Notes: generated by a model from the letters alone, not told the origin. Shown: positions 1 to 64,000, counted from the stretch's first letter. The stretch: DNA of 64,000 nucleotides from Spirochaetia bacterium (GCA_034520965.1 JAXHMY010000001.1:192001-256000); one strand, 5' to 3'. Translations and numbers: made by a program.

Positions 1-222
1 CAGGGGCATACCGCTGCCGTAAATCGGGTCCCCCGGAGCAATACCCGTGGTACTCTCATATACCTGTATAGTAGCATGGGTTCCGGACAATTTGATTATC
101 TCGCCTACCAAACCGACATCTCCGACATGGATCAACTCCATCATCATTGCGTCGCTTATGTCGCGAGCCTCAATTACCGGCCCGTTTACCCTCTGTACTG
201 TTCCAACTACCCGTTCACTCAT
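1..222 (-). CDS. atpA: V/A-type ATP synthase subunit A, N-terminal part (runs off window start)
   Basis: Manual translation from ATG at 222: MSERVVGTVQRVNGPVIEARDISDAMMMELIHVGDVGLVGEIIKLSGTHATIQVYESTTGIAPGDPIYGSGMPL, with typical V-ATPase A N-terminal motifs (NGPVI, LVGEII, QVYE.T.G). Overlaps the subunit E stop. Confidence 0.92.
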   Translation of the reverse strand, partial: MSERVVGTVQRVNGPVIEARDISDAMMMELIHVGDVGLVGEIIKLSGTHATIQVYESTTGIAPGDPIYGSGMPL

Positions 223-862
223 CACTTGGCTCCATGCGTTGATAGATCATTCTACGTATCACTGTGGAATAGCGATCCAACCGTGCTTCGGCCGTATTGT
301 TGAAGGCCAAACGGCCTTCACGGGCGGTTAGAATAACACCCTGCTTCTGTAAAGGGGGCTGATCGGTCCGCTCGATTTTTACCGAGCGCCCCGTCATAGA
401 TTTCACCTCCGCCTCCGCCTCGCGCAACAGCCCGTCGGTAATCAACTCCAGTTCCTGCTCCGATGCGTTTACTTTCAGCGCATCCTCCGCAAGACCGATC
501 GCCCCTTCAACAATCCAGCCCTTCAAAATAGAACGGTAATCCGAGCGTTCGGTCAAAGCCTGCAGTTTCTCTTTGACCCGCCCCATTGCCTTGCTAAACA
601 ACTCCTCCTGGGCTTTCAGGAGGAGCTTACGCTGCTCGGCCTCAATGGCTTGGGCATTCTTCTTCAGAATCCCCTCGGCCTGTTTCCGGCCTTTCTCCTC
701 CGCATCCCGGCGGATAGACTCGGCCTTCTTCCGACCGCCCTCAACTATCTCCTTGGCTTGGCGCTCTGCATCCTCGCTAATCTTTTTTACTTCAGCCTCG
801 ACCTGCTCCGATATTCCAGATAGCAGAGAAGTATTCTGCGACTCTTTACTCTTTTCAGGCAT
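215..862 (-). CDS. atpE: V/A-type ATP synthase subunit E
   Basis: 215 aa, N-terminal coiled coil rich in E/K/A, C-terminal 'GVILTAREGRLAFNNTAEARL'; lies between F and A. Confidence 0.85.
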   Translation of the reverse strand: MPEKSKESQNTSLLSGISEQVEAEVKKISEDAERQAKEIVEGGRKKAESIRRDAEEKGRKQAEGILKKNAQAIEAEQRKLLLKAQEELFSKAMGRVKEKLQALTERSDYRSILKGWIVEGAIGLAEDALKVNASEQELELITDGLLREAEAEVKSMTGRSVKIERTDQPPLQKQGVILTAREGRLAFNNTAEARLDRYSTVIRRMIYQRMEPSDE

Positions 863-875
863 CTCTGCACCCCCG

Positions 876-1181
876 TTATAAATTAATCCCGATCGCCTGG
901 TTTACCATTTCCCGCAAAGTCGGTCTCCCCTCCAGCGGTCCCTGGCGATCCGGAATCTCTACGATCAGGGGAAAGGATTGGGAAAACACATAACGATCTA
1001 CTTGCCGGCGTATAAGCTCGGCGACCGGTTCGGTAATGATCACGATTCCCACCTGGCGGTCGTTCAAAGCCTCTTGAAGGGCAGATTGAGCTTCTTCGGC
1101 GTTTTCAGCCACCCGCCCCTCAACTCCGACCATACCAAAGCCGAGCACCGCATCATCTCCGCCGATCATAAAATACTTCAT
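876..1181 (-). CDS. atpF: V/A-type ATP synthase subunit F
   Basis: 101 aa, 'IGGDDAVLGFGMVGV...PLIVEIP...AIG' signature of subunit F. Confidence 0.92.
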   Translation of the reverse strand: MKYFMIGGDDAVLGFGMVGVEGRVAENAEEAQSALQEALNDRQVGIVIITEPVAELIRRQVDRYVFSQSFPLIVEIPDRQGPLEGRPTLREMVNQAIGINL

Positions 1182-1184
1182 GCC

Positions 1185-1559
1185 CTAGAATTTACCCAAT
1201 ATCATAAGCGCGGTGATAAAACCAAATACCACCAGCCCTTCTGCCAGCGCAATAAAAATCAAGGCCTGGCTGGCCAGTTCCGGCTTCTCACCGATAGTTC
1301 CCATCGCCGCCGAACCAACGTTGGCAATCGCAATACCGGCGCCAATAGCACCCATACCGAAGGCGATCGCCGCAGCGATCAAACCGAATTTCATTACCCC
1401 CGCCTCTTCAGCGCTTATCACCTTTTCCTGCTGAGCGGTCTCGGTTTCCTGGGCAAAGGTATTTGATGCAAACACCAAGCTGGCAAAGGCCATCACGATC
1501 AGCATAACAATCAAACTTATCCGCAGACGGGATACAAACCAGCGTTTTTCTTTTTCCAT
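1185..1559 (-). CDS. atpK: V/A-type ATP synthase subunit K (c-ring proteolipid), single hairpin with N-terminal signal-like extension
   Basis: Gly-rich helix 'GMGAIGAGIAIANVG', loop 'GEKPE', ion-binding Glu in 'IALAEGL'. Confidence 0.9.
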   Translation of the reverse strand: MEKEKRWFVSRLRISLIVMLIVMAFASLVFASNTFAQETETAQQEKVISAEEAGVMKFGLIAAAIAFGMGAIGAGIAIANVGSAAMGTIGEKPELASQALIFIALAEGLVVFGFITALMILGKF

Positions 1560-1584
1560 TTCAGTAACTCCTTATCGCTATTAA

Positions 1585-1644
1585 GAAAATAGCCGAATAC
1601 GGCTATTTTCGTCGTTTCGCTTGCCGCGAAGCGGCATGCGAAAC
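1585..1644. repeat. Two adjacent stem-loops in the atpI-atpK intergenic region
   Basis: gaaaatagccg-aata-cggctattttc (1585-1610, perfect 11-bp stem) and gtttcgcttgccgc-gaa-gcggcatgcgaaac (1614-1644, one mismatch). Confidence 0.8.
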
Positions 1645-1674
1645 TACATGTATATTTCTCATCCTCCCGCGTCC

Positions 1675-3894
1675 TTACTCCGAACGCAGAGAAATGGGAG
1701 CATACGCTCTTCCGTTGCCGGCAAAGTATTTTGAGAAAAACTCATAATAGTTCAACCTGAGAGACTGGATGCCGGCCGACAGCCCCTCTAATCCAATTAC
1801 CAATGCATTTCCCAGCAGCAAAATTAAATAGGACCACACCGTAAAATTCCCGTTGGAGGCGGCCATCTCCGCAATCTGAAAGAAGGCCATCATTAAACTT
1901 ACGTGGGCAATTCCGAGACCGGCGACACGCATAAAGGAGAGGGTGTTCGATAAATAGCCGGAGAAGATCTCCAACAGCTCAACCAGCCACTCCATAATCA
2001 TATCCAGCACATTCACCGAATGACGCTGATCCGGCGGCAGCCTTCGATTGTGTCGGGCATGCTCCAGTACCGGCTTCGCAGCCAATAAGAGTACAGGAAG
2101 ACCTAAAAAGACCAGCAATACCGGTCCCTCCGGCAGTTCCTTATAGTCATGCCCGGCAAAGTAAAAGGCAGTATACGTCCCGGCGGCATATATCCAGCCG
2201 ACCAACAGGCCTCCATTGCCCCACACCAGTCCAAACCAGTCACGCCTGCGGATGCGGTTCACCCAGTTTATGAGCAATCCGGTGGCAATCACCGCAATAC
2301 CAAAAAAAATCGTCAGAAGCAGAATATCGGACATCGTTTTTACGCTGCCCGCCCCGCCTTCATGGCCGGCCACAATCCCGTGATAATCAAACCACAACGG
2401 CGGCAGCAGAGAGGTTCCGAAGTAGGAGCCGAACAAAGCCCCGCTGACAATTGCCGCAGCCCCGCAGTAACTGATCAGGGGATAGATCATGGTCTTTTTC
2501 CCCCGTTTACGCGACCTCCGGTCGCCGATTAATCCAACCAGCAGGACCACCGCACCGTGGCCCACATCGCCAAACATCAGAGCAAACATCGCCAGGTAAA
2601 ACACCGCAACCATTGGAGTCGGATCAATCGACCCGTAGGTGGGTATTCCGTAATTTTCTACCAGCGACTGAAAAGGCCGCAGGGCCTCAGGATTTTTCAT
2701 CTGCACCGGCACCTGTTTCGGTACCTCCGGGTCGCCCCCCTTATGGGGGGTATGCCACTCCAGATAACAGCGTCCCTCGGTGGCCTCCATCAGAGTTTTG
2801 GTCACCTCTTCTTTCTTTTCAGCCGGCAGCCAGCCGGAAAATAGATAGGTTCTTTCGGTTTTACGGTAGTAGCCTTGAATCGTGCGCAGCAGCTCGCGCA
2901 TGCGCAGTCCGGTCCACAGCCGTTCGAGGGTTTCCGAGCGGTCCTCTACGGTCCGGCTCAAGCCCTCGTGCAGTTCCTGCTGCTTATAGCGCAGCGATTC
3001 GAGTTTTGCATCTAACTCCTCTACCGGCAGGCGTGTTTTGCCTTGCCCGTCCCCGGAGTCCTCCTGGTACTGACGCTCTTCCCAGCCGTACTTCTCCAGC
3101 AGCCCCTCTACCCGGCTGTTGTCGCGCTTAAGGGTAATGAGGAAATCGATCGGCTCGCCACCTCCGGCAGAACTCGACTCGAAGCTGCGCCTTCCGCAGC
3201 TGCGCTCCCCTGCTCAGGCAGATACACCGAAGGAAGCTTAGCAATTTCTTTTTCGAAGGCTGCCCGGTTTTCCTTGGGCAGGACACCGGTGTGCACCGTA
3301 ATGTAGGCATGGGAACCCTTGGCCAAAACCGGGCCGCCGGCACCGGCACCACTCCTGCCTCCAGCCCTATCTTTAACTCCATCCTTTGCTCCAGCTCGGC
3401 CGCTACTCCCGGACCCGCTCCGGCCCGCGGAACGTCCACCCTCATCCGGCATCTGCCGGCGCAGCTCCTGAAGACGCAGAATCTCCTCCTGCACCTCCTT
3501 CTGTTTATCCCGGATCTTACGGAATTCGCCGCCGAGTTTATCTATCTCCCGCTCAGCCTCGGACAGATCCAGCGGCTCCTGGCCCTGCTCTTGGCCGGAC
3601 TCACTTTCCTTTCCGGCCGCCGACTGCCGCTGCCGGCTTTTCTTCATTCACCTTCGGCTGCGGGGTAAAGCCCACCGTCCGAAAGTAGGCATCCAGACGC
3701 AGCCGCAGTTCGCGGGCCTTTTCCCTGTCATCCACCGCCGGAACACGCTCCAATCGCGAAGTCCAGTCGGCGGGAATCTCGCGCACATCGATAAAATCGA
3801 TCACCCCCACCCTCAGCAGGGCTTCGGTGGCCGCTTCCATGTCGCTCTTCAGAACCGCAGCAACTAACTGCTGCATTGAAGTAGTAGTTATCAT
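1675..3894 (-). CDS. atpI: V/A-type ATP synthase subunit I (a), interrupted by two apparent frameshifts (~3620-3650 and ~3160-3200)
   Basis: Pieces: MITTTSMQQLVAAVL... from 3894 (ATGA overlap with subunit C); middle ORF 3108-3647; then GGEPIDFLITLKRD... in frame with 1675-2961, which carries 'YGIPTYGSIDPT', 'MFGDVGHG', 'SNTLSFMRV', 'LRLNYYEFFSKYF'. Confidence 0.88.
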
Positions 3895-4955
3895 AACAGT
3901 TCCCGTATCCCCTCTTCGGAGAGGCCATAGTATTTTGCGTTGATAATACTGACCAGCTGCGAAATCTCTTTCCGTTTGAGAAACACATACGCCAGTATTG
4001 TTCCGATAGTAAAGGGGTACCCCCACAACAGACGCCGTACCTCATCGCTCAGAATCCGGCGCAGCAGGTTCTCAACCAGGCGCAATCGTTCGTAGGGATT
4101 GCTCTTATGCTCACTGGTAAAGCTTTTATAGCTGGAGTAGTGCTGAGTCAAAAGTATATTCAGGGCCTCCTCAGGGCCCTTCTGTCGAAAGGCTTCACGG
4201 AGCACATCAAACCCTATACTTCCCCCCGGCAGAAACACATTCCACGAGTGCCGTTTTTCCTTCCCGTAAAAGGAGACAAAGCGCACAATCCGGTCAATAT
4301 TCTCCAGATCAACCTCGACCTGAATCACCCGCTCGGCCACCCGCCTGTCCTGCTTCGAAAGTTGTGCGGTCTTATTCATAAGGGTGGTATAAAACAGGCT
4401 GTCCAGCTCCAGCTCAACGTAGAAGATCTGATGTTCGTTTTCGATACGGTCCAGATTGCGACTGAGAACCGCCTCGTAGGGGCTCCCGGCAACTGCATCC
4501 ACCAGCTTGCCCGAATCAGCGGCATTCAGAATACCGTCGATGTCAATGGAGTGAACTAAACGGCCGTGATACAGGTAGGAGGAAGGTTCGGTTTCCCTCC
4601 GGCCTCTGATGTTACGGTCGAACCAAAACCGCAGGGCGTTCTTCACCGTATCAACCTCGTACCGTAAAAGAAGGGCCTCCACAAAATCGGCGGAGGGTCC
4701 CTGCAGATACTGCAGCAGCTCCCGCACCGTCTCAATCTCGTGGCTATACAGGGCAAACTCCACCGCCCGCAGATCCCCGGTGGCCGCATACTGCTCTAGG
4801 TCCTTGGCGTACAGCGTCGACCCCAAAGCCGTCACTACCTCTTCAATACTGCTGCTTTTCATCAAATTGGAGAAATCGCGGTCCGAGAGCAACTGCCCAA
4901 GCCGGGAACGAATCTTCGCGTTTATAAAACCGTACGTTTTTAACTGTCCGGCCAC
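3891..4955 (-). CDS. atpC: V/A-type ATP synthase subunit C (V0D/AC39 family)
   Basis: 354 aa, 'YGFINAKIRS...LLS', C-terminal 'ILAYVFLKRKEISQL..IINAKYYGL..E.IRELL'. Confidence 0.9.
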   Translation of the reverse strand: MAGQLKTYGFINAKIRSRLGQLLSDRDFSNLMKSSSIEEVVTALGSTLYAKDLEQYAATGDLRAVEFALYSHEIETVRELLQYLQGPSADFVEALLLRYEVDTVKNALRFWFDRNIRGRRETEPSSYLYHGRLVHSIDIDGILNAADSGKLVDAVAGSPYEAVLSRNLDRIENEHQIFYVELELDSLFYTTLMNKTAQLSKQDRRVAERVIQVEVDLENIDRIVRFVSFYGKEKRHSWNVFLPGGSIGFDVLREAFRQKGPEEALNILLTQHYSSYKSFTSEHKSNPYERLRLVENLLRRILSDEVRRLLWGYPFTIGTILAYVFLKRKEISQLVSIINAKYYGLSEEGIRELL

Positions 4956-4998
4956 AATTTACCCCTCTTTGCCCTCTATCCTTATCCTCAATCCGTGT

Positions 4999-5328
4999 CT
5001 ATTCCTCGCGCTGATACGCAGGGATAGTCAGATATTCCACAACCTCATCGGCAATAGCCTCAATACGCTCAGCCTTCTCGCGCTGCAGCTCCGCGGCCTC
5101 TTCCTGGGCCTTCTTCCGGGCCGCCTGAAATTCTTGTTGAGCCTTCTGCTGCGCCTCGCTCTGCATTTCGCGGATCCGCTCCTGTGCCTCGCGCCGTGCG
5201 TCCTCTACTATTTTCGAGCTCTCTTCCTCTGCCCTTTGGGTTTTTTCGGAAGCCTCCTCACGCGCATTCCTGACCGCCTCCCGGGCGCGCTCCTCTTCCT
5301 TCAGTACATTATCCACCGTCTCTTGCAT
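4999..5328 (-). CDS. V/A-type ATP synthase subunit G/H (peripheral stalk)
   Basis: Coiled-coil MQETVDNVLKEEERAREA... starting at ATG 5328; first gene of the operon. Confidence 0.75.
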   Translation of the reverse strand: MQETVDNVLKEEERAREAVRNAREEASEKTQRAEEESSKIVEDARREAQERIREMQSEAQQKAQQEFQAARKKAQEEAAELQREKAERIEAIADEVVEYLTIPAYQREE

Positions 5329-5600
5329 AGCTACATTTATACCACACAGTGCAATAAGCGAAAAGAGGAGGGAAATAATATTATAAAAATGCAATCCCCC
5401 AGTCCCCCCTCCCGTGTCCAACCCCTGCAGCAACGGCCTCAGCGCAGCGGAATAAGAATCCCGGTCGGCGTGGGAAGAACGAAGTTTTCAGACAAAATCG
5501 GTATTAATTATCCATAAGAAAGCTGCAGTCAGCCGCCCGTGTTCGATACAGGAGGGAAACAAGAACGATCATATAAAAAGCGTACTTGCACTCAACCCTT

Positions 5601-6363
5601 TCAACTTTTCATTTGAATCTGCACCTCAGTGATATATTTCTCTGCATCCCGCTCGACAAACTGATCGATGATGTTGAAATTGATCTTTCGCTTTTCCAGC
5701 GAGATACCTCGATCCATCGCCTCGGCATAGAGCCGTGCAAAAGTCTTTTCAATCTGCTCATAGGGCCCAAGTGATAACCGCAGAAAAATTGCCGCTATCT
5801 ATGTTTTTTACCTGAACCCCTTCTCGCTCGATCGCTTCCTCTTCCCGAAGGTCCGGCAGAAAGGCCCCAAAGCTTTTTTCGCCATTTTCATAGAAAACGA
5901 CGGTTGGGTAGTAGTAGAAGTAGTCGGTGCCGTAGAGTATATCCTCTGATCCTATCGGGAGGTAATAACGGGTGGAAAACTGCTTTATGCACACATGGCT
6001 TGTGTCTATGCTCTCCATCTTTTCCTCGATGAAGCAGATCTTCCGCTGAATAACCTCGTCAATTCTTCGAAGTCGGTCCCACTCCTTGCGGATAACGGAT
6101 GACTGTTTTTTCAGCTGGTCAAGGGTGTAATGAATGTCCCGGGTATCCATGTACGATTGGATCTGCTCAAGCGAGTATCCCAGGTTTTTCAGATACCTGA
6201 TTGTGGCGAGCTTGTAAATCTGATCAAACTTGTATAGTCGGTAGCCGCTTTTTGCCTCACGACAGTAAGGCTTGAAGAGCCCCATCCTGTCATAATAATG
6301 AAGGGTCTGTACGTTCATATTAAAGAGTTCACTTATTTCACCAACACTGAGAACGTCTTTCAT
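5601..6363 (-). CDS. MerR-family transcriptional regulator with C-terminal GyrI-like effector domain (frameshift in A5 run near 5785)
   Basis: HTH 'LSVGEISELFNMNVQTLHYYDRMGLFKP...SGYRLY'. After the shift it continues 'LCGYHLGPYEQIEKTFARL...INFNIIDQFVERDAEKYITEVQIQMKS*' to TGA at 5601. Confidence 0.85.
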
Positions 6364-6370
6364 TCAGTTG

Positions 6371-7312
6371 TTACCTTTTGCTCCTTATGTAGGGTATACC
6401 TAATGCAGAAGGCTCCCGGCTTTTACCCACGGCAAGAAAGAGTACTACCACCGTGATAACATATGGAAACATAGTAAAGAGTTGTGATGGTACAGGGATG
6501 CCGGAAGTTTGCATCCTGAACTGCAATGCCTCGGCCGCCCCAACGACGAGGGCAGCAAGCAGAATCCCCGGAGGATTCCGCCGCCCGAGGATAACCACCA
6601 CCAGGGCGATATACCCCTTCCCCGAGGTAATATTCTCCATAAAGAACCCAAGCAGGCCAAGGGTCAGATAGCTACCTGCCAAGCCCCCAAAAAATCCGTT
6701 TGCAATGGTTGAAAGGTAGCGAATACGGAACACATTAAGGCCTGCGCTGTCGGCTGCCTTAGGCTTTTCACCTACAGCGTGTAGATTAATACCCCACTCC
6801 GTTCGATTAATAAAAAACCAGGCGAAAAAAATTGCTACAAAGGTAAAATATACGAAAAGGTCTTGATTAAATAGTACAGGCCCTATGAGGGGAATATGCG
6901 ATAGGACCGGAATGGGAATCTTAGGAGAAACCGGGCATTCGGGCAGCGTCGTTGTCTTACCGAAAACAATAAGAAAAAGGAAGCTCGTAAGTCCCATAAT
7001 GAAAAAATTGAGTGCGAGTCCTGCTATTGTCTGGTTCACTTTGCAGTGGATACTAAGATAGGCATGGATACTACTTACCGCGATCCCGCCGGCAATGCCT
7101 GCACACACGCCAAGCAAGACGCTTTGCGTCATAAAAGCTATGATAAAGCTGAAAAAAGCTCCTGAAAGCATAATGGCCTCGAGGCCGATATTTAGTATAC
7201 CGCTTTTCTCTGAGAAGGTTTCACCTAACCCCGCTAAGGTTAGAGGCATAGCCATCCGCAATGTTGCAGAGAGGAAGGCTGTGAGGGTAGCAATCAGTCC
7301 TGTTTCTATCAT
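6371..7312 (-). CDS. Nucleoside/purine-type (CUT2) ABC transporter permease 2
   Basis: 'LAGLGETFSEKSGILNIGLE', 'AVGEKPKAADSAGLNV', 'GKGYIAL', 'PSALGIPY'. Confidence 0.88.
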   Translation of the reverse strand: MIETGLIATLTAFLSATLRMAMPLTLAGLGETFSEKSGILNIGLEAIMLSGAFFSFIIAFMTQSVLLGVCAGIAGGIAVSSIHAYLSIHCKVNQTIAGLALNFFIMGLTSFLFLIVFGKTTTLPECPVSPKIPIPVLSHIPLIGPVLFNQDLFVYFTFVAIFFAWFFINRTEWGINLHAVGEKPKAADSAGLNVFRIRYLSTIANGFFGGLAGSYLTLGLLGFFMENITSGKGYIALVVVILGRRNPPGILLAALVVGAAEALQFRMQTSGIPVPSQLFTMFPYVITVVVLFLAVGKSREPSALGIPYIRSKR

Positions 7313-8346
7313 ACCTTTTTTTCCTTTCGGCTTTCTGCAGAAAATGTAAATAACGACCTTCTCGAGAGGATCAGCAGAACTATCGACCCCATGATAATCC
7401 AGGAAATGGAGGCGGGAACTCCGGCCTGGCGCTGCATACTAAGCGAACCCACCTGCAGGGCTGCTATACCAAGTCCCGCTGCCATTACGCCGAAGGGATT
7501 GTTCTTCCCAAGCAGCGCTACTATGATAGCAACATACCCGAAGCCCGGAGAGAAACCCTCTAGCAATTTATTGTGGATTCCTGCAATCTCTCCTACCCCG
7601 GCGATCCCTGCAAGTCCACCGCTAAGCAAAGATGATAAAACAATGTACTTCCGCACGGGTATTCCCGAGCATAGGGAAGCCCTTTGATTCAGCCCCACAA
7701 CCCTTAGCTTATAACCAGGGGCTGATTTCCACATCAGCACATAGACCAGCACCATAGCTATGACTGCTATGAGAAAACCGAGGTGTAGGCGCGTGGGATA
7801 CATGAGCATAGGAAAAATGTATCCATCCGGGAGCTGAGGCGACATCGGGAGTGGATATTCCGGGTCTTTTAACACTGAGCGTACAAGTATACCCAGGATG
7901 TTGATAGCGATGTAGTTGAACATGATGGTATTGATGACCTCTGAGATACCGAACCTGGCCTTCAAATAACCTGGAATAAGGGCCCATACCCCGCCGGCAA
8001 TGAATCCCGCTGTAATTCCCAAGAGAATAGCGAACACAGAGGGAAGACCGGGAAGGAGAAAGGCAATTGTTGTGACAGCAATAGCCCCTAAATAGATCTG
8101 CCCTTCAGCACCGATATTGATAAAACCGGTCTTGAAGCCAATAGAAACTCCGAGACCAGCCATAACCAGCGGGGTTGCCCGTACCAGCACCTCTGAGAAG
8201 CCGTACAATGATCCAAATATACCTCTGAAAAAACTCACAAATGATTCTTGTACATCGCTTCCGACAGATAGAATGAGTACTACCGACAACGCCAAGATAA
8301 TAACTATAATCAAGATGTATGAAAGTGCTGATTTCAACCGCTCCAC
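7309..8346 (-). CDS. Nucleoside/purine-type (CUT2) ABC transporter permease 1
   Basis: 'NIGAEGQIYLG', 'LKARFGISEVINTIMFNY', 'GFGYVAIIVALLG'. Confidence 0.88.
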   Translation of the reverse strand: MERLKSALSYILIIVIILALSVVLILSVGSDVQESFVSFFRGIFGSLYGFSEVLVRATPLVMAGLGVSIGFKTGFINIGAEGQIYLGAIAVTTIAFLLPGLPSVFAILLGITAGFIAGGVWALIPGYLKARFGISEVINTIMFNYIAINILGILVRSVLKDPEYPLPMSPQLPDGYIFPMLMYPTRLHLGFLIAVIAMVLVYVLMWKSAPGYKLRVVGLNQRASLCSGIPVRKYIVLSSLLSGGLAGIAGVGEIAGIHNKLLEGFSPGFGYVAIIVALLGKNNPFGVMAAGLGIAALQVGSLSMQRQAGVPASISWIIMGSIVLLILSRRSLFTFSAESRKEKKV

Positions 8347-9893
8347 TACTCTACCCGCCTTTCAGAACTACTCCCTGCTGACTCGCCGGCCATCAGACGT
8401 CCAAGGTAGTTTACGTCCACATTTCCATCGTTTTCAAGCACCGCCATTAGTCTCCCGTGGAACAACACAGCTATCCGGTCACTCAGCGAGAATATCTCGT
8501 CTAAATCGGCAGAAATAAGGAGAATACTGCTTCCAGAGGCCCTCCGCTCAAGGAGTTTCTGTCGCACAAACTCAGTGGCACCGATATCGAGCCCGCGTGT
8601 AGGGTGGAATGCTACAATCACCGGGGGAGATCCCGAGAGCTCACGGGCAAGGATCAGTTTCTGCTGGTTTCCTCCCGAGAGGTAGCGGACCGGTTTACCG
8701 GGCCCTGCAGTTTTTATGTTATAAGTGTCGATCATCTCTTTCGTGGCTTCATGTATACTCGCATATTTAATAAAACCTGATCTGACATACTCCCGCTTAG
8801 AATACATCCGAAGGAGCACATTTTCCCGCATGTCCATATCCATGATCAGTGCATCGTTCTGCCGGTCCTCGGCAATATACCCAAGTCCTAGGTCCTTCCT
8901 CTGCTGAATACTCGCCGAACTCACGTCCTTACCGAGGAGCCTGACTTTACCGGCGGAGCAATCCCTCACTCCCAGCACCACCTCGGCAAGATGCTTCTGC
9001 CCATTGCCGTCAACCCCCGCAATGCCGATCATCTCTCCTTTCCGGATGCTGAGGGAAAGCGGCCCCAGAACAGCTCTTCCATTCTCCTCTACCGCTAGTT
9101 CATCGAGACCTAAGCCCTCATCTTGAGGGGACACAACGTGAGGTGTCCGACTGATAGTCTTAAGTTCTCTCCCAATCATGTAGTGAGAAAGCTCAACGCT
9201 GTCCGTATCGGCGGTTTTTATAGTAGCTACGTTTCGTCCGTCCCTGAGAATTGTTACCCGGTCCGTAATTGCCAACACTTCTGGAATACGATGGGTAATG
9301 ATGATTACCGAATGACCTTCCTGCCGGAGCTTTTTCAGCACATCAAAGAAACGCTCGGTCTCTTGAGGTGTGAGAACTGCTGTTGGTTCATCAAGGATAA
9401 GAAGCTCAGCATTTCTATACAGAAGTTTGATAATTTCTACCCACTGTTCCCCACCGACAGAAAGAGAAGAGACTTTATCAGTAGGTGAGATGTTTACACC
9501 ATAGGTTCTGAGAATCTCGCAAATCTTCTCGTCTATGCTCCTACGGTTGGGAAAGGGATGCCCTTCGGACTTTAGACCGAGGGTTATATTCTGTGATACA
9601 GTGAGGGTCGGAACGAGCATGAAATGTTGGTGTACCATACCTATGCGATTATCAATAGCCTCACGGGGCGACTCAAAATGGACATCCTCCCCCTTCCAGG
9701 TGATTGTCCCGGCGTCCCGCTGATAGATTCCGTATAGGATATTCATAAGAGTTGTCTTTCCGGCGCCGTTCTCTCCTAAAAGGGCGTGAATTTCTCCCCG
9801 CTTCACCTCAAGTGAAACTTTGTCATTCGCCGCTTTTCCAAAAAAATACTTATCAATATCCTCCATCAAAAGGGTGCTGTCGGTACTCACCAT
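8346..9893 (-). CDS. CUT2 ABC transporter ATP-binding protein (two NBDs)
   Basis: Walker A 'GENGAGKT', 'IGMVHQHFMLV', 'LSGGNQQK', 'PTRGLDIGA'. Confidence 0.92.
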   Translation of the reverse strand: MVSTDSTLLMEDIDKYFFGKAANDKVSLEVKRGEIHALLGENGAGKTTLMNILYGIYQRDAGTITWKGEDVHFESPREAIDNRIGMVHQHFMLVPTLTVSQNITLGLKSEGHPFPNRRSIDEKICEILRTYGVNISPTDKVSSLSVGGEQWVEIIKLLYRNAELLILDEPTAVLTPQETERFFDVLKKLRQEGHSVIIITHRIPEVLAITDRVTILRDGRNVATIKTADTDSVELSHYMIGRELKTISRTPHVVSPQDEGLGLDELAVEENGRAVLGPLSLSIRKGEMIGIAGVDGNGQKHLAEVVLGVRDCSAGKVRLLGKDVSSASIQQRKDLGLGYIAEDRQNDALIMDMDMRENVLLRMYSKREYVRSGFIKYASIHEATKEMIDTYNIKTAGPGKPVRYLSGGNQQKLILARELSGSPPVIVAFHPTRGLDIGATEFVRQKLLERRASGSSILLISADLDEIFSLSDRIAVLFHGRLMAVLENDGNVDVNYLGRLMAGESAGSSSERRVE

Positions 9894-9929
9894 TCCTCCC
9901 GTCTTTTATTCTCGTTCATTCACAGAGAA

Positions 9930-9975
9930 GGTTTCCCGGTCAGTTGTAATGGTTGGAATACTCGACCGGGAAACC
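9930..9975 (-). promoter_or_regulatory. Intercistronic stem-loop downstream of the binding-protein gene (partial terminator or mRNA stabiliser)
   Basis: ggtttcccggtc (9930-9941) pairs with gaccgggaaacc (9964-9975), a perfect 12-bp stem. Confidence 0.6.
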
Positions 9976-9994
9976 GTTTTTTATGACAAAAACC

Positions 9995-10999
9995 TTAAGA
10001 AGTCGGCTCCTCTATAATGGGCACATCGAAACTTCCATCGATGATCTGCTTTTTCATTTCAGAGATTTTAGTCTTGACTTCCTCGTCTATTTTTTCTTCG
10101 AAACCGTGGTAAGGGGCGATGTCAACTACACCTTCTTTCATACCCTGGTAGAATACTCCCCCTTCAAAGTTATCGTTCTTCACTTTTTCTACTGCGTTAA
10201 GAACAAGTTGGGGAACGCTGTAAATAGTGCTGCAGATAACAGTATCCGGGGCAATCGAACTCTGGTCCCAGGAATCTCCGGTGGCCATAAGTCCTCGTTC
10301 TTGAGCGGCCTTAATGACACCCGTTCCTGCCTGATTCGCCGAATGACTAAGCACGTCGGCCCCCTTATCAGCCATAGATAAAGCAGCTTCCTTTCCGAGT
10401 GAAACGTCGGTAAAAGAACCGATATACACGTCGTAAACTTCTATCGACGGATCGTAGTTCTTTGCACCAAGTTTGTATGCCTCGAGGATCTTCACGATAG
10501 AGGGCTGCTCAATGCCGCCGACTATTCCGAGTTTACCCGTTTCCGACATCGATGCGGCGAGGTAACCCATCAAGTATCCTGCCTCTTCACACGCTATTAC
10601 GTAGGAAGCCACGTTCTCAGACTGTGAGTTCGCCTCTATTGCCATGAAATTGGTGTTAGGGAATCGTGCCCCTACTTTCACTGCCGGCTCGCCGAATTGG
10701 TAACCGTGTCCGATTATCAAATCATAGCCCCTGGATGCATAGTCTGTGTAGGCGGCCTCACTGTCGGCAATCGAAACCTGTTCGGTGTAGGTGGTCTCAA
10801 TCCCGAATTTCTCTTCGGCCTCTTGGAGACCCTGCAGGGCTACTGCATTCCAGCCCTGGTCATTTGCAGGCCCCGACAGAAGGAGAGCGACCTTCATAGG
10901 ACCATCTCCCTTTTCACCCGATTCCTGCTGTCCCCCGGCAAATACCGTCGATACAGTGAACAGGAGCACCAAGCCAATCATCAGTAATCTCTTCATCAT
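9995..10999 (-). CDS. BMP/PnrA-family ABC transporter substrate-binding protein (nucleoside/purine)
   Basis: Signal peptide, 'GPANDQGWN', 'YDLIIGHGYQF', 'EAGYLMG.LAA', 'GSFTD...GKEAA'. Confidence 0.9.
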   Translation of the reverse strand: MMKRLLMIGLVLLFTVSTVFAGGQQESGEKGDGPMKVALLLSGPANDQGWNAVALQGLQEAEEKFGIETTYTEQVSIADSEAAYTDYASRGYDLIIGHGYQFGEPAVKVGARFPNTNFMAIEANSQSENVASYVIACEEAGYLMGYLAASMSETGKLGIVGGIEQPSIVKILEAYKLGAKNYDPSIEVYDVYIGSFTDVSLGKEAALSMADKGADVLSHSANQAGTGVIKAAQERGLMATGDSWDQSSIAPDTVICSTIYSVPQLVLNAVEKVKNDNFEGGVFYQGMKEGVVDIAPYHGFEEKIDEEVKTKISEMKKQIIDGSFDVPIIEEPTS

Positions 11000-11032
11000 T
11001 TTCCTCCTTGCATTGCTCTCGCAAAGCCCTTA

Positions 11033-12422
11033 CTAAAATTTGGAACTTTTTTCTCTTAGCACACGGGTGCAGACTTCCTCCGCCTCTCGCGCAAGGCGTG
11101 TTTCGTCTATACCCGTAAGAACTTCCATCGCTAAAAACGACTCTACCGTTCACCATGGTGAGCCACACCTCTCCAGTTACCCCGACTCGTGCAAGTAAAT
11201 TACCGGGGTCGTGGAGGGCCCCGGCGAGCTCAATGTTCTTGGTATCAATCATAAACAAATCAGCTCCCATCCCCGGCCCAAGTGACCCGAGGTCGCTGCG
11301 CCCCATCATTTGGCTCCCCCCTTTTGTAGCTATCTTTAACATCTCGTAGGCTGAAGGAGCTCCACCACGAGACTTGCTGTGGTAGGACTGCATGAGATAA
11401 GCCATCCGAAGTGAGTCAAGTATATTCGAGCTGTCATTGGTCGCAGATCCGTCACAGCCCAAGCTAAGGTTCATTCCATCCTTTTGCATTGCAGGAATGT
11501 CTATGATGGGGAAACCACCAAGTGTAGCAGGAGCAGGACAGTGGGAAAGGCCGGTGCCGGTTTCTGCCATTACCTTATACTCTTCAGGTGTGAGCTCCCA
11601 CCCATGGGCGTACCACACATCGGGCCCCGTAAAACCTATATCCTCGCACCATTCAAGGGTACGTACACCCCAACGATCTAGCATTGGCGAGTTCTCCCCT
11701 TCTCCCAGATGGGTGTGAAGGTATACTCCCTTCTCACGAGCCAAGTCCAGGGATTGTACAAAGGTGTCTTTATAACAGTTTATCGGTTGGCACGGAGATA
11801 TTACAATTTGCCCCATGCTGTAGGGTTCGGGATCGTGGTATAAGTCAATAAGCCTCTCACAATCGGCAATAAACTCCTCTGTAGTTTCGACCATCTCTTC
11901 GGGCACATTTCCGCCATCCTCATAAGGAAGAGTGTTGGCACCACGACCAGCGTGGTAACGGATTCCGAGCTGCCGTGCAGCTTCCATCTGACGGTCAACA
12001 AGCTGCTTACCTGCCGCCCTTGGATAACAGTATTGGTGGTCGAAGGCGGTGGTACAACCGTGTTTTATCAAGTCGGCCATCGCCGTTAAGGAAGAGTAAT
12101 AGATTACATCGGGATCGATAAGTTTAAAAATCTTGTATATTTCTCCTATCCAATCGAGGACCAGCATATTCGGGTAATCGATCGTGGTGAGGTTCCTTAC
12201 GAAGGTCTGAAAGAAGTGGTGATGTGTATTCACCATCCCCGGGTACACGAACTTCCCTCCCGCGTCAATTGTCTCATCTGCCGGCTCGTCAATCCCCTCG
12301 CCGATCTTTAGGATTTTAGGTCCTTCTATAAGAATGTCGCTATCATGATACACTTTATCGTTCTCATCGCAGCTTACAATTGCTGCCGCATTCTTTATAA
12401 GTACCGTCTTTTTGCCACTCAT
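11033..12422 (-). CDS. Amidohydrolase of the ATZ/TRZ / 8-oxoguanine-deaminase-like family (frameshift near 11125)
   Basis: Metal motif 'PGMVNTHHHFFQT', 'HTHLGE', 'LGCDGSATND'. The probable true C-terminus 'VLTGIDETRLAREAEEVCTRVLREKSSKF*' lies in another frame, ending at TAG 11033. Confidence 0.85.
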
Positions 12423-12472
12423 CTTCCTCTCCCCTCGTACACAATGCTATTAGTAGTTCAAGTATGTGACTG

Positions 12473-12503
12473 ATTATAAACCCTATAGTTACTATAGGTG
12501 CAA
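12473..12503 (-). promoter_or_regulatory. MerR-type sigma70 promoter: TTGCAC-19 nt-TATAAT with dyad operator
   Basis: Minus strand reads TTGCAC ctatagtaactatagggtt TATAAT; the spacer region holds the perfect inverted repeat CCTATAG-n3-CTATAGG (12482-12498). Confidence 0.85.
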
Positions 12504-12739
12504 GAGTAAAAATAAGTTTTTCATAATGATCCCTTCCTCTCTGTGGAGATAATTTGTCGGTTTCTGCAAAGGACATGGACAGAAAATCGAGACCAAAAGA
12601 GATGTCTCTACAACCGCCCGAATATTTGCTGTGTATTCCCAATATTCGATAGCATGTTGCAATTTTCCTTCGGTGCATTTTTGAAGCTTGACAGCAACGG
12701 TCAGTTCTTCTACCCTTTGGCCATTATAAGATAGAAAAA

Positions 12740-14595
12740 ATGAATATAACTAAATTGTTTCTGCTTCACCCAATATCTTTATACCTCAAGTTCACCTGCA
12801 TATGTATGCTGATGCTTTTGTATACCTTTTCCGCATACCCAGCTCCAACAGACCACGATCTGAGGGTACAAGAGGGTCATATCTCTCTATCGGGAAGCCC
12901 TAGTTCAGCTATTCTTGCCTTAAGCGGAGAATGGAATTTTCTGCCCAACCAGTTAGTTCGTACCCAGTCAGAATCGGATAAATGGACCCTCCTTCAGGTG
13001 CCCAGAGAGTGGAGCCGGGCTGTTAGCCCTGAAAATGGATTAGAGCTGGGAACCTATGCGCTCAACATACACGGGTTGGAACCGGGAACGGTGTATGCTG
13101 TCCACCTAGGGGAAATAGGGGCGGTAGCCCGTGTATTTGCCAACGGTCGGTTTATCGGAAAAACCGGCGAGCTTAATCCGGAACAGGGCAAACCACAGAT
13201 TTCCTTTGCCCGGCCTGTCTATTCTTTCATGCCCGCCAGGGCATCAACGAGTTAACCCTCCAGGTTGCCAACGGCGACCTTGCAGTTGGCGGTATGTGGC
13301 AAAAAATATTATTTGGTACCGCACATGCGGTCTATCAGCATAGATTGCTTCGAAGTGCCCTGGAAATGTTTTTTATAGGTGGAATTTTTCTACTCGGCAT
13401 GTACTATTTCTGGGTCTACCTTCTGTGGCCCGGCCGGCACTCCTCCCTGCTGCTTGCTTTATACAGTTTTTTAGTAGCCCTGAAGTCTATCTTTTCCGGA
13501 CAGCAGATAATTTTTACCACTTTGCCGAGCTTTCCCGATATGCTCGGAATCCGCCTGGCACACCTGGCCACAGTGATCTCCGTTCCTATTCTCTTGCAGT
13601 TTTTCCGCTATTTGTATCCCGGTATCACCGGGAAAACAGGCATTCGTTTAAGCTGCGGTGCCGCTCTCCTGCAATCGCTTATTATAGTGTTTTTTCCACC
13701 ACAGATTTTTCAGGCAACCGCATTTATGTACCACGGGGTTATTGCCCTGCATGTACCCTATGTAGCTTGGATTTTTTATCGAGCCAGACGGCGGGGAGAT
13801 TCCGGGGTACCTATAGGAGTTATCGGCTTTGCAGTGCTGCTGCTGACGGGAGCAAACGACATCCTCCATGACCAGGGCGTCATTCAAACCACATACATGT
13901 GGAACATCGGTTTTTTCTGCTTTCTCTTTGCCCAATCCATACTACAGGCGTATCGGTTCAGAACAATCAATGAAGAATCCGAGCAGGTAAAGCTGAATCT
14001 GAAACAGGCAGTTGCTAAGCGTACGGCTCAACTCACCCAGGAACGTAATAAACTATCCCACATAGCAAAAACCGACGGACTTACCGGGCTGCATAATCGA
14101 CGCTACGGAATGGAACAGCTGCAAAACGAGCTTAACCGTGTCAGGCGCTATGGGGGCTGCATGGTGGTTGCTCTGATAGATATTGATAATTTTAAGGTTA
14201 TTAACGATACCCATGGGCACCTTGCGGGTGATCAGGTCTTAACCAGGATAGGCAGCTTGTTTACCGAGGAACTGCGAAGGGTTGATTTTAGTGCCCGCTG
14301 GGGGGGAGAAGAGTTTCTGCTCTTTTTTCCCAATACCGATTTAGAAGAAGGGAAAATAGTGCTGGAGAAACTCCGTGAGTTCTTCAACAGCCACCTCTTT
14401 CACAGTAAAACCGAACCTTTCTCCGTAAGTTTCAGTTACGGCCTAAGCGACTTTAAGGGCGGGCAAGAGGAAGTGGAAGAAGTCCTGCAGCACTGCGACT
14501 ACGCCCTCTACCACGCCAAGGAAACCGGCCGAAACCGAGGGGTAATCTATTCGGAGGCGCTCCAACCGGCTACTTCATCGGAGCGGCCATCCTGA
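12740..14595 (+). CDS. Membrane diguanylate cyclase: periplasmic sugar-binding-like domain + 7TM-DISM + GGDEF (frameshift near 13225)
   Basis: N-part 'LSGEWNF.PNQL...LQVPREW', linker in the second frame 'GINELTLQVANGDLAVGGMWQ', about 7 TM helices, 'TDGLTGLHNRR', 'DIDNFKVINDTHGHLAGD', 'RWGGEEF', RxxD I-site (RRVD). Confidence 0.85.
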
Positions 14596-14944
14596 TGTCT
14601 CGAATATTGCCCAGCATATCCAAACTGTAGCAGCGCTTTAAGGCAGGTTTTCTGTTGTGGTACTCTTGAACCACTAGAAAATCGGTGCAGGCGGGAATTT
14701 GGATAAGATCACCACAATCCAGTTTTCTCAGGAGCTTGCGGCTTTTCATCACTTTTTTCATTGAGTACTTCTTGCCGGTGGACGGCTCGTAGTAGGCCTC
14801 ATCCGGCCCTTTCGTATCCAGCGCCAGAATCTTCCAGACCACCTGTGCCCGGCGCCCTTCATCGTCAAGCACCTCGTAATTAAACTCGTCCACCTCAAGC
14901 AGCATGCCCGGCACAATCTCTATATCATTCCAAAAAAGTCCCAT
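14570..14944 (-). CDS. Hypothetical protein (~124 aa)
   Basis: MGLFWNDIEIVPGMLLEVDEFNYEVL...; protein-like composition. The longer ORF-track start overlaps the tRNA and its terminator and is unlikely. Confidence 0.6.
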   Translation of the reverse strand: MGLFWNDIEIVPGMLLEVDEFNYEVLDDEGRRAQVVWKILALDTKGPDEAYYEPSTGKKYSMKKVMKSRKLLRKLDCGDLIQIPACTDFLVVQEYHNRKPALKRCYSLDMLGNIRDIRMAAPMK

Positions 14945-14989
14945 TGCCTGAGAGTATACACTGTATTGGGTAAAGCTAAAAAGGGGTAC

Positions 14990-15026
14990 AAAAAAAGAGC
15001 CCATGTGGTGGTGACCACAGGGGCTT
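14990..15026 (-). terminator. Rho-independent terminator downstream of tRNA-Val
   Basis: Minus strand: agcccctgtgg-tcacca-ccacatgggct followed by cTTTTTTT. Confidence 0.7.
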
Positions 15027-15055
15027 AATTCTTTATTAAGGAATGCTTTAACTTT

Positions 15056-15129
15056 TGGGCAGCACTGGATTCGAACCGGTGACCTCATGCGTGTCGAGCA
15101 TGCGCTCTAACCAACTGAGCTAGCCGCCC
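15056..15129 (-). tRNA. tRNA-Val (anticodon GAC)
   Basis: GGGCGGCTAGCTCAGTTGGTTAGAGCGCATGCTCGACACGCATGAGGTCACCGGTTCGAATCCAGTGCTGCCCA: acceptor GGGCGGC/GCTGCCC, anticodon stem CATGC/GCATG with loop TC-GAC-AC, T-loop GTTCGAATC. CCA is not encoded. Confidence 0.96.
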
Positions 15130-15158
15130 CGATATTTTGGTACTACTTTATGAGCATC

Positions 15159-15187
15159 AATATGCCTTAAAACAAATTTTGTGTCAA
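15159..15187 (-). promoter_or_regulatory. Putative sigma70 promoter of tRNA-Val
   Basis: Minus strand TTGACA-17 nt-CATATT. Confidence 0.55.
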
Positions 15188-15236
15188 GGTATACTTATTT
15201 TGGCTCACCATTATACTTTATCAAGGCAGCCACAGC

Positions 15237-15671
15237 TTATTTCAGGCTCATCAATATCCGCTCCAGGACCTTAGCCCGGTCGAGGGGTTTCACAATATAG
15301 TTTTTTGCCCCTATCATCAGAGACTTTTTTACTAAGTCCTGTTTTCCCAGGGCGCTGATCATTACAATTCTGGCCTCTTTATCGAATTCTAAAATCTTCT
15401 CCAGAGCGGTGACTCCATCCATTTTCGGCATGGTAATGTCCATGGTAACTAAATCCACGTTCGGGTACAGTTCCTTATACTTCTCAACACCCTGTGCACC
15501 ATCAGTGGCGGACCCGACAATTTCAAACCCCTCAGAGGTAAGAATTTGATTGATCTGTTTGGTAACAAACATTGAATCATCTACTATCAGCACCCGGTAG
15601 TTATCACCGCCTTCCTTGACTCCTTCGGGGCGGCGCTCATTTATGCTGGGAAAATCCGCTTTTGTCTTCAT
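15237..15671 (-). CDS. cheY: Chemotaxis response regulator CheY (spirochaete type with N-terminal extension)
   Basis: 'VLIVDDS', 'TMDITMPKMDG', 'NYIVKP'; follows cheX. Confidence 0.93.
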   Translation of the reverse strand: MKTKADFPSINERRPEGVKEGGDNYRVLIVDDSMFVTKQINQILTSEGFEIVGSATDGAQGVEKYKELYPNVDLVTMDITMPKMDGVTALEKILEFDKEARIVMISALGKQDLVKKSLMIGAKNYIVKPLDRAKVLERILMSLK

Positions 15672-15682
15672 TTTTCTTCCTC

Positions 15683-16147
15683 CTATGCCCTTTCCCGCAC
15701 AGCAACGTTAATTTCAATTTTACCTGCTTGCAATTCAACCGGTACAATCAACGCCTCTACTCCACTATTTGAAACTTCCATATTGTCTCCGGTGATAATT
15801 GCCGGAGGTGTAAGATCAAATTTGAAGCCGAGCTCATGCAGTTTGGTTACTGCCTGACCGGTTATCATGTTAGCCAGCTCAGAGATGGTTGCCTTTGCTA
15901 GATCATCCATTGTCTGAAGCTCTTCGCCGTTCATCTGCGATGCAATTGTCAATGCAACTGATTTCTTCATGTCAAACAAGACCCGTCCCTCTACATCGCC
16001 GGTTAAACCGACAATTACCGCCACACCAAGCACCGGCTGAGACGTTGACTTCAGAAATAACTCGCCTCTTTTTACTTCTTCGCTGAGTACTTCACGCAGC
16101 ACATTAAAAGCCGCTTCTACAAATGGGTTGATATATTCAACTCGCAT
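15683..16147 (-). CDS. cheX: Chemotaxis phosphatase CheX
   Basis: 'MRVEYINPF', 'ISELANMITG', 'FDLTPP'. Confidence 0.95.
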   Translation of the reverse strand: MRVEYINPFVEAAFNVLREVLSEEVKRGELFLKSTSQPVLGVAVIVGLTGDVEGRVLFDMKKSVALTIASQMNGEELQTMDDLAKATISELANMITGQAVTKLHELGFKFDLTPPAIITGDNMEVSNSGVEALIVPVELQAGKIEINVAVRERA

Positions 16148-16193
16148 GCTAAGTTACCTCCACCTCGTAGTCATTCAAAATTAGTTTTATCAT

Positions 16194-17507
16194 CTATCGC
16201 TTTCTATATGCACGTACCATTCCGTTTGAAATATCTTCAAACATATCCGAAACGAGCTCTTCCTGTCGCCCGAGTATCAGAATACCGCCGGGTTTTAATT
16301 TTTCGCTGAATTCCTGCGCCAAACCATCCTGCTCATCCTGCTTCTGAAATGAAAGGATATCACGGGCTACTATCAAATCAACCTCAGGAAATGGATTGGA
16401 GTGCAGTACATTATGAAATTCGAAAAAGATTGCATCCCTAATTTCTTTATTAAACTGTAAGCCGTTCTTTCCCTCGACGGTATAATCTTCGAACTCATCA
16501 GATAGATCGGCGGAAGAAAAAATCAAGTTAGGCGCAGTTGAAATATTCAGCAAATCGTTATCGTGGGCCCACACTTTCAATTGGCTGTTGGGGAAACTCT
16601 CCTTGAGGATAATCCCCAGAGAGTATGTTTCATACCCCGCGCCACAGCCCGGGTTCCACACCATCACATTGCCCTGCACCTGGAGCTGTTTGAGAATCTC
16701 TTTTACCGCACTACAGTAATCGTTTCCCCAAAAACCGCCTGAATAGGGCGAGTAAAAGGGCTGGAGAAATCGGTCGGCATCCTCCGCTTCCTGGAGCTGG
16801 ACTTCAGCACCTTCCTTCGTGCGCTGCTGTCGCCACTCCTCAAAGCGGCTGCGAACCCAATTACGGTTATATTCGGTTACGTGAAAACTACGGAAAGTTT
16901 GAAGGGTCTCGACCACAAAGGCGTAATCAGTTTCTCCGGATTTTTCCGCTTGGTCCTGCTCCGCCTCGGGTTCTCTGACCGGTTGCGTAACCAACTGAGG
17001 CTGAGCACTTGCTTCTTCCTCGTGGCGGGTGTCGCCCAAAATCTTTTCCACATCAAGAATTAAATAGAGGCGGCCCTCATTTTCAACGACCCCCTTAATA
17101 AACTTGATATTGATATCACCGAAAATCGGATGCGGCGGCTGAATAGATTCAGAATTAATTCCTACGACCTTATCGATTGAGTCGACAATAACCCCTATTA
17201 AGTAATCATCCAGCCGCAGGATTATCATATCCTCAAAACTGGCTTCTTCCCGCTTCGGGGCCGGCAGGTTAAACATTATTCGCAAATCAATAATCGATAT
17301 GATATCGCCGCGCAGGTTATATACCCCACGCACATACGGATCGGCATTAGGTACATAGGTAAAGCGTTTAGCCTTGGATATTTCCTTTACCTTCATTATA
17401 TCAATACCATAGTCTTTACCAGCTAAGGAAAAGGTGACCATCTTATAATCAATGTTCTCAACTTTTACAGCTTCTTCTTGTTTTAACTCGTCACTAATAG
17501 TGCTCAT
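16194..17507 (-). CDS. cheW: CheW with C-terminal CheR-like domain (spirochaete CheW3 type)
   Basis: N-terminal CheW 'TFSLAGKDYGIDIMKVKEI...GVYNLRG'; C-terminal CheR-like 'VWNPGCGAGYETYS', 'DLIVARD.L', 'LKPGGILILG'. Confidence 0.9.
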   Translation of the reverse strand: MSTISDELKQEEAVKVENIDYKMVTFSLAGKDYGIDIMKVKEISKAKRFTYVPNADPYVRGVYNLRGDIISIIDLRIMFNLPAPKREEASFEDMIILRLDDYLIGVIVDSIDKVVGINSESIQPPHPIFGDINIKFIKGVVENEGRLYLILDVEKILGDTRHEEEASAQPQLVTQPVREPEAEQDQAEKSGETDYAFVVETLQTFRSFHVTEYNRNWVRSRFEEWRQQRTKEGAEVQLQEAEDADRFLQPFYSPYSGGFWGNDYCSAVKEILKQLQVQGNVMVWNPGCGAGYETYSLGIILKESFPNSQLKVWAHDNDLLNISTAPNLIFSSADLSDEFEDYTVEGKNGLQFNKEIRDAIFFEFHNVLHSNPFPEVDLIVARDILSFQKQDEQDGLAQEFSEKLKPGGILILGRQEELVSDMFEDISNGMVRAYRKR

Positions 17508-17528
17508 ACATCCTCACAAATTGAGTCT

Positions 17529-19922
17529 TTAGGTAATCTGAGTAGAACGGCGCTTCCGGTTCTCTATTTCACGCCGTAAACCAAGATCCAATAGCTGACT
17601 TACATCGATGATCAACGCCACTGTTCCATCTCCAAGGATGGTAGCACCGGCGATACCCGGAATATTGGTGTACTTATCTTTGAGGGGCTTGATAACCACA
17701 TCCTCTTCACCGATCAAGGAGTCGACCATCAAACCCATTTTCTTCTCGCCGCTGCCAACTATAACTACATATTGGGTCTCTTTTTGGTCATTGCTCGGAA
17801 CCCCGAATAAGCGGCTTAAGCGCAAAAGTGAAACTACATCTTCACGGACATTAAAAACTTCGTAGTTGTCAATCATCTTTACATCGCCCGAATTAATGCG
17901 GTGGCTGTCCACTACCGAGGTAATCGGGATAGCATAGATTTCCTCTCCAACCCGAATCAGCAATCCCTGAATGATAGCTAGGGTAAGGGGAATTTTAATG
18001 GTAATACGGCTGCCCTCGCCTTTTTCGGACCAGACACTCACATTTCCGTTCAGTTTTTCAATCTGCTTTTTGACTACGTCTAATCCCACTCCCCGGCCGG
18101 AGAGGTTCGTTACCTGCTTGGCTGTCGAAAAGCCCGGTTCAAAGATAAGGTTAAAAGCCTCAATTTCAGTGAGCTTTTTGTTGGGATGAATCAGTCCGCG
18201 GTCTACCGCCTTCTTATGAACCGATTCAACATCGATTCCTTTTCCATCGTCCTCTACCTCTATAATGATCATGTTGCCTTCGTTACTCGCCTTCAGCATG
18301 ACATGGCCATCAACCGTTTTACCCGCAGCCTTCCGTTCTTCCGGACTCTCTACACCGTGGTCGATTGAATTACGCACACAGTGAATCAGGGGGTCCAACA
18401 GGTCTTCGATTACCGACTTATCAAGCTCGGTATCTTCACCCTCAATTTCCAGTTTTACGTTTTTGCCTATCTCCTTGGAAACATCCCGCACCAGACGGGG
18501 AAAGCGGTTGAAAATCTGGCTAATAGGAACCATTCGGATCTGCATGACTCCTTCCTGCAGATCACTGGTATTACGGCTGAGGTTTTGAGCTGTACTGTTA
18601 AACTCGTTTACCGTGTTCTTAAAGCGGGTCTCGAAGGAGTCGTACATGGTATATAAATCGCCAAAGCGTTCAATCACTTCGGCTTTGATTTTCTTTACCG
18701 AGGTACCCTCCTGAATTCGTTCAAGATACATCGGAAGACTGTCAAACAGCTCCCGCAGCTTCTCGTAGTAGACCGATTTTACAGAACTCAGTTCTCCCTG
18801 AGCATCGACAAACTTGCTGCTGATTTGATTAAAGGTCGCCTTGGTAATAACCGCCTCACTGACCATATTCAGAAGATTATCTATGCGCTTCGAGTCGACC
18901 CGCAGCACCGAACCTGAACCTCCGCTCTTTCGCAGTTCATGTTCTTTGGAGGGTTTGGGCTCGGCCTTGGCAGCCGGTGCTTCTTCTTCGGAAGTGTGCT
19001 CCTCGGGAGCTGCGGCTTGGGCCGCTTGGGCGGGTTGGGAGGGTTGAGCCTCAGCTTCGCGGGTAGCAGCCTGGGCTGGAGCCTTCTGAAAAGGTTCCGG
19101 CTGCTTTTCGACGGCTCCGGCGGCTATTTGATCGACGGTGGTTATTTGCGTATCTGAAACTACATCGGGTATGTGCACCTTACGTTCGATCGCATCTACC
19201 GGAGAATCGGTAGAAACATAGTAATATACCACCGGAAAAAATTGATCTTCGTACAGTTTTTCAAACTCAGGAACAGTTTTCAAGACCGTTCCAATATCCT
19301 TCATAGCGGCAAACACCTGAATTCCGCCAATGCTGTTCATGGGATGGTCCTCGTTGAACTCAACCATCACCTGATATACCGTCTCGCCGGTTTCCGCCGC
19401 AGCTTTTAGCTCGAGCAGATCATACTCTGACAGGGTACTTTCCCCGGAACCCGCCGCCGTTGCTTGTGCAGCTGGGGCAGGCTGTGCAGCGATAGGCTTT
19501 CCTCCCGACTGAGGAGCAACTGTGCCGCTTTGCAGCAGAGAACGCAGTTTCGACTGGAGGTCGGAAATGTCTTCGTCATAAGAACTTCCCTCCTTCTGTG
19601 CAGACAGCATTCCCTTTATCACATCGATTGAATTGAGCAGAATATCGACTACCTGCTCGCCGGCATGAACCTCGTTACTGCGGATAGCATCCAGCACATC
19701 TTCAACCAGATGGGTAAATTCAGACATTTTAGTCATCTGAACGGTAGCGGCGGCGCCTTTTAAAGTGTGGGCAGCTCGAAATATTTCGTCGATTGCATCA
19801 TGATCGCTGGGATCATTCTCGAGCACAAGAATATTCTGCTCAAGCGCATCAACCTGCATCTCGGCCTCAATAAAAAAGTCCTTTAGCAGTTCCTCGTTGT
19901 TCGGATCCAAATAGTCACTCAT
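17529..19922 (-). CDS. cheA: Chemotaxis histidine kinase CheA
   Basis: HPt 'IFRAAHTLKG', 'HCVRNSIDHGVE', 'DDGKG', 'PGFSTA', 'GRGVGLDVV', C-terminal CheW-like domain. Start taken at MSDYLDP (alternative 19940). Confidence 0.96.
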   Translation of the reverse strand: MSDYLDPNNEELLKDFFIEAEMQVDALEQNILVLENDPSDHDAIDEIFRAAHTLKGAAATVQMTKMSEFTHLVEDVLDAIRSNEVHAGEQVVDILLNSIDVIKGMLSAQKEGSSYDEDISDLQSKLRSLLQSGTVAPQSGGKPIAAQPAPAAQATAAGSGESTLSEYDLLELKAAAETGETVYQVMVEFNEDHPMNSIGGIQVFAAMKDIGTVLKTVPEFEKLYEDQFFPVVYYYVSTDSPVDAIERKVHIPDVVSDTQITTVDQIAAGAVEKQPEPFQKAPAQAATREAEAQPSQPAQAAQAAAPEEHTSEEEAPAAKAEPKPSKEHELRKSGGSGSVLRVDSKRIDNLLNMVSEAVITKATFNQISSKFVDAQGELSSVKSVYYEKLRELFDSLPMYLERIQEGTSVKKIKAEVIERFGDLYTMYDSFETRFKNTVNEFNSTAQNLSRNTSDLQEGVMQIRMVPISQIFNRFPRLVRDVSKEIGKNVKLEIEGEDTELDKSVIEDLLDPLIHCVRNSIDHGVESPEERKAAGKTVDGHVMLKASNEGNMIIIEVEDDGKGIDVESVHKKAVDRGLIHPNKKLTEIEAFNLIFEPGFSTAKQVTNLSGRGVGLDVVKKQIEKLNGNVSVWSEKGEGSRITIKIPLTLAIIQGLLIRVGEEIYAIPITSVVDSHRINSGDVKMIDNYEVFNVREDVVSLLRLSRLFGVPSNDQKETQYVVIVGSGEKKMGLMVDSLIGEEDVVIKPLKDKYTNIPGIAGATILGDGTVALIIDVSQLLDLGLRREIENRKRRSTQIT

Positions 19923-20067
19923 TATGGCATTAATCTTCATATATAACGAACTTTAAGTCAAGTATAAACTTTACAGAGAGTCCAAAATGTCGATATTCTG
20001 AATAGAGTCTTTTTATTGAAACTACAGCGTTATGCTATACACTATTCCACATAGGAGTTTACTGGTG

Positions 20068-21245
20068 ATGAAAAAAAAGCAATTTCTCTTTATATGTCTG
20101 CTGAGTGCGGGACTAATACTGCCCGGCGCGGGATTTTCCGCCGACCTGACTATCCCGGAGTTCGAGCTGATCAGCCGCGGATACTGGCAGCAAGACAGCC
20201 TTATACTTAGAACCCGGGGCCGCACCGAGCTTCAGGTATCCGGCGGCTACAAATTCGGCGGCTCGCTGCTGCTGGGCTTTGAAAGCGAGAACCTCGGCTA
20301 TGCCGGCCGGGATACACCTGTGCTGGATGACTACCCTGATGATAGCACCTATATTTCAGCGCTCAGCGACTATATGGAAAATCAAACCACTCTGCAGTTT
20401 CAGGTGCCAGATTACCTACCGCGACCTGTTCGACACTCCTACCAGCCTTACCTATTTTGTCGGGGCGCAACGACCGCCTGGGCTCGGCAGAGGTTTTTCC
20501 AACAGAGTTTGGCTCGGCACCGATTGCCACCAGATATCAGGGCTACTTGTACTTTCCGCAAAATGAGTACCGGGGTATTCACAGCGTACATGGAACCGGT
20601 ATTGAACTGTCCAGCAGCTTCGGAACCCAGTGGAACCGCAGCTCCGTGTATCTCTACCAGGACAGCTCTTTAGGCGAAGGGAATTACTCGGTGGATGGCC
20701 GTTTTTTGTCTCACTTCGAAAAGCTTAAACTGGAGTTGTTCGGGGGTGCCTCCTTTCCGCAGAAATCCTACGGACTGTATCGCGGGGGCATACTGTTTCA
20801 CTACAGCCCGGCTGAAAGGGGGGAGTTTTTCTCTCAAATAGGCCTTCCCTATTACGATCCGGCGGAGAGCCTTAACATCAACGATTTTTACTTTTTATTT
20901 GAGCCGCGGATACACTTTGAGTATGTCAGTGTAATTTTAACACTGTTTTGGCACCCGGCTATGTATAACATGCAGCCCACCGGCGACGACGGCTCCGCGG
21001 ACATTAACTTCAACCTGCAGTTTGGCAATCCCCAGCAAAGCCCGCTCAGCGGCGGTGTTGAAACCAATTTCACCCTTGAGACGGAGGCTTCCAGTGCCCA
21101 GGATTTTAAACTGAAAGTAACCCCCTACCTGAGTGCAATCACCAGCGGGGTAATGTGGAATTTTATGATACACGTCAATCTCCTTCCCTACTCTCTTGGT
21201 GAAGATATGGTAGAAGGTATCCTAGGCGTAAAGGCGGAGTTTTAA
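20068..21245 (+). CDS. Secreted / predicted outer-membrane protein (two apparent frameshifts near 20405 and 20465)
   Basis: Signal peptide MKKKQFLFICLLSAGLILPGAGFSA; pieces 20032-20673, 20279-20566 and 20457-21245 join into one aromatic/Gly-rich beta-strand protein ending '...GILGVKAEF'. Confidence 0.65.
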
Positions 21246-21246
21246 A

Positions 21247-22107
21247 ATGAAACGATTTTTTCTAAGCATCATCGTACTAGGCGCAATAATGCAGCCCCTG
21301 TGTAGTCTGGAGGTAACAACTCTGCTGCACGGCGGGAATATCCTGTTTGACAAGGAGAAAGAGGCAGTTGAAACGTCGCTCAGCGGTACCGACTATTATT
21401 ACGGGCTAAGCGTATATGGCAATCAGCAAATCGACGAGAATATCACCCTTCATGCCGGTATCAAATATGACCCGGTATTGCGATACACCACCTATACCAC
21501 CATTGAGTTTGCCCGTGATTTTTACCAAATAGAGGTAGGTCCGTTTTTCGGCATTTTTAACTCGTGGAACCCGGTGATGAAGAGCGGCATTTCCACCTCC
21601 ATCAGGTTCGACTATCCCGGAGTTGCCTTTGCCTCTTTAAGAAGCGACAGCTCGATTGCAGCCAGATTCACCAAAGCCGGTGATTATATGCAGGAGCATA
21701 ACCAAATTTCGGTGGGCTACTACATTCCCCATGCAATCTGCTCCCTAAACCTCACTACAAAACGTTATGTAAGCCAACAGACCAAAAATCTGGAGGTGGA
21801 TGACAGCTTTACCGAGTACTCTTTTGAAGTTGATATATTTCAGAAGAATGTTCCCGTGCGGGTACTGCTTTCATTTGCCTATCAACAGCTGGAGAGGATT
21901 TATCCTAGTTCTACCAACAGCCTCAATTCGATGGTCTTCGGCACAGATTTTAGAATAGAGGTCTCCCCCAAGATAACCCTGCTCGCTCGAATCGACAGTA
22001 ACATATACTCCTTCGGAAAAGCCGGAGACGGGTCCCTGTCACTGCCCGATTCCGGAGTGGGTATGTACCTGTTCCGCAGTGAGCTGGGAGCTGAAATATA
22101 TTTTTAA
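21247..22107 (+). CDS. Secreted / predicted outer-membrane beta-barrel protein
   Basis: Signal peptide, amphipathic beta pattern, C-terminal '...FRSELGAEIYF'. Confidence 0.7.
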   Translation: MKRFFLSIIVLGAIMQPLCSLEVTTLLHGGNILFDKEKEAVETSLSGTDYYYGLSVYGNQQIDENITLHAGIKYDPVLRYTTYTTIEFARDFYQIEVGPFFGIFNSWNPVMKSGISTSIRFDYPGVAFASLRSDSSIAARFTKAGDYMQEHNQISVGYYIPHAICSLNLTTKRYVSQQTKNLEVDDSFTEYSFEVDIFQKNVPVRVLLSFAYQQLERIYPSSTNSLNSMVFGTDFRIEVSPKITLLARIDSNIYSFGKAGDGSLSLPDSGVGMYLFRSELGAEIYF

Positions 22108-22179
22108 CAAAACAGGCACTTTATTAAGAGCAGATTTATGATTCCCGGGTAGAGATAACAAAAATAGCAAAAAAGATAG

Positions 22180-22213
22180 AAAAGCCCACCGTAGGATTAT
22201 ACCCACGGTGGGC
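22180..22213 (-). terminator. Terminator of flaA (may also serve the convergent genes)
   Basis: gcccaccgt...acggtgggc 9-bp stem followed on the minus strand by TTTT. Confidence 0.7.
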
Positions 22214-22316
22214 GGTTGAAACTGATTAAATAATAATCTAACTAAAGCTTTCAGCTAACCAAAATCAAGTAGCAAAGTCTAAAACAAGGCAATATATATA
22301 CACTTGCGATTCAGAA

Positions 22317-23294
22317 CTACTCGTTGCCGCCTGCTTGTTCTTGTTCAGCTTCATCCTGGTGAAGTTTCTGCTGTTCAAGCGCTCGCAGAACCTGCAGTTC
22401 ACCCAGTCGCTGCCATTCAGCATTCCTTCGAGAGGTTTCACGCTCTTCAAGAATACCCCACAGTGCTTCGTTATCAATCCCGCCTTCATCAGGCATAACC
22501 GCAAGATCGTAGGTCAGAGTTACATCTTTGATGTACGCAATGGTGTCTCCACCCATTTGTGATGCATCCTTGTAGATGACAAAGCCCTTCAACTTACGCA
22601 TTGGGGTGAGCTTCGGGTAAAGGGGCATGCGCCGCAATTCTCGATTGCGTACGTCATCTACGTAGTTGGGGTTTAACCACCCAAGCTCTCTCCAGCCCCT
22701 AAATTCCATGTAATCGAGGAACATATTTCGTTCATTCCCATCCTGGTCTTCCAGGATAATCCCGATTCCATTGGGGAAGTTCGAACCATAGACGTTTACC
22801 GCAACCTTTTTCAGTGCTCCTACGTTCTTTACCACACCGTAGCCCTCAAACTTGCTGCCTTCGCGATCCTGTTCATCCGCCTGCATGTAGGCAGGAATCT
22901 CAAAGGGAGGTCTGATTATGGCATAAGAGTTATAAGGTTCTTCGGGAAAGTGAACCCGAATACCCATAACATTTTCACCAGCAAACTGCTGGGCATCATC
23001 TCGTACAGGCGCTTCCTGCGTGTAGGAAAGCCGCATATTCTGTACTGTCCTAGAAGATGAAGCCAGCTGTACATCCCAATTTTCAATGGCTAGGGACGTA
23101 ACCATCAGCTCCTTTTCTTCTTCGGTGAAACCAACACCTGCTTTTTCGGAAAAGTCAACGAGAGTTGCTTCGTTATTTCCATCCTCGAGATCCGCGGTAA
23201 GAGTCGAAAAATCGATGAGAACCGATTCCTCTGCGGTAACAGAAAAACTTACCACCAAAAGCATAATACCAAGTAGAATTCCGAACCGTTTCAT
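22317..23294 (-). CDS. flaA: Periplasmic flagellar filament sheath protein FlaA
   Basis: Signal peptide, 'SVLIDFSTL', 'SLAIENWDVQLASSSR', 'MGIRVHFP', 'PPFEIPAY', 'GYGVVKNVG', 'W.NPNYV.DVRNRELR..PLYP'. Confidence 0.95.
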   Translation of the reverse strand: MKRFGILLGIMLLVVSFSVTAEESVLIDFSTLTADLEDGNNEATLVDFSEKAGVGFTEEEKELMVTSLAIENWDVQLASSSRTVQNMRLSYTQEAPVRDDAQQFAGENVMGIRVHFPEEPYNSYAIIRPPFEIPAYMQADEQDREGSKFEGYGVVKNVGALKKVAVNVYGSNFPNGIGIILEDQDGNERNMFLDYMEFRGWRELGWLNPNYVDDVRNRELRRMPLYPKLTPMRKLKGFVIYKDASQMGGDTIAYIKDVTLTYDLAVMPDEGGIDNEALWGILEERETSRRNAEWQRLGELQVLRALEQQKLHQDEAEQEQAGGNE

Positions 23295-23335
23295 CCAGTG
23301 CTCCTTTTTAAAACAGTTTACCTATTGCATTTAAA

Positions 23336-23363
23336 ATTATACGGAACCAATTTAGTTTGTCAA
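23336..23363 (-). promoter_or_regulatory. Consensus sigma70 promoter of flaA
   Basis: Minus strand TTGACA-16 nt-TATAAT, then AAGGAG RBS before ATG 23294. Confidence 0.75.
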
Positions 23364-23380
23364 CGATTTTTCTTTTTTTT

Positions 23381-23863
23381 TCATTTCGTTGAGTCCGTGT
23401 AGTCAATTTTAGGCTGTTCTCCATTTACTGTAAAGACAATTTTTTCAATTTGTGGATAATTAAAGGTAATAGTCTTACGTACACAGTCCAGAGCCTCCTC
23501 AAAAGAGAGCCGGGACTCACTTTCCTGAAATATCACGTGGATCGAAAAATCAATAAAAAGTCGATTCTCCCGCAGCATAAGGGTCTGTAAAATACTCTCC
23601 TGAGGCAGCACTGCCACAGAATTCACATCAAAAGGACCTAATATGATTTCCTTCACCAGTAGTTCAATTTCCTGCTCTGTTGTCGGTTTAGTCGGCAGCA
23701 CACGTTGCTCTCCAACACATTCTGAAGAGCGGTATTCCGGGAAAAAGAGTACCTGCCGGTGCTTATCAGTTCCATTGATCAAGAAGAGAAGCAGAGAGAC
23801 CGTGAGGCTCACCGCTAGCACTCCAACTAAAATAATTGTAATTCTATCCAGGTTTTTCACCAA
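23381..23863 (-). CDS. GerMN-domain membrane-anchored protein
   Basis: N-terminal TM, 'LVKEIILGP', 'LFIDFS', 'TITFNYPQIEKIVFTVNG'; amidase-GerMN-flaA arrangement as recalled for spirochaetes. Confidence 0.7.
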   Translation of the reverse strand: MVKNLDRITIILVGVLAVSLTVSLLLFLINGTDKHRQVLFFPEYRSSECVGEQRVLPTKPTTEQEIELLVKEIILGPFDVNSVAVLPQESILQTLMLRENRLFIDFSIHVIFQESESRLSFEEALDCVRKTITFNYPQIEKIVFTVNGEQPKIDYTDSTK

Positions 23864-24910
23864 TTACTCCCGTACGGAGGGGTTTTCGAAGTGTTCGATA
23901 AATCCGTGAACGCCATTATAGATGCCTTCTGCGATTTTCTTCAAGTGAGCTGCACTGCGCATTTTAAAAGCTTCCGCCCGATTTGTCACAAAGCCGATTT
24001 CCACCAACACCGAGGGCATCTTTGCATCTCGGACTACAAACCAGGTCTCTTCCTTTAAGCCCCGATTCACGTGTAAATTCCCAACCGAGGCATCCAGATT
24101 GTCCAGAATTTTTTGAGCCAGTAGGATACTTTCAACTGTGTACTCCTCTTCAAGCATCGTATTTAGGATTGGAGCTACTTCTCGGGCTGATTCATCCAAA
24201 GTAGCCGGGTCGATCAGCTTCCGGCGGTAATCTGTGGGCAGATACCATACCTCAAAGCCTTCGGCCTTGCTATTTAGGGAAGCGTTCGCATGAATTGAAA
24301 TGAAAATCATCGACTCACGTTGGTCAAGTTCAACTCCATTTGCTATCTGGGTACGCTCCTCCAGGGTCAAATACACATCATTCTCACGGGTCAGAACAAT
24401 ATTCTTATCAGGGTATCGGCTGTGAAGACGATCTGAAAGTTGACGGGCTACCTCCAGCACAAGATCTTTCTCCATTATCACCACTTTATCACCTTTTTCC
24501 TCGAAGCGACCAAGCGCTCCGGAGTCCTTCCCGCCATGGCCGGCATCAATGATTATAGTGGAAATGTAATGCTGATTTTCCTTTTGTGTGTAAAGGCCTA
24601 AAGTTTCGATTATATATGAAGCATCTTCTGAAGAAAACCAGATATCCCCGGACTCACCCCGCTGGGGAGGTTCTATTGATTCAAAGGAGTTGTAATTAAC
24701 CAGCAGAAACGCAGAACCGAGACTATACACCAAGCTGGTCTCACCCTTTTCGATACTACCCATCTGCCGCATCGGGTCCCAGACCAGTTGAGCTCCGGTT
24801 TTGCTGCGAATCTCTTTCAGTGCCACTCCAGGCTCACCCCACAGAGGCAGTAAAATACCCAATAGAAGTCCTATAAAAAATATGTTAGAAAACCTCTTCA
24901 GGTGTATCAC
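23864..24910 (-). CDS. N-acetylmuramoyl-L-alanine amidase (Amidase_3)
   Basis: 'IIIDAGHGGKDSGA', 'EKDLVL', 'FISIHANA', 'MPSVLVEIGFVTN'. Confidence 0.92.
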   Translation of the reverse strand: MIHLKRFSNIFFIGLLLGILLPLWGEPGVALKEIRSKTGAQLVWDPMRQMGSIEKGETSLVYSLGSAFLLVNYNSFESIEPPQRGESGDIWFSSEDASYIIETLGLYTQKENQHYISTIIIDAGHGGKDSGALGRFEEKGDKVVIMEKDLVLEVARQLSDRLHSRYPDKNIVLTRENDVYLTLEERTQIANGVELDQRESMIFISIHANASLNSKAEGFEVWYLPTDYRRKLIDPATLDESAREVAPILNTMLEEEYTVESILLAQKILDNLDASVGNLHVNRGLKEETWFVVRDAKMPSVLVEIGFVTNRAEAFKMRSAAHLKKIAEGIYNGVHGFIEHFENPSVRE

Positions 24911-26558
24911 TATTCAGCTCCGTAAATACAATCTCTATCGGCTGCGAGCGGAGAACCGCCTGCCGAATGCTTTCAAGCAGCCACACTGCCCCTTGGATAC
25001 CCCCACGCAGAAAGGCGTTCCAGAGTATCGCTCCTACCACTATATCGGCATATTTCTCTTGCTCCGCAAGCTGTACCCGGCTCAGCTTAATGACTTTATT
25101 CCAGGCTTCTTCGAAACCCTGGCCATGCCAGTCTTTGGAGCTTTCCGCTGCAATATTGGGAAGGGTACACACCGCGATTGAAGGCTCCTTCGGTGAAGAG
25201 AGCTGCTCATAACTGCGGCGAAGGTCTTTGTAATCCGGCATAGCTGCAAAAACTCGCTTATTTTCCCGGTTTTCAACAACAAAAGCATCCGGAATCCAGG
25301 CTTCTTTTTGCTGAAACAGAAAGCGACGGGTTACAGAATGATTGGGTTGCAGGCGGACAAATACAGTTCGACAGGCGGCTTCGGCCGCATCGACTGCGGC
25401 GCTGCGTTCAGGGGCCGCACTGATAAAATTCCCGCTTTTCTCGACGTTATTAGTAGGAAAGTCAACCTTATCACCCGGAGAAACCCGAATAAACATCTCC
25501 TCTATCCATTTGATAGAACGAGCATGATCGCTGTTCTCAACACTGTCCACTATTCCGGGTATAGATATAAAGGCCCGTTCAGCGGATACCCAGTCTCGAG
25601 TGGGCCCCAGAGTCTGGGGCTGAAGCCCCACCGCCAGCTGAAGTGCATTTCCGGTCAGCTCAACCCCGCTGGAATAGGGGTACGTCCAGCCGGACATATA
25701 GCCCCCGGACAAACGAGCGGCAACCTCGCCTATCACCGCCCTCCGGCCGTCCCACTTTACATCGCCCTTTGCCGCACCGTTGCGAATTCTTAATGCCCGT
25801 ACAGCGTGTATAAAGACCTCTTTCACGGCCTCAAGTACATTTTCGTCACAGTTCGACGGTATAGTATGACCCATTTCAATAAAATAGGGAGGAAAGTAAA
25901 TGTGCCGGTCTGCAATTCCGGTACACACTACCTCATCCCCCAGAGCCAACGCATCTATACTAAACTCCTGCCCCTTGACGTACTCCTCTACAATGACAAC
26001 CCCGGTTCGGGAGAACCGGCGCGCCCGGTCGACTGCAGTCTGATACTCATCGAGGGTATCTACCCGGCGAATTCCGCGGGCCCCCATATTATCAACCGGC
26101 TTCACTACCACCGGAAGCTTGAGGTTCTCCAGCGCTGCATCCACTTCACCACCGGCGGGAAGCTTTGCAAAACGGGGGGACGGAACTCCGGCAGCCGCAA
26201 ACACCGTCCGCATTCTATCCTTGTGGCTGGCGTTAAGAGCTACCTCCGGCTCTATTCCTGGCAGCTGCAAGGCCTTGGCCACACTTGCCACGGTATAAGA
26301 AAAATCGGTACCCGCAGTAAACACTCCATGCAATTTTTCGTCTTTATGTATCTTTCCGGCCGCCTCGACCATCCCCTCGATATCAGTCAGATCAACCGGC
26401 ACAAAATGATCGGCAAGTTCGGCACCGGGAGCCTTCGGATTCCCATCGGCAACGTATACTTCCCAGCCCTGCCCCCTTGCCCAGCGCAGGGCCGGCAGCT
26501 GCATAACCCCGGCGCCCAAAATGAGAACTCGTTTTGCATCTTCAGTCTGTCCGTTCAT
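24885..26558 (-). CDS. ATP-grasp domain protein with C-terminal extension
   Basis: 'VLILGAGVMQ', 'HKDRMR', 'PVVVKPVDNMGARG', 'VEEYVKGQEFS', 'GEVAARLSGG'. Confidence 0.85.
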   Translation of the reverse strand: MNGQTEDAKRVLILGAGVMQLPALRWARGQGWEVYVADGNPKAPGAELADHFVPVDLTDIEGMVEAAGKIHKDEKLHGVFTAGTDFSYTVASVAKALQLPGIEPEVALNASHKDRMRTVFAAAGVPSPRFAKLPAGGEVDAALENLKLPVVVKPVDNMGARGIRRVDTLDEYQTAVDRARRFSRTGVVIVEEYVKGQEFSIDALALGDEVVCTGIADRHIYFPPYFIEMGHTIPSNCDENVLEAVKEVFIHAVRALRIRNGAAKGDVKWDGRRAVIGEVAARLSGGYMSGWTYPYSSGVELTGNALQLAVGLQPQTLGPTRDWVSAERAFISIPGIVDSVENSDHARSIKWIEEMFIRVSPGDKVDFPTNNVEKSGNFISAAPERSAAVDAAEAACRTVFVRLQPNHSVTRRFLFQQKEAWIPDAFVVENRENKRVFAAMPDYKDLRRSYEQLSSPKEPSIAVCTLPNIAAESSKDWHGQGFEEAWNKVIKLSRVQLAEQEKYADIVVGAILWNAFLRGGIQGAVWLLESIRQAVLRSQPIEIVFTELNSDTPEEVF

Positions 26559-28431
26559 CCGATTCTCCAATACTGTAAAAAATTTCGCTCACCTTCTCTG
26601 CATACAGCTCAAAGGTATCCCCAAGCCTCGCCCCGCGGCTCACCCATCCAAGCGGTGAAAACAGCAATGTGCGGGCTGTATCCTGGACAGTCTTCCGCGC
26701 ATTTTTGTGCTGAACACCGGCCGTCCCAATCAGTGGGAACCGTTCCGGATGATGACCGGTCACCCTGACCTTTCTGATTTTGAAACCAAACCGTGGTAAA
26801 ACTCTACGGGCAATTGCCGGGCTCCAGACCGTATGATGATCCCGGGGGCTCTGCTCCAAAAAGCCCTTTATGGAGCGGGTGCCGCTAATCCCCGAACTGT
26901 TGGGAGTAGAAAATGCAAACAATCCGCCTATTTTAAGACAGCGGTTCGCCTTGCACAAGATGCGGTCAACCCGGGGAAAATGTTCAAGGACAAACCACAT
27001 ACTTATAACGTCGTATCGCTTTTGACTGCCCTTCAGATCTACTTCAAAATCTTCAAACGTTCCGTTCCAAGCCGGCAGCTTTAGTTCGCTCCGCACATAG
27101 TCTACTGCTGAGGCTGCCGGATCAATGCCCTCAGGCTGATACCCTGCCTCATAGGCTGCAGATAGAAAGGGCCCGTAGGCACAGCCTACATCCAGGAGGC
27201 GGGGAGCTTCGTCTGCAGTAGCGCCGGCAGTTCGCTTTTGGCTAAGCCGGTGAATCACAGCCATACGGCGCTTGCCCATTTCCCTGATAGCATCGAAGTC
27301 TTCCAGATAACTGCGCCCGTACTGACTGCGGTACTCATCAAAAAAGTAATTTTCATTGTAACGGGGCTGTTCCGGTCGTAAGAAATCAAGCTGATACAGC
27401 AAGCCGCAGTGGGAACAGCGAAAAAAGCTGCGGTCGACACTTCGCAGCACCGGCTTGGCGCCCAAACGCCCGCATACAGGGCAGTCACGAACTTCCGGAG
27501 GCCGCAGGTGGCCCAGGAACTCCCCGGGTGAGCGTTTTTCCTGCGGTGCGGCCTCCTTGGCCAATTTCAGCACCTGCGCCGGCGAGGCCAGGAGTCGCAA
27601 AAAATGGCGGGAGTGGATTCGCCGTACGCCCACGGACGGAAATCCGGCCAGATGACTCAAGCGACGGTGATATGTGCTCGGGTTGAGCAGTATCACCCCG
27701 CAGCCGGCGTAGGCGGCCTCATAGGCGGTCAGACCAAAACTTGTGCACACCAGGTCATATTTCCACAACTGTTCTGAAAGCTTCGCAGGAGCTTTTAGAA
27801 CTTTTACCTCCGGCGGCAGGCTGCGGGGGCCGAACAGCGGGCCCAAGACTACCGTAATATCAGCTGCAGCGAAACCACCCCGCTTAATGAGCCAGCGGGT
27901 ACACAATTCGGTTAGAAGCGCCGGATCCTCACCACCAAAACTTACCAGCACACTTCGGAAGTGGGTCATTGAAGCTGTGGCAGCACTTTTTTTCTGCTCG
28001 GGGAGGGAAAGAAGTCCAGGTTCAATCAGGTTAGCCGGTCCGAACCGTGGTGGTAGTGGAAAAGTATCAAGTAAGTAGGAAAAGGACCGACGGCGCGACC
28101 CTCCTTCATCCACGCCAATCATGGGTATGCCGGTACGACTCCACCAGCGAAAATCTGACTTGTCCGTCGCCCGCCGGTCTATCAGCACAAAATCCCACTG
28201 TGACGCGGTAATTGACTGAGCATCATGAAAGAAACAGCTCGAGTCCAATCCGTTGACGTCGGCCATATCGTAAAATACATTTTGCCATTCCGAAGGTTTA
28301 ATGAAAACTCCGACGGAATCTTGCGGAAAGGTATACAGTAACTGGGTACTCCACTGCAGAGCCCTACGCAAATGACCAGTTCCATTGCCGGGTGTAACCG
28401 AGGGTGCCCACAGAAAACGGTACGAGCCCAT
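26542..28431 (-). CDS. Fusion of PseG/SpsG-like (GT-B) domain, Zn-ribbon and class I SAM methyltransferase
   Basis: N-term 'GNGTGHLRRA', 'LVSFGGEDP', 'GLTAYEAA..G'; 'CPVC...CSHCG'; 'LLDVGCAYG', 'WFVLEH', 'FSTPN'. Confidence 0.78.
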   Translation of the reverse strand: MGSYRFLWAPSVTPGNGTGHLRRALQWSTQLLYTFPQDSVGVFIKPSEWQNVFYDMADVNGLDSSCFFHDAQSITASQWDFVLIDRRATDKSDFRWWSRTGIPMIGVDEGGSRRRSFSYLLDTFPLPPRFGPANLIEPGLLSLPEQKKSAATASMTHFRSVLVSFGGEDPALLTELCTRWLIKRGGFAAADITVVLGPLFGPRSLPPEVKVLKAPAKLSEQLWKYDLVCTSFGLTAYEAAYAGCGVILLNPSTYHRRLSHLAGFPSVGVRRIHSRHFLRLLASPAQVLKLAKEAAPQEKRSPGEFLGHLRPPEVRDCPVCGRLGAKPVLRSVDRSFFRCSHCGLLYQLDFLRPEQPRYNENYFFDEYRSQYGRSYLEDFDAIREMGKRRMAVIHRLSQKRTAGATADEAPRLLDVGCAYGPFLSAAYEAGYQPEGIDPAASAVDYVRSELKLPAWNGTFEDFEVDLKGSQKRYDVISMWFVLEHFPRVDRILCKANRCLKIGGLFAFSTPNSSGISGTRSIKGFLEQSPRDHHTVWSPAIARRVLPRFGFKIRKVRVTGHHPERFPLIGTAGVQHKNARKTVQDTARTLLFSPLGWVSRGARLGDTFELYAEKVSEIFYSIGESDERTD

Positions 28432-28434
28432 ATT

Positions 28435-29145
28435 CTAACCTGCAATCATATGGAGCTGGGAAATTCCCCGAATAAGCTGTTTGGTGGTGATCGGTTTACC
28501 CGAATACAGTGTATTAAAAATGGTTTGCAAGCGACGGTAATCCCGGTCGGTATCCAAAGTAACCCTCATCCCGGGAAAAAAGCACTCCTTCGGAGCCAAG
28601 GGCCGATAGACTCTGAAGAGGTCAGGATGATTGTAAAGATACGGACAGACATGCTCTCGATCATATCTGCTTTCGGCCTCACGGTGGGCCCTTAGAAGTG
28701 CTTCCGCGCGCACACACTCCACACCTGTTCCAACCGGCAGACCTTCAAACCCGCTGTAATCGATCTGCCGCTCCCACTGATGTTCCTCTTGATGCATCAG
28801 GTAGAGCTCTAACAGCTGAGCCCCACATTCGCCACTCACTAAAGGATTATCGCCGGTAGCGCGGATAACCGTATCAACCTGAAAATGATTGATTGCATCG
28901 GCATAACGCTGTAGAACATCTTCCTTAGGCCCGATAAATGTTTCAAATCCGGCGGCTTTTGCATGGCCGGATAATGCCTTATAACTGTCACGATCGGTTA
29001 CCAGGGCATAGATATCCGCCGGAACCTTCTTCAGAGCCTCCATTGCCAGCTCTACCACAGGCCTTCCACTCAAAGGCAGCAGCGCCTTCTGAGGCAAACG
29101 GGCAGAATCCAACCGAACCTGCAGGAACACACCTACTCTACTCAT
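28435..29145 (-). CDS. SpsF-like cytidylyltransferase (CMP-sugar synthetase family)
   Basis: 'LQVRLDSARLPQKAL', 'G..EDVLQRY', 'IRATGDNP', 'REHVCPY', 'RVTLDT..DY'. Confidence 0.85.
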   Translation of the reverse strand: MSRVGVFLQVRLDSARLPQKALLPLSGRPVVELAMEALKKVPADIYALVTDRDSYKALSGHAKAAGFETFIGPKEDVLQRYADAINHFQVDTVIRATGDNPLVSGECGAQLLELYLMHQEEHQWERQIDYSGFEGLPVGTGVECVRAEALLRAHREAESRYDREHVCPYLYNHPDLFRVYRPLAPKECFFPGMRVTLDTDRDYRRLQTIFNTLYSGKPITTKQLIRGISQLHMIAG

Positions 29146-30106
29146 GCTCAGGAACCTCCCAAAGCTCAGTCACATCCCGCGCATCCATAACAAAACGATA
29201 CTGATTCAAAGTCACCCACTGGCGGACTTTTTTAAACTTTTTCAATGCTGAGAAGAGTGAACTTCCCGATCGAATATAAAAGGGCAGGAAGCGACTCCAC
29301 GGCAGGGTGCCCGCATCTCCACTGAAACGCACCGACAGGTTTTTCAGGAAAAAAAGTTTGTAGCTCCCATCGGGAGTAGTATCTTCGGCCGGCTCGGAGG
29401 CCAGATAACGTATCCTAAAAGCGGACTCACACTCAATGGCTTCCCCCCACATATGAGCCCGAAAACCAAAGTCCATCTTTTGCCAATAGGAACTCTCAAT
29501 CAAGTAATCATAACCACCGGTCAGCAAAAACTTTTCCCGGCGATATATGCCGCTGTAATCGAAGGGGAACAGTGTTTTCATATCGTTTTTTTGGGGCAGC
29601 ATGGGCAATATCCGCAGATTGCGTTTGTGAAAGGCCGGTACCATGATTGACGGGACTGTCTCCAGTTTGGTGTTTTGAATAATTGGGACCGAACAGAGAC
29701 GGTCAGCCTCCACAATCCGCTGCAGCAGGTAAGTGTTCAACTGTGAGCTGACTTTCATATCGCTCCACATCACAAACACAAACTCTCCAGCCGCCTCTTT
29801 CATCCCCATATTAATTTGTTCACCCCGGCTCATATCTTCATGCAGCAGCAGGAATTTGATCCGCGGGTATTTTTGCGACAGAGAATCGATATCATAACTG
29901 GCGGAGGCACTTTCTACCGATAAAATCTCAATCTCTCCCAGTTGCTCCAGCTCTTTAAAATACTCCTGCCGGTAAGGACGGCTGCCGCGGTGCAGAAGCA
30001 GTATACTGAGGGGCGGACTGACCTGCAGGGAACGGTCTTCCCTGTTTCCTCCGACTATTGTGTAGGGGACCCTTAAAGACTTAGAAGTTGTAGGTATAGT
30101 ACTCAT
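29138..30106 (-). CDS. GT2-like protein of the spiro-SPASM cluster
   Basis: MSTIPTT... (overlaps the spiro-SPASM stop); GT-A-like elements 'GEQINMGMKEAAGEFVFVMWSD', 'GGYD..I.S.YWQKMDFGFRA'. Confidence 0.7.
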   Translation of the reverse strand: MSTIPTTSKSLRVPYTIVGGNREDRSLQVSPPLSILLLHRGSRPYRQEYFKELEQLGEIEILSVESASASYDIDSLSQKYPRIKFLLLHEDMSRGEQINMGMKEAAGEFVFVMWSDMKVSSQLNTYLLQRIVEADRLCSVPIIQNTKLETVPSIMVPAFHKRNLRILPMLPQKNDMKTLFPFDYSGIYRREKFLLTGGYDYLIESSYWQKMDFGFRAHMWGEAIECESAFRIRYLASEPAEDTTPDGSYKLFFLKNLSVRFSGDAGTLPWSRFLPFYIRSGSSLFSALKKFKKVRQWVTLNQYRFVMDARDVTELWEVPEHE

Positions 30107-31688
30107 CACAACTCCTGCATAATTCGGGATAATCCGCCTCGATGTGCCGTCGGTAGTATTTATTTCCACGCCCCCATATAGTCTCAATATCTTCTTCAAA
30201 TATATTGCCCAGAGAATACTTTTGCTGCAGATCCTCACGGCACATGGGAACACTGCCGTCAATGAGAATCGTAAGGTCCCGCTTCAAATGCCAGCACGGA
30301 AAACGCTTGATTGGCGATAAATCGGTCACTTTCCGCTCCGGCAAGGCACCGCAGAAGGAGTCATATTTCTGAACAATCGGAGAGACATGTTCTTGCTGCT
30401 TCCAGTACCGGTAGAACTGATCCAGCTGCTCTTCGTTTTCGCGCATGCGAACCGCCTGCACATATACTAAGTCGGGAAACAGCCGGCATAGCAACTCGAT
30501 AGAGGCCTGGACATCCTCCCACTGCGGTCCGCGTAGCTGGTTATACATTTGTCGTTCATGAGCGTCAAGGGATACAATCCAGGTAAGCCGATCTCCAACC
30601 GGTACACCACCGGCAGTTGCCCCCTGCCCAAATTGACGACCAAGTTCCTGCAGGGTCGCCAGGGACCATCCGACACCGGATGTTTCAATTACCAGCGACA
30701 GAGCAGGTCGCTCTAACACAGCAGTGACAATATCAACAAAACGCGAGTGAAGAGAAGGCTCTCCCCATAATGAAACTCCGATTACGGCATCACCACATAG
30801 TTTTTCTACCTTGTCGACCATCTCTGTCCAGCGTTCAAGAGACATTTCCCCCCGTCTGCTCAGCACATCACCACCCATCTGTGGAAAAGCGCAATAACTG
30901 CAAGCCTGCGGGCAGCCGTCGGTAATCTGCACATTCACATACGCCGGAAGGGTGCGCAGCAGCTCAGGTTGTTCTTCGATAATCCGCTGCACCGATTCGG
31001 CAGAGCTTCCTCCGGCGGCGATAATAGCCTTCAGCTGATAAAAATTACGCCGTGTATCGGCGGTTAAACTTACCCGTAAAAGCCGCTGGTCTGTCGGAGC
31101 AACTTCCGTCTCTAGATCGAAGGCATTAATATCTTTTTGGACTACCTCAAAAATGAAGTCCCGGCCGGCAGGAACAGCATAGCGTTCGGCCAGCTCGATA
31201 AGCTGGGGAAGTGCGCTTGCTTTGAGAATTTCCGGAGTCAGCCCCCGCGGATATCCGTCGGCAAAGGTGTAATCGGCAAAATAGCGCCGATGGCTGTGCT
31301 GCATCTTTTCCAGCAGCCCTGCATCCAGCAAGGGAGCATCGCCCCATACCAGGAACAAGTCGGCCGGACTGCCCTCCGGACTGCTATCCGGGCCGCCTTT
31401 CTCGACTGCGGATTGCATTGTCTGCAGCAGTTCAGCAGCACTCCAGTTCGGTTGACTGTGAATGGAAATAAGCTCCCGATCCAGATACGGCTCCACAAGG
31501 GGCAGCAAATCCTCCCTCGGCAGATCAGTCAGGACTATTACCTGCTCGAAACTCCTTTGAAAGGGCGGTTTCTGCAGAAGATATTGAAAAGCCGTCACCG
31601 ACTTTCCCTTACTGCCGGTTAAAGGAAGCGGTTCCTTCAAGGCGTAAGGGGTGAGTCCAAGGGCATGTATAAAAAGTACATTTCTCAT
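30081..31688 (-). CDS. spiro-SPASM protein (cytidylyltransferase-like N-terminus + radical SAM + SPASM/twitch domain)
   Basis: 'WGDAPLLD', 'YFADYTFADGYPRGLTPEIL', 'KDINAFDLET', CxxxCxxC 'CPQACSYC', 'PCWHLKRD...DG.V.MCRED...LGNIF...CRSCDEYYTYNF'. Confidence 0.88.
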   Translation of the reverse strand: MRNVLFIHALGLTPYALKEPLPLTGSKGKSVTAFQYLLQKPPFQRSFEQVIVLTDLPREDLLPLVEPYLDRELISIHSQPNWSAAELLQTMQSAVEKGGPDSSPEGSPADLFLVWGDAPLLDAGLLEKMQHSHRRYFADYTFADGYPRGLTPEILKASALPQLIELAERYAVPAGRDFIFEVVQKDINAFDLETEVAPTDQRLLRVSLTADTRRNFYQLKAIIAAGGSSAESVQRIIEEQPELLRTLPAYVNVQITDGCPQACSYCAFPQMGGDVLSRRGEMSLERWTEMVDKVEKLCGDAVIGVSLWGEPSLHSRFVDIVTAVLERPALSLVIETSGVGWSLATLQELGRQFGQGATAGGVPVGDRLTWIVSLDAHERQMYNQLRGPQWEDVQASIELLCRLFPDLVYVQAVRMRENEEQLDQFYRYWKQQEHVSPIVQKYDSFCGALPERKVTDLSPIKRFPCWHLKRDLTILIDGSVPMCREDLQQKYSLGNIFEEDIETIWGRGNKYYRRHIEADYPELCRSCDEYYTYNF

Positions 31689-31731
31689 ATTCAGTATATC
31701 GACACGAAACGGCACGTATTTACACCGGTTT

Positions 31732-32835
31732 TCACGCTTCTACCATAAAGACAATATCCTCAGGGCGGGCAATTTCGTCCCGGCGGCCGGTTCCGTACAA
31801 TGCAGCTACTTCGCGGGTGTGTTTTCCCATTAAAGTTTCGATTTCGCGGCTATTGTAGGTGGGGACAGCTTTCGCAACATCATTAATCTGAACTACATCT
31901 CCCTGTTGAAAAACCCCCTCCACCGATTTTATTCCTGAGGGCAGCAGACTCTTATGATCCCGTAATGCACTCAGTGCTCCCTTGTCTACCGTAATTTTGC
32001 CCTTCGGGACACTGTTGAGGATCCACCGGGTACGGGCAGAGAGTTTCTCCTGAGCCAGAAAAAGGGTCCCGATATCCTCTCCAGCCAAAATCCGCTGCAG
32101 AATGCGGGGCTCCTTTCCGTGGGAGAGAACCGTTCTGCAGCCGGCACTGGCGGCGATGGAGGCAGCTTTCAGTTTGGTTAGCATTCCTCCAGTAGAAAAG
32201 CGGCTTCCGGGGGTTCCCGCATAGGCTAATATTTTTTCATCCACCTGTGCGACTACCGGTATACGTTTCACATTCTGCTTCCCCTTGGGATCTCCGTCAT
32301 AGAGGGCATTGATATCACTCAGAATTATAAGCAAATCCGCATCGACCTTACTGGCTACCATTGCACTGAGTCGATCATTGTCCCCAAAGGCGGTACCAAT
32401 TTCATCTGTAGAAATACTATCGTTTTCATTAAAAATTGGTACTACCTCCAGCCCCAGGAGCTCTTCAACAGAATTGCGCAGATTAAGGTAGGATTTGCGG
32501 TTATTCAGCACTTCCCGCGTAATCAGGACCTGGGCTATACGCACTTCGTGGGGAACAAAGGACTCCCGGTACTGGTGCATCAACAGAGGCTGCCCTATGG
32601 CCGCACAGGCCTGCCGCATTCTAATGTCGGTTACCCGGGTAGAAATCCCCAGCTCCGTGGCTCCCATGCCGATTGCACCTGAGCTTACCAGCAGTACCTG
32701 ATGGTCCTGTTTCACCAGCTCGGCAATCTGTCCGCTGATGGTGTCCATATAAGCGGTGTCCAGTGAATTCTCGGTGGTAATGAGGTTAGTTCCGATTTTA
32801 ATAACTATTCGTTTGGTGGTGCTAAAGTCCCTCAC
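31732..32835 (-). CDS. proB: Glutamate 5-kinase with PUA domain
   Basis: 'IVIKIGT', 'VSSGAI', 'AAIGQ', 'NENDS', 'FGDNDRLSA', 'TGGMLTK'; GTG start overlaps the proA stop (GTGA). Confidence 0.95.
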   Translation of the reverse strand: MRDFSTTKRIVIKIGTNLITTENSLDTAYMDTISGQIAELVKQDHQVLLVSSGAIGMGATELGISTRVTDIRMRQACAAIGQPLLMHQYRESFVPHEVRIAQVLITREVLNNRKSYLNLRNSVEELLGLEVVPIFNENDSISTDEIGTAFGDNDRLSAMVASKVDADLLIILSDINALYDGDPKGKQNVKRIPVVAQVDEKILAYAGTPGSRFSTGGMLTKLKAASIAASAGCRTVLSHGKEPRILQRILAGEDIGTLFLAQEKLSARTRWILNSVPKGKITVDKGALSALRDHKSLLPSGIKSVEGVFQQGDVVQINDVAKAVPTYNSREIETLMGKHTREVAALYGTGRRDEIARPEDIVFMVEA

Positions 32836-34130
32836 CCAGGTTCCTCCGTGTTCAGGGAACGATGCAGAAAGGGCCGGGCATTTAACCCACTGTAATCGGC
32901 TGCTTTCTGCCCGCTGCCATACAGTCTCCATTTATAGATAACCAGCCCTTCCAGACCAACCGGACCACGAGCGTGGATCTTGTTGGTGCTTATCCCTACT
33001 TCGGCCCCAAGGCCGAAGCGAAACCCATCGGAAAAACGGGTACTGGCGTTCCAAAACACATCCGCCGAGTCGACCCGGTTCATAAACTGCTCCGCAGCGT
33101 TCTGGTCGGCAGTCACAATCGCATCGGTATGCCCCGATCCGTAGGTATTGGTGTGCTCGATAGCCGCATCCAATCCGTCGACTATCTTTACTGCCAGAAT
33201 TTTATCAAGATATTCAGCTTCCCAGTCCTCAGTCCGCGCAGGTTTTACCTCTATATATGCCCGGGTCCGCTCACAACCCCGCAGTTCGGTACCGCGGGAA
33301 TCCATCCGATCCTTCAGACGGGGCAGGAAATCAGCGGCCACTGCCTCATCCACCAGCAGGGTCTCCAGAGCATTACACACCGCTACATATTGATTCTTTG
33401 AATCGTCGGCCAGCTCAACCGCCATGGGGATATCCGCCTTTGAGTGTACATACAGGTGGGTAACTCCGTCTGCGTGACCAAGTACCGGAATATTAGTATT
33501 GTCCATTATATACCGTACAAACTGGTTTGAACCCCGGGGGATCAATAAATCTATGTGTCGATCCAGGGCCAGCATAGTTTTTACATCTTCCCGGGTTTCT
33601 ATCAGCTGAATCCAGCCCGCCGGTATTCCGGCAGCTTCGGTGGCTGCAGCAATAAGCTCGGTCAGCACCCGATTGCTCTCCAGGGCCTCGTGGCCGCCCT
33701 TCAGCAGCACCGCATTCCCGCTTTTTAAACTAAGGGCCGCCATTTGCACAAGCGCATCGGGACGCGACTCAAAAATCATTCCAATTACACCTATGGGACA
33801 GGTTACCTGAAAGAGGCGTAAGCCTTCGTCCAGCTCACGCCCGCTCAGCACTACTCCCACGGGGTCCGACTGTCCGGCTACTCCGCGCACTCCCCGACAG
33901 GCTTGGTCGATTTTCTCACCCTGGAATTTGAGCCGTTTTAAGAGCGGTGCCTCAAGCTGCTGCTGTTCAGCACGCTTGATATCGGCCTGGTTGGCAGACT
34001 CTATTTTATGACGATGCTCTTGTAAAGCCGCCGCAATAGCCTCGAGGGCGGTGTTCTTTGCCGCCGTAGAGAGGCTTGCACAGCGTATCTGTGCCTGTTT
34101 GGCCTGAGTGGCCCTCTCTTGAATACTCAC
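32832..34130 (-). CDS. proA: Gamma-glutamyl phosphate reductase
   Basis: 'PIGVIGMIFESRP', 'KSGNAVLLKGG', 'IPRG', 'CNALETLL', 'NASTRFSDG', 'GAEVGIST.KIHARGPVGL'; AAGGAGG RBS before GTG 34130. Confidence 0.96.
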   Translation of the reverse strand: MSIQERATQAKQAQIRCASLSTAAKNTALEAIAAALQEHRHKIESANQADIKRAEQQQLEAPLLKRLKFQGEKIDQACRGVRGVAGQSDPVGVVLSGRELDEGLRLFQVTCPIGVIGMIFESRPDALVQMAALSLKSGNAVLLKGGHEALESNRVLTELIAAATEAAGIPAGWIQLIETREDVKTMLALDRHIDLLIPRGSNQFVRYIMDNTNIPVLGHADGVTHLYVHSKADIPMAVELADDSKNQYVAVCNALETLLVDEAVAADFLPRLKDRMDSRGTELRGCERTRAYIEVKPARTEDWEAEYLDKILAVKIVDGLDAAIEHTNTYGSGHTDAIVTADQNAAEQFMNRVDSADVFWNASTRFSDGFRFGLGAEVGISTNKIHARGPVGLEGLVIYKWRLYGSGQKAADYSGLNARPFLHRSLNTEEPG

Positions 34131-34315
34131 GAAATGCGCCTCCTTGTGCCCTTTCATTGTATCCACTACCCCGCGCACATGTCCAGCCGTCTGTCAGGCT
34201 TCGTTCGGCATCGTCATATGAGGCCGGCGCTTGCTCGGTGCGGTTGACATCCCATTATTCATTGTTGTATATAATGAGATACATGGAACATCATTTTTTC
34301 TTCAAGGGAGTTATA

Positions 34316-35453
34316 ATGAACCGAGAACCGAACATCTATATACTTTTAAAGACATTCGTGTAGAGGCCTGTGCGGGGGCCTGCTAATCAGTGCCGGTCTG
34401 CTGATCCCGCTGAACGCCGCGGCTGAACCTGCCCACCACTATCCAGTCACCGTCGAAGATTCTCTAGGTAATGAATTTACTATGGAAGAGGCACCCCAGC
34501 GGGTTGTACTGGCCGGTAAAGCGACTCTGATTACCGCCAATGCATACTACCTGTTTGAAGAGGCCCGCGATAAGGTTGTTGCCATTGGAAAAACTAATCA
34601 GGGATTGGGTAATTTCCTTCCTCATCTGGATAGTGATTTTGAAAAGGTAATAAAACTCTCCCATCAGGTAGGCCCCGAACAGGTTATCGCTCAAAGACCG
34701 GACCTGGTAATTGTCAAAGACTTTATGTACAAGCGCCTGGGATCACCTCTGGCCAAACTGGGAACTCCCGTGTTAGCCCTAAACTTAGAGAGTGCCTCAG
34801 CCTACGAACAGGATATCCGCATACTCGGAACAGTACTCAACCAGGAAGGGCGTGCAGAGGAAATTTTAGATATTTATGACGAGCGGCTCTCCGAACTTGA
34901 ACGAATAAGCGATTCGATTCCCGTAGCTGAAAAGCCACGTGTCTTGATGCTGTATTACAGTGTTCGCGGCGGTGATACAGCTTTTAATATACCCCCTAAG
35001 AACTGGATGCAGACTTTTCAGGTAGAGGCCGCCGGGGGAACCCCCGTGTGGACCGATTCAAACCTTGGAAGCGGCTGGAAAACGGTTAACTTTGAACAGA
35101 TCGCCGCCTGGGACCCGGATACTATCGTGATAACTGCCTACCACAGCGCTCCGGACAACTTTTTTGAAGAGATTATCGACAGCCCTAGGTGGCAGCAGCT
35201 GCGAGCGGGAAAAGAGGGGCGCGTGTACGCCTTCCCAGCCGATTTTTACAGCTGGGCACAACCGGATGTACGCTGGATACTGGGCGCTCAATGGCTGGCC
35301 CGCACCCTGCATCCGGACCACTTTTCACATATGAACATCAAGGCCGAGGTGCGCAGTTTTTATCGGGAGATGTACGCCATTTCCGATACCACCATTGACT
35401 CGCTGGTTCTGCCGCGCCTCGATACTGTCCTTGACCACAACGCGCCCGAATAG
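34316..35453 (+). CDS. Fe3+-siderophore/cobalamin-type (class III) ABC substrate-binding protein (frameshift in signal-peptide region near 34350)
   Basis: Upstream frame 'GLLISAGLLIPLNAAAEPAHHYPVTVEDSLGNEFTMEEAPQRVV', 'EQVIAQRPDLVI', 'VNFEQIAAWDPD', 'WQQLRAGKEGRVY'. Confidence 0.82.
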
Positions 35454-35464
35454 TTGTAGAAAAA

Positions 35465-36487
35465 ATGGCCTCAAACCTTCGTCGCCAGCGCAAAGGACTG
35501 GTAATTTTATTGGTTCTGTTAGCGGTCACTGTGGTTCTTGCCGTCTTGACCGGCCGCTACCCCAGCCCCGGGCTTATCTCTCCAGCCCAGCTGCTTGAAG
35601 ACCCCCTGGCCCAAAGCCTGGTGCTCAACCTGCGGCTGCCGCGAATAATCGCGGCGCTGCTATTGGGCTCGGGACTGGCCGCTGCCGGCCTAGTCTTCCA
35701 GATGATCTTTGCCAATCCACTGGTAGAACCGGGCTTTTTGGGAGTCAGCCAGGGAGCAGCCTTTGGTGCATCAGTCAGTATAGTCGCCTTTGCCCCGGCC
35801 CTTTGGATTATTCAGCTCTCTTCTGCCCTGTGTGCGCTGGTCGGCTTGGCAGTCTCCTACATTATGGCCCGTCACTTCCACTTCGGCGGCTGGGTGCTGC
35901 GCCTCATCCTTGCGGGAATTGCCGTCAGTGCCCTGTTTTCCTCGGGAATAGGGATTGTAAAGTTCGTGGCCGATCCAATGAGCCAACTACCGGAGATTAC
36001 CTTTTGGATGCTCGGAGGTCTGTGGAGCGTCGATTGGCAACAGGCCCGCTCCATTCTGCCGGTGTGTATCATTGGAATCATCATTTTACTGGGGTACCGT
36101 TGGCGGCTGAATTTACTGTCGATGGACGACCGAACCGCCTTTTCACTCGGACTGGCACCCTTCCGCGAACGACTGCTGCTGCTGGTTACCGCCACGGCGG
36201 TAACCGCCGCCACTATCTCCATCAGCGGCATCGTCAGCTGGGTTGGCCTGATAGTACCACACATCGCTCGCCGCCTGTTCAGTTCCGACGGGCGCTTCGC
36301 CTTGCCCGCCTCTATGATCATTGGTGCTATCTACGTAGTGGTCTGTGATACCCTGGCCAGAACAGTGCTGGATGGAGAAATTCCCCTGGGGGTTTTAACC
36401 AGTTTTGTAGGAGCCGGACTGTTTTTAGTACTGCTTAGCAAGAAAAGAATTAAAAAGGGAAAATACCGTGGCGAATCGACTCCTTGA
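35465..36487 (+). CDS. FecCD/BtuC-family ABC permease
   Basis: 'LRLPRI', 'NPLVEPGFLGVSQGA', 'WVGLIVPHIAR', 'DTLAR...GEIPLG'. Confidence 0.92.
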   Translation: MASNLRRQRKGLVILLVLLAVTVVLAVLTGRYPSPGLISPAQLLEDPLAQSLVLNLRLPRIIAALLLGSGLAAAGLVFQMIFANPLVEPGFLGVSQGAAFGASVSIVAFAPALWIIQLSSALCALVGLAVSYIMARHFHFGGWVLRLILAGIAVSALFSSGIGIVKFVADPMSQLPEITFWMLGGLWSVDWQQARSILPVCIIGIIILLGYRWRLNLLSMDDRTAFSLGLAPFRERLLLLVTATAVTAATISISGIVSWVGLIVPHIARRLFSSDGRFALPASMIIGAIYVVVCDTLARTVLDGEIPLGVLTSFVGAGLFLVLLSKKRIKKGKYRGESTP

Positions 36488-37247
36488 AATACAAGATATT
36501 AGTTACCGCTATCGAATGAACACGACCCCGGTGCTGCAGAATCTTTCAATGAGTATCGAGAAGGGTACGGTCAACACGATTCTCGGCCCCAACGGAGCCG
36601 GAAAATCGACGCTGCTGGACATCTGTTTAGGCTGGAAAGAACCGGAAACCGGACGAATCCTTTTAAACCAACAGGATATTTCCAGCTTCAGTCGCCGCCG
36701 GATGGGGCGCTGGATGAGTCTGGTCCCCCAGGATGAGCAAGTGCGTTTTGACTATACTGTATTAGAGTATCTGCTGCTCGGGCGAGCTCCCTACCTGTCG
36801 CAGCTTGAAATGCCCGGCCAGGAAGATGTAGATATCGCCCGCCGGGCTTTGGAAAAGGTGGGTCTACAGCATCTGCAGGAACGCCCCGCCTCTAAGCTTT
36901 CCGGCGGAGAACATCAGCTGTTGATGATAGCCCGGGCTCTGGTTCAGGAGCCCCACATTCTGGTGCTGGATGAACCAACCAGCCGTCTGGACCCGGGAAA
37001 CCGTCAGAGGGTGGTCGACTTACTCAAAACATTGCTCAGTCATGGAGTCACTATTCTGTTCACAACTCACGATCCAACCCTTGCTGCGGATATATCCACC
37101 CATGCACTCCTGCTAAAACAGGGCAAGGTACTCCATGCCGGTCCGGAGGAGGAAGTACTCACCAGCAGGAACCTCTCGCAACTGTATGGAATCAACATGG
37201 AAGTCCTTCGCCGAAAAGACAAAACTATCGTTTTTTCCACACACTAA
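36468..37247 (+). CDS. FepC/BtuD-family ABC ATP-binding protein
   Basis: 'GPNGAGKST', 'LSGGEHQ', 'LDEPTS.LD', 'TTHDP'. Confidence 0.92.
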   Translation: MANRLLEIQDISYRYRMNTTPVLQNLSMSIEKGTVNTILGPNGAGKSTLLDICLGWKEPETGRILLNQQDISSFSRRRMGRWMSLVPQDEQVRFDYTVLEYLLLGRAPYLSQLEMPGQEDVDIARRALEKVGLQHLQERPASKLSGGEHQLLMIARALVQEPHILVLDEPTSRLDPGNRQRVVDLLKTLLSHGVTILFTTHDPTLAADISTHALLLKQGKVLHAGPEEEVLTSRNLSQLYGINMEVLRRKDKTIVFSTH

Positions 37248-37265
37248 AACCAAATATCAAGGCTG

Positions 37266-39028
37266 CTATTTTACCGGACACTCGGTAAAGGAAAAACTAC
37301 GCGTATCGAATAGCCCCATATCGGTCAGCTTCAGCTCCGGTATTACCGGCAAAGCCAGAAAACTTAAAGTCATAAAGGGATCAAGTTCATTGTTTACACC
37401 CAGTTTTTCAATTGCAAGCGGATACATTTCTCTCAGCTTTCGACTAACATACTCCGGCGATTCATCGGACATCAGGCCGGCAATCGGAAGCTCCAGGCTA
37501 GCCAGAATCTCACCGTCCAAGGCCATTGTAATTCCACCGCCAACCCGTATAAGCTCCTGTACCGCAGCGTACATATCCCGGTCGTTTTCACCAATAACAA
37601 TGATATTATGTGAATCATGGGCGATGGTGGAGGCAACCGCCCCCCGGGAAAGCTTATAGTTTTCAACCAGAGCAATCCCAATGTGTCCGGTAGCCTTATG
37701 CCGCTCAATAACGGCCATCTTCAGCACATCCAGCTTATCGTGGTATTCAAAACAACCCTCTGCATCCCGTTGAATTTTACGGGTTGCCTCTTCAGTAATT
37801 AAACTGTGGGACTGCAGCCGGATAACTCTGGCGATATCTGTTTCCAGTTGCAGCTTGAATTGTTCCACCGGAAAGTCCTTTACATTGACGGTTCCGGTTA
37901 CCTTGGAAATATCGGCATGGGGAACCTCAAATTCGGCTTTACGTGAAGCAGCAACCCTTTTCCCGCCTACATACACCTGCTGCACGTTGAACTGCGACAA
38001 ATCATCCACCATTACAATATCCGCCCGATACCCGGGCGCCAGGGCTCCCCGGCCTTCCAGACGATACGCCTCGGCCGAATCGATACGCTGACGCCCATCT
38101 GAACTGCAGTGATCGGATCTATCCCACGCTCAACGGCCAGACGCAAGTGGTTGTCAATGTGCCCTTCTGCTAAAATGTCCTCCGGCTGACGGTCATCGGT
38201 ACAGAACATACAGCGCCTGGAATTATGGGCATTCACCCCGGTAATCAAGTCCGGCAGATTCTGTGCCGCGGAGCCCTGGCGAATAAGACAGTACATGCCC
38301 ACCCGCAGGCGCTCGCGCATTTCATCCAGGGTAGAGCTCTCATGATCGCTGGCCACGCCGGCAGCCGCATAGGCATTTAACTCCTTACCCAACAGCATAG
38401 GGCTATGACCGTCGATCATCTTGCCGCGTGAAAGCGCCAGCATAATTTTATCCAGGATCCCGTCGCCGCCGGATAAAAGAGCCGGATAATCCATTACCTC
38501 TCCCAGACCGAGCACCCGATCTTTTTCGAACAAACCGGCCAACTTGTCCGCATCCAGCACTGCCCCCGCATTCTCAAATTTCGTAGCAGGCACACAACTC
38601 GGCAGCATAAAGTACACCTCCAGCGGCAGCTCCCGACTGGCTTCCAGCATATAGCGGATTCCATCAACACCACACACATTTGCAATTTCGTGGGGGTCGG
38701 CAACAATAGCAGTAGTACCGTGGGGTACAATCGCCTTCGCAAATTGTCCTGGAGAAGTAAGGGAAGACTCAATATGCACGTGAGCATCTATCAGTCCGGG
38801 TATCAGATAGCGTCCGTGGGCTTCAACCTCCTCCACCCCTTCATAGGCACCGACACCGATTATCACACCATTGTCTACGGCCAAATTTCCCTCGATCACT
38901 TCATGGGAAAAGACGTTCACTACCCGGGCCCCTTTAAAAACCAGCTCCGCCCGTTTGCGGCCGGTGGCAACTTCAATTCTTCGCTTCACATCTGCTTTGC
39001 TTATGTTATTTTTGGCTGCTGTCTGCAT
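37266..39028 (-). CDS. ade: Adenine deaminase (frameshift near 38080-38095)
   Basis: 'PGLIDAHVHIESS', 'DPHEIANV', 'PSCVPAT', 'GLGEVMDY', 'DGHSP', 'CTDDR'; C-part 'ERHKATG', 'STIAHDSHN', 'LPIAGLMS', 'LALPVIPELKLTD'. Confidence 0.92.
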
Positions 39029-39181
39029 ATACTCTCCAGTCCTATTCACATTAATTGTGGGTATAGTATAATCTATCTTATAAGATATTTCTACAACAAA
39101 CCGCAACATCATACTTGTAAGAATTGGAATTCAAGGTTACAATCGATTGAACAAAAAACTCAATTGATAGGAGTTCGTGTG

Positions 39182-40468
39182 ATGGAAAAACTTTTTAAAC
39201 TGAAGGAGCATAATACTTCAGTCAAAACAGAAGTGGTAGCTGGAATTACCACATTTCTTACCATGGCCTACATCCTGATAGTGAATCCGCAGATTCTCGC
39301 AAATACAGGAATGGACATGGGCGGTGTGTTTACTGCAACTGCACTCTCGGCAGCAATTGCTACTCTCGTGATGGCTTTTGCAGCAAACCTTCCGTTTGCC
39401 CTGGCACCGGGTATGGGTCTGAATGCCTTCTTCGCCTTTACGGTTGTACTGACCATGGGATACTCATGGCAGTTTGCACTGACCGCCGTTTTTCTTGAAG
39501 GTATCATTTTTATCATTCTTACCCTTCTGAATGTACGCGAGGCGATTATCAACAGCATTCCGAAGAATGTGAAACGGGCTATCTCCGTCGGTATTGGCCT
39601 GTTTATCGCCTTTATCGGTCTTCAGAATGCCGGGCTCATTGTGAGTAGCGAAGCTACCATGGTGGTACTGGGCGACGTAACCAGCCCGGTTACCCTACTG
39701 GCAATTATCGGTCTGGTACTTACCGGTGTACTGCTGGCGTACAAGGTCAAGGGATCGCTGCTGATCGGTATCGTGGCTACCACCATTATTGGTCTGCCCC
39801 TCGGAATCACCAGCCTCCCCTCTGGCAGCTGGGCTCCCCCTTCGTTAGCTCCGGTCCTCTTCCAATTTGATTTCTCCCAGGTTTTCACCATCGATATGCT
39901 GGTAGTGCTGTTCACCTTTCTGTTTGTGGATATGTTCGACACAGTCGGTACTCTAATCGGTGTTTCAACTAAAGCGGGAATAATCAATGAAGACGGAAGT
40001 ATTCCCAACGCAAAGGCTGCACTGTTTGCCGATGCTATCGGAACCACTGTCGGTGCGTGTATGGGAACCAGTACCGTAACCACCTATGTAGAAAGTGCTG
40101 CGGGTGTTGCTGAAGGCGGGCGAACCGGTATGACGGCCTTCACCACTGCAATTCTGTTCCTGCTGGCCCTGTTTGTCAGCCCCCTCTTCTTGATGATTCC
40201 GGGTGCTGCAACCGCACCGGCACTTGTTTTGGTTGGTCTGTTTATGATGTCTCCGATTATCCACATCGACTTCGAGGACTACACCGAAGCTATTCCGGCC
40301 TTCCTTACCATTATTATGATGCCCCTGGCATACAGTATTGCCGATGGTATTATGTTTGGTATGCTCGGCTACGTTGCTCTTAAACTTCTCAGCGGTAAAT
40401 CGAAGGACGTGAACTTTGTTACAATCATTATTGCGATTGTCTTCCTGATTAAGTTTATCGTCGGCTAA
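39182..40468 (+). CDS. NCS2/AzgA-family adenine/guanine/hypoxanthine permease
   Basis: 'FKLKEHNT.VKTEV.AG.TTF.TMAYI', 'APGMGLNAFF', 'FDT.GTL', 'YVESAAGV.EGGRTG'; RBS AGGAG before the start. Confidence 0.93.
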   Translation: MEKLFKLKEHNTSVKTEVVAGITTFLTMAYILIVNPQILANTGMDMGGVFTATALSAAIATLVMAFAANLPFALAPGMGLNAFFAFTVVLTMGYSWQFALTAVFLEGIIFIILTLLNVREAIINSIPKNVKRAISVGIGLFIAFIGLQNAGLIVSSEATMVVLGDVTSPVTLLAIIGLVLTGVLLAYKVKGSLLIGIVATTIIGLPLGITSLPSGSWAPPSLAPVLFQFDFSQVFTIDMLVVLFTFLFVDMFDTVGTLIGVSTKAGIINEDGSIPNAKAALFADAIGTTVGACMGTSTVTTYVESAAGVAEGGRTGMTAFTTAILFLLALFVSPLFLMIPGAATAPALVLVGLFMMSPIIHIDFEDYTEAIPAFLTIIMMPLAYSIADGIMFGMLGYVALKLLSGKSKDVNFVTIIIAIVFLIKFIVG

Positions 40469-40493
40469 GAGCCCGCAAGGGCGTTGCAACGAC

Positions 40494-40531
40494 AAAAAGC
40501 GGGTCTGTGTACACACACAACCCGCTTTTTT
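40494..40531. terminator. Bidirectional Rho-independent terminator
   Basis: aaaaagcgggt...acccgcttttt between convergent genes. Confidence 0.8.
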
Positions 40532-40585
40532 AATGCACATTAGTTTGAAGCTATAAAGTTTGATGCTATAAATTGTACCTATGAA

Positions 40586-41071
40586 CTAGGGATACATCGT
40601 CTTAGAGGCCTGCTCTACCGCATCGACAATCTGCTGATACCCAGTACAACGGCACAAATTGGTGTTAATTCCTTTGCGTATCTCCTCGCGATTGGGGTGT
40701 TTGTTCTTAAGCAGCAGAGAATAGGCCGACAGGACCATTCCCGGGGTACAAAAACCGCACTGAATTGCCCCGGCATCGATAAACGCCTGTTGAATAGGAT
40801 GCAGGGTGCCGTCGGGCTGCTCAAAGCCCTCGATGGTGGTAATTCGTTTGCCGACCACGCTGCTTACCTTTGTCAAACAGGATCGTCGGGCGGCGTCATC
40901 AATCAATACGGTACAAGAACCGCAGGCTCCGGTACCGCAGCCGTTCTTAGTCCCGGTCAGGTTCAATACCTCCCGTAGATAGTCAAGCAGGTTCATATTC
41001 AGTTCCGTCTCAGCCAAGGCATGTTCGGTTCCGTTTACCGTAAGTACAGATGTTGTCTGTTCAGTGCTCAT
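40586..41071 (-). CDS. Xanthine dehydrogenase-family (2Fe-2S) small subunit
   Basis: 'GTKNGCGTGACGSCTV', 'IQCGFCTPG', 'NLCRCTGY'. Confidence 0.93.
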   Translation of the reverse strand: MSTEQTTSVLTVNGTEHALAETELNMNLLDYLREVLNLTGTKNGCGTGACGSCTVLIDDAARRSCLTKVSSVVGKRITTIEGFEQPDGTLHPIQQAFIDAGAIQCGFCTPGMVLSAYSLLLKNKHPNREEIRKGINTNLCRCTGYQQIVDAVEQASKTMYP

Positions 41072-43332
41072 TTTAACTCCTCAGGATTCACTTTCAAAGG
41101 CATGTCCCGGTAGCGAATACCGGTTGCGTTGTACAAAGCGTTGGCAATCGCAGGGGCAATCAGCTCCAATGCCGGTTCGCCTATCCCCTTTGCTTCAGAA
41201 GGAGACTGCGGGTCGGGGTTCTCTACAATGATACCGGTCATTTCCGGCAGCTCGCGAGCCTTTGGTATTTTATAGTGGTTCAGGTCCAAGTGAGGGAACT
41301 TTCCATCTTCTATTTCAAGATCCTCAGATAGTGCCATACCGACACCCTGGGTGATACCCCCGTACATCTGCCCTAACACCATAGCACGGTTTACCGCCCG
41401 CCCGATGTCGTGGGCGGCTACAATATTCTGCAGTTTAATTTTGCCGGTACTCTTGTTGACCGTCAGCTCCACCGCCTGAGAGCTGTACACATAAGTAAAA
41501 TAGGCATCGCCCTGGCCGGTTTCCTCGTCCCAGGAGACATCCGGCGCCTGGAAAGAGCCAAAGGCATAGGGGTAAACCCGCTTCAAGAACAGATGCTGCA
41601 TCGCCTCGTCCCAGGTAATTCTAGACTCATTATCGGGACCAAGCACATGGTCATCTTCAAAGCGTACTTCCTCCGGGCGACACTGCAGTACATCGTTCAA
41701 ATTATCCGCCATCAGCTGCTTGAGCTTATGGGCCGCAGCGTTTACCGCCCCCCCGCCCATGATGGTCCCACGAGTGGCCACTGTAGTACCGCCGTCGGGT
41801 ATATTGCTTGTGGAGGAGCGCTTGTACTTAATGCGGTCCAGGCGCACCCCTAACTGTTCAGCCAGCAGCAGCAGCATTACCGATTCTGAGCCCTGCCCAT
41901 TTTCGTGAATTCCAGTTTCCAAGAGGATAGATCCGTCGAACTGACAGTTAATGACACTCGAACAGAAGTCCATTCCTTCCGCCCCCAGGCTTGACCCCCG
42001 ATAACTGATAGAAAGGCCGACTCCATAGAGCTCATCATCCTCGGAAGTACCACGGGAGCATTTGCCAAGCTTCTCTTCATAGCCTATCTCGCCGGCTACA
42101 CGGTCCATGACCTGCTCCATACTGACGGTATGAGTATCGAGCACCTGACCGGTGACTGTCTCGCCATCCTGTTTGACCATATTAATTCGGCGATACTCCA
42201 GGGGACTTATACCAAGCCGCTCAGCGGCAATATCGCTGATCTGTTCCACCGCAAAATTCACCTGCGGGGCTCCAAAGCCGCGCATTGCCCCGGTAACCGG
42301 ATTATTGGTGGCTGCACACAGTACATCGGCATACACATTATCAACCGTGTAGGGGCCGAAACACTGGGCGGTGGACCGCCAGTTAACCCACGGGCTGACC
42401 GATAAATACGGACCACCGTCGGAGACCATGCGCACTTGCACCGCTTTTACCCGGCCGCTCTTCTCAATACCAACCTTGTAGTTCAATCGGTAGGGATGGC
42501 GTTTATAGCTTTCCCGGATCGACCATTCGCGGGTATAGGTAAGCTTTACCGGCCGGTTCAACAGCCTGGCAGCCAGTGCTGCCCGGGCGCAGACGATTGC
42601 AGCGGTATCATCCTTTCCACCGAAGCCGCCGCCCGTCGGCGGCTGATACACTTCTATATGAGACAGCGGCTCACCAAGAAGGGCTCCCACAAAGCGACGG
42701 GTACTAAAGGGGTGCTGCATACTGCCGTACACCTCCATTACCCCATCCTGCCGTGGTACACACACCGCCGATTCGGGCTCCATATACGCATGTTCGATAA
42801 ACTGAGTAGAGAACTCCTCCTGCAGGACAATATCACAATTTTTTAGTTCTTGCAGAGCATCACCGCGCCGCATTTTGTGGTGATTCATCAGGTTTGAGTT
42901 TTTTATTTCCCTTACAACCGGGCTTTCCGGGCTAAGGGCCGCTTCCGGATCGCTCACTACCGGCAAGGGGTCGGCACTGACTACTACTTTTTCTGCAGCT
43001 GAAAGAGCCTGGCTTCGCTGTTCCGCAACTACCAGCGCAACCACATCGCCTGCACACATTATCTTTTTCTCGGCAAACATACAGTAATCCTGATCGATCT
43101 GACCAAAACGAATGCTGCCGGGTACATCGGCGGCGGTAATAACTTTAAGCACTCCCGCACTTTTTTCCGCCGCTCCGGTATCAACCCGAAGATTCTCCGC
43201 ATGAATGTAATCACTATAAACAGGTACCGCATGGGCCATATTGAAAAACTTTAAGTCGTCGCTGTATTTGGCTTTTCCGGTAACCTTCGCATATGCATCA
43301 TTCCGAAATACTTTTCCGGAGGGTATTTTCAT
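41068..43332 (-). CDS. Xanthine dehydrogenase-family molybdopterin-binding large subunit
   Basis: 'KVTGKAKY.DD', 'EHAYMEPE', 'GGGFGGK', 'KRHP', 'AMRGFGAPQ', 'GQGS', 'AKGIGEP'. Confidence 0.93.
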   Translation of the reverse strand: MKIPSGKVFRNDAYAKVTGKAKYSDDLKFFNMAHAVPVYSDYIHAENLRVDTGAAEKSAGVLKVITAADVPGSIRFGQIDQDYCMFAEKKIMCAGDVVALVVAEQRSQALSAAEKVVVSADPLPVVSDPEAALSPESPVVREIKNSNLMNHHKMRRGDALQELKNCDIVLQEEFSTQFIEHAYMEPESAVCVPRQDGVMEVYGSMQHPFSTRRFVGALLGEPLSHIEVYQPPTGGGFGGKDDTAAIVCARAALAARLLNRPVKLTYTREWSIRESYKRHPYRLNYKVGIEKSGRVKAVQVRMVSDGGPYLSVSPWVNWRSTAQCFGPYTVDNVYADVLCAATNNPVTGAMRGFGAPQVNFAVEQISDIAAERLGISPLEYRRINMVKQDGETVTGQVLDTHTVSMEQVMDRVAGEIGYEEKLGKCSRGTSEDDELYGVGLSISYRGSSLGAEGMDFCSSVINCQFDGSILLETGIHENGQGSESVMLLLLAEQLGVRLDRIKYKRSSTSNIPDGGTTVATRGTIMGGGAVNAAAHKLKQLMADNLNDVLQCRPEEVRFEDDHVLGPDNESRITWDEAMQHLFLKRVYPYAFGSFQAPDVSWDEETGQGDAYFTYVYSSQAVELTVNKSTGKIKLQNIVAAHDIGRAVNRAMVLGQMYGGITQGVGMALSEDLEIEDGKFPHLDLNHYKIPKARELPEMTGIIVENPDPQSPSEAKGIGEPALELIAPAIANALYNATGIRYRDMPLKVNPEELK

Positions 43333-43351
43333 TCCACTACTCCTCGAGTTG

Positions 43352-43435
43352 TTTGCAACAGTTTACAACAATTTTCTGCTTATATCAATAAATTTTTACT
43401 GGACAAATAGCCAATTCGTTGTATAATGTTGCAAA
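43352..43435. promoter_or_regulatory. Back-to-back divergent sigma70 promoters (xdh / xanthine permease)
   Basis: Minus: TTGATA-17-TAAACT; plus: TGGACA-16-TATAAT. Both -10 boxes sit in the same GTTG[-10]GTTGCAAA context. Confidence 0.6.
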
Positions 43436-43457
43436 ATATTATTTTTAGGGGAAATAC

Positions 43458-44879
43458 ATGAGCAACACAGACACAGCTGCGGCAGGACCACAGGCAGATC
43501 AGTCGATCGAACTGATTTATGGATTAGATGATCGCCCACCTTTTTTGGAGGCATTATTTGCAGCACTTCAGCACCTTTTAGCCATTTTTGTCGGCATAGT
43601 AACACCACCGACCATCATTTGTGCGGTACTTGGTCTTCCCATCGAAATCACCTCCTATATTATCAGTATGGCATTGGTAGTTTCAGGTATTTCAACTTTC
43701 ATTCAAGCCCGACGCTTCGGCCCGATCGGCTCCGGACTACTGAGTATTCAGGGTACCAGTTTTACCTTTCTGGGGGCAATCATCGCCACCGGCAGCAGTA
43801 TTTTATCGGCCGGAGGTTCTCCGGAAATGGCACTCACGACTATATTCGGAGTCTGTTTCCTTGGTTCCTTCGTCGAGATGATTTTCAGTCGTTTCTTAAG
43901 ATTTCTAAAGAAAATCATCACTCCCCTGGTGAGTGGAATTGTAGTAACTCTGATCGGTCTCTCCCTTATTAAGGTTGGAATAACCGATATCGGCGGCGGC
44001 GCCGCTGCTCAGGGCAGTGAATCCTTCGGCAGCCTTACCAACCTGATGCTGGCCGGAATAGTACTAATTACCATCGTTATTTTTAACCGCAGTAAAAACG
44101 GCTTTTTGCGAATGAGCGCCATTGTAATAGGACTGATAGTCGGTTATATCATCGCGGCCTTTATGGGAATGGTAGACTTCAGCAAGCTGAGCGAACTCAG
44201 CTTAATGAACTTCCCGGTTCCCTTTAAGTTCGGCTTCTTCGGATTTAACTTGTCGGCTTTCATTACTATCAGCTTACTCTACCTTATCACTACAGTAGAA
44301 TCAATAGGAGACCTCACCGCTACTTCCATGGTATCCGGGCAACCGATTGAGGGCGATAAATACATCAAAACCATTTCCGGAGGCGTATTGGGCGACGGTT
44401 TCAACTCTGCCCTTGCAGCTATCTTTAACTCCTTCCCCAACACTACATTCAGTCAGAACAACGGTGTTATCCAGCTTACCGGTGTAGCCAGTCGCTATAT
44501 CGGCTATTTTATCGCCGGTCTGCTGGTACTGTTCGGCATGTTTCCGGTTATAGGAGGAGTCTTTTCCCTTATTCCCGCCCCGGTTTTAGGAGGCGCCACT
44601 ATTATCATGTTCGGTACGGTCGCCGCTTCCGGTATTAAGATTATTGCATCCAGCATAATCGATAGGCGGGGTATATTGATAATGGCAATTTCCTTCGGCC
44701 TGGGTCTGGGAGTTCTTATGGTTCCCGACGTAGTTCGTTACTTTCCAGGAGTTTTGAACTCAATTTTCAGCGATTCAATTACTACCGGAGGCCTCTCTGC
44801 AATCTTTTTGAATATCGTACTGCCGCGCTCATACCGGCAGCAAAAGGTTCACGAAAACCTTCGCACCGATCTGACCTAA
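43458..44879 (+). CDS. NCS2 xanthine/uracil permease (XanP/XanQ-like)
   Basis: 'ALQHLLA', 'QGTSF', 'ESIGD', NAT signature 'FSQNNGVIQLTGV'. Confidence 0.92.
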   Translation: MSNTDTAAAGPQADQSIELIYGLDDRPPFLEALFAALQHLLAIFVGIVTPPTIICAVLGLPIEITSYIISMALVVSGISTFIQARRFGPIGSGLLSIQGTSFTFLGAIIATGSSILSAGGSPEMALTTIFGVCFLGSFVEMIFSRFLRFLKKIITPLVSGIVVTLIGLSLIKVGITDIGGGAAAQGSESFGSLTNLMLAGIVLITIVIFNRSKNGFLRMSAIVIGLIVGYIIAAFMGMVDFSKLSELSLMNFPVPFKFGFFGFNLSAFITISLLYLITTVESIGDLTATSMVSGQPIEGDKYIKTISGGVLGDGFNSALAAIFNSFPNTTFSQNNGVIQLTGVASRYIGYFIAGLLVLFGMFPVIGGVFSLIPAPVLGGATIIMFGTVAASGIKIIASSIIDRRGILIMAISFGLGLGVLMVPDVVRYFPGVLNSIFSDSITTGGLSAIFLNIVLPRSYRQQKVHENLRTDLT

Positions 44880-44914
44880 AAGCAAACTGGATGTGCCCGC
44901 TTCGCTGGGCAAAC

Positions 44915-44949
44915 AAGAGGCGGCTGTAACATTACAGTCGCCTCTTTTT
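44915..44949 (+). terminator. Rho-independent terminator
   Basis: aagaggcggctgtaa-ca-ttacagtcgcctctt followed by a T run. Confidence 0.78.
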
Positions 44950-45020
44950 AATTTGAGGTTCTTAAAAATAACATTTTGAAAACATCCGGCATAAGCTTTT
45001 TGCACATAGAGCCGAGCGTC

Positions 45021-45251
45021 TTACAAAGCGATATCCTGCCCTTCTACTTCACTTACCAGGGCTTCAAACAGGGTGATAACATCTTTATTCATCTTTTCAC
45101 TTTTATGTTTTTTACACTCGGCATCGTTTAGGGGAAGCTGCTGCCCCTCCGCCGGCTGGAACTCGTGCACTTTCTCAATAGCTGAAGCTTCAACTCCAAA
45201 ATAGAGGTTGGCGATTCGTATAATCCTAACTTTAAAGGTAGACTCTTTCAC
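45021..45251 (-). CDS. Small hypothetical protein (76 aa), N-terminus faintly CheW-like
   Basis: Fills the gap between folE2 and the terminator; 'KVRIIRIANLYFGVEASAIEKV'. Confidence 0.4.
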   Translation of the reverse strand: MKESTFKVRIIRIANLYFGVEASAIEKVHEFQPAEGQQLPLNDAECKKHKSEKMNKDVITLFEALVSEVEGQDIAL

Positions 45252-45285
45252 TCTGTACTAAGTATCGAATTATTTTGAGAAAATA

Positions 45286-46080
45286 TTAAGAACTTACGTC
45301 ATCGGAAGTGATACAGGCATAGGCACTGTGGTTATGGATAGATTCATAATTTTCAACCTCAACCCTGAATTGATCAATCCGCTGATCTGCTTTCAGTTGA
45401 ATCGCTACCTCACGGGCGGCGTCTTCCACAAACCGTGGATTATCATAGGCTCTTTCAGTGATATATTTTTCATCCTGCCGTTTTAAGATAGTAAACAGAG
45501 GTGAGGAGGCCGAAGATTCAGCCATTTCTATCAACTCTTCATACCAAATGAAGTGTCGGGTGTGTACCCGAATATGTATTGTACCCCGCTGATTGTGTGC
45601 ACCGTAATCGCTGATTTCTTTGGAGCAGGGACAAAGGTTGCTTACGGGAACCTCGACGGAGAACCACATTGCCAAGTGGCCATCGCGCTCGGCTTCTAGG
45701 CGACAGGTATACTCCATCAAACTCTTGATTCCAGAAACCGGGGCCGCTTTTCGAATAAAGTAGGGAAAGCTTATATCGATATGGGCCGTTTCACACTCAA
45801 AGGTTTTGCGCATGTCATTCAGAATTTCATCAAGGCTGCTTGGCCAGAGTTTTAACTTGTGCCGCTCAAGAACTTCCACAAAACGGCTCATGTGGGTACC
45901 TCGGTCATGGTGGGGCAGATCTACATACATATTCATCGATGCAACCGTATGCTGTTGTTCACTCTGCCGGTCCAGCACCGTAATGGGATAGCGCAGGTCT
46001 TTTACCCCTACCTTGCGAATTCCCACATTTCTTTCGTCTGATTGGGCTTGAATATCTTTCAACTGTTCTGCATTGTTCAT
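45286..46080 (-). CDS. folE2: GTP cyclohydrolase IB
   Basis: 'KVGVKDLRYP', 'RGTHMSRF', 'LCPCSKEISDYGAHNQRG', 'LKRQDEKY.TE.AYDNPRFVED', 'ESIHNH.A'. Confidence 0.96.
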   Translation of the reverse strand: MNNAEQLKDIQAQSDERNVGIRKVGVKDLRYPITVLDRQSEQQHTVASMNMYVDLPHHDRGTHMSRFVEVLERHKLKLWPSSLDEILNDMRKTFECETAHIDISFPYFIRKAAPVSGIKSLMEYTCRLEAERDGHLAMWFSVEVPVSNLCPCSKEISDYGAHNQRGTIHIRVHTRHFIWYEELIEMAESSASSPLFTILKRQDEKYITERAYDNPRFVEDAAREVAIQLKADQRIDQFRVEVENYESIHNHSAYACITSDDVSS

Positions 46081-46095
46081 TTTACCCCTCCCCTG

Positions 46096-46464
46096 CTACT
46101 GCTCATCCCGCCGTAGAGTTACAAAACTGGTATCGGTTTCCCATAGTATGACTTCCCACAATTCATAATTACCACCCTTCAGGGGTGCCTCAAGCTGCTT
46201 CCAGATCCATTGGGCCATATTTTCAGTGGTGGATTGGGGAATAATATCATTTAAATAACTATGATCCAGCACATCCACAACTTTTTCTTTAACCTCACGC
46301 TTCAGAATAGTAAAGTCGAGTACCATACCGTCCTCGGCGGGGGTTCCTCTGAGGGTGACTCGCAGGCGATATGTGTGTCCGTGCAGGGACTCACACTTTC
46401 CATGATAATCCAAAATGTTGTGGGCGGCATCAAATTTAAAGTCTTTCGACACAAACATACTCAT
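46096..46464 (-). CDS. queD: 6-pyruvoyl-tetrahydropterin synthase family protein (QueD / PTPS-I/III type)
   Basis: 'FDAAH', 'GKCESLHGH', 'GMVLDF', 'LDHSYLN', 'TTEN', 'LWET'. Confidence 0.9.
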   Translation of the reverse strand: MSMFVSKDFKFDAAHNILDYHGKCESLHGHTYRLRVTLRGTPAEDGMVLDFTILKREVKEKVVDVLDHSYLNDIIPQSTTENMAQWIWKQLEAPLKGGNYELWEVILWETDTSFVTLRRDEQ

Positions 46465-46504
46465 AGTATTACAAAGATAATCAAGAATAGTCCTGTGTGC
46501 AAGC

Positions 46505-46535
46505 CGGCTCGCCCACTATTACCAGTGGCGAGCCG
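46505..46535 (-). terminator. Stem-loop downstream of the aldehyde dehydrogenase gene
   Basis: cggctcgcccact-attacc-agtggcgagccg; weak U-tail. Confidence 0.55.
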
Positions 46536-46551
46536 ATATATATCATAAGAC

Positions 46552-47993
46552 CTATTTATACCAGCCAAAGGGGCTTTCATCGATATTTACATAGATCGAT
46601 TTTGTTCGGCTGTAGTTCTCCAAGGCCATTTTGTGAACCTCACGCCCATACCCCGACTGTTTGTATCCACCAAAGGGGGAACCTGTGGGAACAAGGTTGT
46701 ATTCGTTCACCCATACGGTACCGGCCTCCAGGCCCTTCGATATGCGAACCGCCCTCCCGATATCCCGGGTCCAAACTGCTCCGGCCAAGCCGTATTCTGA
46801 ATCATTTGCAATCTGCAGCGCCTCAGCCTCATCGCCAAACTTACTCACCGCCAACACCGGTCCAAAGATCTCTTCCCTGGCTATTCTCATCGAGGGAAGC
46901 ACTTTGGTAAAGATAGTCGGCTGCATATAATTGCCGCTCAACGCACAGCCTCCGTAGGCCAATACCGCCCCCTCCTGACTGCCTATCCGTACATACTCCA
47001 GCACCGACTTAAGCTGGGATCGATCAATCATCGGGCCCATCCGGGTGGTTTCCTCAACCGCATTTCCAATCTTCACCCGTTCGAACTCCTCAATCAGCTG
47101 TTCAAGAAAGCTGTCATGGATAGATTCATGCAGCAGCAATCGGCTGCCGGCACAACATACCTGTCCCTGACTGTAGAGTATTCCCATGGCAGCTGCTTCA
47201 ACCGCCTTCTCCATCGGCGCATCGGGAAACACAATATTCGCAGACTTGCCCCCTAGCTCAAGGGTAATCGGAATTACACGGTCCCCCGCCGCCTGCGCAA
47301 TCCGCCGCCCAACCTCGGTAGAACCGGTAAAGGCAATCTTATCAACCCCGGGGTGCTCTACCAATGCCTGCCCACAGACACTCCCCGGACCTGGAGTAAC
47401 ATTTACCACACCGGGCGGGTACAAATCCGCCGTAAGCTCGGCAAACTTCAAAGCCGTCATAGGGGTGTTGGAGGCGGGTTTCAAAACCACACAATTACCC
47501 GCGGCCAGGGCGGGGGCAAGCTTCCAGCCGGAAATCAGAAAGGGGAAGTTCCACGGAACAATCAGCCCCGCAACTCCATAGGGCTCCCGCACTATCACCG
47601 AGAAAGCGCCGGAGTTATGGGTAACCACCGAATCTTCTTCGCTGCGGATAACCCCGGCAAAGTAACGAAACAGATCGACAAAAGCGGCAACATCCTCTCT
47701 GGTTTCAATCAGAGCACGTCCTGTATCCCGGCTCTCCAGCAGGGCCAGTTCTTCAGCATGAGCTTCTATTCGATCGGCAGTATGCAGCAGCACCAAAGAC
47801 CGTTCTGCGGGTGAAATATTTTTCCATCCCGGATAGGCGGCACGGGCAGCTTGGACCGCCGCATCGATATCTTCAGCTCCTGCTGAGGATACAGCGGCTA
47901 TCTGCGCATCTGTCGAAGGATCCACACTTACAAAAGTTTTTAAGAGTGGGCGGTTGTAAACCGCCCACCTATAAAAAGTCCGTATTCGTTCAT
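46552..47993 (-). CDS. NAD-dependent aldehyde dehydrogenase (frameshift near 47940 separates the N-terminus MNEYGLFIGGRF)
   Basis: 'PWNFP', 'KPAS.TP', 'FTGSTEVG', 'LELGGKS', catalytic 'GQVCCAG', 'EEIFGP', 'PFGGYKQSG.GRE'. Confidence 0.9.
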
Positions 47994-48007
47994 ATGTGTG
48001 CCCGGTA

Positions 48008-48899
48008 CTATTTCACAAATCCCTGGGCTTCAAGAAAACGACGTGCAATTACCTCCGGATCCTCACCATTATCATACTCAAGGTTAAGAGCGCTCATAGT
48101 GGCAGTATCGATCTGTCCACCGAGGGCATTCAACACCTCAAGCACCTGAGGGTACTCCTGCTGGATTCTTTCTCCAACTACATAGGCTCCCGAATAATCC
48201 GGAAAGAAATTCTTGTCATCCTCCAGCATTACCAAATTGAGTTTGGCTATCCGCGAATCAGTTGCGTAAGCCGAGGCAACATCTACCTCTTTCCCGTCGA
48301 TAGCACGGTAAATTAGGCCATACTGCATGGGAAGAACCTTCTTAAAATCGATACCGTAGTGCTTCGACCAACCCGGATGTGCATCCGGACGGGTGTCGTA
48401 ATTTTCATCGCCCGCCAGAATCCAATCCTCCGCGTAGGGAGCCAGATCGGAAGCCTTTTCCAGGTCATACTCCTCGGCGGTCTCTTTCCGCACCGCAAGC
48501 ACATAGGTGTTGTTAAACCCAAAGGGCTCGGACCAGGTCATTCCGAAGTTTTCTTCAAAGCCGGCTTTTACACGCCTATAAGTTTCTTCGGGCGCCAAGT
48601 TCGGCCCCTCGTAGCGCAAAATTCCTGTCAACTGAGTTCCGGTCCAGGTCGGGTACAGATCAATTTCATCTCCAACCATGGCCTGGTGCAGTACCGCAGA
48701 GGCCGAGAGATTCCGTATTTACCTTAGAGGATAGTTCTGTGTTCTCCTCGATGAGAATTTTGGCCATATGACCCAAAATCACCGTCTCGTTTACATTCTG
48801 GGCCGCTACTCGAATAGTAGTTCCCTCCTGCTGTCCACCGGCGCTGAGACCGGCCACAATTACCGTAAGAACCAGTAAAATCGTGATACTCTTTTTCAT
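48008..48899 (-). CDS. Osmoprotectant (OpuCC/ProX-type) ABC substrate-binding protein (frameshift near 48705)
   Basis: Signal peptide + 'AGGQQE'; 'IDLYPTWTGT', 'PFGFNNTY', 'SAYATDSRI', 'LEDDKNFFPDY'. Confidence 0.85.
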
Positions 48900-48929
48900 C
48901 AGATGCTCCTTTCCTTTGCGACAGGTTGT

Positions 48930-49664
48930 TTATTCCGCATTTTCAACGGTTAAGGCCTGTTGCTGTTTGAGTTTATGTTCATATCGTCGCTCACGACGAG
49001 CAATTCGTATGGCACGTTTCTCGGGGCGTAGATGGTGGCGCAAAGCCTTCAGGCCTTGATCGCCGGCTAAGGCCAGGAGAGTAGCCGGAAAAGCCCCTGC
49101 AAAAATCACTTCGTTTCGAATCTGGGTGAGCCCTGAAAAAATGAGCCTTCCGAGCCCTCCTCCGCCAATGGCTGCGGCCAAAGCCGCGGTTCCGATAATC
49201 CACACCGTGGCCACCCGAATTCCCCCGATTATTACCGGCAGTGCCAGGGGAAGCTCAACCCGTGTCAAAATTTGCATATCCTTGAGCCCCATCCCGCGGG
49301 CCGATTGGACCAGGGAGGGAGGTACATTTTTTATTCCAATATACGTATTCTGCAGCACCGGCAGCATTGCATACAAAAACAGCGCAAACACCGCATTATC
49401 ATTTCCAATTCCAAATATAAAAATGAGAAAACCTAACAGAGCCAGGCTTGGAATAGTCTGAAATACATTCGCCACTCCAATTACGTAAGGCGCGATTTTT
49501 TCATTACGGGTCAGATACACACCCAGGGGAATGCAGACCACCAGGGTCATCATAAGAGCTATAAATGAAATTGCCAGATGTTCAAACATGAGGCTAAATA
49601 TTCGATCGTAGTGACGAGCGGTAAACTCCCACAGTAATACAAAAAATCCCTTATCGCTTATCAT
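48930..49664 (-). CDS. Osmoprotectant ABC permease (OpuCB/CD-like)
   Basis: 'QTIPSLALLG', 'LYAMLPVLQNTY', 'ARGMG', 'VELPLALPVI..G.R', 'GGGGLG'. Confidence 0.9.
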   Translation of the reverse strand: MISDKGFFVLLWEFTARHYDRIFSLMFEHLAISFIALMMTLVVCIPLGVYLTRNEKIAPYVIGVANVFQTIPSLALLGFLIFIFGIGNDNAVFALFLYAMLPVLQNTYIGIKNVPPSLVQSARGMGLKDMQILTRVELPLALPVIIGGIRVATVWIIGTAALAAAIGGGGLGRLIFSGLTQIRNEVIFAGAFPATLLALAGDQGLKALRHHLRPEKRAIRIARRERRYEHKLKQQQALTVENAE

Positions 49665-50830
49665 ACGTGTTCCACTCCTTGCTCGCTTTTTTGCTCTGAG
49701 GCGGTATTCTGCTGTGCGCTGCGGGTGAGCCGGTGAATTGTAAGCCGTGCTACACCTGCGGCGGTAATCAAACCTAACAATTTGCTGCTCCCGTCAATAA
49801 TCGGAATCGGCAATTCCCTATCGGCCAGCATCTGCGCCGCATCGCGAATAGTGGCATCCTCTATCTTTAACTTGCGATCCGTGCGGATTGCTTCGTCAAC
49901 CGGACCGTTACGGCGGGCGATTTTCTTCACTTCATTCAGAATGACCATTCCGCTCCACACTCCCCGGCGATTGACCACCTGCGCCGTTTCGTATCCAGCC
50001 TCTTCCATTAACTCCAGTACCTCCGAGGCGGGCATCTGCGGCTGTACGGTAAGCGGTGCAGTTTCTATCAGCGGGCTGATGGAAGCATCAGGTGAAATTT
50101 TACTCAACTGATCCTCTCCGATAAAATCACGTACAAAACTGTTTTTCGGGGAGTTCTTAAGCTCCTCCGGGGTTCCAACCTGCTCGACCCGGCCTCCCCG
50201 CATTAACACAATCCGGTCGCCCAGCTTTAAAGCTTCATCAATATCATGGGTTACAAAAATGATGGTCTTATGCAGCTTTTCCTGCAGATCCAGTAGTTCT
50301 CCCTGTAGATGCTCGCGACTAATGGGGTCCAGGGCCCCGAAGGGCTCATCCATCAAAACCACGTCTGGTTCCACCGCCAGAGCCCGCAGCACACCGATTC
50401 TCTGTCGCTGCCCTCCGGACATATCCGCCGGCAAGCGGTACTTAAAGGTATCCGGATCAAGCCCCGCCATCTCTAAAAGCTCATTCACCCTGCGATAGAT
50501 CCGCGGTTTATCCCATTTATGCAGATGCAGCACCATGGCGATGTTCTCTGATACCGTAAGGTGGGGCATTAAGCCTGTTTCCTGAATTACATAGCCTATA
50601 TTCCGCCTCAGCTTGACCGCATTGCTTTCCCGAATATCTTTCCCATTTATCAGGATTCTCCCGGTGCTCACCTCTTCCAGACGGTTTATCATCTTCAGCG
50701 AGGTGGTTTTACCACAACCCGAGGGGCCGATGAACACCACACACTCGCCTTTTTGCACATTCAGATTAAGCGAGTCTACCGCTTTAGTTCCATCGCTGTA
50801 TATCTTAGTAACTCCTTCAAATGTAACCAT
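49661..50830 (-). CDS. Osmoprotectant ABC ATP-binding protein with CBS domains (OpuCA-like)
   Basis: 'GPSGCGKTT.LKMINRL', 'LRRNIGYVIQ', 'MSGGQRQR', 'MDEPFGALDPI'; C-terminal CBS pair. Confidence 0.92.
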   Translation of the reverse strand: MVTFEGVTKIYSDGTKAVDSLNLNVQKGECVVFIGPSGCGKTTSLKMINRLEEVSTGRILINGKDIRESNAVKLRRNIGYVIQETGLMPHLTVSENIAMVLHLHKWDKPRIYRRVNELLEMAGLDPDTFKYRLPADMSGGQRQRIGVLRALAVEPDVVLMDEPFGALDPISREHLQGELLDLQEKLHKTIIFVTHDIDEALKLGDRIVLMRGGRVEQVGTPEELKNSPKNSFVRDFIGEDQLSKISPDASISPLIETAPLTVQPQMPASEVLELMEEAGYETAQVVNRRGVWSGMVILNEVKKIARRNGPVDEAIRTDRKLKIEDATIRDAAQMLADRELPIPIIDGSSKLLGLITAAGVARLTIHRLTRSAQQNTASEQKSEQGVEHV

Positions 50831-51942
50831 TATTCTCCCCTAAACTTTTGTGTAACCTTATCGAGAACTGTGAGAAAGGTGTTGTTTTCACTGGGTTTTC
50901 CCACTGTTACCCGAATATGACTGTCTAAACCCCAACCTGCCGCTGAACGCACGATGACCCCTTGCTTTAACAGATCATGGGCTGCTTGATCCGCCGGGAA
51001 GGCAGCATCAAACAGGATAAAATTGGCCTGGGAGTGGTATACAGTAAATCCCCTTTCTTCTAAAGCTGCCTGCAGACGTTCGCGCTCGGTTTGTACCACA
51101 GCAATTGTCTCCGCAACAGCTGCCTGCTCTTGTTCAAGGGTTGCCCAGGCACCGGCCAGGCCAATCCGGTTGGCGTTAAAGGGCTCTGCCACCGTATCGA
51201 TCACTTTTATCAAGTCCGGGTGGGCAATCGCATACCCAAGGCGCGCACCGGCCAGTCCGTACGCTTTAGAGAAGGTACGAACCGATACTAGAGGCAGCTC
51301 TTCTTTAATTAATTCTACCCGATCCGGCAGCAGGCTCTGGTCTGCAAACTCCGCGTAGGCCTCATCCAGTACCAGCCAGCAGCCTTCCGGGAGGCTCCGG
51401 GCAAAACTTAGTAGGTCGGCCTTGTCTACAACAGTTCCGGTTGGGTTGTTCGGATTACAGAGCCAAACCACGCGGGTATTCGGACGGACGCTCTCCCGCA
51501 GTTTTTGCATGTCAATCTGCATATCCGCCGTGACCGGAGTGTGTTCAACCTTCCCTCCCATTAGGCGGGAGATTTCGCGGTACAGCCCGTAGGTGTACTG
51601 GGGAATCAGGATGTGTGCTCCCGGCTCAACGAAGGTTTTCGCCAGGGTTTCCAGCATTCCCCCGGCCCCATGGGAGACGGCAATCCACCGCTCATCAAGG
51701 CCGTACATCTCGGCTATTTTGCGCTTCATCTCGACAAAACTATTATCTGGGTAGGTGTGCAGCAGGAGCACCTCCTGCTGCATTGCTTCGACCGCCGCAG
51801 GATACGGCCCCCAGGGGTTCTCATTTGAGCCGAGCTTAATTACCCGCTCCAGCTCATATTGCCGTTTTACTTCTTCAATAGTCTTACCGGCCACATAAGG
51901 TTGCACATCTTTAATATCAGGCCGTATTCCGGCAAGTTTCAT
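50830..51942 (-). CDS. HisC-like PLP aminotransferase (fold I, subfamily I-beta)
   Basis: 'KLGSNENP', 'YPD', 'CNPNNPTG', 'LDEAY.EF', PLP lysine 'RTFSKAYGLAGARLGY'. Confidence 0.9.
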   Translation of the reverse strand: MKLAGIRPDIKDVQPYVAGKTIEEVKRQYELERVIKLGSNENPWGPYPAAVEAMQQEVLLLHTYPDNSFVEMKRKIAEMYGLDERWIAVSHGAGGMLETLAKTFVEPGAHILIPQYTYGLYREISRLMGGKVEHTPVTADMQIDMQKLRESVRPNTRVVWLCNPNNPTGTVVDKADLLSFARSLPEGCWLVLDEAYAEFADQSLLPDRVELIKEELPLVSVRTFSKAYGLAGARLGYAIAHPDLIKVIDTVAEPFNANRIGLAGAWATLEQEQAAVAETIAVVQTERERLQAALEERGFTVYHSQANFILFDAAFPADQAAHDLLKQGVIVRSAAGWGLDSHIRVTVGKPSENNTFLTVLDKVTQKFRGE

Positions 51943-53648
51943 TCTTTTTCCGCTCCTTTAAATATCTCTGCTTCCATGTGTTCTTCCACGAGTTCGATAA
52001 TAGTCGGTTTGTTTTGTTCAAAGGCCTGTTGTACCGTGTGGCGAAAAACTTTGCCCAAATTGGAACTGGCAAAGCTGCGGTAATCTGCACCATAGGCTGC
52101 AGAGAGCAGCTCAAAGTTAGGCGGGGTGATATCAACTGCAATCCGCTTTCCAGGATGGCGAAGCTCTTCGGTTTTGCGAATCTCTCCATAGCCTCGGTTG
52201 TTCCAGATGATAATTGGAAGCCCCTGGCGCTGCTCCGCAGCAACCGCCAACTCCTGTAGGGTAAATTGAAAACCCCCGTCACCGGTAAGGACCACTACCG
52301 GAAGCTGCGGACGGCCGGCCTTTATTCCGATCCCGGCCGGCAGGGCATAGCCCAAGGCACCGAAACCAACCGGATGTAGAAACTTACCGGGAGAATCAAC
52401 CATCCACTCACTTATCGCCGCATAGGCGGGGGTAGTCATATCGGTCACACACACTCCCTCTGTGGGCAGTGCGGCCCGCAGTTCCTTCAACATATGCAGG
52501 ACCCGGGATAACTCCCCCTTCGGGATACCGGTAACCGTCGCAAGTTCCATCTGAGAGTGTTTTAAAGCCGCCTGTACTTCCGCAGCCATAGAGGTTCTCT
52601 CGTCCGCCTGCATGTTCAACTGCTCCAAACGAACGTTGATACCCCGGAGTACCCCGGCGGCATCTGCTTGTATTGCCCCCTCTGAATGGGGAAAACGTTG
52701 GAGTATTCCCTCTTCCAAATTGATAAGCAGCAGCTTGGGACCTAGATCGAGTTGAGTTTCCCAAAGATCGGTTGCAGACAACTGAGTGCCCACTGCAATG
52801 ACAAGATCCATTGACTCGAGCAGACGGGCGGTACCGGAGAAATGGAGTCTGGTGCCTAGAGACAGCGGGTTATCCTCGGCTACCACGCCTTTCCCGGCGG
52901 CAGTAGTGACAATAAGCGCGCCTGTAAGCTCCTGCAGTTTTTGCACTTCCGCAGCACTTTTAATTGCTCCACCTCCGCAAATAAGTGCAATGCGGGGGCT
53001 GCGGCTTATTTTCTCTGCCGCAGCATGTATGATTTTTTCAGCTTGCGAGGGCGTATCCTGCACTGAATGGACACTCACGCCCTCAAGCCGGGCTATGTCC
53101 CCGTGAGAACCGCTTTTATCCCCGGTAAGCTGAGACTGCAGCACATCGAGGGGGATTTCCACATGAACAGGTCCGGGACGACCACTGTTCGCCAGCTCAT
53201 ACGCAGCACTGATGGTCGACTCGATCTTCTCTGCCTGTTCGATCCGCCAGGCGGCCTTTGAAATTGAGGCGGTCATACCGGTTGAATTTTCCAGCTCATG
53301 GAGAAAGCGGGAATGTCCGCCGATAAGAGCACTCGGTATTTGGCTGGAAATGACCAGCATTGGGATGCAGTCATGATACGCCTCTGCCATGGGTGTCATA
53401 ATATTGGTAAGACCGGGCCCTGTAATTACCAGGGCAATTCCGGCTTTTCCAGTAACCCTTCCCAGCCCCAACGCCATAAAACCGGCCCCGCTTTCGTTGC
53501 GACTGGTGATATGCCGCAGCTTTGAGTGGATTAAATAATCGTAAATATTCAAATTATGTATACCCGGAATACCGAATATACATGGGGCATCAAGCTTCTC
53601 AAGCGAATGAACTACCTCAGCTGCTCCCGTTATGGCGCTACCCTCCAT
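51939..53648 (-). CDS. ThDP-dependent 2-oxo-acid decarboxylase-like protein (AruI / ALS-like family)
   Basis: 'FGIPGIHNL', 'RNESGAGFMA', 'ITGPGLTN', 'LHEL', 'RPGPVHVEIP.D', ThDP motif 'GDGGFQFT...WNN'. Confidence 0.88.
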   Translation of the reverse strand: MEGSAITGAAEVVHSLEKLDAPCIFGIPGIHNLNIYDYLIHSKLRHITSRNESGAGFMALGLGRVTGKAGIALVITGPGLTNIMTPMAEAYHDCIPMLVISSQIPSALIGGHSRFLHELENSTGMTASISKAAWRIEQAEKIESTISAAYELANSGRPGPVHVEIPLDVLQSQLTGDKSGSHGDIARLEGVSVHSVQDTPSQAEKIIHAAAEKISRSPRIALICGGGAIKSAAEVQKLQELTGALIVTTAAGKGVVAEDNPLSLGTRLHFSGTARLLESMDLVIAVGTQLSATDLWETQLDLGPKLLLINLEEGILQRFPHSEGAIQADAAGVLRGINVRLEQLNMQADERTSMAAEVQAALKHSQMELATVTGIPKGELSRVLHMLKELRAALPTEGVCVTDMTTPAYAAISEWMVDSPGKFLHPVGFGALGYALPAGIGIKAGRPQLPVVVLTGDGGFQFTLQELAVAAEQRQGLPIIIWNNRGYGEIRKTEELRHPGKRIAVDITPPNFELLSAAYGADYRSFASSNLGKVFRHTVQQAFEQNKPTIIELVEEHMEAEIFKGAEKE

Positions 53649-53903
53649 AGCAATATAAAATTACTGCTCTAATTATTTAAATTTTGCTTTTTCCAATAGA
53701 ATTGAAGTTTTTTTAGTATATATAATATTATATTAGTTAGTCAATTATTTGTTTTATATATTTTGAAATATTTTTCTATTACATATATTATAAGTATTTA
53801 TATTATTATTATACTCTAATACTCGCTTATTTATTTTCTACTATAAACTTTTCTGCTATACTTTTTTACATACTGTACTAAATGTAATTAGTTTTACCAC
53901 AAC

Positions 53904-53937
53904 AAAAAGAGCCTGTAAGCATATTGCCTACAGTCCC
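53904..53937 (-). terminator. Orphan terminator-like hairpin (minus strand)
   Basis: Minus strand gggactgtaggca-ata-tgcttacaggctc TTTTTG; no annotated minus-strand gene directly upstream. Confidence 0.45.
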
Positions 53938-53984
53938 TTCACTGATCAGACCTCTTCTTTTGCTGATTCTTTTTGATTGATACG

Positions 53985-54036
53985 TTGACTGCCCGGTTTA
54001 ATTTCCTTATCATTAAGTTGGTTTACGCAACCTACT
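53985..54036 (+). promoter_or_regulatory. Promoter of the ROK regulator with XylR-like operator
   Basis: TTGACT-17 nt-TATCAT followed by AGTTGGTT-tacgc-AACCTACT (54016-54036). Confidence 0.7.
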
Positions 54037-54104
54037 CTTCGTTGCCACAGGTGCATCAATCTAATTGATTGTTATTTTAAAGAATTATGGGTAGTTAAAA
54101 GACA

Positions 54105-55244
54105 ATGAACGCTGACAGACAAAAGTATGATAACACAGTACAGAGTCATTATATTATCGGAATCAACGATACCAGGGTCCTTCGGGTATTGTGGACCGAA
54201 AAAACTATGAGCAGAATTGAACTGTCACGCTTTCTGGGCTTGGATAAATCCACCATTTCCAAGATTGTGAATAATCTGCTTAAAACAGGACTCATTAAGC
54301 TGGTGTCTGAGGGCGATTCCAGCCCCAACGGAGGCCGCAAGCCGACGTACCTTTCGATCAATCCGAATTATGGTGCTGTCCTGGGTATTGAAATGCAGCC
54401 GGATTTCTTTATTGCCGTACTAATAGACTTTTCCGGCAAGATTGTATTCCAGACAAAGGAACCTTTGTCACTCGAGGGAACTACCGTACCCGAGGCGGCA
54501 TATAAAATATACCAGAGCGTTGTAAAACAACTCGATGCTGTACATATACCTATAATCGGCGCGACTATCGGAGCCAGTGGATTGATAAACCCCTATGATG
54601 GTATTGTGTATCGATCAAATCCCCTCAGCATCACCGATCCGCAGCATATGTATGACGAACTCGATGATCTTTTTGATTTTCCAGTTCTCATAGACAACGA
54701 TGCCAACTGCGGAGCCTGGGGAGAATTAGCATTCAAAAAGGAAAAAATACAGGATGATGATTTTATTTTTGTGCTGGGAGAAACCCGCAAGAACCGGGTT
54801 ATTGATGCCCAGTACAGGGGTATTGCGATCGGCATGAGTGTGGTGATGGATCATAAGGTTCATTACGGCCAACAGTATTCGGCCGGCGAATTCCAGAGTA
54901 TTTTCCGCACCGGCAAATATCTGAATCAATTTTCCATTACAGACACAGAAGCCGAGATCTACGAGCAGGAGGAGAGACTGTTTGCCCAGGTGGCACATGA
55001 ACTTTCGCAGAATGTTGCCTTGCTGGTAAACATACTCAATCTACAGCAGGTTGTTTTGGGCGGAAGAATGGAGTACCACCCCGAAATACTATCTATTATG
55101 CAGGATGAAATAGCTAAAAACTGGTCGTATGACACCCCGGCTGAGGTTCTGGTACGCTTCAGTACCTTGCAGGAACTCACTATTGCCTATGGTGCGGCAG
55201 GTATGTTCCTGGAGGCGTTTTTCGGGCTACCGGACATCTCCTGA
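54105..55244 (+). CDS. ROK-family transcriptional repressor
   Basis: HTH 'SRIELSRFLGLDKSTISKIV', 'GGRKP', 'PVLIDNDANCGA.GE', 'SAGEF'. Confidence 0.9.
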   Translation: MNADRQKYDNTVQSHYIIGINDTRVLRVLWTEKTMSRIELSRFLGLDKSTISKIVNNLLKTGLIKLVSEGDSSPNGGRKPTYLSINPNYGAVLGIEMQPDFFIAVLIDFSGKIVFQTKEPLSLEGTTVPEAAYKIYQSVVKQLDAVHIPIIGATIGASGLINPYDGIVYRSNPLSITDPQHMYDELDDLFDFPVLIDNDANCGAWGELAFKKEKIQDDDFIFVLGETRKNRVIDAQYRGIAIGMSVVMDHKVHYGQQYSAGEFQSIFRTGKYLNQFSITDTEAEIYEQEERLFAQVAHELSQNVALLVNILNLQQVVLGGRMEYHPEILSIMQDEIAKNWSYDTPAEVLVRFSTLQELTIAYGAAGMFLEAFFGLPDIS

Positions 55245-55335
55245 CTCAAGCGGCCGGTTAACACCCACAAACTGCGAACAAGGGCCGCACAGGCAACTCC
55301 GTTCGTCTTTGAAAACGTGTAGTTGAAATCAGCTG

Positions 55336-56736
55336 CTATTCTGCGGCTGAGTATACCCGAATATAGTCTACTTCCATCTCCTGCGGGAAGACCGTCGTAT
55401 TATCCGGATACCCCGGCCAGTGCCCGCCGACCGCCACATTCAGAATGAAAAAGAATTTCTGGTTGAATACCCATTCGCCATTGGAGAACCGCTGCACATA
55501 CTCGGATGTAACCTGGTGATAGGGTTCTCCATCTACAAGCCATATAATCAGGTCTTTATCCCAGATAATGCTAAACACATGGAAGTCATCGGCAAAGCTG
55601 GAATCGATTTCGCAGGCACCGCTGATACCGCCCCCGCCTGAATAACCGGGTCCATGGACGGTTCCGTGCACTACAGAAGGATGCTGCCCCAGCATTTCCA
55701 TAATATCAATCTCTCCGCTTTGCGGCCAGCCGACGTCAGAAATGGATTCACCCAGCATCCAGATTGCCGGCCAGATCCCCTGTCCCCGCGGCATCTTGGC
55801 CCGTACGTCAATTCGTCCATACTGCACTGTGAATTTGTCCTGACTTATCATGCGGGCAGATGTGTAGTCGTATTCACCAAATTGATCGCTGCGGGAATCC
55901 TCACGGGCGCGAATCACCAGATGCCCGTCTCGAATGAATGCGTTTTCCAGTTCGGAGGTGTAGTACTGGCGCTCGGCATTACCCCAGCCGGGAATGCCGT
56001 TGGCGTGTCCGTTGCCGATTTCGAAACTCCATATATCGGTGTTAATTTCCTCGCCGTCAAACTCTTCGGCAAAATTGAGAGCCCATTCCCGGGCAAGATA
56101 CGAATCCATGTCGATTTCTTCCTGCCCTAGGGCAAGATCAACCTCGCCGACCGGAACAAGGGATGCCGCCGAGAGCCGTATATCACCAGTCTCACGCCCT
56201 AACTCGAACTCGAAACGGGCGTTAACATCGGTTTCGTGCAGCATGGTAAAAGTGAACGAGTGTGCCTGCGGTTTATCGCTGAGCTGTACCATAGTACCAC
56301 CGGCGTCTCCCCCTTGACCGGGGTTATACGGTGTCCACTCGCGACCAGCGGAGCCGCCGATCTTTACCTCGATTTCGCGCCTGGTATCCGCCCAAGCAAT
56401 AAAGTCCACCCGGTATTTTTGCCCTTGCTGTATTTCAATTGGTGCTTGCAGCACCTGTACCGACCAGGTATTGGGTCCGCCGTGGGTTATATCAATATGC
56501 AGGGCGTCATTTTTCTGCTGGTACTCGGCCTGAGCCCCATCGAACAAAAGCATCATCCAGTTATGGCGGGTATCATAGGCGCCATCATCCCGGGGCGGCG
56601 GCACATCAGCCAAAGCAGCCGAAAACTCGGCATTGCCCAGCAAATTCCGCTCATCTATATTGAGGGTAATTCGGTCACTTGCACAGGATGCTAGAGTAAT
56701 AAATACGATACACGTCAGTATAAAACCTTTCTTCAT
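55336..56736 (-). CDS. Lipoprotein endo-beta-1,3-glucanase: CBM4-like module + GH16 laminarinase domain
   Basis: Lipobox 'LASC'; 'WSVQVLQ...GQKYRVDF.A'; GH16 'GWGNAERQYY', 'YTSAR', 'WPAIWMLG', catalytic 'GEIDIME'. Confidence 0.9.
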   Translation of the reverse strand: MKKGFILTCIVFITLASCASDRITLNIDERNLLGNAEFSAALADVPPPRDDGAYDTRHNWMMLLFDGAQAEYQQKNDALHIDITHGGPNTWSVQVLQAPIEIQQGQKYRVDFIAWADTRREIEVKIGGSAGREWTPYNPGQGGDAGGTMVQLSDKPQAHSFTFTMLHETDVNARFEFELGRETGDIRLSAASLVPVGEVDLALGQEEIDMDSYLAREWALNFAEEFDGEEINTDIWSFEIGNGHANGIPGWGNAERQYYTSELENAFIRDGHLVIRAREDSRSDQFGEYDYTSARMISQDKFTVQYGRIDVRAKMPRGQGIWPAIWMLGESISDVGWPQSGEIDIMEMLGQHPSVVHGTVHGPGYSGGGGISGACEIDSSFADDFHVFSIIWDKDLIIWLVDGEPYHQVTSEYVQRFSNGEWVFNQKFFFILNVAVGGHWPGYPDNTTVFPQEMEVDYIRVYSAAE

Positions 56737-58104
56737 AATTCTACCTTTTCGTTTGTAACCGTAGTAATAGAATGGGCCGGAATAGCAGCATTGACAGTAT
56801 CATTGGTCCATTTTGCCTGCAATGATGCCGATGTATCGGCATCACCGCGATTTAGAATCACACAGACAACTGAACCATCTATGTTTTGAAAAGCAGACAC
56901 TTCCAGTTCGGTCGATGGATCTGACAGTTCACAGAATAGACACATCGCACCGGTATGGATGTAACGACTGAAATGACCGATGTAGGCATAGGATGACTGG
57001 TAATGAACTGTATCGGCATCAAGATCGGCAATGACAGGTGCATCACAGTAGTTGCCGACATGATTCGGCCCCCCCTGTATATCAAGGATCATGTTCCAGT
57101 CGAGCCATAATGTTACACCGGCATTCAGATCTCCGATGATGTTGTGAGCATAGGTCTCGCCACGATCCCATTGACCCAGCTTGACACCGCCTTCGATGCA
57201 GCCTTCCGAGAAAATGATCTCCTTGTCGGGGTAGGTTTCGCTTGGTTTCTCTCACCAGATCAAACTGATCGCCGGAGTACCAGTGAATCGCCTGTCCGGT
57301 TATGTACTGTGCGGTCTCCGGATCGGTCAGCACATCGGCAGCGCGATTAAACATTTCGTCACGATTGTGATCCCAGAAATATATACCAACGTCCTGCATT
57401 CCCTGACTGTCCAACAACGGACCAAGATACTCCCGTATAAACAAGGCCTCATCCGAGGCGGAATATCGGCAGCTGTCCCAGGTCTGGGTGGCTTCAGGTT
57501 CGTTTTGCACAGTCACCCCGAACACTTGAAATCCGTTGTCCCGCAGCTCGGTTATGTAACGAGCGAAATACGCAGCCCAGGCAGAGCGGTATTCCGGCAG
57601 CAATGCACCGCCGTTGTTCATTGATTGATTTGATTTCATCCATGCAGGAGGGCTCCATGGCGACAGCAGCAGGGGTAAATCGGTTCCGGCAGCTTTATAT
57701 GCTGCATGAATGAAGGGCCACAAATACTGTTTTTCCCGTTCACATGAAAACGACCATAGTTTTTTATCGCCGGGAATGTCCACAGCTGCATAATTATCGA
57801 GGGAAAAGTCACAGCTGTTCATATGCGTTCTGCCAAAGGTGTAGCCGATCCCGTGTTTAGCATCAAAATATGCTGTCATAATCTGCTGTTGTCTGTCTTT
57901 GGAAAGCTGTGACCAGACATACGCGGCTGATTCGGTAAAGGCGCCTCCGAAGCCGCGGAAAAGGTCCGGTCTGCGTTTTTCTCCTATTGAAATAACAGTG
58001 TCCGCGGATACCGAGGAAGGAAGTGGTTCTACTGTACGCCAGATCGAAGAGCTGTGTTTTTGGCTGGATTGAATAATTCGGGCTGTCATTGTCCTCTCCT
58101 TCAT
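56733..58104 (-). CDS. GH30 glycoside hydrolase (glucosylceramidase / beta-1,6-glucanase-like; frameshift near 57235)
   Basis: 'GFGGAFTESA', 'SCDFS', 'SPWSPPAWMK', acid/base 'QNEP', 'HWY'; after the shift, nucleophile 'FSEGC' and 'DWNM.LD..GGPNH'. Confidence 0.88.
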
Positions 58105-58536
58105 TTACGAAATAGCGAAATCAGCCGCAATCTGGCGAAGCTTTTCACGATTTTCGGCGGTCAGACGACATAGCGGCGAATTGTGTTCTCCGGTATCGGT
58201 ATTTTCCACAATCATTACTCGGGCATCAGGCGAAAGGGTATGCGAATGCCATACCCCTCGTTTTACGCTATATACGGCTCCCGGCTGCAGCTGGATTCCA
58301 TGAATATCAGTGATGGTTTCCTTACCTTCACCGATATACAGCACACAGCTTCCCTGCACCAAGAGGAAGACCTCAATGGTTTCGTTATGCTTCTGGAAGT
58401 GCGTAATGTTTTCGGGCAGCAGCTCATAATGATAATTGAGGACTGCAACTCTCCATCCGTTATAATCGACCACTGGTTTGTAACCGATCTCCGAATATGT
58501 GATAACTTCTACCATGTGATCCAGTGCTTTGCTCAT
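58105..58536 (-). CDS. Cupin-fold protein of unknown function
   Basis: 'KHNETIEVFLLVQG', 'PGAVYSVKRGVWH', 'IVEN..T'; coupled to the GH94 and GH30 genes. Confidence 0.75.
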   Translation of the reverse strand: MSKALDHMVEVITYSEIGYKPVVDYNGWRVAVLNYHYELLPENITHFQKHNETIEVFLLVQGSCVLYIGEGKETITDIHGIQLQPGAVYSVKRGVWHSHTLSPDARVMIVENTDTGEHNSPLCRLTAENREKLRQIAADFAIS

Positions 58537-61260
58537 TCTGTGCTTCCCGCATGTACAGGACCGAGTTCAACCACTAAATGACAGGATTTTGGGGGTAGAT
58601 GTGCGGCCTGAATGAGTACACCGCTGCCTTCTCGACTGAACTCAACCTGTGTACCATCAACAGCAACGGATGTGATGCGGCCGGCCACTTCAGACGAAGC
58701 AGCAGACTTTCGGTACTCCACGTGTAGCGGATAGTTACGGAAGTAGGTGTTTACCTCAACTGTTCGATTAGTACCCCATTGCTGCGGTGTGAGTTGCGGT
58801 TCAAGCAGCAGATCGCCGTATTTCCCGCGTACACCAAACATTCGGGTGACAACGGTTAATAGATACCAGCTGGCGGAACCGGTGAGATATGCATACAGTC
58901 CGCGCCCGGCAGGGTCAAAATATTCGGGAATACCGGGATACATCCGTGAGGATGGAAAGTGCGATGCCGCTGAGAATATTGCTTTTAACGCCCGCCAGCC
59001 GGCCTCGGTTTTACCGCGTGCATACAATGCGTTGGCAAACATTACCGACATATGACTGAACATCGCACCGTTCTCTTTATGTCCATAGGCAAAACCGAAA
59101 CAGCGACCCAAATCAAGCTTAACTTCGTTAAAGTCGGTGTTCAGTCGATAGCCCCCGACAGATTCATCCCACAAATTGGTATCGACGGCGGATAGTATCC
59201 CTTTCAGCTGCTGTTCATCAGCGACATTCCCCAAAATCTGGAACACCTGGCCGGTAAGCGTCATGCACGTGGCGGAATCAAAATCTCCCTCTATCCCGGC
59301 GACCGCTGTTATCGTAATAGCCGTTAAACCATCCATAACCCTTGGAGGCATCTGATTCACCATGACCGCGCACATGAGCAATAATAGACTCACTTTTTTG
59401 TTTTAGGTCTGCGGCCAGTTTTTCGTGATTTAGATTGATAAACACACCGCTTGGGCCGTTTTTACAGGCCGAGAAAAACCGCTGCAGCACATCATTCTTT
59501 GCTTTAGGATTACTGTAGTCAATATCCGACGCGGTGTAGTGATCGAGCAGCATCAGTAGTTCTTGAGCCACTACAATCGGCCGCTGTGTTGACTTGGCAA
59601 CTTTCAACACAGCATCAGCCAGCCATTGGAGGTTTGAGGCATACAAACCGGTAAAGGCAACACTCTCTCCCCCCTCGGCAGCCATATCCAACCCATCGTT
59701 CCAGTCCCCACCTTCCAGGCGAATAGAATTGTGAGATCCAACGTGAAAAAATGCCGACAGCTGCTGTAGAAGCAGGTGTTCCAGCACGCTGCCGAATACA
59801 ACCTCTCCATTCTGATTGTACAATGTTGTACTGTCGGAATGGTCCTGTTGGATTTTTTGCTGAGCCCGTGCCCATTGGGGATCGGAAAAATACTCCTGTG
59901 ACTCGAAAAGAAATGATAGATCGCCGGTTTGGTCTATATACAACTGAATAGTCAGCAGCGGCCAGGCGCCATGATCCATCCAGACTCGCGAAATATTATT
60001 TCTGTCGGCAATAAATTCACCGGGCCGAGTTCCGATGATAGTGGCATTGGTTCCATCAAACCGAACACCCGCCAGATTCTGCAGCAGAGTCTCACGAACC
60101 GATTCAGGCTCCATGAGCAATAATGCAAGACAATCCTGCCAAAGATCGCGCCACCCTCGACCGCCTCGTCCATAATCATGATGGGGTAGAAATGAACAGC
60201 CGTAGATGCGCCGCAGAATCGGCTGCAGTGATACCCAGCGCATCCAGGAATCAAAATCAGGGTCGGCAGTTGTACATGCTACTGTATTCAGTTTCCCGTG
60301 CCAAAAGGTACGGTTGTTCTGCAATGCGGTCTCAAATTTTTCTGCCCCGCCATAGGCGTTTAGAGCGGCACTGGCAGTCGACTGGTCGGGGAAAATGCCG
60401 GCTACTATATAGATCTCATGTGTGCCGCCGGGCGGAATCTCTGCCGGTGCAAATTGAAGCGCTCCAACCGCTTCACTCCCGTGAACCACAGCTCCTGATT
60501 GCAATAGATTTTTTCCGGCATATTCATCATCATAGATTACCCGGGGACGCTCGGCATCTCCGCCCTCACCGATAAATACATCGAGATCAGGATAGCAGCC
60601 GACAGGAGTGCTTGGCCGGCTGTCGGCACCTAACACCGCATATACGGTGGTGTTACGGACATGTCCCCGCTCATCAAAACTCATTGTCGGAGTCAGATAC
60701 ACCCCGTTAGTGCCTACCTCAGTTACATTCAGCAATGATGTTACATGACGATGATCGCGCAAGGAATCAGCGGATCGCCCGTACATGGGTATAACCACTG
60801 TAGGAACAACGCGAACCGGCTGTTCACCGGCGTTGCGCACAAGCAGGCGGGTTACCTCGGCATGTACGTCATCTATCGGGACAAAGGTTGTCATTTCTGC
60901 CGACAGTTGTGCCTCGGCGTTCTCTCGCAGGATAGTGTGCCACAAAGGCCCGGCCTTCACACCTTGAGTCTCCGCGTTGTGCGTCTTTTGCTCATGCGAT
61001 CCTCCGGTTACAGACCACACCTGCCCATTTTCAATCTTCAGCCAGGCGGTTCGGGTCAATCTGGTATTGTGCAGATCTACCACCGAGACCGGGGGCATTA
61101 AAAAATGATTCTGATCGATCTTGGCATCGCCCCCGCCTCGCGGGGTAATGGAGGCCATGTACCCTGCCTCATTGGCAAGCGGAAAATACAAGCCGCTTGT
61201 ACTGCCGGCATCTTTCAGATAAAAATCTCCCCGTTTATTCAGGTATTCACACATAGACAT
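58533..61260 (-). CDS. GH94 glycoside phosphorylase, laminaribiose-phosphorylase-like (frameshift near 59295)
   Basis: 'YGRSAD.LRDHRHVTSL', 'RRIYGCSFLPHHDYGRGGRGWRDLWQD', catalytic 'DWNDGLD', 'AYGHKENGAMFSHM', 'YLTGSASW'. Confidence 0.85.
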
Positions 61261-61279
61261 AAAATTAATCTTCCTTACT

Positions 61280-64000
61280 TTAATTCGACATGATGACATA
61301 AAGGCTTTCAATTTGCCCGTCGCGAACCATCTCTGCATAGGGCGAAGGAATCCTTCCACCGGTAAATTCTACAGCCTCGGCCGCCCCACGTGTGCGAACT
61401 GTGATATGCCTCAGCTGAACATCACCGCCCGGCACGACATCCTTGTCGGTTTTATTAACGTACGTGACCCTTGTTCCGTGAAAGAAGGTACAGGCAACTT
61501 TACCGGATTCGTTAAACAAACTGTGCGGCAAACAGGGGGACAGAACCAACTCAAGTTTGCCGTCAACCAACTGAAACGGTGTTTTGCCGAAGAACAAAAT
61601 TATCCACATGCTGATAAACTCGGCAGTTGAGCCGGATAAACGAGCAACAAAACCACGTCCATGGAGGGATTCATCGGGGTGGGCGCTGGAAACAATAAAG
61701 CTGGAATTTTCAAATATACTGCGCCCGTATACAGTCGGATCCATAAACGGAACCAGCATGGTATCGGCGAGCTGCCAGAATTCCTGGTATTTCCCGGATC
61801 GCAACAGTGCAAGCAAATACTTATACTCCATATGCAACCAGATAGATCCGTTTTCAAGCCATCCGGGCGTAAAGGCGCGGGCGCGGCCGATCTCGTGCGA
61901 CTCATCGGATAAAGATTCGTTAACCCGCAGCATGCCCAGTTTTTTATCATACAGCTCACTCTGCATGACCGTGGCGTGGATATTATCCCGTTCGTCGGAA
62001 TCAAGTTCATTCGAAAGAGCCCGTACAAAGCCTTCAAGAAAGAGAGGCAGGGGACGGAGGCTGAATTGAATTTCTCCGGTCCAGCTGCCGGTTTTGATAT
62101 AGGACTCGACGGCGGAAGCATCTGTCGGCTGAATAATCAGGTAGGTAGGATATACGCCATCGTTTTTATTCTTGCCGCGAAGCAGACCGTCTTTCACATC
62201 AGCTTCCATAGCATGCAGCAGCTTCAAAAGTTCAGCTCGTTCCAGAGTTTTCTGTTCACCGCTGAAACCGCAGCGTGTGGTTTCACGGTACTCTTCACGA
62301 TAGGTGGCCATGATATTCCATCGGTTGTGCAACTGAAGGTCAGAATCTACCGGATCACTCAGCACCATCTCAATGGCCCTGTACAGCTCGTATATCTCTA
62401 CCGCTATCGGATACCTGTTCACACCACCGGAAACAACCCCCAGCTCAATATTTCGAATCAGTCGTAGCAACTCCCATGCTTCCGGCAATGAAGAGCCCAG
62501 CAGTCCGGGCAAACCGTTTAATGCATCATACCAACCGGGCTTATCGGCTTCCATTTCCACGCCGATACCGTATGGATCGCGGGTGAGAAATTTGATCGCC
62601 GCAAGACCAAGCATTTTTTCCCCCAATGATGCAAAATAGGTAGTGCCATTGGGGGTGCTCATCCAAAAGTCATGTGAATCGACCTCTGCTTTTGGCTTCT
62701 GAACTGCATTATATTGCTGTATACCCTTGTCAGTAACCACCCATTTTTTTCTTCTGGGCTGAACAAAGTGTTCACTGCGATAGTAGGGGTAGATTCTCTG
62801 ATTCCAGAAAATTTCGAAGGTCCTTTCTGGAAATACAGCCATACAGTTCTCAAGCAGGTCATTGTTGTAAATCCAATGGTCAATCCAGAACCCTTCACCA
62901 TGAACCGCATGCACAATAGTCTCGGAAACACCAAGCACGGATCGGAAGAGATCCTGAACCTCCTCGCTTGTCACACACTCGTTTTCTATGGAGTGATACA
63001 GTTCACCGGGAGAGAAGTTTCCCCGATGTATCAGCGACATTGTTTTCGGCAAATCCTGCACCATCGACGACACTTTTACGTCGGCGGGAACCTGGTAGCC
63101 CCGCCCCTGCACTATAAGAGGGTTGTAGCCGTCGGTTTGAATAAGACTCATAAATTCCCAGAGATTCTCCAATCCGGCTTGGGGCACGAAGAAGACGTCC
63201 GAGCGACGATTCTGGTTCACATCGCGATAATTCCCCCAGCCCTGCGAGTAATATTCGGCAGGAATTACAAACCAGTTGTAGTCGCGCTCTAAATCTCCAT
63301 GCTTACGGGAATATACCGGTATATATACATCCCCTCCGAGAGTTTGTTCTATATGGGGGAATCCCCCTCGCAGCACATTGTCCAGAAAATTTTGCCGTGT
63401 ATAGGCGTCAAATTTTTGATTAGCAGTTTGTGTTTCACACACCCCGGTGATCCGTTCCAAAAGTGCCCGGTTTTGTTCATAGTAGGATTCGATGACGGCC
63501 GGACTTGAAAGTGTTTCCATAAATTCTTCCACAAGTCCTTGGGATGAAGCGGCTCCATAGAATTCCACCAAGGTACTGCTTTTGTTCGGCAGCAGCGTGA
63601 TCGCATCGGCAAAAAAAGCACAGGGAAGCTTGCCGTTTTCAATCTGTGTGCGATTAACCAACTCATCAATCGTCGTGTCACAAAAATGCACAGGTACATT
63701 CATAGCCTGCTGAGGTATGAATAGCAGGTCAGCATCATGCAGAACCTCTACCGGAACAAGCGATTTATTCTCGCGACGGTAGCCCAGCGCAAAGTTCAAA
63801 CGGGTTATTTCCTGCACATTGGCGCTGTCGGACATCGTAGCGGCAAGCTGGTACACAGCGGCATTGCTGCGTGTTCGACGGGCGGTCATCCAGGCCTGAG
63901 CTGTGGTTAGATTGTTTTTGAGTGCACCGTAATCAATTCCAGCGGGAATAAGCACTGAAAGCCCGTCGACTATCTCAAACGACAGCTTTCTGCCGGAAAT
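61280..64000 (-). CDS. Beta-1,3-glucan phosphorylase, GH161-like (5' end outside the window)
   Basis: Frame open to the window end (ISGRKLSFEIVDGL...); 'LDNVLRGG', 'YSRKHGDLERDYN', 'YYSQG.GNYRDVNQNRR', 'GFWIDHW.Y', 'KPGWYDALNGLPG', 'GWLEN.SIWLHMEYKY', 'RLSGST'. The GH161-over-GH149 call rests on recalled motifs. Confidence 0.75.
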   Translation of the reverse strand: MSGRKLSFEIVDGLSVLIPAGIDYGALKNNLTTAQAWMTARRTRSNAAVYQLAATMSDSANVQEITRLNFALGYRRENKSLVPVEVLHDADLLFIPQQAMNVPVHFCDTTIDELVNRTQIENGKLPCAFFADAITLLPNKSSTLVEFYGAASSQGLVEEFMETLSSPAVIESYYEQNRALLERITGVCETQTANQKFDAYTRQNFLDNVLRGGFPHIEQTLGGDVYIPVYSRKHGDLERDYNWFVIPAEYYSQGWGNYRDVNQNRRSDVFFVPQAGLENLWEFMSLIQTDGYNPLIVQGRGYQVPADVKVSSMVQDLPKTMSLIHRGNFSPGELYHSIENECVTSEEVQDLFRSVLGVSETIVHAVHGEGFWIDHWIYNNDLLENCMAVFPERTFEIFWNQRIYPYYRSEHFVQPRRKKWVVTDKGIQQYNAVQKPKAEVDSHDFWMSTPNGTTYFASLGEKMLGLAAIKFLTRDPYGIGVEMEADKPGWYDALNGLPGLLGSSLPEAWELLRLIRNIELGVVSGGVNRYPIAVEIYELYRAIEMVLSDPVDSDLQLHNRWNIMATYREEYRETTRCGFSGEQKTLERAELLKLLHAMEADVKDGLLRGKNKNDGVYPTYLIIQPTDASAVESYIKTGSWTGEIQFSLRPLPLFLEGFVRALSNELDSDERDNIHATVMQSELYDKKLGMLRVNESLSDESHEIGRARAFTPGWLENGSIWLHMEYKYLLALLRSGKYQEFWQLADTMLVPFMDPTVYGRSIFENSSFIVSSAHPDESLHGRGFVARLSGSTAEFISMWIILFFGKTPFQLVDGKLELVLSPCLPHSLFNESGKVACTFFHGTRVTYVNKTDKDVVPGGDVQLRHITVRTRGAAEAVEFTGGRIPSPYAEMVRDGQIESLYVIMSN

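Follow-up and report, generated by a model that had tools for sequence, protein, structure and literature searches.

A six-gene cassette of anaerobic bacteria predicted to import and shorten a cationic amino acid

Gene content and reading frames of the locus

Six co-oriented genes occupy the minus strand of the window, the whole 64,000-nucleotide stretch of Spirochaetia DNA that was analysed. The first encodes a ThDP-dependent enzyme of 569 aa (51939..53648), predicted to be a 2-oxo-acid decarboxylase from its best NCBIfam family (PRK07524), trees and motifs. It is followed by genes for a HisC/Pat-type (class I-beta) aminotransferase of 370 aa (50830..51942; TIGR01141, a match to 4r2n and invariant residues), a ProV/OpuCA-type ABC ATPase with CBS domains (49661..50830, 389 aa; TIGR01186, PF00005, PF00571) and an ABC permease (48930..49664, 244 aa; PF00528, with ProW/ChoW as weak best matches), and these first four genes overlap by 1-4 nt. 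Two frameshifted genes complete the set, one for an OpuC/OpuB-type (OpuAC-family) binding protein (48008..48899; PF04069, OpuBC/OpuCC matches) and one for an NAD(P)-dependent aldehyde dehydrogenase (ALDH; 46552..47993; PF00171, with betaine-aldehyde dehydrogenase as best NCBIfam family). The initial annotation had described six closely spaced or overlapping genes in one orientation, with no his gene or ilv small subunit nearby; coordinates and family matches bear out the arrangement, and the lack of such neighbours was confirmed. A sigma-70-like promoter match, TTGACT-N18-TATACT (53715..53744, minus strand), lies approximately 67 nt upstream of the ThDP gene; it is a consensus match only (10/12), in a region with 20 promoter-like sites against 11.9 in shuffled sequence. 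No Rfam riboswitch was found at gathering score. The six genes are likely to form one uptake-and-conversion unit.

With same-genus relatives G007 and G002 as reference, the binding-protein gene starts at an ATG at 48899 and carries one extra base pair near 48709; the ALDH gene starts at an ATG at 47993, which replaces the GTG at 47925 as start, and has a 1-bp deletion near 47942. Three same-genus relatives (G002, G004 and G007) encode an intact binding protein of 296 aa and an intact ALDH of 480-484 aa, and 17 of 195 orthologue pairs with G007 are frameshifted in the window's assembly; both indels are therefore probably assembly errors. At the control rate approximately 0.5 breaks are expected per 2,350 codons, so that the two seen are slightly high but not surprising. 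It strikes us as very improbable that the unit is decaying here, or that its transporter is a common osmoprotectant importer of broad range, under joint regulation with enzymes to which it is chemically unrelated. Decay would account for two frameshifted genes out of six, but these are approximately 96% identical to their relatives, compared with 85-95% for the intact neighbours, and contain no additional stops.

The predicted enzymes and the importer

Among 51 families, the ThDP enzyme scores highest against PRK07524 (443.6 bits, below the cut-off of 500). Acetolactate synthase, an identity that the initial annotation named as fatal to its reading, was rejected: the score against TIGR00118 is 280 bits with a cut-off of 538, there is no small-subunit gene, the motifs differ, and two true synthases (687 and 730 bits, one adjoining ilvN) are encoded elsewhere in the genome. 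The cassette enzymes have H31, LHE and Y/F-G-E-I in common with the AruI group; the corresponding motifs of acetolactate synthases are G-G-A, FQE and G-M. In the window these residues are H31, L116-H117-E118 and E489, the last kept in 118 of 119 ThDP enzymes, and all AruI/PRK07524 active-site motifs (H after GIPGx, LHE, Y-x-E-I and GDGG) are present, with roles that we presume from the ThDP fold. FastTree trees place the anaerobe clade apart from PRK07524 members (SH 94 with 64 rows, SH 96 with 28 rows); the root differs between the two, and Pseudomonas aeruginosa is represented by a PA1417-like paralogue in place of AruI itself. By sequence, the enzyme thus falls in an anaerobe clade that is related to the AruI family of 2-ketoarginine decarboxylases but distinct from it. 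For AruI, as for the homologous IlvB1 of Sinorhizobium, the substrates are 2-oxo acids that end in a cation (PMC7268258). The clade is rare in a Clostridia-type sample (2/399), and a gut role is therefore not implied.

The aminotransferase passes the HisC model TIGR01141 (329 bits, cut-off 276.55), and its best PDB match is the phenylalanine aminotransferase 4r2n of Mycobacterium tuberculosis, through which its pocket positions were mapped. It was rejected as the housekeeping HisC, since it has no his-gene context and a second copy, which also passes TIGR01141, lies beside hisD on contig C8; the objection that it might be the only HisC of the genome thus falls away. In common with HspAT and Pat/ArAT of M. 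tuberculosis (PMC4703992), it has the PLP lysine (K226), both C-terminal arginines and the PLP-stacking aromatic residue. The hydrophilic HspAT pocket, Asn103/Tyr261* (PMC4703992), is not matched: Gly or Glu occupies position 94 in place of Asn103, and Phe (F255) the Tyr261* position in 49/49 sequences. E123 and E253 are likewise invariant in 49/49 aminotransferases, two glutamates that the M. tuberculosis ArAT lacks. Both enzymes thus carry conserved glutamates close to the predicted substrate pocket, features that lend indirect support to a cationic substrate.

The importer has the features of the OpuC/OpuB class, namely a PF04069 binding protein with a four-aromatic cage and a ProV-type ATPase with CBS domains (369.9 bits against TIGR01186, cut-off 326.6). 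The cage was examined in the intact G007 orthologue. Positions Y71, Y117, Y197 and Y221 (OpuBC/OpuCC chain numbering), which we take to be those of the OpuBC/OpuCC cage, align with W85, Y132, Y211 (SAYATD) and Y235 (FFPDY). Among 120 binding-protein homologues W85, Y132 and Y235 are kept in all and Y211 in 117; Q34, T88 and N130, like the cage, occur in 117-120 of these homologues, and D168 and Y193 are invariant additions. The initial annotation had proposed a cage retained with a substitution; this holds for the four aromatics, with W85 for Tyr71, but the tyrosine of its "LIY" motif lies outside the four. The best sequence and fold matches are OpuBC/OpuCC, and the Bacillus subtilis OpuB/OpuC importers resemble the cassette importer in fold (TM 0.75-0.83 by query), at approximately 37% identity, in the cage, in the equivalents of Q19/T74/N115 and in the CBS-domain ATPase. 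They differ from it in that the cassette has Trp for Tyr71, invariant D168, Y193, H71 and N166, a single permease, and linkage to a transaminase and a decarboxylase. Since OpuC-type cages are broad and the same fold also holds ergothioneine and nicotine-type ligands, the cage cannot name the substrate. Its residues are those of the broad binder OpuCC, as a chemically unrelated osmoprotectant importer would have them, and in a few loci (L035, L204) the ThDP gene occurs without a transporter. Against such an importer, binding proteins from three phyla share 60-70% identity and the gene remains linked in 42/50 loci, two loci without it have another betaine-class binding protein instead, and a separate OsmF-type betaine importer is encoded elsewhere in the genome. 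For the ALDH, betaine-aldehyde dehydrogenase (TIGR01804) is the best family at 508 bits, below the cut-off of 668.6, as scored on a 457-aa open frame.

Distribution and gene neighbourhood

Conservation was assessed in 50 non-duplicate loci, each with at least 5 kb of downstream sequence. The core of ThDP enzyme, HisC, ATPase, permease and binding protein is found in 41 of them, from Spirochaetota, Synergistota and Bacillota, and ThDP and HisC genes remain neighbours where the ABC genes have moved (L027, L202). The cassette is thus not confined to spirochaetes but recurs in several groups of anaerobic bacteria, and the check on whether the genes stay together elsewhere, called for initially, came out in favour. 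We found no description of it in the literature searched. ALDH is present in 15/50 loci and an orthologous aldehyde:ferredoxin oxidoreductase (AOR), on the 5´ side in some loci and the 3´ side in others, in 17/50; the two never occur together, and 18/50 have neither within the fetched flank. This mutually exclusive company of the ThDP gene supports an aldehyde intermediate. The split tracks phylum and may hence reflect a single replacement event. A D-2-hydroxyacid dehydrogenase gene adjoins the ThDP gene in seven of the loci, from at least three branches, and six of these seven are without a HisC orthologue.

The neighbourhood also bears on arginine or a methylarginine as substrate, which would give (methyl)guanidinobutyrate by a route like AruH-AruI-KauB in which the transaminase is of HisC type and the importer of the betaine class. 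AruI is the nearest characterised family of the ThDP enzyme, and the predicted three-step chemistry is that of AruH-AruI-KauB(-GbuA) of P. aeruginosa and AspC-IlvB1 of Sinorhizobium meliloti (PMC7268258); the PRK07524 assignment, H31, LHE and the C-terminal Glu motif are common to both. In four marine metagenome loci (L159, L161, L163, L164) HisC-type, PRK07524 and ureohydrolase genes stand side by side, the genomes G000, G004 and G401 encode a ureohydrolase 37-47% identical to the P. aeruginosa or marine gene, an agmatinase/guanidinobutyrase-like gene lies elsewhere in the window's genome, and the conserved glutamates are compatible with any cation. However, a ureohydrolase, a DDAH/ADI-like gene or a Lys/Arg/Orn-binding protein accompanies none of the 50 cassette loci, whereas guanidino genes and Lys/Arg/Orn-binding proteins each occur in 56 of 75 proteobacterial AruI-type loci, mostly from Mesorhizobium and not independent. 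The cassette further departs from the arginine transaminase route in its HisC-type rather than class I-alpha/gamma aminotransferase, its OpuC-type importer, the use of AOR for ALDH in Synergistota, its anaerobic hosts, and a ThDP clade that is separate and below the family cut-off. The marine HisC is 31-34% identical and lacks E123 and E253, arginine deiminase is encoded in 5/5 cassette genomes tested, and ureohydrolase matches are partial and weak in G002 (94% complete) and do not exceed approximately 30% identity in G427. Arginine, offered initially as an alternative, keeps the kinship with AruI but is weaker than was then allowed, and we regard it as unlikely.

Candidate substrates and products

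The gene set gives good support to the route proposed at the outset, in which a betaine-class importer supplies an amino acid that is turned successively into a 2-oxo acid, an aldehyde and an acid, and from the predicted functions we consider the three steps of transaminase, decarboxylase and dehydrogenase very probable. We somewhat favour as substrate a methylated-onium amino acid that is imported and shortened by one carbon. An amino acid whose side chain is methylated and bears a permanent positive charge would enter through the OpuC-type transporter; the aminotransferase would transfer the nitrogen of the substrate's alpha-amino group to a 2-oxo acceptor; the AruI-related enzyme would strip CO2 to leave an onium aldehyde; and ALDH, or AOR in Synergistota, would oxidise this to a zwitterionic acid. 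Trimethyllysine would give delta-valerobetaine and S-methylmethionine would give DMSP, neither with a need for oxygen. Choline is converted to glycine betaine in a comparable way through OpuB and GbsAB, and by analogy the acid is likely retained as a compatible solute or excreted. An end product fits the lack of the MttB demethylase in 5/5 cassette genomes and of class III CoA-transferases in the three spirochaete genomes (2/5 cassette genomes have the latter).

An Ehrlich-type route from histidine, methylhistidine or an aromatic amino acid to imidazole-acetate or an aryl-acetate, in which the hydroxy-acid dehydrogenase would serve to dispose of electrons, seems improbable. AORs commonly oxidise aldehydes from amino-acid fermentation, and their presence is compatible with it. 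So are the passed HisC model, the match to the aromatic aminotransferase 4r2n with L112 and F246 equivalents in common, and the lack of a detectable urocanase in three spirochaete genomes; CtBP-type pockets, in addition, also take phenylpyruvate (PMC5536941). On the other side, the importer retains the onium cage, a glutamate occupies a pocket position of the ThDP enzyme, which resembles AruI, two added glutamates are invariant in the aminotransferase, and both Synergistota genomes tested already have urocanase.

Among methylated-onium substrates, trimethyllysine is our tentative lead. The Psychrobacter plasmid pP32BP2 encodes a PRK07524 enzyme together with an ALDH, flanked on one side by a carnitine monooxygenase module and on the other by a glutaryl-CoA dehydrogenase (E 1.8e-185) accompanied by a succinate-glutarate CoA-transferase-like gene. 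This counts for trimethyllysine, being the gene set expected for conversion of valerobetaine to trimethylamine and glutarate; it is a single case from the proteobacterial clade, with a PRK07524 enzyme 35% identical to the window's ThDP enzyme, on a transposase-rich plasmid and without a transaminase. No naturally occurring hydroxy analogue of trimethyllysine is known to us, which, given the seven D-2-hydroxyacid dehydrogenase loci, weakens this candidate. Substrate and product would be those of DavB/DavA, in which DavB is a monooxygenase working through an amide (PMC11773067); the cassette is predicted to dispense with oxygen and to rely instead on a transamination, a decarboxylation by the ThDP enzyme and an oxidation linked to NAD or ferredoxin.

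A close second, which is absent from the list in the initial annotation and is likewise no more than a possible assignment, is a sulfonium substrate: S-methylmethionine via HisC and D-DMSHB via the D-2-hydroxyacid dehydrogenase would converge on 4-dimethylsulfonio-2-oxobutyrate (DMSOB) and yield DMSP-aldehyde and DMSP, which anaerobes would form out of scavenged precursors. The dehydrogenase loci, largely without HisC, point this way. Two of them (L020, L025) have a different binding protein, and that of L020 best matches DmpX with DMSP in the PDB (7YLE, E 3e-27) and keeps W35, T64, W84, W152, Y200 and W202 of the eight DmpX pocket residues. DmpX-like proteins include binders of histidine and proline-betaine, and the few PDB members of this subfamily count against a firm assignment. 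Three residues past the catalytic His, each of the seven dehydrogenases carries a W or an F, by eye apparently the equivalent of CtBP W318, which touches the sulfur of MTOB (PMC6303947); CtBP is among their top matches, though not first. DMSHB builds up in nature (PMC11306096). An MttB-family gene and a LarA-type isomerase lie nearby in one metagenome locus of the Desulfobacteraceae branch, and a corrinoid protein in another; a protein resembling homocysteine S-methyltransferase, though scoring below cut-off, is encoded in the window's genome. Conversely, the dehydrogenase could act as a reductive electron sink, and entry by way of a hydroxy acid is not peculiar to DMSHB, since in P. aeruginosa a hydroxy-acid oxidase adjoins genes for a ureohydrolase and a PRK07524 enzyme. 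The last step, DMSP-aldehyde to DMSP, would be common to known DMSP synthesis (MmtN/BurB, Spartina SDC-DOX, Wollastonia transamination, DsyGD). In known bacterial routes from S-methylmethionine, as in Spartina, decarboxylation precedes amine removal, an order that is predicted to be reversed in the cassette. DMSOB figures in published DMSP pathway schemes; the literature searched yielded neither a ThDP enzyme for DMSOB nor a gene for its decarboxylation. No S-methyltransferase marker gene (MmtN, BurB, DsyB or DsyGD type) lies within the six-gene unit, which would thus rely on imported precursor.

In conclusion, we see about an even chance that fermenting anaerobes of saline sediments and digesters trim methylated-onium amino acids, with D-2-hydroxy acids as variant substrates, to betaine-type acids independently of oxygen, be it trimethyllysine to delta-valerobetaine without DavB or S-methylmethionine/DMSHB to DMSP via a ThDP DMSOB decarboxylase. 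Each lead would answer an open question. In bacteria, the pathway described for making delta-valerobetaine out of trimethyllysine uses a monooxygenase (PMC11773067), and an anaerobic route would explain delta-valerobetaine production without oxygen. The sulfonium alternative would put a gene to the decarboxylation of DMSOB and add anaerobic DMSP producers overlooked by current methyltransferase markers. Either would assign a pathway to several hundred proteins now labelled HisC, acetolactate synthase or 5-guanidino-2-oxopentanoate decarboxylase, and to the linked AOR subfamily.

Layout of the cassette and its surroundings

The cassette consists, as the initial annotation had it, of six co-oriented and tightly packed genes, which all lie on the minus strand: a ThDP enzyme (53648–51939), a HisC-type aminotransferase (51942–50830), an ABC ATPase with CBS domains (50830–49661), a permease (49664–48930), a PF04069 binding protein (48899–48008) and an aldehyde dehydrogenase (ALDH; 47993–46552). 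The first four overlap by 1–4 nt, and gaps of 30 and 14 nt precede the last two. Compared with the same-genus relatives G007 and G002, the binding protein and ALDH genes each carry a single-base indel (near 48709 and 47942, respectively). The same six genes are all intact in G002, G004 and G007, the two broken genes are ~96% identical to their orthologues, and in a control of 195 pairs with G007 (ORFs of ≥200 aa, some of which may be spurious) the reading frame in the window's assembly was intact in 168, shifted in 17 and interrupted by an in-frame stop in 10. Together, these comparisons make assembly error the likely cause of the indels, and on the same grounds true pseudogenisation was rejected as the main reading.

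Downstream of ALDH, queD and folE2 (45286–46464) lie on the same strand after a gap of 88 nt, in which no terminator-like match was found. They were rejected as cassette members because they adjoin it only within the genus, in three loci; homologues near the loci L110, L195 and L198 stand apart from the cassette. In G007 and G002, two genes (~560 and 168 aa) stand between folE2 and a xanthine-permease-like gene; both are absent from the window (44880–45290) and from G004. Upstream, ~14.6 kb of sugar-utilisation genes (53900–64000 and beyond), including a ROK regulator and glycoside-hydrolase-like ORFs, part the cassette from the genes that directly precede it in G007, G002 and G004. The ORF pairs 56733–58104 and 58533–61359 are apparently split by further frameshifts.

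Distribution and gene neighbourhoods

Within the genus, 4 of 9 genomes gave a strong match; among 31 other relatives there was none. Wider tallies are lower bounds, as only some candidates per genome were scored: at least 13 of 401 across the class (this count missed G007 and G000, apparently the window's own genome), at least 28 of 201 for the phylum to which an Acetomicrobium record (G401) belongs, at least 2 of 399 in the class and 2 of 201 in the order of G403, and, for the order of G405, at least 4 of 301, of which one lies outside the anaerobe clade. Named records belong to Spirochaetota, Synergistota, Bacillota and Desulfobacteraceae. Plasmid searches returned no close clade member, the best matches reaching ~35% (ThDP enzyme) and 39% (binding protein).

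The genes are kept together elsewhere. From 84 anaerobe-clade loci, removal of 18 duplicates left 66, and removal of 16 with <5 kb downstream of the ThDP gene left 50; the five-gene core (all but ALDH) is present in 41, accompanied by ALDH in 13 and by an aldehyde:ferredoxin oxidoreductase (AOR) in 16. Across all 50, ALDH occurs in 15, AOR, counted at ≥45% identity to the AFOR-domain enzyme of L021, in 17, both in none and neither in 18; whether AOR lies upstream or downstream differs between loci. The strongest sign that the ThDP enzyme would release an aldehyde is that the unrelated ALDH and AOR fill one slot, with the caveat that the split tracks phylum.

ODP-family metallo-beta-lactamase and MCP-domain genes stand between binding protein and AOR in one Synergistota lineage (L194, L195, L110, L198). 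In or near the Desulfobacteraceae branch, L111, L115, L155 and L222 lie beside IclR regulators and corrinoid or URO-D-family methyltransferase genes, with an MttB-family gene at L115 and LarA-type racemase/isomerase genes at L115 and L155.

Enzymes and importer

Neither enzyme is explained by housekeeping biosynthesis, an objection that the initial annotation had raised itself. The aminotransferase was rejected as the housekeeping HisC, as a second copy lies beside hisD on contig C8. Its sequence aligns without equivalents of Asn103 and Tyr261, which PMC4703992 places in the lining of the histidinol-phosphate pocket, and E123 and E253 occur in 49 of 49 clade members. The ThDP enzyme was rejected as an acetolactate synthase, scoring 280 against a cut-off of 538 and lacking the G-G-A, FQE and G-M motifs; two acetolactate synthases elsewhere in the genome, one with ilvN, exceed the cut-off. 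Its best family is PRK07524 (AruI), where it scores 443.6 bits (cut-off 500), and E489, common to the AruI group, is found in 118 of 119 homologues. In two FastTree phylogenies the enzyme grouped with proteins of anaerobes in a clade (SH 94 and 96) apart from proteobacterial PRK07524 members; the two trees differed in their root.

The intact binding protein has its best sequence and fold matches in OpuBC/OpuCC. An AlphaFold model (pLDDT 82) confirmed the fold, and ESM Atlas searches returned family names only. Y71, Y117, Y197 and Y221 of OpuBC/OpuCC, which we take to be the aromatic cage, align with W85, Y132, Y211 and Y235 (chain numbering); Q19, T74 and N115 correspond to Q34, T88 and N130. 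Cage and Q34/T88/N130 are retained in 117–120 of 120 homologues, in which D168 and Y193 are further invariant residues. The binding-protein gene is in tandem duplicate at two Synergistota loci, L190 and L197. The importer cage, the Glu pair of the aminotransferase and E489 of the ThDP enzyme all point to a cationic side chain, without naming which. Histidine or an aromatic amino acid, compatible with the aminotransferase fold but not with the importer, is quite improbable.

Candidate substrates and fate of the product

Arginine, taken jointly with methylarginines, is an unlikely substrate. The AruI origin of the ThDP enzyme speaks for it, as do a ureohydrolase elsewhere in the genome and four marine metagenome loci (L159, L161, L163, L164) in which HisC-type aminotransferase, PRK07524 and ureohydrolase genes form one run, apparently an arginine-transaminase-like operon with a HisC fold replacing AruH. 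However, all five cassette genomes examined encode arginine deiminase, and the neighbourhoods differ: ureohydrolase, DDAH/ADI-like and Lys/Arg/Orn-binding protein genes occur in 0 of the 50 cassette loci, whereas 75 proteobacterial-type loci (mostly Mesorhizobium, hence non-independent) hold a guanidino-processing gene in 56, a Lys/Arg/Orn-type binding protein in 56 and the cassette's binding protein in none. In a P. aeruginosa record (L229:2529-10010), a PRK07524 gene has a ureohydrolase and two transporters on one side and a GlcD-like FAD oxidoreductase on the other, an arrangement suggestive of a pathway that starts from a guanidino 2-hydroxy acid.

We favour import of a methylated-onium amino acid and its shortening by one carbon. 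For trimethyllysine, which would yield delta-valerobetaine, the cage suits the trimethylammonium group, and AruI-type enzymes accept 2-oxo acids that bear a cation at the far end (PMC7268258). One locus, in another clade, lends support: on Psychrobacter plasmid pP32BP2 (L230/L235; NZ_MK422609.1 31479-48003), PRK07524 and ALDH genes are flanked by a carnitine monooxygenase module and by glutaryl-CoA dehydrogenase (E 1.8e-185) and succinate-glutarate CoA-transferase-like genes, the latter module having been described in print as the anaerobic carnitine genes (CAI). In PMC6514802 the genes at this locus were annotated as acetolactate synthase, betaine aldehyde dehydrogenase and crotonobetainyl-CoA reductase; its authors detected no activity for the last module. 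The gene set as a whole could break down a five-carbon betaine, yielding trimethylamine and glutarate. The known delta-valerobetaine route, described in PMC11773067, is DavB/DavA.

The sulfonium series, S-methylmethionine or DMSHB to DMSP, is only slightly less favoured than trimethyllysine within this onium reading. DMSHB has D-configuration, and its oxo acid 4-dimethylsulfonio-2-oxobutyrate (DMSOB) is unstable. A D-2-hydroxyacid dehydrogenase occurs in 7 of the 50 loci, six without a HisC orthologue, and has an aromatic residue at what appears to be the CtBP position contacting the MTOB sulfur. Two HisC-less dehydrogenase loci use another betaine-class binding protein; that of L020 matches DmpX best and retains 6 of 8 DmpX pocket residues. 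DMSHB is a natural osmolyte (PMC11306096). Against this, DMSP-aldehyde is unstable (PMC11464771), and hydroxy-acid entry is found also beside the P. aeruginosa ureohydrolase. On contig C3 of G000 (L213:250-2352), genes resembling homocysteine S-methyltransferase and agmatinase/guanidinobutyrase are arranged head to head.

No description of the cassette was found in full-text literature (few subscription papers, without supplements); in the sections available, DMSOB appears only as a scheme label in PMC9135737 and PMC13360808. Judged from its genes, the cassette represents an as yet uncharacterised version of the transaminase-decarboxylase-dehydrogenase route, coupled to an importer of the betaine class; that part of the initial reading stands as real and conserved, and the candidate substrates form a short list. 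Searches for MttB genes came back empty in all five cassette genomes, as did those for class III CoA-transferase in the three spirochaetes (G000 being 86% complete), the latter being present in both Synergistota; a separate OsmF-type importer is encoded in the genome. It is plausible that the product is retained as a compatible solute; it is no less plausible that the organism gains nitrogen and reductant and excretes the acid.
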